Of a stretch of 64,000 bases of DNA, positions 1 through 64,000 are shown piece after piece; within the stretch, counting starts at the first letter, position 1, and each line of letters opens with the position of its first letter. The position numbers were made by a program, and so were the translations under genes. Where the stretch lies: assembly GCA_973895155.1 (NCBI GenBank), contig OZ316895.1:12895363-12959362 (forward strand). Direction: 5' to 3'. Below the pieces are notes generated by a model, which saw nothing but the letters and a program-made list of their open reading frames with translations, was not told the DNA's origin and ran no database searches. The stretch comes from Marsupella aquatica (Eukaryota; Plantae; Marchantiophyta).

Positions 1-47
1 CAAAACTAATAAAGCAAAACATTTAAGCATAATTAGTACATGCTCAC

Positions 48-3000
48 CTGCGATCGCAATCTCCCCGTTCTGAAGATGATTCCGTCTCTTCTTCTTTAAG
101 TAAAAGCACCGAAGCAGTATACCAATTACGATTCCCAACCCCAAAACAACCCCAGCTACAACACCAACGATGACTCCGAGGTTGGAAGATTTCTTCGTTG
201 AGGCTGGGGTGACTGAGGATGCGTTCAACAAGCTATTTCCAGAGTAGCTACAAATCACATACAATGATGACTTATTACTTATAAATCCATTCTTGTAGAA
301 TTATCTGCCATCCAAGAATTAGACGCAATCCAACACTACAAAAATTTTGTGAGGATCTTTCCCGTGTTTTATTGTGCTTGAATATCTAAAATGGTCGTCG
401 GCCTTTGCTGTATACAGAATTATTTATTAGTAAAGCTAATGTCATGACAAAAGGCCTAAATAACTTCTTTCTGGCTCACCTCATTGAAAAAAAAAAAATG
501 ATTACAGCAGGGTTATCCCATTTTGTGCGAGGTAGTTTATCCTGTGACCACCTACAACGCATTTGGCAGAAAAATCTCTTCAAGTTGAAATTCTCTAATA
601 CATATACGTGCAACTATGTCTCCTTCCTAAAGCCTTCAATATCCCCATCACTTTTAGATAATTTATTTTGAATTCCCGTGCGAGTTAGCTGAAACGAACA
701 ACCTTTCTAGTTCATTTCCAGTTCACTAACGATCAAGGTGTCTTATTGAAGCAAAAACATGCGCTATGGATGTAATCGGGGATGTAATAAAGAGGATGTT
801 ACATACTCAAAATCTGTGCCCAACTTTGTTACGAGGACAGACGGTACTCCCCCCGACAGGTTGTTGTCATTTAAGAAACTACAAAAAATACGATCGAAGT
901 GATCAGAAAATCGTCAGTTTTTCAAGAAACTACAAAACCTTAATATCGAAGTGGTAAGGAAAACAACACTTACTGTTATCACCATTGATTCACAGAAAGT
1001 TGTGAACTCCGAAACACTCGACTGCCCTTTTTCAGTTTTGACTCTATTGTTAATGAATGTACAAGCTTAGTCAAAGGCTAATAACTTCCTTTGAACGAAA
1101 TCGAATCTCACAACAATGTCATGTCTTGTAGAAATTTATTCTCTGCATATGGAATAAACTTACAGAAAAATCAGATTTGGGATGGAAGCCAAAGACTCTG
1201 GAATGGACCCATACAAGTTGTTATGGTCGAGGTGACTGCAAAAATACACGAGAGAGAAAGTTAGCCTTCTCGAAAACATTTATAAATTAGAGCGGATGAC
1301 CGATTGATTAGGCTCTGTAACCGACCAAATGGGCTACAACAATCACCTCGAACAGAAACGAAGCTTATCAACCGTTAATAGTAAATCACTGCAATTTTTA
1401 TTGTAGATTTTAAGTCTTGAAATTTACTGTGAAACATCTGTACAAAAATCACCACGCCATTTTTTCCAATCAATCGGATTCCGCAGACTTACATTTCTGT
1501 CAATGCGTCAAGTTGTGATATACTTTGCGGGATAGAAGCAAGGATGCCCATTCTTGACAGCATTCTGCACACAAGCATCACCCGGTCAATGTCTTGTCGT
1601 TTGTGAAGAACCTCAGTTTTATCCACTCATTCTAAGAATATGTAGGAATAGATTCCAACAATCCGTTTCCAAGGTTGTGCTGTTTGAATCGAGCACCAGT
1701 CCACAATTCGTTGCAATCAACGTGGTTAACTTGAGGTGACCAAAGGACTCCTGGGACTGTACGTCTTGAATTAGACTCACTGAGACTAGATTTGAGGTCT
1801 TTTTCTTCTCGTAAGGTCACGATTGTAACGAGCATGCGAACTTTCACTGATATATCTCTTGCACAAATGAATGCATCGGAAAGCAAAGGTAAAATTCAAA
1901 ATTTGATTTGCACAAATCGGTTAAGTACATCAAATTTTATCCCAGATAATACTGTCCTCCCTAACATGAGAGTCTACACCATCAAATATCCTGATCTATC
2001 TTTCATATGCTTCTCATTCTCATGATTGCATTTGGCTTCACTGGTTTAGCTTACAATGAACAGGAAATGTTTCAGATTGTAATTTGCCGCAAATTAAATT
2101 TTCCATCTCAAAGCTACGGAGAGAAAGCTCACAATTTATCCACCCTTGCCGTCGTGTCGGATGTGCAATCCACCCAATCCCATGGTACTGGATAGCATGG
2201 GTCTCCTTGCCAATTTGTCAAATTGAAGCTTACCTGCACGGCTGCTAGCGCATTCACTGCACCCAAGATGTCCCCACTCATTCTTAATTTCATCATCCAG
2301 AGTGAACTTCACATACATATCAGGAACTCATCCAGACTACGAAGTTCTTCTTTGAGACGGACGAGCTCCTCCCCTGTTGCCGCAAACAGGGATACTTAGC
2401 TCCACATGAAGTTAATAGGCCCATGGCCAATCTTGGCAGCTCAATGGACTGTGTCCAACATTCAAGACCTTACAAATCGGTTGTTTAATCACTGACTATA
2501 GGTTTCAAGAAATCCGGTTAAATTAACCTATTGCTCCTAATCACTGACTGTAGCGAGCTGATATGTGCATCTCACAAACCAGGCACCGCGATTCAGGGCT
2601 GAGTCGTAAATTTCAGTTCCCGTAAGGCTTTCCAGCCAATGCTACAAACTGAGTTACTCTTTGCTCTACTTCCAGAAATATATTAAATGAGGAACTAAGG
2701 TCATCTGCTTCACCGAAATTTATAACTAGTAATTCAGGTAGTGTAAGAGTATTCACTATCTCATGACGAATTATTGTAATGCTAACTTATGCCGAGCCGA
2801 TTCTACATTCACAACTCTAAATTGATTCACTTAATAGGCAAGGAATTAGACAGTACAAAAAAGGGAACGAATTGAGACCGCTCAAGTGTAGTCCCATATG
2901 GCGACCGATCATTACAGACTATGGGACTACGATTATGCTATAGCGAAACGTACCATCGTTTATTGCGGTCGCGGAGGCATCAAACGAAAGTTGGGCATAG

Positions 3001-4732
3001 ACCTCGACGGCGTTGACTATGGGACCCAAGACCGATCCAGGTTGAGCTGCGAACGAGAAGTTGGTCGAAAACAATGGGCTTACATCCCAATTCCAGTAGT
3101 ACAGCATGCGTGTGAAGTTCGTCGCCGTTTCGTTCGCAGCGACTCCATTCATTGCAATGGAGATCAGGCGATCACCTGGCTGAGCAGACGATATGATTTC
3201 CTCGTAATAGACAGCAGCGTAAACTGCTGGAACCTCATTCCCGAATTCAGAGAAGAGGATAGAGAAAACATCAGTGGGATTGCTATACTCCCAGGCGTCT
3301 TGCATTACGATCGAAGGCACAGCGTTAGCAAATGAGTTTGTAGTGGAATCTACTACCCCCACCGAAGTTGAGCTATTCAAATTTGAGGACCAAGAACCCG
3401 GGGCTTTCCATAAGCGATCATACATATCATCCGGATACCTGCGTGCCCCCATGTCCAACACATATGAATTAGTCGAGTAATAACCCACTCCGTTCTCCAC
3501 GATCATTTAACTGTATACAATCATTCATCCAACCATACATATACCGGTTATTTTCGATCAAGTCGAGGCAGGGATGCTAAATAACTATCTTTCATCATCT
3601 CGTGGTTTCACTCTTAACAAATTCTTAAGCTGCCGTGCGTGGAGCCCGATCCACAGTGCGCGATCAACATGCTTATCTTAAATAGGACTAACCAATTACA
3701 GAAAGGAGAGAATCTAGACAAGGGTGGGAAGATGTAAGCTAACCTCACGGACGCAGACCCTATTTTGGCGCCACAATTGAATCGCCGAAGATTCGAGAGG
3801 TACTGCCCCGCGGCAATGGTGTCAACGACGTTAGCAGAATTATAAGAGTACATGATGCCATCGGGGTCGAGCTCCCGAAGCTCCAAGGATGAGATGAAAG
3901 GTACGCCCGTATTCGTCACCAAGCAAAAGTGGGTCAAGTTCCCCGCAGAAAAGAAAATTCCTTCGTACTCTAAAGGATTGGTGAGGTTGTCGAAGGAGGC
4001 GTCAACAGCGTACTTCACGGTGAACCAAGTCGTACCATTCACGGCGACGTCGAACGCGATTGGGAGGGCCAGCTCGGCAGCACTTCCATGCAAGAACATG
4101 GCACGAAGCAAGAAAGTAACATTTGCAGATGTCGGCAGGTCGTAGCAGTGCTTCTTTCGAACATCTGGGAAGTACGTAAAGGTTGTCAAAGCTTCAGAGT
4201 TATCTAAATTTGCGTTCACAGAGAACGGAACCTGTCCACTCGACCCTGTCGATGTGTACGGGCTGTCGCTTTCCCAAGGAAGGCTCGTAAGAGTATCTTT
4301 GTATGGACTAGCTCCACAGTCGATACTCAGAAATCCTGCAATTACCAACAAGCAAGTTCAGCTCGGTGTTCGACTAGAGTCGCTCTAGCCCAAGCTTCTA
4401 CGAAGTACTTCTCCAAACCATCTCATTGTTGTTTATCCAGAATTGGACAAGATGAGAGCTGGCGTCTGGTTACGTACTTTAGCTAGATTTGCCTGAATGC
4501 TAGACGTCCAAGTTACCAAATCGCATAATGGACAATCGGCAAAAATAATGGTGTTGTTCAGGACGCCACATATATGAGACATGGCAATTAACAAAACGCG
4601 AAGTGGCAGCTAGAATGAACAAATGGACAGAGGCAAACCAGGGATTTGCGCTCCAATGCTGACATAGATGGACGACAACATCAGCCCGGCGACAAGGTAG
4701 CTCCGAACTCGAAGCGCATTCCGTTCCTCCAT
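48..4732 (-). CDS. Malectin-like-domain LRR receptor-like kinase/protein (LRR-I type), 5' portion; continues beyond the left window edge
   Basis: Hand-spliced GT-AG exons: 4639-4732 (signal peptide MEERNALRVRSYLVAGLMLSSIYVSIGAQIP), 3744-4335 (GFLSIDCG...PFISSLELR), 2954-3438 (RYPDDMYDRLW...PIVNAVEVY), 2133-2256 (WQGDPCYPVPWDWVDC), LRR exons 1493-1564, 1164-1235 (HLDHNNLYGSIPESL) and 805-878 (LNDNNLSGGVP), and 48-248 (TM helix GVIVGVVAGVVLGLGIVIGILL then KKKRR). No kinase domain is visible in the window. Confidence 0.9.
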
Positions 4733-7229
4733 ACCGATTCGATATCCTCTCGTACGGGTAACTATAGTCATTCTGTTGGAACACCCACGGATCCTGAACT
4801 GTCCGAGACCAAGCTATCTAAAACATTGAATACTCCCTCGGTGGCATTCCCATTGTCACTTGTACTGATCAAACCGCGTTCCGTCCATAGTTCCTCTCGA
4901 GGTCTGACTTTAGTCTACGAGCTAGGTAAGCTACGGGGCTAGCTCGGAAGTAGAATGCGAAGTAGAATGCGAAGTAGAATTTTCAACTGGTGAGCACAGG
5001 TGAAACCGAAAGCCATAGAGCGTTTTCCAAGGGTTGATCATGGTAGTATGAAGCACGAACCGAGCGCCCAAGCAGGAACTGCGTTTCCGGAACTGGTCGT
5101 CTCACAGCTTGAGTTTACAACGGCTGGCTCTCGGCTGGCTTGCACATTAAAGGATTCTGTCATACAGTACAAATGTACAATTATAGAGTAGCTACTGCCC
5201 TCTGTGTTTCACATTCGGTCAAAGCAATCAAATCCTTGCATCCTTGGACCCGGTCTCATCCAAGGGATCCTGGATCCGAGACTGCTATGGCCTATGGAGC
5301 TCTCTACTCAACATCGGCTTTAATTGAGGCACTAAATTATCCACCAGCGTCAATGATGATGCACGTACTTCAAACTAGAACGAGGGTAGCCCTCTTCCTT
5401 CGGTCCCATTATTATTTTGTAGGACTCTCTCACTGCTGCTCTAGCTGCTTAACAAAATTTTATCAATCGAATTATCAGTCAAATCAGGGCCCTCCACCTC
5501 CCAGCTGATGGCTTGATCATGTGATATATAGAGATGGCTTGCCCAGAGTCCAGAGTCGAAACATAATTTACTAGAGTTATATATGCAGTCAACCCCGTAT
5601 GAGCACAGTATGTATAAGTGCATTATGTGGTTTAGTGCAGGCTGGCCATGTAGTCCACTAATAGTCTCAATGTAGCGGGCTGGCCACATAGTCCCCTAAT
5701 AGATGTAGCCTCATTGCAGTCCAGCTTTAGATGCAGAGGATGCAACCGAAAAATGTGTGGCACTTTCTTATCCTAGCTTGCACACTACTGTTGTCGGATT
5801 TTACCATTTCCCAATATCTAGTTACCTCCACTTCGGCTTGCCTGTCATGGGATTGAACTACTAGCCCTATCCTGCAGGAGAGCAAAAGAGTCTATATTTG
5901 AGACTCCCTAATAATACAGCGATTTGGTTTGCAAATGCACCAAAAAAATGCAGTTTGCATAAGTGAAGGTAGACCCTCTCTAAATAACAAAATACCTGCA
6001 CCAAACTGCAACATACATAAGCACATTTCCATCTACAAGTGTAAAATTGCAATGCATGTATACGAAGCATTTATTGGTGCATACATAAGCAACATTTCAT
6101 GCACTTACTATATAAATGGTGCACTATGAGGCGGTTAACTTTCATGCACTTACTATATAAATGGTGCACTATAAGGTGTATAAGGAGTCCTACATGTGTT
6201 ATATCACAACACATAATGGGAAGTGCATAAGACTTGGATTTCCCATGCACTGATATCCCTTACGTCACATATCACAATGCATGCATTTCATGGTTTAGGA
6301 TAAGTGTTGGCTGTTGGCAAGAGTCTACATTCATGTAGAGTGGACTCTGAATTCTGTGGATAAGTGTTGGCTATTGGCATCTTCCATTTCCTTCTATGAA
6401 TCATGTCACATTAAATGTTGTCTCTTGCGTTTGCTCCATTAGTTGGTGGCTGCCTTGCTGCATTAGTTGGTGGCTGCCGATAGCCGGTAGTTGCAGGTTT
6501 GATGCCCAAAAAATGAAAATAAATACCAAAGAAAATTGTCACTAACGTCCTGCAGGCCATGGCTAATGTAGACTGCGAGAGTGGGTCAAACAAGTGTCTG
6601 GTCCAGAGCCCCAAAGCTGACTAGCCATGGGCTGACTACTCTCTCCCTCCTGGTACTGGGAATGACCCCCCTTGTGGGTTACCCTACAAAGGTGCATGCT
6701 CAGTCTATCCTCTCTTGGATGGGTCAGCTTTTGGTATTCAAGAAAAAAGAAAAATTAAAGCAGGTGCCTGGTTCCTCCCTTGTGAGCTTTTTAATACACA
6801 TCCCCCCAAGAGTGGGGTTCAGATAACTCTAGTGACATTTTTTAAAAATTGAGAAAATTTAACACACATATTCCCCCAAAAGTGGAGTTCAGACCCCTCT
6901 AATGACATTTAAAATTTATTTTTATTCCAAAACAACATTAAATGGTGAACAAGCTACTCGTAGAAGTGAGTCATCTTCCTGGAGCATGCGCTCATGCACG
7001 TTGACTGAATGTGCGCAAAAGAGGGTGCTTCGTTGTAAGTGTGCAAAAGGGGGCTAAAGCACCGGCATATGTTTTTGACTAAAATTACCTACAGTCCTCT
7101 CCAAAAGGTGTAACCCACTTTCTGCGAAATTTCCTTACCAAGGTTTTCTGCCCCCAATAGTCAATTTCCCACCTAATAGCCACTACCCTATTGGCCAGAA
7201 TCTCAGGATCTCCACTCATCCTTAGATCT

Positions 7230-7900
7230 AGGGAGGTCTAGCCTCCACAAATAATGCACGAAAATAGTACATTTGGTAGCATCTTCTCGTTTCACAGAGG
7301 CTGCCATAATGCCATTCGCCACTGGCGAAACAGGATAAACTTACAGATTGCTGTACGCTGCTCAGCACGGCAGCATGACTGTGTCCAAAGTCCAAATTCA
7401 TTGATGATGCAAGTTGCTTGCCAGCAATGATTATTATTGCTAAGATTCCGAGAGACTCCAAGAGACTCTGAGAGACTCCAGTACTCCACAGTCAGCCCAA
7501 AGAAGTCCAGGGGGCCCCCTGTGAACAGCGGATCCATAATTCCAGAATGTGAGATGCCAAAGGTGCATTTAATACCCGGCCACTGCGCTTACATTGGACA
7601 GCTTTTCTCGCTTCGCATCTTTGCGGGAGAGCGCAGATTGACCCGGATCCGAATCCGAGTGCTGTTCAGATTTGAGTCATTATTACCACTGTATCGGATC
7701 ACCACGGTTCCGTCCATTTGGGAGCCGCAATTTACGAGCTTTTTTTTGTAGCTTCCCCACAATAATTGAGACCTGCTTGTCTAACAGTCTAAGCATGTCC
7801 CGTAAAGCCCGCAATTGACCGATTTCCCAATAACTACTGTAGATAGAAGAGGCTTTGGATAGAGCAGCCCACAGCAACGTTTGACAATTAACTCTGAGAG
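7230..7900 (-). pseudogene. Possible highly decayed hAT transposase fragment
   Basis: Broken frames give W..LRDMLRLLD, RWNQMH...GI.MDP.F and WHYGS, resembling the hAT C-terminal region; many stops and shifts. Confidence 0.3.
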
Positions 7901-9429
7901 TCTATCTATAGAATCAACAACTTGTCTAAATAAAATAAATTAAATTAAATTATAAACTAGTAGACAAGGGGAATTGCTAAAATCGAAGAGCCATCTATCT
8001 CTAGTTTCGCTAGGTGTCACTGGGTCAACTTTAGTGGCCTTGCCTCATTCTGTTGATAGGTCAGGAACTCAAGCACCAGAAAGTTTGGGACCCTTGACCT
8101 CGGTTATGTGTCATTATTAGGCCTGCCTGAAGAGGGGGTGCACCAAGCAAGGAATATCTCAATCAATCATGTGATGCCATCCACTCACCCAGGCGCTGGC
8201 TCGGATACACTCACCAAACCTGGCCGGACTTCTGCAAATTAAACCATCCTAATTGTGTTACATGTGCTCAGTACACATGACATGAATCAATACACTATTT
8301 GTATTGTCTCTAAATCAATTAATTTAATTTGAAGAACATGTGTCTTGGTTTTTGTTCTAGTTATATGGCTGACTAAGAGTTAGATTTAACGTGCGATCCC
8401 TCTTTAGAGTCACATCCTTCAATGACCTCTAAGTGAGATTGAGAGGGGTGGCAAAGAGCATACTTTTAAGGGTTCTCTCTCTCTAGCCAGTGTGACAAAT
8501 GTCACCATTGAAAAAGAAGTTGCTAGGAATATTAGTTAATATTTCCCTAGATTAATTTGTATTAGCAAACTGGTAGTTGTTTTGAAAACTGTTCACCCTT
8601 CTTCAAAACGGGAGGACCCCATGGGTAGATCTCATTGAGAACTTTCTTTTGAGCAATAGATGGGCCACTGAGATGGGCAGGTCAGAAAACACACACGCCT
8701 GGCTTAGATCTAGGCTCCCCCCAAAAGTTCAAAATTTGAATTCCAACTCAGATTGCATTGTTTGTTTTTTCAGAATTTCTCACCAAATATTCAACATTTT
8801 TGTCATGCGAGATAGATCTCCTTAAGATCTACATTTTTGGCCATAGATCACATCAAACAATCATGGAGGGGCGACTGAAAATCAGACAGTCAAACAGAGG
8901 TTGTGCCAAATTCTCCTCCCTATGCTTTGGATACTTGTTTGGAATGAGAGCTTCAGGTAACCCAGAGCCTCATATAGTGTGAGGTGTGCTTTAAAAAATG
9001 CTTTAGCAAATTAGTTGATCCTAACTTGATTGTAAGTCTACTTAGTTTTACACTGCTATGCAGCCAATCCATGTGACATGCTCAGAATGCGCAATTTCTT
9101 TGGTTTATGATTTTTTAATTTACTTTAAGATGGTTTGCTCTTTGTTTTGTCCTTCATTGGGAATTCATAGCACACCCTATATTTAAGAAATTCATGTGCA
9201 CTGTAACTTCCAATAACCTCCTTATTTCTTAGTTTACTTTTTTATTGACCTGTTTTGGCGTGGGACAATATTTCCATATGTTATAACTGTTGAATTATAG
9301 GCCTTGTTTGTAGTGAGGGGTTGAACCTGGGACTTCCTTTCCCACACTAGAGTCCCAACCAGTGGGTTAGACGATACGTGTGATTATAAATGCATAATGT
9401 TTCAATATGACCTTTACAGTGTACCTTTT

Positions 9430-9545
9430 GAGCTTTACCAGGCTCTTCAGTTTGCCAATAGGTAGGGATTATTTTGTGTTTTTGTTAGTTTTTTGTGGTG
9501 CCCTTCTTGATTGGTTTTTCTGGCCCATTGGCTCCTGATTGCTTG
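9430..9545 (+). mobile_element. Short 3'-end remnant of a CRE-like non-LTR retrotransposon
   Basis: GAGCTTTACCAGGCTCTTCAGTTTGCCAATAGGTAGG matches the end of the copy at about 10718-10755. Confidence 0.55.
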
Positions 9546-10539
9546 ATCAATGGTCACCAAAAACAACGTAATAAATTGGACGGCTCAAATACCATTCCCA
9601 ATTTTTCTCGGTTTGTAAGCAAACAACCCCCCACCTTTTGGTGAGATAGCATGTTATAGAGATAAATAAGTGATTTTGCACCAAAGTGCTATCGAATAAA
9701 AGTGGTTTTGAGCGGTAACGCAATGAAAGCGAAAGTGATGTCATTTTGAAAGTGTTTTAATTTAAGAATTCTTGATGATAAAAAAGTGTAATAGTGTTAG
9801 AAAAGATGATCAAACATGTAAAAAATGATTCGTTTGTTGAAAAAACTTTAAGCATGAGTTGGAGGAAGGAAGGAGAGGTGGAAGTTGCATGCAAAATGTA
9901 GAATGCAATTGATCCTGAATATATATGGTCCAAAAGAGTGCAATAAGAAAACAGAAATATTGGATTTTAGTGGATTGTACGAAGTGTTCTTGAGGCAGAG
10001 TGACACTTAAAATTATAGGCACAAAATAGTACAAAAAACAGATACTTAATGTAAGTTGTTGAAGCAATAAGTTAATGAGAAAAGGTTGGTTGAAAAATGA
10101 GTTGTGAGTGAAGAGGAGAGGTAGAAGTTGTGCAGCAAGGTAGCTTTGCACCCTCGTCCCCACCCCCCACCCCAAATATTGCTTTCCCCATCTTAATTGT
10201 GTGAAAAAACAAAACCTGGAAAAAACACACTAAACCCACAAAAATGGAAAATGTGATCCAATTTTTTTTTAGTAAAAATTAAGAACTTGCCAAACCATTT
10301 GTACACAGAACTCCCAATTTCCGGTGTCTTATCTTTAAACATATATTAAAAAGCAGAAATTGAAAACATGTGGGATACACTTTCCCACCAGCTTTGAGAA
10401 TATTTATTTAAAACCCATGGAAAGATAATTAATTAATTACATATTATGAAAAATACATAACCACACGAGGGGAATTCTGAATGTGTTTGACCCCTCTTGA
10501 TTATTGTACAGTCTTTTATATGTCTAACCCTCTTGATCA

Positions 10540-10870
10540 GTACGTCGAGCAGAGGCCCTATCCCCCTGTGTCGGTCATCACTGCATTCTTTAGACAGAGG
10601 GTGTCTGTTGCGCTTCAGCGGGCACAGGCATTCACTATTCTTCGTAGGGGGGAGACTGTTGGTCTCAGGGCCGCTAGTAGGATTCCTTTGCTTGACCCCC
10701 CCATGCAGTTCACACCGGAGCTTTACCAGGCTCTCCAGTTTGCTGATAGGTAGGCGTTTGGGTTCCTGTCTTTGGGTTTGCTTTTCTTGGCCCCTTGGTG
10801 GTTTCCCCCCTTGATTGGGTCTTTTGCCTGTGGGATCATGTCTCCCGGTTCGGCGCCCTCTGTTTTTTGG
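10540..10870 (+). mobile_element. 5'-truncated CRE-like non-LTR retrotransposon (ORF end plus 3' UTR)
   Basis: Peptide AFFRQRVSVALQRAQAFTILRR is the C-terminal motif of RLE-type elements and matches the longer copy at 54680-56465. Confidence 0.7.
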
Positions 10871-11033
10871 CAGTTTGATATATATCTTGATTACTCTAGA
10901 ATATTTTATTTGTCCACCCTTTTAATTAATGTTTTTGTACATATGTGATTTGTCCTTTTGTTTGTCACTAATTTCAAAATTGGTGTGTTTCCCCCTCTCA
11001 CTTACCTCGAGTTAAATCTCCTTTCACTTATCT

Positions 11034-12022
11034 CGAGTTAAATCTATGTCAAGTTAATGTTCCCCCATTTTCCCGGGGTGCCGTACACTGCCCGTCCCAA
11101 TTCCCGATGTTGCTGCCTGCTCCAGTCCAAGTTTGGCAGAACATAACCAATACTCTATGATTTTACTCATGTGCTCCAGCCCAATTAACTTTGCACCATC
11201 GACTCCGAGTTTATGTTTTGGCACCCATCACTTTTTGTCGACTGCTCCGGCCCGATCGACTTTGTGCCATCAACTTTTTGGAAAGAAGTGTTGCCAAAAC
11301 ATAAACCACAATTGAATAGAGAATAAGTATTTGGCACAACATAAACCAAGGCTCTATCAATCATGACTCTCAGCCAAAGTATTAGGCTCCCCTTGAACAC
11401 TTACTCTATTACAAAATAGGTATGACTCCATTGGAAAGAAGTGTTGCCTGAACATAAACCGTGACTCCATCGAGAAGAAGAATTTTGCAAAACATCAATC
11501 AAGACTCTAGAATCATAACTCTTAACCAAAATACTAGGTTGTGCCTAAACACTTAGACTCTCTTACCATACCAGCATGACTCCCTTGGAAATAAATGTTG
11601 CCAAAACATTAATCACAACTCCATAGATAATAAGTATTTGGCACAACATAAACCAAGACTCTATAACCATGACTCTTAACCAAAGTACTAGGCTTGCCTT
11701 GAACACTTAGACTTTGTTACAAAGCAAGTATAACTTTGTTGGAAAGAAATGTTGCCAGAACATAAACCACGGCTCCACAAGGAAGAAGTTGATGACACAA
11801 ACTTTTGTCTGTAGTGTCGGAGCAAGCAAAGGTGTCAAAACATAAACCCAAAGTCAATGACGCAAAGTTGATTGGGTCAAAGCACGTGACAAAATGGTAG
11901 AGTATTGGTTTATGTTATGCCAAACCTGGGCCAGAGCGGGCAACAACATTGGGGATTGGGACGCGCAGTGTACGGCTCCCCGAGAAAGTGGGGGAGCATT
12001 AACTTGACGTAGATTTAACTCG
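11034..12022. mobile_element. Foldback/MITE-like element with long (about 200 bp) terminal inverted repeats and internal tandem repeats, copy 1
   Basis: Left end CGAGTTAAATCTATGTCAAGTTAATG...CCGTACACTGCCCGTCCCAAT is the reverse complement of right end ...CAGTGTACGG...CATTAACTTGACGTAGATTTAACTCG; the interior repeats a unit containing GGAAAGAAGTGTTGCC-AAACATAAACC about four times. Confidence 0.8.
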
Positions 12023-12053
12023 GGGTCTCACTTGTGTGAGTTCCTGCACTGCA

Positions 12054-12731
12054 AGTTAAATCTACGTCAAGTTAATGCGCCTTCACTTTCCCGGGGTGGC
12101 GTACACTGCCCATCCCAGCCCCTGATGTTGTTGCCCGCCCTGGCCTGAGTTTTCCAGAACATAAACCAATACTCTAACATTTGGTCGCCCACTCCTGCCC
12201 GATCAACTTTGTGCCATCGACCTCGGGTTTATGTTTTGGCACCCTTCACTTTTTGTCGGCCGCTTTGGCCCGATCGACTTGTGCCATCAACTTTTTGGAA
12301 AGAAGTGCTGCCAAAACATAAACCACAACTCCATAAAGAATAATTATTTTTGGATAACATAAACCAAGACTCTATTAATCATGATCTCATCCAAAGTATC
12401 AGGCTCCCCTTGAACACTATTTCATGATATAGATAATTATGTCTCCATTGGAAAGAAGTGTAGCCAGAATATAAACAACGACTCCACAAGGAAGAAATCG
12501 ATGACACAAAGTTGATCCGGCAAGAGTGGGCGACAAAAAGTTAAGGGTGCCAAAACATATAATAAACCCAAAGTCAATGGCACAAAGTTGATTGGGCGGC
12601 AAAATGTTAGAGTATTGGTTTATGTTCTGGCAAACTCGGGGCCGGAGCGGGCAGCAGCATTGGGGACTGGGACAGGCAGTGTACGGCACCCCGGGAAAGT
12701 AGGGGCGCATTAACATGACATAGATTTAACT
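12054..12731. mobile_element. Foldback/MITE-like element, copy 2 (fewer internal units)
   Basis: Same termini (AGTTAAATCTACGTCAAGTTAATG ... CATTAACATGACATAGATTTAACT), about 30 bp from copy 1. Confidence 0.8.
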
Positions 12732-15700
12732 CACGGTGTTCCTACAGGTCTCTCCCCCCTCCCCTGATTGCCTAAGGTCATCTTTAATATTTCTTTTGTT
12801 AATTCAAAGATCTCAATTATTTACCTACGGTCACCTTTAAGATTTCTTTCATGAACTTGATAGATTGATATATCTAATGGCTATAGAGACATCCTGCCAT
12901 TCTTATTTTGGTCTCCCCTTACCACTCCCCTTATTGCCTATGGTCACCTTCAACATTTGTTTTATGAATTCAAGGATCTTAATATAGCTACACCGTTCTA
13001 GCACTTTTCTGTTTTAACTTATTGAAAATGATGTAAAAACTATCTTATCATATCCTATTTGAGTTTATTAAAGTAATTATTTGAATTAAAAAACAGAAAT
13101 GAATTTATTGTGAAGAAAGAGAGGTGCATCAATCTAGGACAGTGTGCGTTGTACACTTGTACAGGCCATGGAATTATAAACATTTAAGTAATTTAAGTAA
13201 TAAATATCATGTCAGAAGTCTAATGTTTAGCACAACCACTAAGCACACTGGTGGTGGCCTTATGTGGGATCTGGTGGGTTCGGGGTTCGGGGTTCGAGCC
13301 CTGCAAGTAACAATTAGTTTTAGTCAAGATTATTTTTAAGGGTAAAATTATATAAGAATTGTGGAAAGGAGTACAAGTGCAAAAAAGGAAAACAAAGGAT
13401 TTTGAAATAACAAAGAAGATAAAGGGGGTCTGAGATAAATTCAAAACTGATGGAATAACAAAGAATACAGCACTCATAGGCCAAATTAAAATTAACATAA
13501 TTGCAAAACAAAAATGAACTAGGAAGACTGAAACAATCAGCAATGTGGGAAAAATAATAAGATCTTAATTATTCACTTGATTTACTGAGTGAGATATCTA
13601 AAGGCTATTAAGACATCCCACCTTTCTCACATTGCTATATGGCTATAAAGACATCCCACCTTTCTCATTACGGACCCCACTAGAGGTCCCTTCCAAAATT
13701 CCTGGCTCCACAATGCGCCACGTCATCATGACGCGCTGCAAACAGGTACAAATTGGTTTACAAAATAAAATGACTTTAACATTCGTATTTGCAGCAGGAT
13801 TTTGGTAAAATTGGGGACGCCATGCCATAAATCTTCATGTGAAAAGTAATAAAAAATAACTGTTTTATTTACCCTGAGTAGGCCCGCAACTCAGTTTTAT
13901 CTACCGCAAATAACCAACTGCCCACCCTTTTTTGTGAATTGTGGTTTCAATTCCACAATAAATAAGTAATTAAATGAAGCAACACAGCATGGCAGTTAAG
14001 AATTCCACATGGGCAGAAGGTAACCTCGTGTTTCCTCATTTCCTCGTGTCGTGCTTGAGGACAGAAGAAGTGGTGATGAGGTAATGGAATACTCATCTAA
14101 CCTTCCGAACAAGTGCAGAGAACTGTGCAAAGCAAGATTGACTCTCTCTTTTTCTCTTTCTTTAGCGGAAGGTCAAGTTCATCCGCACACGAGAGGCAGT
14201 CAGAAGAGCAATTCTCAGTCATGGCTAACAAACGATAGTCTCTCTTGAGGAAATCACTGTAGTCCTTAGTGAGAGCTCTGAAATTGTTGCTCGGAATTGA
14301 ATTTCAGAAATTGCTTCAATCTGCAAATGAATATCGAATCAAAAAATTTTGAGAGTAAGGGAATTCAGGAAGACGTCATTGCTCCTCACCTAAGATGGAG
14401 GCATTGACTGGACCATGAAGAGGTTGAGTACTCTTGCTCCACAACGATGCATGAGAAGCGAGGCAACTAATGATAGAGAGACAACTTTGGATTGAACTAA
14501 AGAGAGGAGGGGAGGGAAACACCAAAACTAGCCAGGATGTGATTGCGAAGGTGAAAGGATGAGAGCAATTGATCTCCAAGGATTCCAACAAGACTATGTG
14601 ATCCGCGATTTATACCTGAAATCCGCAACAGGTGGAAAGAATGATGTGAACGGAAGAATTGAATGTGAAGGGGTCCAATGAAGTCATGAGACACTGAAGT
14701 CTCAAACAACAATAATCAATGAAATGACAAAATGAGTGTCCGAGGTGACCAACAATGTGTTTCAATCTCAAAGTGACAGGACAGACCCAATATATGGTCA
14801 CCAAGTTCACGGGACTAAGTCACTGCTAAAGCAAATACTTCAACCACTCCACTTTCATAGTCAAGTGGGAGAACAGGGAGTGCGCTGAGACTATTAAACG
14901 CTCTGGTTAGAATCTTCCTTGCTTTGCCTGCCGCCCCTCGCTCTCTCTCTCATTGCTGACCCGGCTTTATATATGCTTTGAGTCTCTCCTGGACTTCTGG
15001 TAAAGAAACAATTCAAGGGTAACAATCTGCAGCTCGGCTACAAATTTATCGATGATACACTCATGAATTTTTGGGCAGCGAGCTCTGTTGAGAGATGCAA
15101 GAGTATGGCTATCTAAAAAATTAATAAATGGGCATCCTAGTCTTCACCGTGCCCAAGATCAGACAAGTACTGGAAGGCTCCGAGATGACACAATTTCAAT
15201 GGCCATGCTGCGATCCTCCCCTTACATAGGCTCCATTCATCTGAAAGTATGATCAATCGCGCAATCTAGCTACTCAGATAAGAATTATTCTTGAGGACTT
15301 GAAATCCCCTCGGCGCAAAATGAAACGCCTCTCAATCAACTCTGCCCACCACTGCTTGAAAAAAATGAATCCTTCTAGGCGTACAACAAATGCCCATTCT
15401 GTGGTAGCGTCGGTGTCCTGGTGGCAAAGTACCACGGTACAGTTCCCAGTAGTCAGAGCTGCTGTGACTACTAGAAAGTCTCCATCGTGAATCTGTCATG
15501 ACCAAACCTTGACAACTATGCTAAACACTAGACTTCCAATGAACAAAGTTTTGCGAACTGACCATATTGAGATAAAGTAATAACCTAGACAAGTCTATGG
15601 TTTAAATTGTGATGGCATCGTGGGTTCCACAGTGCCTCACACTAGATGCGTACAAGGTAATTGCGAACCAACTCTGGCCACCACCGCTACCTACCAGACA

Positions 15701-16334
15701 GCAATCGCTTGAGACAAGCGAGAATTAATGTAGTTGGCCCTAAGCTTGACACATAGGTTCACTCACTCTAAGCAATACCGTGGAGAAGTGTGTTGCATTA
15801 CTTTCTAAAATCCATTGTTGAATTAGCTGGCTTTGGATGAGTCGAAAAACTATTCTAGCAAGGAAATTGTTGAACTGCAGTTTGTCCGGTCTTTGTTCAA
15901 AGGTGTTCTAGATGATCCAAACGAGAGCTGTGTTTTACGTCCTCGGGTGAGCTCCATTTCCATTCCAACCTGCAATTTGATCTTCAACTGTGCTCATGAT
16001 TCCTAATTGAAATACCTTTGCTGGCTCCAGAGCTGAACTCCCAAGCGATTGGGATTGCCTCAAGCTCAGAGCACCACGCTGCAGCTTCAAAACTAGTTGA
16101 GGTTTGCTCATATATTCAGCTCGGTCACTATTTCCAGCTGGCCTAGTCTCCAGATTTGATCCACCATGTAGTCTCAATAAAGATATGTTCATTGTCACAC
16201 ATTTTATAACACATTTATCTATTTCACATATATTGTGCAACACCTACCTCACATAAAATCAAAACAGATAGGGGTCCACGAACTAATTATTGTATCATTC
16301 ACTTGATATATCAACATATCTAATGACTATAAAT

Positions 16335-16384
16335 ATGAGAATGGCGGGATCTTTGAATTAATAAAAGAATCCCGCCATTCTCAT
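16335..16384. repeat. Perfect 16-bp-arm inverted repeat
   Basis: ATGAGAATGGCGGGAT-N18-ATCCCGCCATTCTCAT. Confidence 0.85.
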
Positions 16385-17604
16385 TTTCCATTTTCGTAAG
16401 CAGGTGATTCTCCAGAATGGACAGATACGATATTATTGTGGTTGATATAATTAATTCCTCAATATTATATTTACCTAACATTTCTTCATTATTTGAATGA
16501 CAAGGTTATACTCAAGAGGCTCAACTAGGACATTAAAGAAAGATGCACTGAATGCTATATGTCCATTGGTCAGACATTTGATCTATCAAAGAGACGTCTT
16601 TTTAATCAACTGCTTGTTACTTCTGAGATTTTTTACCATCTCTCGGCTGTGGCCGCTGTCACAGGCTCTACTCAAAAGCTTGTCACGTTAACCGGCGCCA
16701 GGGCTCTGTTCGAACCTGAGCGTATCCAAATTCTGAGAAGTAGGGATGTTAGGCTGGAATCCTTCTAAAGAAGGATTAATAGTGGACCTGTTTGGCTATG
16801 ATCTTTGGGGGTCCGTGGTACATGGACATTTATATAGACTTTTTACTCTGCTGGTCGGCCCCTATTTTCTGGTAGAGGGTTGTTGGTTTCTCTTGACATC
16901 TAATTGCCTTGTAATGACCCTTTTCTTCCCTTATGCCACTTGTGGTTTCTTTTGCCTTCCACTACAACACTACCGACCCCTTTTGCGAACCCCGTCCCAT
17001 CGCAACTAACAAAGGACCAAATTATGAAATTCCGGCGTTTGCGAAACACTACGCATCGCAACCCTTTCGCATTCTTTGAAACCCACAGCTTCGCAATCGG
17101 ACTTTCGCAACCCCTTCGCAACACCTTCGCACACTGCGAAACTTATTTTATCGCACATAAATCACATTTATGCGATCTCGACAGACTCTTTATCGGTTTG
17201 CGACGCGCTCTGAACTATAACTTATTTGCGAAGCTGTTGTCTTGACAATTCCGTTGCCATTCATATGGTATCGCATAACTGCGTCAGTCAGGGTGTCGCA
17301 CAATTGCGGAACCAAAAGTATCGCAATGTTCCAATACTCAATGTATGTCAAGTTTGCGATAGTATGGCATTCGCATGTGTTTCGCAAGGATAGTTTGAGG
17401 GCTGGGTTTTGTATATTTGGGTTCATAATTGGGTTGGGGTCTTATTGCTCCACATGAAGATACCAAAGCAAAACTTTATATATGCCAAAAATCCCTGAAT
17501 GTACAAAAATTAGGGTTTTCTAAAACCCTATGGGGTATCAAATACCAAGACACTGTCCTTTGACTAATCCATATGCCATATGGAGTGAACTACATCTGCA
17601 TCCT

Positions 17605-19650
17605 CTAGAATGGAGCCCGCCTACTCCTCTTTGCTGGCCTCTTCCCCTTGTCCTTCTTGCTTTGGGCGGGACGAGTTGGACGGGAGGGGGGTGGTGGTGG
17701 TGGTGGCGGTGGTGGTGGTGCCTGCTGCTCCTCCCCATCTGGCTCATCCTCATCATCGTCATCATCCTCATCATCATCCTCCTGGTCTCCTGGTATGCTA
17801 GGTGTGGCAGCACTCCCTGCCCCTCTGGACCCACTCGTGGTGGCCCCGGTAGTGTCCCCATCATCAGCGCCGCTATCCTCCTCACTGCTATCCTCACTCC
17901 CCTCCTGCTCCTCCTTATCCTGCTTCCATGTCACAAGGTTAATTCGGGTTTAGGGTTAATAGGAAAAATGTATAAACCTTATAAATGGAATGGGTGCGGG
18001 TTTAGAAAGGGTACTACAAATCACTCACACTAGCCAACTCTGCATCAACCAACTCAAAGAGTTGTCTGGCCCCATGCTCTGCCCCTATCTCCATCTCCTT
18101 TGTTGTTATCTTGCGGCGGTACCTCTTATACTACCACAAAAAAATGAAACACCAAAACATAAGGGGCCTGGGTTAGTAACTAAGGATACTTAAGCAAAAA
18201 AGGAATCCTAAAAAGGGTAAAAAGGGTACCCTAACCAGAAAAAAACCCCATTACCCTAACAAACATTTGTCACTCGACACTAAACGTTTTTCAAAATGAA
18301 ACAAGCTTTGCGAAACTCCCACCTTCGCAAATTCAAATATATTTAAGTTTGCGAAATAGACTGCGAATCGGATTGCTTCGCAATGGCTTTGCAAACCTTA
18401 CGGGAAAAAGGTTATAATAGAGTTTGCGAAACAATTGCGAGGCAACCCGCTTCGCAATTGTTTCGCAAACTGTGCTTTTAAAAAATTCCGAGAAATGGCT
18501 AAGGCACGCAATGTGTCAGGGTGACCTAAAACGAAAGGGGAGGCCATAAGGGGTAAAGCAGAGGTCTGCGAGGGGCATTGCAGGCAAGCAAACAACAATT
18601 GAAGGCGAAGGAAAAGAAGCAGGGGAGGAGGGGAGAGGACTCATGAAGGTTGCTTTCAGGCCGGGAAGTCCACCTTGCCCCATCTTGTGTGTGGTCTTGG
18701 GGCGTTTGCTGACTCGGTCTGCTGCAAGGATGAACTTCTGGGGTGGTGTCCCCACTTCATCCACGATGTGCTGCAGCTGAGAGACCTTCTCAGCCAATGC
18801 CTTGAGGTCTTGGTCTGACTTCCCGGCCTGAAGTGCCTTGGCCTCCTTCTCCTTCCAGAATTGGAGGTCCTTGGCTACTTTCAGCTGCACCTCGACCTTA
18901 TAGAACGCGTTCCACACATCCTCTGTGAATTGCACTGGCCTCCTCACGTTCCTGTACTCCTGCAAGCTTGCCAGGTAGGCCCTCACCTTCCTCCTATGAT
19001 GGTATCGTGCTTGAGACATTGAATTCGAAATTCTATCTGCAAGCCACTGGTCATCAATCTCTGCTCCATTTCTGAATGAATCTTTGACCTGAGTCATTAC
19101 TTTCCTCTGCTCTGCTCTGCTTAGTTTCCCCCACTCAACACCTCGTGCAAAGCTAGTCCTCACAGCAAGCCTGATAGTGCTCTTTGCCCCAGTGTGGGCC
19201 AACTCAGTAGGAATGCCCTCAACCAAGGCAATCAATGGCAGCTTCTTCCTCCTTTTTCCGCTGCGCCTCACGTTGTGCTCGAATCTCATCTCGTTCCTCC
19301 CTTCTCCTCTTCTTTTCGAGGGCTGCAGGAGAGAGTACTCCTGCCTTAGCCCTCTCCTCCTTCTTTCGTTTCTTCTCTCTGGCCTTCTCCTCAGCTGCAG
19401 CCTTTGCCTCTTTCTCCCTCTGAGCCTGCCCTGCTGCAACCCCGGTTTGCAAAGCTTGCCCTAGAATTGCACTCAAAGAAGCAATCCCAGCTGGTGTACT
19501 CAAATCCAAATGGCTCAACTGTGTGGCATTGAGATGCTCGGCCATCAAATTTGTCCATTGATTACTCTCCTCATTCCTGTTCCCTCCATTGCCATTGCCA
19601 CTCCCACTTGCCCCTGCCCCATCCCCTCCACGCCCTCCACAAGAATCCAT
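17605..19650 (-). pseudogene. CACTA ORF2/TnpA-like (Ptta/En/Spm-type) gene, frameshifted
   Basis: Charged coiled-coil N-terminus (19219-19650), frameshift near 19230, then RRPVQFTEDVWNAF and KRPKTTHKMGQGG (the H..G..G motif of Transposase_24-like proteins); distal exon with poly-D/E, poly-P and a basic NLS-like tail (17605-17934). Confidence 0.65.
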
Positions 19651-21005
19651 AGCTATCCAACACCAAGCGCGCGCAAGCTCTCCTCCTGCCCTCCCTCACT
19701 TCAAAAAACGTCGAATGGGCCTCGTAACCCGGCGGGAAGGTCCGAATGCCCAGACAAAACACATTTGCGACGCAGTCCGCATCGCAATTTGCGAATCAGC
19801 CCGCTTCGCAACTAGTATCTCAACTTTCCAAAACCAATGCGAAACCACACGCTTTGCAAAGCTGTAGAGACGCGAAAAAACGCTCTCGGGCTCTGTTTTT
19901 CCGAAGCTGTTGCGAAACATTTTGCTTCGCAAATAATGTGACCAAATTCTGAAGCAAGTTGCAAAGCAGGTCGGTTCTCAATATCGTGGCAATTCCTGGC
20001 GAATTTTTTTTTCACATTCTTTCCCTCCTCCTTTTGTTTAGGCCATGTAAGTTATACTATGCCCTTTTGTGTAATTAAGAAATTCCGCCGTTTCAAATCC
20101 CGGCGTTTGTTAGGGTTGGGTCTTGGATGAAGCTGGTTTTTTTAGGGGTTAAAAGCGAGATTACCAGTCAAACCTTCCGTTTTTTAAGCTATACATGGTG
20201 TGGGTGTAGGCTAATTTTGATAAGAGTTGGGTTTTGGTTTAAAATTAATAAGTGAGGAAAGGGTTTAGGATTAAGGTTGGGTTTGGGTTTAGGGTTTAAG
20301 TCTTTAATTTTGGGTTTAAGCAGGGTTTGCATTTATGGTTGTAGGCTTTTAGGGTTCAAGCAAGGGTTTAGGGTTTGAAACAAAAGAGAGGAAGGGGATT
20401 GGGAGTGAGGGTCTAGGTTTTTGTAATAGGTTAGAGGTTTGGGGGTGAGGGTTTGGAAAAGGCAAAGCAAGGTTAGATGAGATTAATGTTTTAGTTGTTT
20501 TACCATGGGTTTTATGGGTTTTAATGGGTTTTATGGATCTTTTGGGTTTTAATGGTTTTTCCATGGGTTTTATGCTAACAAAGGAGGAGGAGCTATGACA
20601 ACTTGCAGGGTGCGGCACTTTTGCATGAATTGATACTAGCTAATGCGTATGCATCGTGAGAGCCCGGGCATCTGGAGGTACGGACTAAAATAGATGGGTC
20701 TGGTTAGGCTTATTCATGTAATTAAAATTTTTGGTTCCCACTATCTATAAAGAGGACATGTATGTAAGGTGTTCGCTTTGTGTACTTGCAGCTTTTCTCA
20801 TACTTCCAGATTCGGTTCATTATTTTAGAGCCACAAGACCTATTGGCACCGCTGAGCCTGGGTCTCAGAAAGGTATTTTTTAGTGTTCCTTTTGTGTTTG
20901 GTTTCATGTCATCATTACTTGAGAACTTACATTTGTCCAGCTTGATATTGTGATGTTATTTGGTAATAACCCCTAACTTGCAAATTATACATCTTTGTAG
21001 GGGCA

Positions 21006-21243
21006 ATGTCTTCATCTTCTGAGATCTCCACCACAGATTCTTCCTCCTCCGATGAAGATATACCACCTCCTCCTCAACCTCACACGACTGCACCTCCTCC
21101 TCGTGGTCCACCCCGTCAGCTTTGCCAATGTGCCAAATGCATGCGTGGGTCAGGTTTCCCAAAAGTCCTATATATGCACCCAGCATATTGAGAGATATGG
21201 ACGTTACGGACGTCATACAACAGGGGCTTCCTCATCCCATGTG
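21006..21243 (+). pseudogene. CACTA transposase exon 1 (transposase-associated C-x-C-x2-C...H domain), one frameshift
   Basis: ATG at 21006; LCQCAKC in one frame and ICTQHIERYG in the next; ends CATGTG|GTAAGT, a phase-0 donor. Confidence 0.65.
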
Positions 21244-21344
21244 GTAAGTGTTTACGCCTTAGTTTCTACCCTATTTCCACATCGCAATGGTGAAGGTTTT
21301 TAATTTTACACCTCTTGTTGTTTGTTTTGGTTTGGGTGGAATAG

Positions 21345-22160
21345 GTATCTAGTAGGCCTAGACCTGCGGCATCAGCACCTTATGTCCCATCACAAGGTGT
21401 TCTAGATGCTATAGGCAATGCATTCTCACAAGCCTTGGGTCTAGCAACAGCCCCCTCCAGTCCTAGGGCAGTTGGGGGTGAGCCTGTTGTCCCAAGAGGG
21501 AGAAAGCGTTCCAAGAGACGGCCCTGAGGGGATACTGATTTGTACAAGGCAGTGGTTACCGGTAGGTGGGGTGATTGTGAGTTTATTGGCAGATGTGTTC
21601 CTATCATCAAGGACTGGGATCCCCAGACTCTTGGTTTGCCACAAGAGCTTTCCTATGGTGAGGAGGTAGAGGTTTGGGGAAGACGTTGGGTTATCAAACC
21701 TTCCACACTTGGGGATAGACATGGCTATGGAGTTTTTTCTTGTGAAGACATCATTGTGGATACTGAGAGTGGTAGTGGTGGACGCGGTCAAGAAGGACCT
21801 ACGTTGTTTCCTTATGGTGGACCCATCTACAAGAGAAGACATTGGAACATGATCCTTGCACAACATCCTGAGTGGAAGACTTATGCCTTGGAGTTAGATA
21901 CTTTTGATGGAAACACTAGGAGGTATAGTGCGCAGCGGGTGATAGATGGGGACCCCATACGAACTGGGAATATAGTTGGTTTCATAAACAGTATTGTGGG
22001 GACTCGCCCCAAGCGTAGGCAAAATTGTGAGTGGGTTTTCATTGAGGGTCCTCCACCAGCCCCTTATGGCCAGACATATCATCATGACCATTGTCTGGTT
22101 GTAGCTACTAGGACCATTCACTCAGGTGATGAGTTGTTTACTCACTATGTGTGGGATTAG
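21345..22160 (+). CDS. SET-domain (lysine methyltransferase-like) exon inside the CACTA element; one in-frame TGA at 21525 upstream of the domain
   Basis: IKPSTLGDRHGYGVFSCEDI (motif I), FPYGG, YALEL, IDGDPIRTGNIVGFINS..NC, VVATRTIHSGDELFTHY (SET C-terminal motif); preceded by basic RGRKRSKRR. Confidence 0.8.
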
Positions 22161-22303
22161 AAAATGACCATACACATGGCGTTTGGCCACATTTTGTATT
22201 TACACCAGTACCGATATTATTTCATGTTTGCACACCCCCATATATTCTTCTACATGTTGTAACTATTTGCTTTGTAACTTTCAATTGTTTGCATTGTTTT
22301 TAG

Positions 22304-25300
22304 AATGTGCGACCCTCTCAAAATATGTTACCGCGGAGATTGAGAGCAGCATATCGGGAAATGGGTATGCCAAAAGAAGGACAATGCTCTGAGTCACATT
22401 CCTCATCAAGTGACAGTGGAAGCAACAACCCTGATCGCAATGTACCCAGAACATATGAACAGGTTATTGATGACCAAGATAGAGCCATGGATGATTTTAT
22501 GGTTGATTGGTTTGGTGTTGACGTCCTTGGTGATGATGCTGAGGTGTCTGCTGATCAAGGAGGTCATGTGCCCCCCAATGATCCACGACCAAGACATACC
22601 CCCGAGGGACAGCGCCAATGGGAGGAAGCAGAGGAACATGCCCGAACTCCTATCTATGAGGGTGCTCGTTTGAGTCGTCTTTCTGCTATCTTGGGGTTGA
22701 TGAATCTACAGGCCAAACACAAGGCAAGCAATGCCTTGTTATCTGATATGTTTGCACTTCGCCATGATCTTATGTTACCTTCTGGCAATGTGTTGCCAGG
22801 AACTTGGAAGGAGGCCAAGCGTGTTCTCTCATCAATTGGCATGGAATATCATATCATTCATGCATGTGTGAATGATTGCATGTTATTTCATGGGGCCGAT
22901 GAGAAGAAGACACAGTGTACTGAATGTCATGAGCCACGGTATGACCCCAACATGATTACAAAGAAGGTGCCAAGAAAAACTGTTCGTTGGTTTCCCATCA
23001 TTCCTCGGTTGTTGCACATGTACAGGTGTTCTGATTTGGCAGAGTTGATGGTATGGCATAAGACTCATCGATCAGAGCCTGGTGTTATGCGGTTGCCAAT
23101 TGACTCTCCTGCAGTCAAACATATTGAGGAAACATGGCCAGACTTTGCACATGATCCTCGTCATGTGAGGTTGGGATTGGCATCTGATGGGGTTAGTCCT
23201 CATGCCCTTGGAGGCAAGGGAAGACCTACATCAGTTTGGCCTGTGGTTGTGATGAATTACAACTTTCCACCATGGCTATCCATGAAGAAGGGGTTCCTCT
23301 TGCTGTCTTTGATTATTCCAGGTCCAAAAAAGGTGAAGAACTTTGACACTTATTTGGCACTATTGATTGGAGAACTCCAAAAACTGTGGGGTGGAGTGTG
23401 GGCATATGATGGCAGGAAAAATACAGGAGGCATTCCACGTGTATTTAAATTGAGAGGGGTAGTTTGTTGGACAATGCATGACTATCCTGGTAAGATGACT
23501 TTTTGACCATATGCCACCCTTCTTTGATATGCTCTTTAATATACTTGTTTGTCATGTGACAACCCTAACATTTAGTCTGGTTTTATTTTTGGTGTAACCA
23601 GGGTTTGGCTTTGTCTCTGGATTGCAAACTCAGGGGTACAAAGCTTGCTCCACCTGTGGTCCACAATTGCAAGATATGGCAATTTGGTCCCCATGGCTTA
23701 GGAAGATTGTTTACATTGGGCATACAAAGTTTCTTCCGATGGGGCATGAGATGAGGTCTGACCCACTTTTATTTTCCTCCTTTGACATGCCCCTTGGTGA
23801 TATGTGGGAAATTCCGGAACCAACAACTTTTGGGCATTGGAAGTCACTAGCTGATAGGGTGGCAGACCCTGATGATCCCCTCACCTTTGATGGTACTGGG
23901 TTGACGAGGTGGAGTATACTAGCCAGTTTGCCCTATTGGTCAGAGTTGAAGATCCGCCATCTTTTAGACCCCATGCACATAGAGGGAAATGTGGGGAAGG
24001 CGTTGATAGCTCATTTTTATGGGGAGAAGGACACTAACTTCAGGGAGGCATGTGAAGAGTTGGAAATGCATCCAGATGTATGGGTACAAGTTGATCCTGC
24101 CACAGGTTTGGAACATCGTCCTTCTGCTCCTTGGGTGCTTAGTGTTGGCCAAAGACGTGAATTCCGGAATCATATAGGGGAGATGCGGTTTCCTATAGGC
24201 TATGGTGCCAATTTGAGGAAAGCTTTTGGGATGGAGGACAATCACAAATGGCCACGGTATCTCAAGACACATGACTATCACCGCTTATTGCAGCATATAT
24301 TGCCAGTGGCAATTATAGGGTTGGGGACCAAAGAAGTGCAAGATGCCATTTGGTCATTGGGTCGTTTGTTGAGATGGATATGCTCAAAGGAGATATATGT
24401 GGAAGAGATTCCTGGAATGGAGGTATTGGCTGCTGAGGTGGTTTGCAAGTTGGAGAAGGCCCTCCCTCCTTCCTTCTTTGATTGTCAGGTTCATTTACTT
24501 GTGCATCTTGTGAGGGAGGTTGCCATTGCTGGTCCAGTTCATTGTCGATGGATGTACTGGCTTGAGCGTTACATGTCATTCTTAAAGGCTTATGTACGTA
24601 ACCGTGCACGAGTGGAGGGAAGCATAGCTACAGGATACTTGGCTGTAGAGAGCATGTTTTATTGTAGTAACATCTTGGCCACCATTGATCGGACTTTACC
24701 ACGTACTTGGATGGAGGAGAGGCAAGAGGAGGAGGACCGTTTAACAGGACACTTCAGGTTTCACTAGTTCCTAACCTTGTTTTCCATATTCATGTACTAC
24801 TACTTAAGATATAGTAATCATTTTACTCTTAAGATATAGTAATCATTTTCTCTTTTGGTATGAAAGGTTCCTCATAACATGATTAGTGTTTTTTGTGTAG
24901 TAGTAACAATATATGGGTCTTGTTAATTTCAGGATTTCTTCCCTTGATAAGAAGAGGGCTCGTACTTTTGATTGTGGAGTTCAAGGGCAGTTTTGTCAGG
25001 ACTCCCGGAGTAGCCGACATGACAGGAACATTGTTCGTGATGTTGTGCCACACTATGGGAAGATAGAGGAGATTTTGGTGGTCTCATATGACAACCAATC
25101 TAAGTTTGAGGAGTATGTCTTCAAGTGCAAGTGGTTCAAAGTGAACCTTGTTGGTAATAATCGCATTGTACTCCAAGATGAGAGTGGGTTTACACGGTTG
25201 AGGACAAGTGCCACTAGTTTTCAAGCATCTCATTGGCAAACGTCAGAGCCATTTACTTTCCCATCTCACTTGGAGCAATGTTTCTACGTTCCATACCCCT

Positions 25301-25419
25301 TAGACCCAGAGTGGTCACTTGTCATCACATATGTGCCACGGTCTCGTTCCATTGTTTCAGACAAGCCAGACACTATTTTTGTGTCAGATGTAGAGGACAT
25401 TGAAGGTGACCAAGTGTGA
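22304..25419 (+). CDS. CACTA TNP2/TnpD-like DDE transposase (Transposase_21, DUF4218 and DUF4216 regions), probably internally deleted near 24750-24930
   Basis: IHACVNDCMLF, RWFPIIPRL, RLGLASDG, SVWPV, NFPPW, HDYPG (intron 23490-23601), LDPMHIEGNV, KTHDYH, HLLVHL, GPVHCRWMYWLERYM, FKCKWF, EPF...QCFYVPYP. Confidence 0.92.
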
Positions 25420-28162
25420 GAGACACTTATGGATATTTAAACCAAAAATCTATATCATGGATTGTTCATGTTGTTTCTTAATTAATATTTCATACACCAT
25501 TAGTGTGGTAGGTATTTTCATTTTGGACTCCTACTTTCAAAAGAGGTCATGCATATAAGTGACATGGGTACTCCCTCCCTTATCCCTCCTCCCTCTTTGA
25601 ACCCAAACTCTCCTTCCTCTTCCAAAAACTCCATAGCTTTTTCTCCTCCATCCCTCTTCGCTAAAGTCTCTCCTATTTTTAGTAAACCCTCTTTGGACTC
25701 CCTTCTTCCTCCGTCCCTCATCCACCTTCCAACTCCCTTCCTCCCTCTTTCACCTTTCACCTCCCTCCCTCCTCCTCCCCCATTCAAACTCTAACCTAGA
25801 TGCACACACAAGTCTAACATAAACATTTGTGAACTATTTGCGAAACTAAACAAATCCCAACCAAATCGCAATTCTGCCATTTAAACCGTTTCTCAATTAT
25901 TCCATACTATACGCTTCACTATTTTGCGATATCCAGACCATCCCACCTTTACCATCCACATCGTTTCGCACATTTGCCATACAAACCCATCGCAAATTGT
26001 TTGAAGCTAACCTTTTCGCAAACATCCTCCAATACTAATTGTTTCGCATCATTAATGTTACCGTGGTTTCGGACTTTTGGAGCGGTCGCGGAGCCTTCGT
26101 AATGTGTTTTGTAATCTCTGTAGTTTCGCAAAATATTGTGATACAATAAAGTTCCCAAAATGTTTGCGATGCAAATCGCATGGAAGACCAAAGTTGCGAT
26201 ACCACAAGTATCGCAAATTGCGATGCGTATTGAGTCATCAACGGTTTGAAGCATCTGGAATCGCAAACGTGTGTCCGGACGCAAATGAGCTTCGCAAAAG
26301 GGCAAAATATGTTGTAGTGAATTCTGGCCTGCTGGGTCCCCCATCAATGGGGTTCACGCGGAATAAACTACAATTCCAAACAAAAAAACACCTTTCCAAC
26401 GTGTATGGTTTATGGATTAACAGATGTCATTTAAATAGAGAGGCTCAAAGCTAGGGTGCTTCTCTTTCAACCACAAAGTACTGTACCCTTAAGGTAGATT
26501 GACCTATGTATTCAATTTAATGTACTTGCCTAGCACAAAAGTAGAGTACCTATAGTGCATATTATTCCTGGGATTATTCCATTTACTTCTCAGAATCATT
26601 GTCTCAATACATTTGAATAGGATAGAATACCTTCTATTTCAAAAACTAATTAAACTAACTAGTATGTGGGTCCAGCTCAATTCTTTTTTGAGTGGATCTT
26701 GCATTCAATAGAGTGTTGTGTATGGGCTAGATCACATTGTCAAAGTGCATTCAAAGGGGTGTTCTACATATGTAGGCTAGATCAGATTGCCAAAGTGCAT
26801 TGAAAGGAGCGTTATAAATCTGTAGTTTTAAATTCATGTGCATTAAATTTAATTTTGGTAAGAATGACATCTAAAGTTCATCTATAATAATAAGAGGATG
26901 CAACAAGAAAAATGATGGCTTGGATTGAATCAATAGTTGTAAATATCTATGATATTATCTTGGGCAACTTAGTTTGAAGATTCAATTTGTTAATACATGC
27001 TAATAAAACAAAATTCTCATCAATGTCCTAATGATCATGGCAAGTGGAAACAAAGACAAAAACCATAAAGTGTAGAATCATCATAGGTGTTGGAGAGAGA
27101 GGTCATATAGACCAACTTTCATGGGACTATGAACACTTGTTTTCTTGCATGATGTGTATTATGTAATCAATTGTACTTTATGATGTTATTTTGTCTTATT
27201 ATTAAATGTAGCTTTCTCTATTATGTAGAGATTATAACTAATAAACTGAACAAAAATAGGTTGGATAGGAGATTTAGTGATGTTGTGTCCAATATTAAGG
27301 GACTAATTTGTTGTGCTTGTGGAGGCTGATTGGAGGTTAAACTCATGACTCTTTTGGTGTGCCTAGGGTGATCATAGTGGGGTGTAACAACATACTTCAG
27401 GCTAGGTGGAAGTATGGTTTACAGGAGACATTCAAGCTTGGATGCGGACATCAAGTGGCAGAGTAATTTTTGTATGGCTCTCATCACGTGACCCAGGTAG
27501 GTTTGTAGCATTGCATGTTTTGTTTAATAATTACACTTTGTATGGATTTTATTAGTTGTGAAGTGGCCCAATGTCCTTTCAATTCAATGGTTGAGCCCCC
27601 CTCTTCACCCTTTCTTGAGATGAACATTTTACTCTTGGTTGCTAGACAAACTTGGGAGAGTTTACGAATTATTTTATAATCAATAGCAAGCTCAACTTTT
27701 TGACAACACTTGAAATACAGGTTTGCCTTCTTTCTCTTCTCTCCTTCTGGTAAGTGTGATTGCTAATATATTTTGTGATAAACCTATTTCAAACATTTGT
27801 TCAATTCCAAGATTTCACCTTAGTCCATTGGTTTGTGATAATTGTTTCTAGATAAAAGAAAGTGAAAAGTTCTAATTTGCAACATCTGATATTCAGATCT
27901 AAACTTAGTGAACTGTTTGACCTGAAAATTGGAGTTACATATTTTACTTGTAAATACTTTTTCAAATCTTGACAACTGAAAAGATGTAAATATTGATACT
28001 CTATCTAAGGAACTTTACTACAAAGAAAGGCATAAGAAGACTTTAGATTGAGAGTTATTTCCTTTTGAAATTTCTTTTCCATATAGAAATAGCAAAAGCA
28101 AGATCAACATTTGATACTACTCTTAACATAACATTGTCTTTACGTTAAAAATTAAGAAGATC

Positions 28163-28445
28163 ACAAGTTAAGGCATCTTGGTGCCCACATCCGGAAGGTT
28201 GGTGTACTTTTTGACCCCAATTATACCTTTAAACTTAATAAGGTTACAAGTTAAGGCATTCTAGTGCACACATCCGCAAGGGTCGGTATACTGTTTGACC
28301 CCAATTGTAACTTTAAAACTAATAAGGTTACAAGTTAAGGCATTCTAGTGCACACATCTGCAAGGGTCTGTGTACTGTTTGACCCCAATTGTAACTTTGA
28401 ATTTGATAAGGTTATGAGTTAAGATATTAAGGTGCACACATCCTT
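28163..28445. repeat. Tandem repeat, unit about 83-84 bp, about 3.4 copies
   Basis: ACAAGTTAAGGCATTCTAGTGCACACATC...TTTGACCCCAATTGTAACTTT...ATAAGGTT recurs at about 28163, 28246 and 28330, with a partial copy at 28414. Confidence 0.85.
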
Positions 28446-29893
28446 AAGTAGGCTTAGTGTAATTGGGATTGGATTAAGACAAAATTGTCATATCAATATA
28501 TTTTTAACTCACAATTTGGAGCTAAGTTTGAGGTCCAACTTTAATACTAGATTTCCCCAGCTTTCCTCTATCCCGTAGAGAATGTTTAGCCCATTTGGTT
28601 GAGTAGAAAAAAAACGAATTTTTTTAGAGATCCATGTTGATTTTGGCTTGAACTTAGTTGACCCACATTACTGGCCCATATTTAATAATTACTCTTTCCC
28701 AGTTTTGAGTGACAATTAGCATAGATTTGACATGCGTTATACTTCTCACACACATTACTATTCTTGCATGGGCTTCCATTCTCGCACACATGGCAATTTT
28801 TACACGAGACTTCAACCCACGTTGCATAACTCTCATCATTGATCAACAAACATCAATAGTTAAGACTAGCTTGTTATCTTATTTTATTACCCAAAGTACT
28901 ATCCAAGTTTTTGTTTAAATTTGGCATCAAAGAATGTGTATCATTCTTACAAATGAACCCAACATTTTCTTCACTGTTGCCACACGAGTGTCTTGAATGG
29001 TCACATGAGTGATACGACACGTTGCGCAATCTCCACCTTTGATAAGTAAAATCCAACGGATAAGAATGAATGGATGACGTGGAATTTTCTCTCAATTTAT
29101 AAATTTGCAAGAGTCTCTAACTGGACCCGTAACAATACTCTAAATAGGGTACAATAGAGTTTATTAAGAATAAGTTGAAACAATTGCATGTCTTAGAACG
29201 GGCCATAGCCTCTATTTCAAAGACTACTTAAACTAATCCATAGAAGTGCCCGAAGTCTTCTAAAAATGGCTTAGAAAGAAGGCAAAGGAAAAGTAAGTGG
29301 AGGACTGGTCACCTTCAAAGGTGAACCTGGCTCACCCAAAAACTCCTGCCCATATTCCATTCATATTGAAAATGAGAGCTAGGGTTACTGGTAGCTTTCA
29401 TATGTGAGCTGTGGTTTTAAAGGGAACAAACAAGGTAGTCGGTTTGATCAATACAATAGTATAAATCACACTGCAAAAGAGGTTCATATGTGCAGCTGTG
29501 GTTTTAATGGAACAAACAAGGTAAACAAGAAGCCTTAAGGGATGAGTCCAAAGCCTTATTTCTCTTTTCAAAATTTTCATGATATTCAAAAATGTGTACC
29601 AAAAATCCACCAAAAATGGTATGTATTTTCCAAACTAGATTCCAGAGAATTTTACCACCAAAATCTAAGCATATCTTATATGATATTCTCACAATTGTAT
29701 AAACCTTGAAATATGCACTTTATAAAAGTAGTCAAAATCAAACTCATCGATTAGAGTTTAAGTCAAACTCAAAGTTTTACAAAATATAACCCAACTTAAG
29801 CCCAAGTGGTTTCAAATGCTACGAGTCCCTCTATTTACCTAGTCTAATCCAAAGGGACCGCTTCCCCTTCCTCGGTTCCGGAAGTCCCTGCTG

Positions 29894-32800
29894 TCAATTT
29901 TGGAACAATTGTGGCATTGTCAACCACGCTAGATCCTCTTCGGCCTGAGGAATGTCTTCCTCGCTCTCCTCATCCGTCTCCCCCTGTCCGTCTTCCTCTT
30001 CAATGTTATCTGCAAGGTTAAGGATCCTCCCTTTCAACACACTGCTCTGTCGCTCGTCAATCTCAATGGCAACGCAATGTCTCCCCATGGCCAAGGAGGA
30101 GGTTGTCCCAGTCCCTGATCTTGAACAAATATCCAAAACCCAGTCTCCAACCTGACTAAAATGACTCACTTCCCAATCTAACAATGCACGTGGTTTCTGA
30201 TAGACATTCATTGCCTTGTTATCCCCATTGTGTTTCAGCTTCTTAGTCACAGCTGCGCATACAACCACATTGTTCCTTGATTCATTTGTGTCAAAATTGA
30301 AGTGCTCCAATGACCGTTTACCATCCTGGCTGTGAAAGCCAATTGTAAAGCACTCAAAGTTGTTGTTCAATCTTGGCCCACCAGCATTCTTCACATTATC
30401 CTTAACCCTGAAAAGTCACAAAAAGTCAAGGAGTCATTTAAACTTAGAAACATGGTTCATGAAATCATGAACAACTAATAGTTGTTTTTTTCAAAAACAA
30501 ATATTTCTTAACACACACAATTCTGGAACCCTCCATTACACTCCGCTTTCAAAACGGTCTTGATGGCCTCATATTGGTCAAGGCTATGGTGAATGATAAT
30601 ACGCCACAACTTCGCAGTAGTAGCCACCTTGAACGATTGGACCATTTTTGTGATCTCCTCAATTCCCCATCCAATAGTGTCCTCATGAAGACATCCAGGC
30701 AATGCAAACCCGTAGGGAATATCCACTAAAGCTAATGTGTAAGCCCGACCCGGAACCACCTCGTGTAATCGCTGAGCATCATGAGTAAAAATATCATAGT
30801 GCACATCACCAAACTCTGGATGCTCAAACGAATTTGGATGAAGTTCCCCCTCTTGGGTTTGCCGACTAGAAGTTTTCATGGATAGCCAATTTTGCGCATG
30901 CACAATATGCGCATTGAATTTGTCCGGGAATGACTTGAGATCTCTGCCTTCCTCATCTCCCTTCTTTTTCCGGGAGGTGGTATCTTTCTACAAAAGGGAA
31001 CCTTACAATTAGAAACAAGGATTCCAAATATTAAATGAATTCAAACAATCATTCGAAGAAAGGTGACAGAATCTTACCCATGTTTGGAAAACAGGTACAA
31101 AATTCTTAAGCACATTGTCTGTGCAATGCTCGGGGTACTTGGTTTTACAACCTGACCAACTCTCGTGTAGACACGTGAGGAAGGCCTTCTGCACCTGCAT
31201 CTGAAATTTGTGTCGAGTAAATTCGTGACCCATTTCCTGTAAAGAGAGTTCTTTAGTAAGAACTCTCTGTAACACTGGGCAAATCATATCAGGATCGTTC
31301 AAGGCCTGCATGTGTCTCCACTCTATTAATTTCATGTCCTCATAAGGCAATTTGGCATCTCCAGACTTAGAGACTTTCTTCTTGCCCTTGTCTCCTTTTT
31401 GACCTTTGATCTCACACATCTCTCACTTGTCACAAATCTGCCTCACAAATGACCACACAGGATCTTGTCGGAATACCAACTGAAATAGGTTATCGTTGGC
31501 ATTAAGAACCTCAGCATCCTTTTGCACACCCCAATCCTTGAGATTGATTTCAGTAGCACACTCTTTCTTGAAATCCTGGTTGGACGACAATCCATTCTCC
31601 ACAAATCTCATGTGAATATAATTTACTCTCTGGATTGTCGTCATCTGTTGTCGAAATTCAGAATCAATATTGTGACTCCACGCCAGGTTTCTTGCCTCTT
31701 GCACACTCAATCCCGCAAATATCCAAGATTGCACTCTTCGAAATGCCTTGTTGTTAGGGAACTGAAGAGCAAGGTCTGCTTTGGCATAGGCTGAATGGTT
31801 GCCCCCAATCACATAATAATGGTAATCAGATTTCCTTGAAAAATCAAAGTCTTGCCTAGTAGCACACTCCTTCGGATCCACCAAGAGGACAAACGGAGTT
31901 GCAAGTGGACTGGCACCTACAGTCTTCATCCGCAAGGTCAATTGGGTCAAGAAATATGGTTGGATGTGTCGGACCTGGTAAATGGGCAAGCCCACAGCCT
32001 TCTCTCTCACTGGAGGGTAAAGTTGACCAATGTCATCGGTCACGGTCTCCTCTTGAACACCACATCTTCCCAGAATCTCCTCCTGGTACAATACCCGTGC
32101 ATCCATTGACATTGATTGAGCCTTTTGCTCCAAATGCGTTGGAATTTTCTCCAAAGTCTTCTTTTTTGACTTTGGAGCACTGGGCTCGGTAGGCTCAGGA
32201 GTCATAGCAGGTCGCTTCTTTGAAGAAGTGCGAGTTCCAGTCGAACCTTGTGCTGACCCACCAGTCAAAGCCGTTCCCTGGGATGATCTGCCAACTTGAG
32301 ATCCCCCTCCAGATGCTGCTGCTTCCCGGAAGGTTGTAGGCGCTACCACGGTCAAAATGTCATCGGGTAAAATGCTAGGCCTGGATCCAGAAGGAACATC
32401 GAAAGCCCCAGATTTGGGTGGACAACTTACCCCCTTCTCTGCCGACCTTTTCCAGAGAATCTCTCTCAATTTTTGGATTGCACTCTTTAAAGTGCTAGCG
32501 TGAAATTCGAACACAAAACCGGAAATCTTTCCCGCGATGTCGTGGTAACGTTCCTCACTCGAAAGAGACTTGACAGTCTCAATGATGCTATCAATGTCCT
32601 CATCGAGATAGCAGGTGGTAGCCGTTCCGGAAAACCTCTCCACATCCACGACAATCAAAGTTGACATTTCCTTCGTTGTGATCAACATGTTCACAACTAC
32701 GTCGCCCCGTCAAAATACATCGATGCGGCCGTAATTGACCCACCCTAATGCCCCCGATGGAAGCCCCTCAAATACACACAACATTAGGTAGGGCTTCTTC

Positions 32801-32904
32801 CATGTTTCCGTCCCTAAGGAAATTGTCCAGGATGAGTTGTGGAAGTCCGTCAAAGGATGGCGCAAAAAGATGTCATCCACTAGCTCTTCCTGCGACATTG
32901 TCAT
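29894..32904 (-). pseudogene. ParB-like domain plus beta-class N4-cytosine/N6-adenine DNA methyltransferase fusion, 3 exons, two in-frame stops
   Basis: One frame from 32904 to 31078 broken only by TGA at 32710 and 31423; YYVIGGNHSAYAK (ParB/Srx-like); intron 30988-31077; exon with LALVDIPYG (motif IV, cf. DPPY); intron about 30408-30511 with a damaged donor; last exon VKDN...YQKPRALL...SQVGDWVLDICSRSGTG...GRHCVAIEID (motifs X, I and II). Confidence 0.85.
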
Positions 32905-33683
32905 GTTTCCGCCTGATCTTCAAACCTGAGAACATACCACAAAATCAGTCCACTTCAACCCCAACCTGCGAGACAAAGTGCCACAGAACCAAAGAATGTG
33001 CCAACAAATGGCTACTAAAGCCGTGTCCTTACGGATCTAACAACGCTCTCGGCCACCCCAGGACTCCTATCATGAATTCATGAAGGGAGTCTCCCTCTCG
33101 CACCGACCTTCATGAATTCATGAAGGGAGTCTCCTCTCTCTTCACATGTACACCTCGGTGATGCAGAAGGGTATTAAAAATGGGGTTTGGAGGGAGGGTG
33201 AAGTGAAGAAATCACCCAAGGTCTAAATTACTACCTAAAACGGGGTCGAAATGAAGCGCAACCACGACAACTCGCGACACGTCGCCAATGAGTGCTGAAA
33301 ATGGCACAAAATTGGACAGCGAGATTGTTTTTCACTCTTTTACAAAGGAAATCCAAATGACATCGAGTGAAAATGAATGGGCTGCCCCATGTTCCTTGGT
33401 TATATATACTAATCACGGATCAGGCACAACTTAGTAAAATTAACCCCAAATCATGATAAATCAATGTTTTTGGGCCAATTATTCATGAATATTTTGGGGT
33501 ATTAATGGGAAAAGCTTGTAAATTTCATGAATATTTGATATTTTTGAAGTTAAGAAGTCCCAACAATCCGTGAAAAACTATAAATAGGCTCGTTTATTCA
33601 TGACTCTTGGTCATTTTTTTGAGGAGATTTGTTAGATTTTACTGATTTTCTGAGTTTCTTGTCAATTTGCACTAGTTTTTCCA

Positions 33684-36600
33684 ATGGCGGCATGTTATGA
33701 ATTAGATGATTATTCAGATGGAGTTTTTGATGATGTTTCATTGCCGGATGGCCCCTGCACAGTGGTTGGCCCAGATATCCCTGGAATAACTACTGTTTTA
33801 GATATGCCACCCCCCACCCCTATGAGCAAGTTAAAAAGTACTCGTTTACGACTTGCAATTAGTGGGAAGAAATCATTGGTCGGTGGTAAGGAGAGGTCAG
33901 GGAGCTCTTCTGACTCCTTGGAGAGTATTGGTCCCCCTGGACGTCAAGTTGTATCTCCTTTGTCACCAACAAAGGACAAATTGGGGAGCAATCTAGAAGG
34001 TTCAATGCCTATTCGGATGTCTGGGAAACGGTCTCATGAATTCATGAAGACTGGATTTGGAAAGACGAAGAAGGCACTAAGTGGGGCAAATGACGGAGAT
34101 TTTTGCAGTCTCCAAAGTGTTCAGCGGCTGAAGCAAATGCCAAAAAGTAAAACCTTTGGTAAGCCAACGTTGGAAACATTTCACAGGGGGATGAGGGAAG
34201 AAACTAGACGACCAGTGTTATTGAAAAGTATTCCAGAAAGGAATTCTAATGTGCGTTCCTCATTTTTACCTCGGAGTCATGGTGTTGGGGCAGGGAGCGG
34301 ATCAAGTCATGGAAACTCAAACAGGGAAACCAACCTGGTGGAGAGGGACCCTAGGAAAATATTGAAAGGGTCCCTACATGGTAATGGAGGGATTTCTGAA
34401 ATACGCCCAGGTATTCCAAGGCTGCATAGAGTGAAGGAAGAGCCTCCATCACCGAAGGCTGCAGGTCTGGAATCTCGGGATGTTCAGAAGAAAATGTTGG
34501 TGACCATTTCATCATCGAATGATAGCAAGTCTTCGGAGAGTGAGGAGGATGATGATGTTCCGGTGGCATCTAGTTGTTACAAACGTACAAGCAACGCCAC
34601 TTTGTGTGAAACAAAGTTGAAAGAGGAGGATATCAAGAAAACAAATAGTAAGTACTATTGTCAGAGTCATTGTCTCCTAAGTCTATCTCCAAAAGAAATT
34701 CGTGAGGCGCGTTCTAAACTTTTGAGGCAGAAATCTCAGGATCGATCTTTATCTTTGCAGTGGCTTATAAAGCGAGACGGAAATGAAGGAGGGAGACAGA
34801 CTATATCTTACACGTTTGGTCAAAAGAGTATTTAATTGTTGGAAAGCTTTCAAGCTTATATTTTGCGTTGGCAATCAGAGATTAAATAGAATTTTGAAAT
34901 TAGACAACCAAGACTTAGGATATTCTAAACCAGTTGGACGCCCTCCATCTGTTAAAAGATTAGTCTTGGTCAGTTGGCTTAGGTTGTTTTTTGAGACACG
35001 CGTGGAAACATTGCCAAATAAAGAAGTTTCACATTTACCAGATAATTATTCAAAGCTAGAGGTATGGAAGATCTACGACTCCAACTATGCCAAGATTGAT
35101 GAATCATCAAAAATATCCTATCGACAATTCTTGAAAGTTTGGGTTCAAGAATTTGGTCATGTGAAGATTCCTCCAGTCAATCGATTCAATGCTTGCGCGG
35201 ATTGCGAGGAGTTCAAATCAATTCGGGACAAAGTTGTCTCGGAGACCAAAAAGAGTAAGTTACTTACAAGTTTGACAAGTTTTTTGTTTCAAGAATATAG
35301 CTTAGCACATGATTTCTATTTTTTTTTAAGAAACTAACAAGTTGTTTTTCCAGGGCGAGGGGAAATTATGTTACAAAAACATAGAGACCAACAATCCAAA
35401 GAACGTGAGAAACTCGCGAAGCATCGTAAGAAATGTTTTTCAAATCCTGATAAATATTTTGGAGTTGTCATTGATGGGATGGATCAGAAGAAGACAAGGT
35501 TGCCTCATTGGCCGCGGCCCCCAAAATCGGTGGACGAAACATCCCGCGAAACATGTTTGATCCAAATGCACGTTGTCGGATGCCTGGTTTTCAATGGTGC
35601 ACTATTTTCAAGAGTGTTTCTTAATTATCCTGTATTGCATAATGATGGAAACTTGACAGTCACAATCCTGCAAAGGGTGTTTCACGAATGGGAAGAAAAG
35701 CCTGGTGGCTTGCCGCCTGTTCTCTATCTTCAACTTGATAATACCAGTAGAGAAAATAAAAATAATTTACTCTTTGCCTATCTTCATATGTTGATTCGAA
35801 GAAAGGTTTTTCGGAAAATCAAACTAGGATTCTTGTTGGTTGGACACACACACGACCAAATAGATCAAATGTTCAGTCGATTTTCTCCCTGGGCCCCCAG
35901 CCTTTGTAAACTAAAGAGGTATACGTGCGTACAACCCCCTCCCTAGTACCCCTTATTATTTTTGGAAGCCTATAAAAATTTCTCTTGTTATTCTTAAAAA
36001 CTTAATTTTGGAGAATAAATCTGTCCCTTTGAGATATTATAATTTCACATTTTACACCATTTATGAAAGCCTTGAAAAGTTATAAATTCATCATGTGCAA
36101 ACGGTTCTAAAACTGACGAGAGTGTTTTGGAAGGGTTTTGGGTACATACATTTTTGTGCTCGTGACCCTTTAACCCCAAACTTCAACTTTGGGGCATTTA
36201 TGAACCACAGGGCAAGGTGGTCAGGGTTCAAAAGCTCCAAAGTCCTAAACTACTATGAATCATAGATGTTGCAAGCATAATTATGTCATATACACATGTT
36301 CCAATAAAGGGTGGCCACAAGGACCAATCCTATTGTGACGCGTGTCACATCCATATTACATCACCTCTTGAAGCATATTAACTTGGGCGACATTTATATA
36401 AGCCTATATTAGTTAGAAAGGGTTCTTTGAATAAAACCATCCCTTGATATTTTTAAGCCAATTATAAAAATTAATCTCAAATCAGATTTTTTGCACCCTT
36501 CATCCGTTCGCACGTCCAGCCCATTATTAATGATGCTGGGGGCCCAGGGGATTTTCTAAATGACTAGCAAGGTTTAAGGCATTCACATACGAAAGCCTAT

Positions 36601-37769
36601 GTGATATTATTTGTGAATCATATCAACCCCAACCAAATATCACTCTTTTAAAGGAAACATATGATTTCCGTCAATATGCCTTCTCAGATCCACCTTTAGT
36701 CATTGAAAGGATTCGAAATGTTACCTTCCACCACCAGTACAAATTTGCATTTGACAAGTTGGAAGATCAAGTTCCAACCCAATGGGGGAAGAAGTTTTCC
36801 ACGGACTCAACTTGGAAACCTGACGGAGGCGTGAAATTTTTGAGGGAAGAGGAGCCAGAAAAGGTGATGGGTTGTGCTCCCGGATTAGCCCTTTTCAAAA
36901 AGGGGGATAAGAACGTTACAAGGACTCAACCAAATATGTCTAGTTCTTCAAGAATGACTTTGAAGGAGATGGATGATTCGTTAAATGAGATTCAAAAGGG
37001 AATACTTGCAGTTGAAACTTTATTCTCAGAAGAGGAAGTGAACTGGTGGAGAATGTTTTTTGAAGAGCAGCGGGAATTGAATAAATCCTTGCTCCTTGAT
37101 CAAAGACCATTTATTTTCCCTTTTCAATGGCCACGTTCCCAAGGGGAGATTGCTGTTGCTGCTGAAGTTCCCAGAGTCCTTGTCAATGAAGAGGAAATTG
37201 AAGAGAGAGTATACGGACCTACCAGAGATATATACGTGGGTTTTTATCGGAATCAAGGAAAGATAGATGCAGAGAAGGAGAATATGGAAGGAGACTTTTC
37301 GGATCTTGAAGTCAACACTTATATTTCTGTTGCTGGAGAAGAATCGGAAACTTTTTGGGTGGCCAAGGTGGAAAGAATTGACCAGCGCGACGAGTTCAAC
37401 ATTCCAAAAATGATTTATGTTTTATGGCATGCTGCAAAACCCGGGTCAGATCCTTGGAAAGCCAAGTACTTACTAGAAGTCTTAAACTACGAAAAGAAGA
37501 AAAGTGGTCGTGGGAAAGGAACTTTGAAACCAATGTGGTTTCACCAAGAGCTTGATTTATCTTCAACGACTGTTTTTGCTTACAACTTCATGTTGACAAA
37601 ATCTGATACATTGTACAAAAAGATAGTAGATCGAATCAAAATCCGATTGACTGAATTTTTGGCAGAAGAGAAAGAGCAAGAACAAGAGAATGGATCAGCT
37701 AGAACCCCGCTAGGAGATAAATCTAGGGATATTTTGTTTCAAGAATTGAGGACTTCTGGATCTGAGTAA
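33684..37769 (+). pseudogene. DUF7869/Sola-like DDE transposase, disrupted by a frameshift (about 34830), a MITE insertion and one stop
   Basis: CWKAFKLIF, CADC...H, intron 35255-35353, IDGMDQKKTRLPH, LYLQLDNTSRENKN, FLLVGHTHDQIDQMFSRFS. Removing the 35887-36557 insertion restores the frame (SK*LARFKAFTYESL...YDFRQY) into ORF 36759-37769. Confidence 0.8.
35887..36549. mobile_element. Non-autonomous TIR element (663 bp) with 8-bp TSD, inserted in the transposase
   Basis: Perfect 15-bp TIR CCCTGGGCCCCCAGC/GCTGGGGGCCCAGGG; TSD GATTTTCT at 35879-35886 and 36550-36557. Confidence 0.93.
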
Positions 37770-38754
37770 TGAAAAGTAGTTATTGTTTGTGACATTACCA
37801 TTGAAAAACATGGATAACTTGAAAATTTTCAAATTTTCAAAATGCCTTTACCACTTATTCATGAATTCATGGTTAAAGTTTCTTGAGAAATTTGTAGTTT
37901 AATATTTTCTTAGTGGGTTGTGTTTCAATTCAATTAGATGGTGTCATTTCTATCCTCCTTGTCTTCTTTTCACAATAATGTGTATCAGGTTAAGTTGTAG
38001 TAGTTTATTTTCTGGTTTTTAAATGACAATGGCTTTTGGAGGTGATTTAGTTGTCGGTTCAAGAGACAGCTCGTGTAGTTGTGAGACCATTGTAGATAAT
38101 AGTGTTGTATTTGAGGTCATTTATTGGTGGAATGTAACTTCAGATGAATTTGGTCATTTTTAGGCTGTCAAAACATAGCTAGTTTATGTCATATTTTGTT
38201 CGCTCCATATTTTTGTTCTAAAATAGGTGCTAATTTTGGCACTTTTTTTGACTTTTTCGTTGTTTTTCTGATTTTTTGGCTAGAGTTCCTAAAGTATGGG
38301 CTTGTTACTCATCATTTAAGGCTTCTTGTTGGTAGTGGTTTGATCAATTATACCATAGTACGGGCCATAGTATAAATCACATTGCACAAGAACAAGAGGC
38401 GGCCAAAAGGGGAGATAGGGTCCCACAGGCCAAAGGCCCAATTAAACCACCACTGATCATATAAAAGGAATAGTGTCCAAAACTTCTCCCTTTTTCCCAT
38501 TCCTAGCCTCTTGTGTGAGGCTTTGCTACAAAATCCATGGAACCATGTTTTTGTCATGGCTAGTGGCTCTTTAAGGACAAGAGGTGATAAGTTGCACCAC
38601 AAGATTGATTTACACTAATGTGCTTGGTACAAAGAGTTCCTGTGTGGTTACTGAGTGATATGTCTAGAAGGTCCTTCACTTAGAGCCACTCGATCTAAAT
38701 CAACAACAACTCTACATGGAAAATTTATATCACATTTCACAAAGGCATAAAACT

Positions 38755-39060
38755 CTCAACCGGGAGACATTATCCCAAAGGCAAAGCAACCCAATGAAAG
38801 GGAGTAAAAGAGAGGAAAGGGCCCCAAGAAAAACAAGCCAAGGGGTCCCCCACCCATAAACCAATGAAGGAACAAGGACAAACAAATAACCAACAAAGGA
38901 GCAGTGAAGGCTAATATCCTACTGAACAAAGAACTCAAAGGTCTGGTATAGCTCTAGAGTAAACCGCATAGCAAGGTCACCATGCAAAACCTGACCTGAG
39001 GCCCTAAAACTTAGGGCCTCAGTCCTACGAAAGAGGGTCAATAGGCCCTAAAACCTATGG
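38755..39060 (-). mobile_element. Decayed CRE-like 3'-end copy
   Basis: Reverse complement resembles 10600-10850 (..GGGATCATGTCTCCCGGTT; GAGACTGTTGGTCTCAGGGCC). Confidence 0.55.
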
Positions 39061-39113
39061 CCTCCAACCCTACGAAACAAGGTGAATGGGCTCTTCAAGA
39101 GCTACCGGCCCAA

Positions 39114-42100
39114 CTAAGTAGATGCTATCGTGGATTCCAGTTGGCAGCGCAACGCTCCAATGTCGTGCAGTAGATATCGGGGAGGGATTGTAGTGCAGAC
39201 CCGCCGCAGCCTCCGTCCCTTCGTAATAGAGTAGAACTCGACAATGTCCTTCTGGTAGTGAGCAAAGATGTACTCCCTGACGTGAACTGTCCCCACACTT
39301 CCTTTGGTAGGGACCTTCCATTCAGTGTACTGTTTATTCCAGTCCGTGTAAAGTACTTTTTCGTCTCTTTGATCAAAGAAAAAGAATCCTTTAATCGCCG
39401 CATGGTCGGAACAGGATTCAGGTACGAACTCGTTATTAGTGACAAAATACATGCCACCGAGGCCCTGAGGCTGGTGCAATGTATCATGATGTCCAGGGTG
39501 GTTCACCGGACGAAAGCAAGTGAGCATGCAGTGAGGGCACTTTTCTGCACATCTTGGGCCAGCATTGTCAGTCGCGCATTGAATCATCCTGTCGGTCACC
39601 AATTTTACCACTTCTTGAATTGAAGAGCGTGAAAAATCAGGTTTGATGTCAGTATCCAGACCTCCGCATAAGTCACTGGCCAATTTGGCAAAATCAAGAA
39701 TATCGCCAGACTTAGAGTACACTTCCTCGCTCACATAGTTAGAAATGTTTCTAGTAAGTTCTAGGGACCCAGCGCCAATGTCATTGATGGATTGAACTAA
39801 ATTCTTAATAAATACCGTAGATTTTGATGAACCAGATTCCGAAACTGATGTACGAACAGCTGCAGCTGATATTGCCTCCTTGATTTTTTTCAGAAAGGAT
39901 ACCCAGAGATGATCATATCTGACTTGTCTGAGAACCTCCTGTTCTATGAGATCGTCCACAACTGTTTTGTAATGGATTGCCCCATCTGTCACACATTTGA
40001 GAAGCTCATTTGTGTTTGAAGCCTCCATGAGTTCCACTAGGTGGAGGTCAAGATGCGCCCTCATTACAATCCAGTTCCCTGCCCACGCGTCGTTGATCAG
40101 CTTGTTGGCGACATGATTTGACAAATTACACCTAAAACTGTCCATCAATCTGGACTTTAGGAGGTTGTCGATCTCCGTAAACAGCAACTTCGTTCCATCC
40201 ACCTTATTGGCAAGATTTTGGAAAAAGAGCCAGAGCCTTTGTTCCTCCTTCTCTAGCCGTTTTGCGACATTGTGATTCTTATCCCATTTCTCCTGAATGG
40301 CTACAAGCTTCTCGGTTAGCATTTTCTTGACATGACAGTGTATGGCGTACTCCTCTTGCTTTGGCAACCTTGCCCCTTTTGATTGCTTCTCCGTGGACCG
40401 GATCATTTCCTCCACGAGGTGATCCGCATATTGTGTTTTGTCCTGCAAATATGCTTTCACCTTTGATTCTAGAACAGCAGTCACCTCTCGTATTCCATCA
40501 TAGTCAGTAGAATCCAAATATCCGATCTGAAACCAACTCGTGCTGGACTTCTTTGGCGGATTGCTGTGACCACTGGACTCCTCCTTCGCGGGGAAAGCAA
40601 ATCGTTGGCCAGTTATGGGAGACTCCGTGTACACCCTGGTTACTTTGAAATCGACCTCCTCTGCCATTGGCGGGTGCTCTCCCTGGGCCTGGGATAAAAT
40701 GCGTTGAAAAATTTCATCGAATTCTCGCTTCATGTTCTCCCCCCTGTTAGGTGCCATCATATCGAGGTTGCGAGTCTTGGCATCTATCTCCATCTGAATT
40801 TTTGCGTTGTAGTCTTTCACCACATCGTCAAACTTGAAGACGGCATCAACATAATCTTCAAGACGCTGCTGCCAATCTCTCTCCTGATCTGAGCAGAAGT
40901 TTGTCCAGTTAGCCAGCTCGCCAACCTTCCATTTCTGCGATTGCGGATGTTCCAGCGTCTCTTTCACCTCTTCTGCAGTTTCATCCACGGTCGTTTGAAC
41001 TGTGAGCTTGAGCTTGTTCCAAAGGGGTCGAAATGATCGGTCAACTCCTTGATCAGTACCTCTTTCCACTTGAAGTTCTCCTGCCAGTTTTTCGAACTCT
41101 TCCATCCATGTTTTGCCCACTTGTTTTCTGGACGCCACTAGCTTATCCTGAAGTACCTCAAACTGAATGTATTCCATCTGATTCCTAAAACCGATCTCAA
41201 AGTTTGCCTCAGAAATACAGTCCCAAACAAGTTTCAAGTGCGATGCCCAGCTGTTCAGTTCATAGGCCTTCCAACCGTCATCCACAACACGTTTGTGGAT
41301 GTACTCCCGCAAGGCCTCCACCTTTGTGCCATAATTCCAGTCAGGCGTGTCTCCTGGCGGGACATTTCCCTTCTTCAGGTTGCCAAAATACTTCACATCA
41401 CTGTCTTCTTCCGTCGTGCTGATATGGAAATCCTTGAGCAGAGTGTCAGAGTGTCCCAACTGTCTAGAGGCACCACGCAAGTATTCCTGGAGCTTTCTTT
41501 CGTTTCTTCCCAACTTGCTTACATCATTCGTATCCACACTTCTATAAGCAAAACAAACCTTTGCGTGTCTCCGACCGGCACATTGCTTAGCCATAGCCGA
41601 CTCTTTGAATGCCAACATCACCATGGGTAGCACCTCTTTGAGCCCATTATCATCTTCATTGGCCACCATAACAATACAAGCATCTGCTGGAAGAACAGCA
41701 AATGTTGCCAATCGATTGTCATGTACGTCGGCATTCTTCTCATGAAAGAATTCTGGGGATCTTATCCCCTCTGTGTCCAATATAAGCACATAGTCAAACT
41801 CCTTTCTCTCTGACTTGATGAGCTGAAAATAGACCCCGCGGGTACATTGCCCTGCACTTGTCTTCAGTTTTGTGCCAAACATGACATTTAACAAAGTAGA
41901 CTTCCCGCTGCTCTGTAACCCTATGACACTCAGCACGAACACCTTGGGCTTATGTTTGAGTGACGATGATAACACCTTATTCAGCTCACTTAAAACTGAC
42001 TCCACCCACACGCTGTTGAACATACCTGCGTCTCCATCCAAAATTTCCAGTGGAAATCCGTCGATCAAGTGTTCTGCCGCTAGCTGTGGGAGATACTTCA

Positions 42101-45100
42101 AGCGGGTGTTGGCCACAAATATATGGCTCAACTCGCGCCACAGGTGCTCCAAACCCAGCTTCTTACCCACATGCTCTCGTCTGGCAAGTATGTACTTTTG
42201 CTTCAAGTCGAGATTATCTTCATGTCGCTGCGATTCTTCAAAAGCCTGCGCCTCCTTCTCATGCGCCCTCTTGAGTATCAAATGGAGCTTCTTCTCAATA
42301 TTCAACTCAAGTTTCACAATGCCAATACTCCGCTCCACATAATTCTCCAAAAAGAGTATTGAAATGAAAGTTTGAAGGAGTGGTAGTCCCTGTACTTCTG
42401 ACGCTAGGTTTTTACGTTCATTTTGAAGTTTGATCCTTTTCAAATCGTATTCTGGCTCACTTCTCCGCCTCAGTGACTCAAAATAGACAACTGCCTCCTG
42501 GGCAAAGTTTTTCTGCAATTTAAGAGAGTCTTTTGCCTTCTCTAATTCGATCTTACGTAGATTCGCGAGATTGGAAACTGGTGTCTCCTTGCTGAAGGTG
42601 GGGATCGAGACCGTCGACAGGCATTGTTTCAGAGTTGCTGCTCCGCCTCCTGACGCACCTTTGAACAACTTCTCTTCGACGATGCCTTGGAGTAAGTATC
42701 CTTCGATTTGATCAGCAATCCATTGGAATGATCCCCAAAATGTGCAGTAGGGTTCATCCTGCCACCCTTGCTCTGACGGGTTGATTTTCCAATATATGAT
42801 GTTATCTGAGCTGAAATGGCCTGTAACCCAAGAACGAGAGCTCGCGTCTTCTGATGGATCCATCTCTATGATGACAAAATCTGCAACCTTCGCCAAAAAC
42901 TCCTCCAGTCCATAGTGGTCTCCCGACACACAAAATACAAGGCACGGCTTGTGGTCTTGGGACTCATCCTCTGAAGTTCGTAAAAAGCCTACGCCAAGCT
43001 CAATGACTGCATTCCCATCGCCGGTGTCACCCTTAAGGAATTTACTTGAAAGTTGGAAATTCATCACTTTACTTGCCATGTGTGATGTTTCACGTGTGGA
43101 AAAAAACTTTCTCATCGAAAGAAACAGGACACGAGGCAATTTAGTATCCTCGGCAATCGACAGAATCTCTTGCTTTGCCAATTTGACTCGCACAAAATCA
43201 AGAGCCTCAGCAAGATGAACAAAACAGCTATTCTCTTCAGTCCGCGTCTCCACTGGAACAATGAGAGGTATCGCAATTCTCGCGTCGAGTAGTAACTGGA
43301 AGAGAGCCGTTTGTGCAAGCAGATCTGAACTTGTCAACAACTGCACTAAAACGTGAAGCGGAGAAGCTGTAAGGGTAGAATGGGGCTCCCGATGGGGCTT
43401 TCCAATGTCATCACGTGAGGTGCCTTTGTTGACGCGCCGGGGAAAGAAATTTTTCCTTTGCGAAACGTCGGCAGGTTTGCTCAATGTCGATGCGAAGGGC
43501 TCAAGTCGGTGTTTTATACGATCCATCATCCGTCTACGTGGTTCGGCAGAGATGTCTTTTGGCCCATCGACCAACATGTGCCGACTGTAAACTGTGAAGA
43601 TACCCTCAGGTATTGAACCTACTGCTGATGTCTTACTTGATCTTTCAAGGTCGAGTAAGTGGGGATTCCTTCCAAGAATGTCAAGATTTTTATTCATGTT
43701 GGATATTCGCGAACGAGAAGCTCTAGGTGTCACAGGTCCAGCCACAGCATCTTCGACTGCAGAAGAACATAGGCAAGATTTATCAGAAATACGAATTGAT
43801 GGGTGTACTTGAATTTAGCAATAACTTTGACAGTTAATTCGAGGACCGCACCTATATAAACAGTCACCAGTGTCTTGATGTTGAATTGATAATTGCACTG
43901 AAAAGTAAGATCTTTGCCCAACTCAGTGACCAATCAGGGACATCAACCCGAGGATTAAGACTTCTACGAACTGGTACGAGTTCTAGTGACGAGTTTCCTC
44001 GTGAGGTAGATCACAATTGAGAGAGAGGAAGCAAGACCACTAGTAAGAGTGACAAGTCAAGAAAAACTGACTCACGTACTACCAAAGCATGCCCATCGAT
44101 ATATATCCAATGCATGATTAGCAACTAGTGTAGACTGATCCAGCGTTTTGTTGGGAAAGTTGCAAACAGACCGAATTATAATCCGATCATTCAAAGTAAC
44201 TTTGAGCGTACAGTTACGATGGACCTGAGATTAGTGTATACAATAATTGGGATAGAGCAAATTATACTTCTAATTCAGTATACTTAGAGTGTGCTACCGA
44301 AAGGTTGGTGATGAAGTTTCAGAGTTGCATTTCTATACAATGGCTAGCTGCCACCAATCTAGAAATACAACATAATCAGAGAGCATTCATGCAGAGGATG
44401 GCACGGGTGAGAAATTACCTTCTGGCAGGCCCACAGTTGGAGTGGGATTTCGAAACCCACTAGTCATCGACTCCAGCTCATTGACTAGAACATTCACCTC
44501 CTCTCTTGTCACGCGCGTCATGTCCCGGATTCTACCGTTCTCATCGAAACCATGAACCATAATCAATTTCCGTACTCCTTCTACCGGATCACCGCCATTT
44601 CGGTGCTGACGAAAGAAATCCCTTATCGCCTTTCCCACGGCCTTGCTGTCAAATGCAGCTGTCATAGTGGCACCGGAACTCTGTTGTCCAAGCAGTATCT
44701 TCAGGCGATCTACCAATCCACCTCGTGACATGTCTTCCAAAGGAGGCAGTGGAACTACAGTTTCGACCTCGTTGCGAAGTAGAGCTTGGACAGAACTCCT
44801 CAAGTGGATATCCTCCTCCTTGAGCCAGACTTGTACATCGTGATTTATGAGGCTTTGCACGAGTGCGCGTCCTTCGTGTAGCGAGTAAGCTTGTGTTGAC
44901 TCTGCCAATCGACTCAAGAGGTCATGGAATTTAGTAAGTTGAAACAAGTCCTTCTTCCGAATTGAATCTAGATTTTCTGTCATCTCCAGCCAAACCTTTT
45001 TGAGAGTGTCTGTGTCCATGTTCAAATCCGCAGATGTCGAGCTCACATCAAGCAGAGATTTGACGTATTCCATGTAGGACGATTGTAACAATGAGTAGAC

Positions 45101-46063
45101 TTTGCCCTCGCTCGCAGCGGCTATACTCTTTACAGAATTCTGCCAGGCCTCACGGAGCAGAGCGCAGCAATTTTGCAGATCCTCGGCGTTTCTGACAGCC
45201 GGGATCTCCCAGACTGGCACAAGCTCGGGGCCGTCCACTTTATCTATGATATCCCAAGTAGAGTTGTCGCTTAACCGAGCCTTGAAGTCCCCTTCATCGT
45301 CTGTGCCGGGACCCAGCGCAGTGTAAACATATTCCACAGTTGCCTGGTGACTGGCCCGTAGATCACCGGAAGAGGAACCGTTTGCATTGGGAAACTGCAC
45401 CTTTCCTCCAACCTTGAAAAGGTCGAAGTTGACTCCAGCTCCAAGCTTTTTGTTTGTAGAGACATTCTCCAGCATTTTCTGCAAGCTTGTTGTAGTCCTT
45501 GCCCGCATCACGAGACCCTTCATAAGCACTCCCCCAACGTGATATTTGCCAGTTGAAACGTGAGAATTATAGTCAGACAAGAACTTTTTTGCGTCGGCAG
45601 GATTCTGCACACGGCGGGCATCGTTCAGGGCCTCCTCGCTCAATTGCATTTGATGAAGAGGGATGGCAAACGACGCTTTCGGGCAGTACCATACTTGCAT
45701 GTGGCATGCCTCCTTGGACATATCCAGAGACGATAGACTCGTCTGCTTGCCTGTATGGCGACTTACTTCTCCGACCGCTCCAACACCGAACTCACAGACT
45801 TTGGCATGAAGATTCATTGCAGCTGTCCACCCGGAATTCTTCACTGCTTCACGAAAGCCCTCACCGGCGACAATAGTGGAGCATGAATGACTCCGCACCG
45901 TAGACATCTGACCCGAGTTCATCAGCTTGCATTGCTCGGGTGAGCGTAGCAACTGCTTCTTGGCTCGCACATGACCACAACGCTCGTCAGACTCACCCAC
46001 ATAAGTGCCACACAAGGCAACACCACCACTAGCTCTTGCAATGACATCCTCGTCTGTCACCAT
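39114..46063 (-). CDS. GVIN1/VLIG-type very large GTPase with N-terminal MACPF-like domain, two exons, about 2095 aa
   Basis: Exon 1 46063-44419 (ASGGVALCGTY; FLSDYNSHVSTGKYHVGGVL; WDIID...LVPVWEI) splices in phase 1 (GAAG|GTAATT...TGCAG|TC) in frame to exon 2 43756-39114 (LGLEHLWRELS; G1 GLQSSGKSTLLN; SAGQCTRG; G3 DTEG; C-terminal CAEKCPHC...H...H..HQPQGLGG). No internal stops. Confidence 0.88.
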
Positions 46064-46339
46064 GGCGATCGAATGGAGGGAGGTCGGGACGGGCAAGAGA
46101 TGGGTACGTGAGTTCCAGTTCGAGCTCAAGGCCTGGCGATGGCGGCTGCAACCTCCTAACACCAAGCTCTCTGATACCAGTAGCTGCTTCGACCGAGCGA
46201 GGCGTCAAACGAATTCCTACCTGAGCAGAGGTAAGAATGAAACGGAATGAAACTCTCGGCCGGCAAGTCTGTACGCTGCGATTTAGACAATAAACCCCTA
46301 AAGTATCCTATATTCTTACTTTATTGAATATATTCTCGC

Positions 46340-47280
46340 TTATCCCTTGTGCTTGATTTCTATTGCATACTTTGTTGACTTAAATTTACCCATAACTGCT
46401 TCCCAGAAGTTGCTTGGTCTCCAATTGCTTGTGCACCTCAAGGTCTGTATTTCAACCGATTCTCCTGTCTCTGTAGGGTGCTTAGTCAGGTGCAGTAGAT
46501 GTGCCCATCAGCCTATTAGTTATTTATTTCATTTTTCAAAGGACTAGCCTGAATGCCCGAGTTTTAATCCTAAATAGATGGCGAGTGTCACGGGCCTATT
46601 TTATCCCTCAAGTGTGGCGATGGCCAGTCTTCACTTTAGATCATAAGCCTAGCTAGAGTCACAAATTTTTTCCTTCACTTCAGAATGTAAGCCCTTGTCC
46701 CTTATTCTAGCTTTTCTATTGTGATTTATATTAAATAGATTTCTCATGTCAGTCTACTTTGTTGACTTGTACCCATGACCGTTTTGCAGAAGTTTCTGGG
46801 TGTTCAATTGCATGTGCATCTCAAGGTCTTTATTTCAACTGATTCTCGTGTCTAGTCTACTGTAGTCCACTAGCTTGTTCATGTCGATAATCCCCTCAGC
46901 CTAGTATGTTCTTTATTTCAACTCACTAGCCTAAATGCCCCAGTTTTGATCCTAAAGAGATGGTGAGTTTAAGGCCTATTTCCAGTCCATAGTCAAGTGT
47001 AACCATGGCCAGAGTCACGGTTTAGGGGCTTCAATTTGTATCATAAGCCCTTAAACCCTTATTCTAGCTTTCTATTGCATTTCTAAATATATTCTCCTGT
47101 CAAGTCAACCTCAAGGTCTTTATTTCAACTCATTCTCCTGTCTACTGTAGTTCACTTGCTTGTTCAAGTCTATGTCCCCATAAGTCATTGATTAAAACCC
47201 AGTGCCAGTGGGTCCAGAATTCTTCTGCACCTTGAGGTCTTTATTTGAACCCTCGTTTGAACCATTTCTCGTGTCCTCCA
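46340..47280. repeat. Degenerate direct repeats upstream of the GVIN-like gene
   Basis: CTCAAGGTCT(G/T)TATTTCAAC.GATTCTC.TGTCT recurs at about 46437, 46820, 47110 and 47230; the first two units are about 380 bp apart and share flanking blocks. Confidence 0.7.
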
Positions 47281-48561
47281 CTTGCTGGTAATGGTTCACG
47301 GAAACTCAAGAACAGCTGGTGATGTTTCCTTGAAAAAACTAGATGCTGCAGGTCCCACTCTTACATGCTTGGCCAGACCACTTGCTTATTCAAATACAAA
47401 GAAAAATCCTTTATTTCAATTCCTTAGATGCTTTTCTAGTCCACTTGCTTGTGGTTCCTGGAAATTTTATGCAGTCTCACAACCCATTAGATGCCTGTCT
47501 AGTTCACTCTCTCATTCAAGTCTATTGTCCCCAGAGAAATGGGTTTTTTTCAAAGGGGGCACATGCCCGTGAACCTTTATTCCCTGCTTTATTCAATGGG
47601 AAAACCCAATACAAGTGGAAACAACTGCCTGATAGGAGGCAGGAAACCAAAGAGACAATTAATGAGGGCTAGGAGACTGAGGGTGCACACCCAGAGAAAA
47701 TAGGAGGGGACCCTCCCAACCGGACAGCCAAATAGAGGGGGCAAGTCATAGGAGGAAAGGAACCCGGAATCAAGGCCTGATGGCCAAAGATCCCAAAGAA
47801 CAAACAATGACCAGAATGAACCAGAAGCAGCAAACAATTAATTGCTGGACATCAGCCATATATCACACTGGGCAACAGCCGAGCTCTGTCCCCCACCGGC
47901 GGACCACTCCAATACCCCCACCCGTACCCCCACCACCTTCAGCCAAACTTGGTCCCGGTACTGCCAAAAACCACATAATAAGAGCCAAGGACAATCCCAT
48001 CTGGACAGCCAGCAGGAAAGCAATCAACGTCCTGTAGAACTGAAAAACAGAGGAAAGGAGCCTGTATGAGTAAGTGCAATCTGATCTCACCGATCACGGC
48101 TGCACACCCGCCATCACCAATCTCACATAACACATCCATCATTGAGAGGACGGGCAGAAAGCATGTGCCCCGGAAGAAACAAGAATATCTTATTAACCTA
48201 GCGACACAACCATTATCAGCAGAACTAGATAATTATGCAATGCAAGCTCAATATATACCCTGCATTGCACAAAAGAATGATGTTGTTAAGAAAAGATGTC
48301 ATGGCACCGAAGATGCCCTTAAGAAAAGAGATGTCATGTTGCTCAAGATGTCACGTATTAAGAAAAAAAAGTGTCGTGGCACCCAAGATAGAAAAAAGAT
48401 GTTTTGCCCAAGGTGCCGTTAAGTGAATGTTGTTTTGCCCAAGGTGCCCTTAAGTGAAAAGATAATGTGTCAAACAACATATTGTTAAGAAAAAATATGT
48501 TGTGGCACCCAAGATGTCCTTAATTTAGAAAAGAGACGCCACAGTGCCCATAGTGTTGTAG

Positions 48562-48904
48562 TGTTGAGCATAGACGACACTTGTAACAGTAAGCACATGA
48601 CACATCCAACGTGCAAGTAGTCGACACAAGAGATACGTGGTTCACCTCCTCGAGGCTACGTCCATGGGAACACACAAGAGAGCTTTATTGAACTCTAAGC
48701 CCGTCAGCCTTACCAAGTCTCTACAGTGTAAGCTCTCCTCATCTCTCAAGTGGCTCCGTAACAATGAGCCTAAGTTCCACTTATCCAAGCAAACACCGCT
48801 TGGCATATAGTGTGCATCCTAGTTAACATAACCACGTCTCCGACTATGGTTAGCCTAACTACGGTTACATGTCGTAACCCTAGACCTTGAGTAAATACCT
48901 AACA
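48562..48904. mobile_element. Solo LTR (copia-like)
   Basis: TGTTGAGC...CCTAACA termini, 5-bp TSD TGTAG on both sides; shares TACGTGGTTCACCTC..GAGGCTAC.TCCA with the adjacent LTRs. Confidence 0.8.
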
Positions 48905-49039
48905 TGTAGCACCCAAGATGTCGTTAAGACAAAAGTTGCACAAAAAATAGTGTGGTGAGAAAAAGATGTTGAAAAGAAAAAAGATGTTGAGATGAGAAAA
49001 AGAAGTCGAGGTGAAGAAAATGTCGAGGAGAGAAAAGAT

Positions 49040-51039
49040 TGTTGGGGATAATCCTTATCCCGAGACACCATGCACATGTAAACACCATACAGAGCAGTCG
49101 ATGCAGCGAGTACGTGGTTCACCTCATGACTGAGGCTACATCCACGGGAAAGCAAGAGACCTTTACTTCTCTCTTACTCCACTCCAACAATGAACTGAAT
49201 ATCCACCAGGGGCTGGCATCAACCCTAGTTATATATAGCATGCATCATTGCTAACCTAAGCTAAGTCTTAACATGAGTTAGTCTAACTGCGGTTAGCCCT
49301 AGAGCACAAGACTAAGAGCAATATTCAACAAATCGACTCCCCCTTGACTCTAGTCTTGGGGACTGGGCTACTTGCTACCATATGCCATCCTCAGCGGGAA
49401 ATTCTAGACAAACACCTAAATAGATCTCCCCCTAAAAACCACCATGAGTTAACTAAGGGTTAACTAGATAAATTAAGTTGTAGCCTAACAGGATCAAGGA
49501 ATCTATATACAATAACTAAGTCACAATATTGTTAGCCAAGTAGCTCTAACTTGTGCTTCAACTGCAAAACCTGCAAAGTAGCACGGTGTCTTGAGAAACT
49601 CTCTAAGTGAATCACTTTTGGTAAAAGTGTCAGGCGAGTTGAGTTTACGGTCAATCTTGACTAGCTCAAACTGATTATCAAAAACACCATGCCTGATAAA
49701 ATGGTACCTGATGTTGATGTGCTTCACTAAGTTGCTATCCATCACTTGGTTCACAGCAAGGTGAAGAGCACTCTAACTATCACAATGGAGCTTCACATTC
49801 CCTTGTGGCAATCCCATCTTAGTGATAAGTCTATCTAACCAAATAGCTTCCTTTGTTGCTTCGCTACTGCAACATACTGAGCTTTTGTAGTAGACTGAGC
49901 AATACACTTCTGCAAAGTAGATCTCCAACTTATGCATCCACCGCCAAGTGTGAAGTCAACACATACCCAGTTGTTGGCCTCCTCCAATCCAGATCCTGTG
50001 CATAGTCAGCATCTACATGTCCCATCAATGATCTCGCATTATCAGCATGTGCACAAACAAAAGACCATGATCCATGGTCCCCTTCAAGTACCAAAAAATC
50101 CACTTCACTGCTTCCCAGTGTACCTTTCCTGGATTCGACATGTACCTACTCACCTTGCCCATAGCCATGGCACGATCAGGTCTAGTGCAAGTCATCAAAT
50201 ACATGAGACTCCCCACTGCCTTGTCATAAGGAACCTCAGACATAACGACCGCTTCGCCGTGATCTCTCCGTTGAGCCCTAGCACTTCACGTTTTTTCCTC
50301 CAAGTCGAACATCACGACGAGAAACCCGGTTCAGATGGGAACAAGCTCCATAGCTTGTGAAAAAATCTGAATGCCTCTTTCACTCGTCACAACGCACTCG
50401 GTGAACACTCGACAGCAATTTGGTTACCGAATGACCAGCTCGCTTTCACCTACAACTTGAGCTATAACATGCAACGCCTTGTGCACCGCACAACTCACAC
50501 CGTTGCAAAAAACAAACTCTGGTCTCTCTCACAAAAACCGTCAAACACAAAAAAATCCAGAATAACGCACTCCAATTCTTCCGCACTATGAATACCGATA
50601 GAAAGCCCTCTCACTAATCTATCTGTTCAGCCACACACATTCAAGTTTCATGCAATGAAAATTCTTGGGATCTTCAAATCATCAACTCCACAAGAAATGC
50701 TTGTCACCACTATGTCACCTCCCAGGCATGCTTTGATACCACTTGTTGGGGATAATCCTTATCCCGAGACACCATGCACATGTAAACACCATACAAAGTA
50801 GTCGACACAACGAGTACGTGGTTCACCTCACGGCTGAGGCTACGTCCATGCCACGGGAAAGCAAGAGACCTTTACCTCTCTCTTGCTCCTCTCCAACAAT
50901 GAACTGAAGATCCACCAGGGGCTGGCATCAGCCCTAGTTATATATAGCATGCATCACTGCTAACCTAAGCTAAGTCCTAACCTGAGTTAGCCTAACTGGG
51001 TTAGCCCTAGAGTCACCAGACTAAGAGCAATACTCAACA
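49040..51039 (-). mobile_element. Internally deleted Ty1/copia LTR retrotransposon
   Basis: LTRs 49040-49330 and 50744-51039 (TG...CA), TSD AAGAT, Met-tRNA PBS (TGGTATCAAAGC on minus, about 50730-50741), PPT next to 49331, RT/RNaseH remnants VPYDKAVGSLMYLMTCTRPD and KHINIRYHFIR. Confidence 0.93.
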
Positions 51040-52239
51040 AAGATGGCAAAGTGAGAAAAAGATGTAAAGATAAGGAAAAGATGTCTAGGAGAGAAAAGAT
51101 GTTGTGGTGAGATAAAAATTTCAAGGTGAGAAAATGATAAGATGTCAAGGTGAAAAGTTGTGGAGATGACAAAAAGGTGTCAAGTCAGGTGAGAAAGGAT
51201 GTCGAGGAGAGAAACAAATATGAAGGACATGAAATATGTCAAGGGTGAGAAAAAATGGTCGTGGTGAGATAAAGATGTCAATGTGAGAAAAAAAATGAGA
51301 TGAGAAAAATATGTCAAGGCAAAGTAAAATTGTTGTGGTGGTGTTCAACAACCTATGCATTGCAGAGATAACGGTCACCACAGCATAGAGTCAAAGCATA
51401 ACTGAGTGATAGAAAACATTTGTTTTAAATTTTGAAATTTTTAGAGAAATAAATATTTGATATATTTTATTTAAAGTCAAGTTTTTTTAAAACTTTAAAG
51501 CTTTTGATAAAATTTTCATAAATTACTTTTCAATTAATATTCAATTAATTGTTTATCTTGGTCAGGTTTGGGTAGGCTATGGGTACCTTGGGCAGAGGTA
51601 ATTGATATTAAAAGGGGTATGGATGGATCTGACTATTCTAGATAAACAAATTTATAATGAAGGGCTAGGATTGGCTCCCACTTTTTCTTGAGTTTGTAAA
51701 TGTAAAATTTAGAGAGGATATGATATTATAGTGACTTCTCCCCTCCTTGTACCAAATAAGGTATTGGGCTTGACTTCATTCAATTAATTTTTTTTCTCAT
51801 GATTACACTATCTAGTCAATAAATTGTTTTCTTGTGCATTGATGATGAGAAAGTGAGGAACTCTTTATACTTGTGCATACAAGAGGGTTAGTTTCATTTT
51901 TTGTCTTTTGTCTTTTGTCTCCACCATTTAATTCTTGCTTGTGTGAAAAGGTTTCCAATCCTTTAGGTCCACACTATATTTAATTCATTTTTGGTGTTAT
52001 GCCTTCCATTTTATTGATTACTTCCTTTTTTGACACTGCAATTTTGAATGACAACCACTTTATAGAAAGACGCAACCTTGTATTATAGTTTTAATTTTCC
52101 TTGTTCCAAGGAAAGAAGAAACGGGGAACACGTGTTTTGCCCACAGACCAATCGGAGGATCTGGGAGGGAGTGGGAGTTTAGGGTTTAGGGTATAGGGTT
52201 TAGGTACACTTTGAACTCATTTTGATTCAAGCAGAGTTA

Positions 52240-54600
52240 TTTCCAGCCCAGTGGAGAGAGGACAGCCCAGAGCAAGTCAACCAGCAAGACATCGTGGCAG
52301 GAAATCCTGCTAAGAATGCTGCCAATAGAGCACACCAAAAATGTCATTCAAATTCCCAAATATGAATAATATCTGATAGTCTATGTGAGAGACGTTTCCT
52401 AAATGATCTAGGAGACAGCCCATGAATATATAGCAGAGAGAGCAGCAACTATTATTAGCTCACTACTCTATGATTACTTTGTGAATAAATGTTTTGGACA
52501 AATCTAATTTTGCAAGGAGAGAAAATCCCAATCCAGAAGACGAAATGCAGCCTCAGAGTGAGAGGGGAATGCCAAAAAAAATGCTCCAGAGGGAGCAATA
52601 AGCCGAGAAGAACTGAAAAATCCTGTCAATATATCACCAGAGGACAACGTGCCAGGGAAAGGAGTTGGATGGATAGGTCCATAGCAAAAACATCTGGCAA
52701 CAAACAGACCACCCAATAGATCAAAGAAGCCCCACAGCCACCTAATGATGATGATATTCTGACTAGGAAAGCAAGAATTGGGGCAGACATCCCAACGAGA
52801 CTTGCGTCAAGTGAATGTTGAGAAACAAAACCAAAGATGATCATCCAGTGATGGTTCCTCAATGGGAAAGAGAAACCATGGGTAATAGACTGAGCAACAA
52901 CGGAAGTAGCCAATAGAGACCCGGAACAAAGGTGAGGAAAAGATTTATATTAGACAGTCTTCTATTGCCTATGAAGAACACATAAACTATGTGTCGAGAG
53001 GGAATGAAAACAAAAAATTGATTTGTGGAGAGCAGAACATTATAGAGTTCAACAAGGAGGACAATAAGCAATCGGGCCTGCGATGTATTTTTCTGCGTAG
53101 TGCAAGCAATTGTTTTTCTCAGAGCCAGAACAAAATGCTACCAAGTGGAGATGTCGGACAAGTGCGGAAGCGGCAGCAAAAGGGAATAAATCACAAATTG
53201 GTTAGACCAAAACAGACGGAGAGTACATTTTTTCCAGAGGAGCCAGACGGTTTCATAGATTACAAATATCCGATCATAGTGCCTCGGAGAACGCCCAAGG
53301 GCTAGATCAAGAGTACTCGAGAAGCAGCGTCCACCCAGAAGGTGAGAAAGAACCACACTGTTGTGTTCCAGGCAATGATAGCTTGCTGGTAGGTAAAAGA
53401 TATGTGCCAATTGTCTTCTCAGGGGTTTCACTTCCACAAAAATGACATATCACGTGCGACGAAGGATAGGGTCATTTTATTGGTTGTAAGGGAAGACTTA
53501 AGAATTTTTGTAGAAGAATAATAGGGCCTTTTAAATTCAATTTTGAGACTTATAAGAACATTAGGGCCTTTTTAATCCAATTTTTGGAATATTCCAAGAA
53601 TATTCCAACTTTATAGGGGTTAAAAATAATATTTTTTACTTACAGTTTAGGGGGTCCAAGGCCTAAAAACGTCACAGGTGATGGGGAGGTCCCCATGTAG
53701 TGAGACCCCCGAGATTGTCTTCCTTGCCGACAATAGGGGCACCATCAATCTCCATGTCCACATTGATTTGCTCGCTTGTCAGAGAACAGCCAGCAGCAAG
53801 GACCCTCCAAAGGAAATTCTTTCCTCTATTTGACAGGTCAGACCTCCATATTAAGCGTCTCCAGTGACGCTGCCATATATATAGCACATGAGTCAGTTGT
53901 ACCCCATTGGGTATTTAATGAGCAGAAGTCCCCTGCAGACAGGTCCAACAATATATATGCTATTGAGCTACTTAACAGACATGGGGGTGACGTTGGAGAC
54001 CCTTCCAAAACCATTGAGATTGGACAAACTACACTGATTGAGATGGTGGTGGACCAGACTGGAGAAGCAAAATGGTGTTGGATAAAAGTACCAAATAATT
54101 CAGTAACTCTAAAGCCTCTCAAACGAGGTATGTGTGATGAGTAATCAATCCATTCTGCTGATTTCCAATTCCACAGATCCAAGACCGATCAAATATTAAT
54201 ACATGAGCATGCAGTGATTATATATGGTAGAGCGGATACTGGGAAGCATAGGGAACAAATTGATTTATGAAAAAGGATATCTATTCTCCATTGAGCAAGG
54301 TAGGGAGTGAGTCAGATGACCAATGTACGTAGGTTGCTCCGAATAAGAGTCCATGCTTTCTAGATCTTGTTCCAGATACCCGTCGTGTAACTGTGTAAGC
54401 CATTCCTCAAAAGCTAAAAGGAAAGGAGAATAGAAAATGGTCCACACTTGAGTATCTCAATTGCTTGAGAAGAACAGAATGTTTCTAGGCCTCCAGCCAA
54501 AGATTAGCAGAGAAAAGAATAACCCATTCCAAATTTGGGTCTGAGATCATATAACGGACCAATGGACCAATGGACTAGCATTGTAGTGGCCTGAGTCTAT
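52240..54600 (-). mobile_element. Decayed L1-clade LINE 3' portion (zf-RVT region)
   Basis: WRRLIWRSDLSNRGKNFLWRV and CHFCGSE fragments, ETVWLLWK; many stops and shifts. Confidence 0.6.
53477..53734. mobile_element. Small AT-rich MITE-like insertion in the LINE
   Basis: Imperfect TIRs TATTGGTTGTAAGGGAAGAC / GTCTTCCTTGCCGACAATA; interrupts the zinc-finger region. Confidence 0.4.
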
Positions 54601-54679
54601 ATGTCTTTAAATCCAAGCCCTAAGCTGTCTTGTTTATGTCTACACAATCCATCCCATGAAATAAGGGGAGATTTTCACC

Positions 54680-56465
54680 CCCTATCCTTGTTAAACCCAC
54701 TGAAGGAGGCCCTAAAACCAACTGCCTCAGCCCTATGAAGTAAGGTGAAAGTCTGGCCCCGTTGAAGAGCCACACACACCCGCTGTTGAAAAAAGGCAGC
54801 GAGGACAGAGACAGGGGGAAGGCCTCCTCTCAATACAATAAACAGCACAGGCCCGCAGGAACCGGTCGAAGGCTCGATTGAAGGTAGGATGGAGAGCACC
54901 AAAAACCTCAAGGGCAAAGGGGTAGAAAAGATTCCTTGGGTAGCGAACTGCATAGGCCTCCTCCTGTTGCCAAGTACATGGGCGGCAACCGCGACATGGT
55001 TACCCCCCGGTAGGGTTAGCAACCACCACATCCCCAAGAGCACGAACCCCAGCCCTAGATCCGCCCGCCGCCGGTCAGGAAGACCACCCCGAAGGGGGAG
55101 GACATGTCGTTGCTCCATGGCAACATGGTAACCAGAGTCCCTGGCAATGGCAACCACCACGTCTCAAATATCATCATGAGTGGCAGTCCTCTCGCTCCCA
55201 TGACACACCTGAGAATATGAACTCCCAACGAATCCAATGACACCCACAAACACAAGTGGGTTGGCCAAGGAGGCAAGGGTGAGGAAGTCCCAACCTAAGG
55301 CGTAATGAAGTGATAAAGAGGAAGGAGCTCATACGAAAGGGGGCCCACAAAGGACTAGCAGACAACCACGCTCCAGAACCAGCTCCCGCACAAGAAAGGA
55401 GGTGAGCCCAAACCGAGTCAGAGGGTGCCTCCGAGAGCATGCTGGAAAGGGTGTGACGGTGCATGCGGTCGGAAATCACCTGTACGTTGGACACGGTTCG
55501 GACTGTCTAGAACCACCTCCATGAAGTTCAAAACAGCAGCCTGCACAACCTCGGGCAGGAGTGAACGGGTCTGGCGAAAGCAAACCTGGAATGGGAGGAC
55601 ACCCTCCTCAACCCCCATGACGTGGTCAAAGAGGATGGGTTGAAGATCCACAATGAAATGAGAAGCAAGGGCAGGGGCCACCTGTGCCCAACTCCCAAGG
55701 AACGCGCACAGGGCAGTGGAAACAGCCAAGGAAATACCCATGCCACCGCCGGAAGACGGCAGGGCAGCCCGCCGAGCCGCAAAAGAACCATCCTCTCCGT
55801 CAAGGGATCCAGGGCCTATAAGGTGTCCAAAGGTCCCCATCACAGTGGTGTCGATGGATGAGAGCAAGAACAAAAACAAGGGAGTGGGCAGAACAGTCCG
55901 GAGAAGGCATGAAGGGCGTCGGACGAAGCACTGGACCAAAACCATGAAGGCAATCTGGACATTGCCAAGTGCCACCAGCTAGTCGATGTGAAGAACATCC
56001 TGAGATAATGCCACCTGCAAAAACTCACAGACAAAAGCATCCTCCCCGAATGGGACCCCAAGACCTGAATGCCCTCCACATGCACAAAGGGGGACACCAA
56101 GGGGAGGGGAGAAAGAACCCGAGAGAAGATGCGAAGACCAGACCCCGCACTTCCGAGACTGCACCAAAAGGCCAAAGAGTGCCAACTGGTCAACAAAGTA
56201 AAGATAAGCATCCCCAAGGACCGAGGTGGGCCCCACCAGATGAGTGTGATCAGCAATGGACAGAAACATGCACCCAGGAAAGGCAAGTGAGGATGCCCGG
56301 AGAGCACGAAAGTGTGTCATGGCAAACAAAGCCCCACCAATGGGATCCTGCTGCCGAGTTCAGTGTCCAATTATCGTGAGGATGCCCAGAGAGCACGAAA
56401 GTGTGTCATGGCAAACAAAGCCCCACCAATGGGATCCCCCTGCCGAGTTTAGTGTCCAATTATTG
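54680..56465 (-). mobile_element. CRE-clade (RLE-type) non-LTR retrotransposon, 5'-truncated and frameshifted
   Basis: RQGDP.GGALF (RT), SIADHTH (YADD-like), ALPSSGGGMGI, GSGAWL, LRLRLGLP..C.CG, RRRADL, FFQQRVCVALQRGQ; tandem duplication of about 90 bp at 56287-56465. Confidence 0.8.
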
Positions 56466-57400
56466 TGACTAGAGGGCATGCTTTGCCAGGTAGAGTCAAG
56501 GAGAGGGCATCCAAAATGTTGCACACTGGGTTTTCATAGCCTTCCCTCTCCACTCTGGATTTTATCCTGTGTCCACTCTGGATTTTATTCTCCAAGCTCG
56601 TCTTCGGTCCCAACATTCTCGGCTTTCATTCTTCCATGGTTTTTGAAATTTTGTTTTCGTAGCTTTTTGTTCTCCAGAATCTTCTTTCTTCCCTAAATTT
56701 TTCGAAATTTTGTTTTCAAAGCTATTTATTCTCCAGAATCTTCTTCCATCCCAAAATTCGCGGGTTTCATCCTTCCAGTACGTCTCCATGTACTAAGCGT
56801 GGTGTGGGTACAAAATCCTGGAAGGGATGTTTTCAAATCTTTCAGGAAAACACGGGGTGTGACGCTGTGGATTCCCTACTTGAAAACGAAACACGATCCA
56901 CCCAACAGAAATCGTTGTGCTTCCAAACTCAAGTCAATTTCTTAAGTTAAAGAGATCCCACTACAGTTCCAGTCTCTTGTATCAACAATAAGTTCTCCAT
57001 GCCTCCCACATTGCGAGTGAGGGATTTCAAGAGGGAAACAAGGGCAATCACGAGTTATTCTCTGGGCTGGTCTGCTCAGCTGGAAGCCGCAGGTTGCTTC
57101 AAGTGAGGAATCAACTCCTATCTGAAACAGATTTATGAGGCAGTCTACCTAAACTTTCCAATTCCAATTTACTAGCCATTTGCCTGAAAATGGAAAACGA
57201 AATAGCTTTCCCGAATTGGAACCCTTATCTGGTACAACTCACATATTTCTACTTTTCTGACTCCAGTATGTAAACATTAATGCGTTGCTTGATCTGTCCA
57301 ACTTTCCTATTGAAAGTGTGAAAAGTAAATTTACAGCATGTGTTTCATTCGCTCTACCAATAAATTATTCCAATCATTCCAGAGCGCCGTTAACGTCCTG

Positions 57401-60400
57401 TTACCGCCAATATTGTGCCCATCTGTGAATTGTGTCTACCATTTGTGGGAACAAAGCACTAACGCTGTCATTAATAAGAGATTGACAGAACTGAACGGCT
57501 GTTTCATCATCCAGATCCAGCCGGAATTTTTGTTGAAGCTGCATCAAAAATCATCCGTGTGGGTGTCATTCGTAGAGTAAGCAAGATGTCTAAAGAAAAC
57601 AGAAAACATGATTTGTCCCAAGGTTTGCACTAGAAACGCACCTTCAAAATTCCCTTTTCAGGATCTGATGCAATGTCTGGAATGTTAGCACCAGCCATCA
57701 GATGAAAGAGGTTCAAAATAAGATTGCTTGATTTCCGCAGGATGTTGTAGGCTTCACAGCAGTAGGACTTGAATTTTCCATAGTGCTCACTGGAACAGCC
57801 AACATTTTTATGCCAATCACTTTAGCGACAATCCTCCAACGAGATCACGTCCCCATGTATGAATGTCTCGTGATACAATGATATTTGCGCTTCATCAAAC
57901 GAAATTACTTTTTACGATCCGAAAACCTCGGTGAAATTGGAATTTTACATTGCCAATGGGGCGACTGCAAACACCGCACATCAAACAAAGGCTGAATCAT
58001 CCATTACATCAAGATTTCTTACCTCTCTGCTCCACCCATGGCCTCAACCATTTCCTTGCATAGCTTCATTGGAGGGGGAAAAGGTTTCGGGTCACGTCCA
58101 AGAATGAAACCAAAATCAATATGCGACAACCTTCCATCTTTGGAAAGAAGAAGGTTATCCAGATGTCTGCATACCCACATACATGTTTTTTTCAAACAGA
58201 GCTTTATGGATGTAGGCTACAAACACAATTTATGTTCGCATCGACAAAGTCATAAGCTCACCACTCAAGTTTCCAAGCATCGAGGGATTCTGTGACCGGG
58301 AGAGTTGTCCGTAGGACAGAAATCTCAGGACAGAGGACCCATCGGACCCTACTCGCATTCACGTAGCAATCATGATGCACAGATGCCCATCATCTATTTA
58401 GGAAACAAGGTTGAGGGACTGTGTGTCTATATGGGTCAATTCTAACAAACAAGATTGCGCAGAAACGATGTAGAAATGCCTTCGCTGTGGCCCAAGAGCA
58501 AATTCGTACGTTTTACTAGCACACATTCTCGCAGCTAGGAAAGTGCACAAACCTGTCACCAACTCCAAGAATGTACATGATCACGCAGTAACCTGCACAA
58601 CTTTTTACAAATGTTTCCAGACAGGCTGCAGTGATGCCGAAAGGTCCGTTCTCGTCTGCATGATATTGTTGAAAAAAATTCACAATAGTCTTGTGCTCTG
58701 ACAAAACCTGTGCACAACGACCGAAGTAAGTCGATGCTTTCAAAAGTAATGATCTCCAAAACCTCTGAATTATTGGAAACGTCAAAATCTATATGCGAGT
58801 AGAATTGCACAACATATACCCAATTTCAGTAACTTACCTGTGCTAGTGATGGAGAAGAGATAAATTCAACCATCCCTTCATCCTGAGCTGTTGCAAGTAC
58901 TTTGTACGGTGTCAGTTGGAGATCAAGATTTTCCAGTTTTAGAAGCCTATCCATCAGCGACACCATCTGGACCACCTGCTCAAAGAAGATCCGTATTTGA
59001 TTAATTTAAAGGTTGAGCCAAAATGCAACAAATATAAATCTGAATATATAATCGATACGAGTAAAAGTTATTTTCTAGTTAGACTCGCATTTTTGCTGAC
59101 ATTTGGTCTAATCTGTTCTTGGTCCCATTCGCCGACAGTAAGCCTATGGATTTTAAACCTGTTGGTTCTTAGGAAATCCGCAACGTGTTCTGAAGCCTAA
59201 CATTGGAGGCATAAAACAGTTCCCTACAAGAGGTCAACATAAACCCATCGCCTGCATGCTTTGTGAACATAATAGACCTACCAGCTGGTCTTGTCGAAGG
59301 TCGTCGCCCTTTTTGAATATGATTTGACACTTTCCACCACCTTCGGTACGGAGTGTCAATCGCAGAGGATTCAAGGAACTCTTAAATATTGATGATTCAG
59401 ATGGAATAATACCAGTGATCATGGTCTTTGGATCCAGAGGTAGAGATATTGGCTGCACGGAGACAACGAGATTTGTCAGTGATGCAGACAGGGCAAGCCC
59501 CAACCTTCGATACAAAAATTTCGCACTCAATCTGAGTCCTCCAAGTTATGACGAACAGAAACAAGTTTTATGACGAGTAGCTCAAGTTAGGTTTGCATGT
59601 GGCCCAACACCCACCATCTATCTCAGAAAGGACATAAGAAATCACCTCATCGAAGTAAGTTAGCTCACTGAGTAGGCCTGAGAGTAGCTGCCGGAGTTTC
59701 TCAATCTTCTTTTGCGTTCCACCTCTAACGTTCTTCACATCCCTCATAATGGTACAGAGCTGGGCTGTCAACTCTGTCTGCCTTACCATGTTTTGCCACT
59801 GCTTTTCACCAATAGCTGACTGCAAAATTGTACAATTGCAAAACACTATGATCCCTGTTATCTATGAAAGCTTGCTCTAAACCCTAACTGACTCAGACTG
59901 GAATTTCCTACAAGGAAGGAAGGATGAAAACTTCTTTTATTGTGTTGAACCTGCTGAACACAGCTGGGCTGAGCAAGGAGCAGACGAGTCAGATTAAAGA
60001 ATCTCACCTTCTTCAGCACATCTTCAAGTATTTCATAGATAGAATAGAATCGCTTGGCGTAGGAAGGGTCATGTAGCTCAACGGCAACATACCACCGGAG
60101 AAAACTTGATAATTCAAATTTTTGAACCACTGAAACATGCAACATGTGGTAGGTTATGACACCTCACCTCACTGTTACCTTCTCAAACTATGACAAAAAA
60201 CTTTCAATCAATCATGGATACACACTGTTGTAGACAGACCTCAGATACTAATCCACTACTATAGCTAGAAGCTCAGCTCACTATATGTACGAAAGCCAAC
60301 ACTAATCCACTCTGAAAACAAAAGGACCTGATCGGAACAAACAGAAAACAACATGCTTATGAAGAGTAAGAATCTCCGAAAGGTACGTACTGACTCTACA

Positions 60401-63400
60401 TGATTCTGTTGAGATTCTATGCACAAATTAATCCATTTATGGAGAGTAAGAGGCCATCACAATACTTACGCGAGCAAAGCCTGTATGAGTGTTTACTGGT
60501 TCATATACTACTAATAAGCACTCCTCACATTTTGCAGCCCTGCCAGATTAGTGGTCAGAGCAAAGTGAGAATGACCTACCTCTTTGCACAAGAAAAAAAG
60601 CTAGATGTGATTTGTCAGATCGCTCATATCTAAGAGCCTGGACCAGTTGTAACAGATAGCATTCAAATTCTTCATCCTCAGCCCGCTCCAGAACTGTTAC
60701 AGCATAGGCTCGCACCTGAAGCCAACCAGGATATCAGCATGACAAGGACACACCCTCTGCCTGCACCAGAAAACGCAAACCAAAAGCACTTGCCAACTAC
60801 GGATATCACCATACTCAAGAGTACAAGTATGTTCTCATATGTGTCCAAGAAAGTGCACCATACTGTCCGGGGTTAAGCACAACCAACTGCCACAGGCATC
60901 AGGCAAAGAACAACGCCGAAAAGCAAAGCGCCAAGTCTTGCCAAAAGGTATCCTGATTACAGGCGAGAACAACTATATAATTTGCTCATGTTCAAACTGG
61001 TGACAAAGTTGAGCCGCTAGGTTTCTTACCTCTTCGCTTTCAAAGACAGGAGAAAGTAACTCCAGCGCATCAGCAATGTCGATTGGAGCCCATTTCCTCA
61101 TCAATTCAATGGCTTGCTTCGTTTCCTGATATTTTGTTTACCAAGAAATTCCAGCATTAAGTTCAGAGGACAAGGGCACAAAACTCTAATCCCAAGTAGC
61201 CGTGGAAGCCACATGTTTTTGCAAGCATGACAAATCTTATACAAACAGGGAAAAGCATTGATGCTCAAGGGGCCTACCTGAGCATCACTCCAATCCACAC
61301 AGCGAAGAAACTTGGTTAACGCTCGCTTCTCTGACATTAATGAAAAACGAAACTTCCACAAGAGCTGTCTCTCTTCGCCATTCAAACTCCTTGTCGGCGG
61401 ATGCTTCAAAATCTTTTGTATTTCCCTGAAATACAAAAAGATTCCCAATATGAAAAACTTGAAACTGTCGACTCGTAAACATCAGTAAACCGGTACCAAA
61501 CGTCCTCTCAATTGACATTGCGTCGGTATATCAGTGACAGGCACATCGGTACTAAGGGCTGAAACTGATTCACTGACTTACTTCTTTTCGATCATGTTGG
61601 GTTTCAGGTCGCGATCAATCAAGCCACGGGTGACACTGCGCGCTAACTTAAGCTGCTTATTCTCAGAGGGATTCTGACGACCCACTTCAGGATCCCATAC
61701 AGTCACCAGCTCATTCGACGAAGATATTGGAGACTGCATTAATGGATGAGCTCCGAGCTCCTGTACGACAAACATCAACGTGGAAAAGTTTGAGCCTTCT
61801 TCTCTCACGCTGTATATGTTGTGTGACGAGAGGTACTTGAAACTGCCTCTTTCACTAGTTCTGATGTCTGCTCTTTGTCGCACAAACTTTCCTAAGACTT
61901 CCATTCTTCTGACTTCCTGTGTCTTTCTGGAACTTGCTCCATGGATTTCTTCATCGAATCATTTCAAAATAACATTTCACAACAAAGAGGATACCTCCAT
62001 GGTGAAATGAATAAATCTTATCTACTCGCATTAAACTGTGCACATCTTCTTCCGAGATTATGAGCCCACAACTGTGACGTTGGTAACCAGTGAAGAGACA
62101 ACCAACCCAACTGCATGGGCCCACCTTATCGGAGTATGAACCTCACCTGAAACGCAACAGGATGCTCAAATGTGCGGAGGTCCACTATAAGATGAAGGTG
62201 AGAGTTTCCACATCGCTTGCTCTCTTCGTCCTTTATTCTTTCAATACTCTTGAAAGTGAGTCGATCAAGCCAGTCAATGTGGGATAGCTGACCTCTCTCA
62301 AATTTATTGACGAGCTTCTCCAGTCTTTCCACCTCGCCTCGCTCATGTTTGGGTACCTGAGCCCTACCCATCAATCAACAGTCCATGGAACAGCAAGCTC
62401 GCCCACCAATTGAGAAAGCTAAAATCCATCTCCCACGGAAAGCATGCTGATAAACCCCACTATAATACTCTCTTTTACCGCTTCTTATGGTTTTTTCTAA
62501 CCGAGAACTTGCTCAGACGATGGTCAATTTCGTCCATGAGTTCATTCTCTGTCATTCTACTGGGTATTTCACAGCCCACACATCATTACAAACCCACGGA
62601 TTTTACTTAATTCCTGAACAGTCTGTAACACACCTTCCCTGGTGTGGTGGTAGGAACGGATCCATCGGCCTCTTCGCCACGCCAAAGTCGAAGTTTCTGT
62701 TTGCCAGTCTTTAGCTGCTTCTTGCTGCTGAACAAACGCAACGTTGCTCCTCCTATTGCCACTTCTTGCCTTGGATGAGACACGTCCCATACCTGACATC
62801 AGTCCAACCAAAAAGATGACTTCAGCAAGATAATTTGTTCAGTCTGAAAGACACAGATTGATGAATACATGTGAGGACCACAAACGGGTAAAATACAAAG
62901 CAATATTTTCATTTCTTCAATGGAATTGCTGAAAAAGCTCACCGTGAGCGCAAGCTGTGCGTTGGCAGTCAAATCTCGGTACTTGGCACTCAAAGTGACA
63001 AGTTCATTCCAACGGCACGGCTTCTCTATCGAGGCGAGCCTACAGCAATTTCACACCATCAAAGTTTACCCACAGCTCCAATACTCCCGATGGAAAGGAC
63101 AGAATCACCTAGCTACCAAAACACCAATCCGAGGAGAGGTTTTCGTACCTTGTCCTCGTCGGTAATCCAAACAAAACCCCATCGATATACAAAGTGCACT
63201 CCACGTAGAGTTCCGGGACAGACTTCCGAATATCCAAGTCTGACCACCATCAGAACAATCAGCATTCTGCCGTCAGTCATTTGTCTTGCGCGAAAGCTTG
63301 AAACTCGTACAAATTACAAATGACCTATTTTTATCAATTGAGACGGAAAGTAGAACAACCTGAAACAGTATTAGAAGGCGGCTCTCCGTCCAAAGCTTCG

Positions 63401-63465
63401 ATCCGGAAAGTCACCGGAAGATTGATGTCACAGGACAGGAAGAATCTGAACTCGTTTGAGCTCAT
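57401..63465 (-). CDS. VPS34: Class III phosphatidylinositol 3-kinase, multi-exon
   Basis: Starts [22 protein letters not shown]; exons with [91 protein letters not shown]; ends [17 protein letters not shown]. Confidence 0.97.
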
Positions 63466-64000
63466 TTTGCCTGGTCTGCCCTGTCGCCCTTAAATAAAAG
63501 TTCACTTTTCTCTGCAACACAAACATCATTTGAAATCATTGAGCCAATTGCAATCTAATACCTGTAAGCAGCGTTTCCATCATAAAAGAACTTCAAGGCC
63601 AAACAAACCCGACGCCCCCATTTGACCAAGGAGGCAATTGCACAGACTGTCCATCCTACAGAGGAGAATTTGCCTCAAACGTTTTTCATTGCGCAGATGA
63701 GATTTGAGTTCAATTGTGCACGAGTTATCAAATCCCGAAAATTATTTTCCGCAGATACGGTACTACTAGGTGCGTTCCATATCGCAGTGATCCGAGCATT
63801 CCAAGTAACGACGTCTACGCCACATAACAACGAACGAAGGAAGCTGTTGCATCTCTATCCTCCTACCAATGTCCACGCCATATAATGAACAGCGAAGGAA
63901 GCGTTTGTGTGGCTAAAAGCAACTCGACGTACAGAGGTCACTCGAAAAGAAAAGGTCGCCAATCCACGCAAAACGGCAGTCTTACCTCCTCCGACACGAA

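Follow-up and report, generated by a model that had tools for sequence, protein, structure and literature searches.

SET-domain genes have been described as cargo of DNA transposons. The accessory gene PAG2 of Plavaka elements (EnSpm/CACTA superfamily) in red algae encodes a SET domain (bioRxiv 10.1101/2025.02.11.637652), SET genes in Helitrons are mentioned in the same preprint on the authority of others, and HarbingerS and MuDR elements of Phytophthora are reported with SET cargo (PMC12730594, citing Repbase Reports). An effect on chromatin has been suggested for such genes, and the accessible portions of these works demonstrate it for none of them. CACTA elements may also derive two proteins from one gene, as TnpA and TnpD arise by alternative splicing in maize En/Spm and Arabidopsis EN/SPM3/7 (PMC13547354). 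In Sphagnum, CACTA elements account for 6.8% of the genome (PMC9946827), and in bryophytes transposons are silenced partly via H3K27me3 (bioRxiv 10.1101/2022.10.24.513474), so that an element-encoded histone writer could matter genome-wide. Here we analyse a CACTA element found in a 64-kb stretch of DNA (the window) together with its relatives. Our main reading, to which we assign a probability of roughly 0.55, is that a bryophyte CACTA family keeps a SET exon under purifying selection, likely as an alternative last exon of the transposase gene. With its intact gene models and well-predicted fold, the family makes the question of transposon-borne SET proteins and chromatin testable in genetically tractable bryophytes, and it also cautions that what is annotated in bryophytes as a 'SET gene' is in many cases an exon of a transposon.

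A CACTA element with a SET exon inside its transposase gene

The element is bounded by terminal inverted repeats of the CACTA type (Table 1), and contigs of other copies have their boundaries at these two positions. The density of TCGCA/TGCGA words reaches 28–43 per kb at the element ends, as opposed to ∼1 per kb outside. The flanks of the window copy (TTC / AAT) show no target-site duplication, whereas the sole full-length relative (L029, with a degraded 3′ end) has a 3-bp duplication, ACA / ACA. The transposase is of the TNP2 type, with Transposase_21, DUF4218 and DUF4216 all above the Pfam cut-offs. The minus-strand gene gave no Pfam match, and by position alone it is a candidate for a TnpA-like gene. 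No methylase domain was detected by Pfam among the scanned ORFs of the element, and the family SET profile matches a single place in the window, i.e. there is no second SET.

Table 1. Features of the element and of its transposase gene (window coordinates)
Feature	Position	Strand	Remarks
Whole CACTA/EnSpm element, 9360 bp	16960..26319	.	ends CACTACAAC..GTTGTAGTG
Left end: terminal inverted repeat; subterminal TCGCA/TGCGA words at 43 per kb	16960..17420	.	
Second gene, divergently oriented, several ORFs	17605..19695	-	kept in related copies; exon limits approximate
Exon 1: Ser-rich start, then C-x-C-x2-C...H module	21006..21243	+	frameshifted in window copy
Predicted intron, GTAAGT..AATAG, 101 nt	21244..21344	+	prediction
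SET exon: low-complexity linker with basic stretch, SET domain 21528-22157, stop TAG	21345..22160	+	
143-nt U-rich spacer without strong donor	22161..22303	+	role inferred
TNP2 exon (Transposase_21), open; in-frame ATG at 22325	22304..23489	+	
Phase-1 intron between transposase exons	23490-23601	+	
Next transposase exon: rest of Transposase_21, DUF4218	23602..24767	+	3′ splice limit approximate
Last transposase exon (DUF4216)	24933..25419	+	5′ limit approximate
Right end: terminal inverted repeat; subterminal repeats at 28 per kb	25780..26319	.	

A preliminary description of the locus had placed a SET exon between exon 1 and the TNP2 core, reached from one donor that could alternatively splice to the transposase. 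These sequence features are borne out. Pfam SET scores 24.5 bits over the SET domain (cut-off 22.4 bits), the donor reads GTG/GTAAGT after position 21243, and the two acceptors, AATAG before 21345 and TTTAG before 22304, are both in phase 0 with respect to the SET and TNP2 frames; the SET stop (TAG, 22158-22160) and a TGA at 21525 likewise lie where they had been placed. A further donor, CTG/GTAAGA, follows position 23489. As both acceptor TAGs are also in-frame stops, neither the SET nor the TNP2 exon can be read from further upstream. Within 21345-22303 of the window no strong donor (score at least 3, by an approximate weight matrix made from recall) is present, and the one weak donor, present in two Sphagnum-like loci, would not preserve the phase. 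The SET exon is therefore best read as an alternative last exon rather than as a cassette, and the donor at 21244 is the nearest strong one available to the acceptor at 22304. TGTAA-like words occur in the spacer and are not conserved among the family loci, so we do not take them for a poly(A) signal.

On this layout, one promoter and one first exon would lead to two outcomes. Use of the proximal acceptor with termination in the spacer would yield a protein of about 350 aa made up of the Cys/His module, the linker and SET, a predicted protein-lysine methyltransferase that likely methylates lysines, and skipping to the distal acceptor would yield the transposase. The spacer would then do double duty, supplying the 3′ UTR/poly(A) region when the SET protein is made and the 3′ end of the long intron when the transposase is made, and the balance between the two proteins would depend on which acceptor and which poly(A) site are used.

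The window copy itself is broken. Exon 1, 238 nt long (3n+1) in this copy, contains 4 extra bases near 21137 that shift its frame, and the TGA at 21525 interrupts the linker. In the contigs of all four runs compared, one of which may be the window's own sample, there are 4 bases fewer at 21137 and a C at 21525, where this other state takes all of the depth. Both defects, already reported in the preliminary description, belong, by the contigs of these four runs, to the window copy. They represent decay of this copy, in which neither isoform would be intact.

Layout and selection across the family

A search with SET gave 115 candidates, of which 46 were relatives; the closest named ones come from Calypogeia fissa (82%) and from Sphagnum, with several species at about 70%. 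A deep search extended the family to 92 representative proteins at 50% clustering, some of them assigned to Riccia sorocarpa, and among the intact gene models of Sphagnum one 90% cluster comprises 360 member sequences. A scan of viral contigs with the TNP2 query found no relative. The family SET is also carried by 42 metagenome loci. The TNP2 exon lies within 260 nt of SET in 26 of the 29 loci with at least 300 nt downstream, and exon 1 lies upstream in 18 of the 22 with at least 450 nt upstream; all seven exceptions are loci with truncated SET matches. As these loci were picked by a SET query, SET-less sister elements could not appear among them, and as they belong mostly to one subfamily their independence is limited. 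In two Riccia gene models a related SET precedes a TNP2 with 41–49% identity to that of the window, which indicates that the SET-TNP2 pairing is old.

The splice signals recur along with the order of the exons. The donor GT after exon 1 is kept in 16/16 loci, the SET acceptor AATAG in 14/16 and the TNP2 acceptor AG in 24/26, the splice sites are in phase 0 in every locus compared, and none of the 25 loci readable at the SET stop has lost it. The intron and the spacer are 0.57 and 0.54 identical, respectively, compared with ∼0.49 for shuffles. Judged from these alignments, the layout is more than chance, the same order and splice sites recurring in divergent copies.

The SET exon was expected to be conserved with dN/dS below 1, and this proved to be so across the family. 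Over the 34 loci that align with the window across at least 100 codons, SET dN/dS ranges over 0.19–0.35, compared with 0.14–0.36 for the transposase exons, values that are not independent, since nearly all of these loci belong to one Sphagnum-like subfamily, together with the locus L003. Identity at four-fold sites is 30/62 for SET and 136/280 for the transposase (p=1.0), and this equal divergence implies that the two have travelled together. Module swapping of SET had been suggested by dS values of 0.7 versus 1.0–1.6 and was discarded, as the difference is gone at four-fold sites.

The SETs of Calypogeia and Sphagnum are 76% identical, and in a tree of 43 rows built on the SET stretch only, those of the window, Calypogeia and Sphagnum share a clade (100/99) that excludes three Riccia proteins. 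A horizontal transfer of the element between mosses and liverworts is possible and is put forward only as a lead, as old paralogous element lineages could place Riccia outside.

Predicted fold and active site of the SET protein

Structure prediction returns a SET fold with high confidence (pLDDT 91, pTM 0.86, from a 74-sequence alignment; 29 close sequences had given a pLDDT of 40), and the top structural matches are all SET proteins. The fold gives no preference to SETD8 or vSET, the likeness noted in the preliminary description: SETD8 is the top match in Foldseek by a narrow lead, and Set1, EZH2, ASH1L, SET7/9, SETD8 and LegAS4 tie within 1 Z, so that the target lysine is not predictable from the fold.

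The landmarks of a SET active site are in place in the window, with GxG at 66-68, Y96, Y101, N154-S155, E202 and Y207, and a C-terminal E-L-x-x-x-Y motif contains what we take to be the catalytic Tyr, the aromatic residue at position 96 presumably lining the lysine channel. In the aligned rows G66 is kept in 66/70, G68 in 69/70, Y101 in 72/72, N154 in 63/71, E202 in 60/62 and Y207 in 56/60; Y96 (or F), N148 and N166 are also strongly conserved. The protein ends 3 residues after Y207 with no post-SET segment.

Motif III departs from the canonical R-x-x-N-H. Across the family it reads G-[YF]-I-N-S, with Asn kept, Arg replaced by G151 and His by S155. The missing His, flagged in the preliminary description from the reading FINS, is thus a family-wide trait, and as an objection to activity it is weak. 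The bacterial LegAS4, the best PDB profile match (E 3e-6), has YINFS where the NH motif would stand and is catalytically active, methylating H3K14 (PMC10653858), from which it follows that His is not strictly defining for SET methyltransferases. LegAS4 keeps the motif-III Arg, however, unlike the family, and Arg178 of RomA is an active-site residue (PMC10653858), so that these proteins may be pseudo-enzymes, and activity, though likely, is not assured. We lean towards SAM-dependent activity of the protein. That its substrate is a histone, methylated to the benefit of the element, is a tentative proposal with somewhat less than an even chance.

Joining of exon 1 and the alternative readings

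The join of exon 1 to SET is strongly favoured because the SET exon of the window, 272 residues long, lacks a Met ahead of residue 169 and hence needs exon 1, and the NCBI gene models of Calypogeia and Sphagnum, themselves predictions, make this join. A Logan-derived protein (P0056) also contains the Cys/His module and SET within a single reading frame, and could stem from spliced RNA or from an intronless element. The family very probably makes an exon 1-SET mRNA on these grounds. An exon 1-TNP2 mRNA is probable as well, and less secure, owing to a conserved Met 8 codons into the TNP2 exon (22325 in the window), which is kept in 26/26 loci listed. Contigs from 8 of 13 runs, all of DNA or unrecorded kind, showed neither a 21243-21345 nor a 21243-22304 joint among the rows listed, a result that weighs neither for nor against the splicing. 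A weak search for longer proteins bearing exon 1 gave one candidate, a model that joins exon 1, a truncated SET and TNP2, and no direct exon 1-TNP2 model. Four of six exon 1 relatives match the transposase-associated domain PF13963 weakly (E 0.0016-0.099, below the curated cut-off) and two show no match, a likeness that points to insertion of SET into the first intron of a transposase gene.

The conserved Met is also the basis for a different reading, in which exon 1-SET is a gene of its own and the transposase starts at Met 22325 through a separate transcript or re-initiation. Its retention in the window and in every locus listed, the want of an exon 1-TNP2 gene model in that weak search and the split-gene layouts described among Arabidopsis EN/SPM families (PMC13547354) all agree with two separate products. 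Retention of the AG at the start of the TNP2 exon in 24/26 loci speaks against it, as do the 7 codons before the Met, which keep N-[VI]-R-P-S with silent changes (14/21 nt identical versus 9/21 just upstream), and the weak resemblance of exon 1 to PF13963; we consider separate products unlikely. Far less likely still is a SET-transposase fusion protein made by splicing out the SET stop codon. SETMAR is a SET-transposase fusion of the manner proposed, and three gene models (P0091, P0116 and P0178) fuse all or part of SET with TNP2, but they do so at differing places and two of them shorten SET, and the retained SET stop and the lack of a strong donor in the SET exon and spacer of the window speak against such splicing. 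A fragment of a host gene captured once and decaying neutrally would account for the frameshift and stop of the window copy and for a SET dN/dS of 0.70 among close copies. The transposase likewise shows 0.65–0.71 among close copies, and the two are alike near 0.7 because of decay after insertion, whereas between subfamilies SET dN/dS is about 0.25. With the 92 representative proteins of the family, and a single-sequence PDB search that matched no known SET, the range of 0.19–0.35 effectively rules out a one-off neutral capture, to which we give practically no chance.

A further reading accepts the splicing and disputes the biochemistry: the SET fold would be catalytically dead, a reader or decoy, or it would methylate a protein other than a histone, for instance the transposase of the element or a silencing factor of the host. 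The family-wide loss of Arg and His from motif III, the missing post-SET segment and a fold that favours no histone-specific SET class are in line with this, as is the need of RomA for extra domains to act on histones (PMC10653858). Against a dead enzyme, the catalytic Tyr, the aromatic at position 96, GxG, N154 and E202 are kept down to ∼25% identity, which fits an active site in use and is still compatible with a non-histone substrate. We regard this reading as doubtful. The alternative last exon remains our preferred reading. That chromatin might be the substrate, that the protein might be aimed at the element, and that silencing might be relieved rather than imposed is conjecture. In its fullest form, the reading would make one splice isoform of the transposase of a land-plant transposon lineage an active histone methyltransferase from a new SET clade, steered to element copies by the Cys/His exon and laying down marks that counter silencing, with a splicing switch balancing writing against jumping and with movement of the element between mosses and liverworts; taken as a whole, this appears rather unlikely.

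Comparison with known systems

In the literature covered, no prior description was found of a SET exon in a land-plant CACTA element or of the shared-exon layout, Repbase Reports and most subscription journals being outside that coverage; the accessible part of PMC4158355 adds nothing on mosses. The supplements of the Bostrychia preprint (bioRxiv 10.1101/2025.02.11.637652) may list further SET-bearing elements.

Among compact SETs (SETD8, SET7/9, LegAS4/RomA, ATXR5 and viral SETs), the predicted structure shares a core of ∼125–135 residues at an rmsd of 2.3–3.1 Å (Z 11–12), whereas identity is 17–26% with no class standing out, and the bryophyte model differs by an additional hairpin region at its N terminus and by lacking a post-SET segment. 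VANC of the VANDAL MuDR elements, to which the preliminary description had likened the SET protein, offers a possible analogy of purpose, as an element-encoded chromatin regulator, but is described as a sequence-specific anti-silencing factor related to MAIN, whereas DNA targeting and a direction of effect are conjectural for the bryophyte SET protein. HarbingerS, MuDR and Helitron elements resemble the present one in being DNA transposons with a SET histone methyltransferase-like cargo gene; they belong to other superfamilies and hosts, and in the accounts available their SETs are accessory genes and not an exon sharing the first exon of the transposase. Plavaka is an EnSpm-superfamily element that carries SET in its accessory gene PAG2, for which chromatin modulation is proposed, not shown, in the text available. 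The SET of PAG2 is, according to that text, fused to an N6-adenine methylase in a separate gene of a three-gene cassette, whereas in the bryophyte element SET lies inside a TNP2-type transposase gene with no methylase, a comparison of layout and not of SET homology. In En/Spm, as in the gene described here, one CACTA transcription unit is reported to give the transposase and a second protein, but here the second product is a predicted SET protein and the TnpA-like candidate is a separate divergent gene; the term 'SET domain' is absent from the main text of PMC13547354. SET cargo in transposons is thus known, and what is new, as far as the literature covered tells, is a land-plant CACTA lineage in which a distinct SET clade is wired into the transposase gene.

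Gene order and flanks of the CACTA element

The second gene of the CACTA element (17605-19695, minus strand), which is TnpA-like by position only, lies head to head with the plus-strand transposase gene and is directed away from it. It is kept at 51-60% among related copies and gave no match in the Pfam scan. The flanks of the copy differ, reading TTC at 16959 and AAT at 26320, a mismatch that could have arisen when two copies recombined or through a later change. Six proteins retrieved in searches for relatives of the SET domain of the element (P0110, P0125 from Calypogeia, P0114, P0118, P0104 and P0122) fall in the same clade as that domain and are very divergent, some with different N-terminal regions; these may be carried by other elements or may have been domesticated.

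Neighbouring features

Features of the window outside the CACTA element
Feature	Position	Strand	Remarks
Malectin-like exons	2919-4357	-	Probably part of a receptor kinase gene
Repeat complex	11034-12738		Tandem units of 153-154 nt, together with long inverted repeats whose arms measure 193 nt (81%)
N6/N4 DNA methylase domain	29897-30415	-	Pfam score above cut-off
DUF7869	within 29894-37769	+	ORFs facing the methylase ORFs
Two long ORFs	39114-46204	-	MACPF domain (605 aa), then URGCP-like very large GTPase (1566 aa)

The repeat complex is foldback-like, and the MACPF and GTPase ORFs possibly constitute a single immune-type gene. The interval 29894-37769 is another transposon-like block, in which a segment of the minus-strand ORFs looks by eye like ParB and found no match in the Pfam scan.

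Comparison with known elements

The methylase/DUF7869 block is reminiscent of the methylase/ParB accessory cassette in red-algal elements (bioRxiv 10.1101/2025.02.11.637652). The head-to-head second gene of the CACTA element differs from the tandem or single-gene layouts of Arabidopsis EN/SPM presented in PMC13547354.
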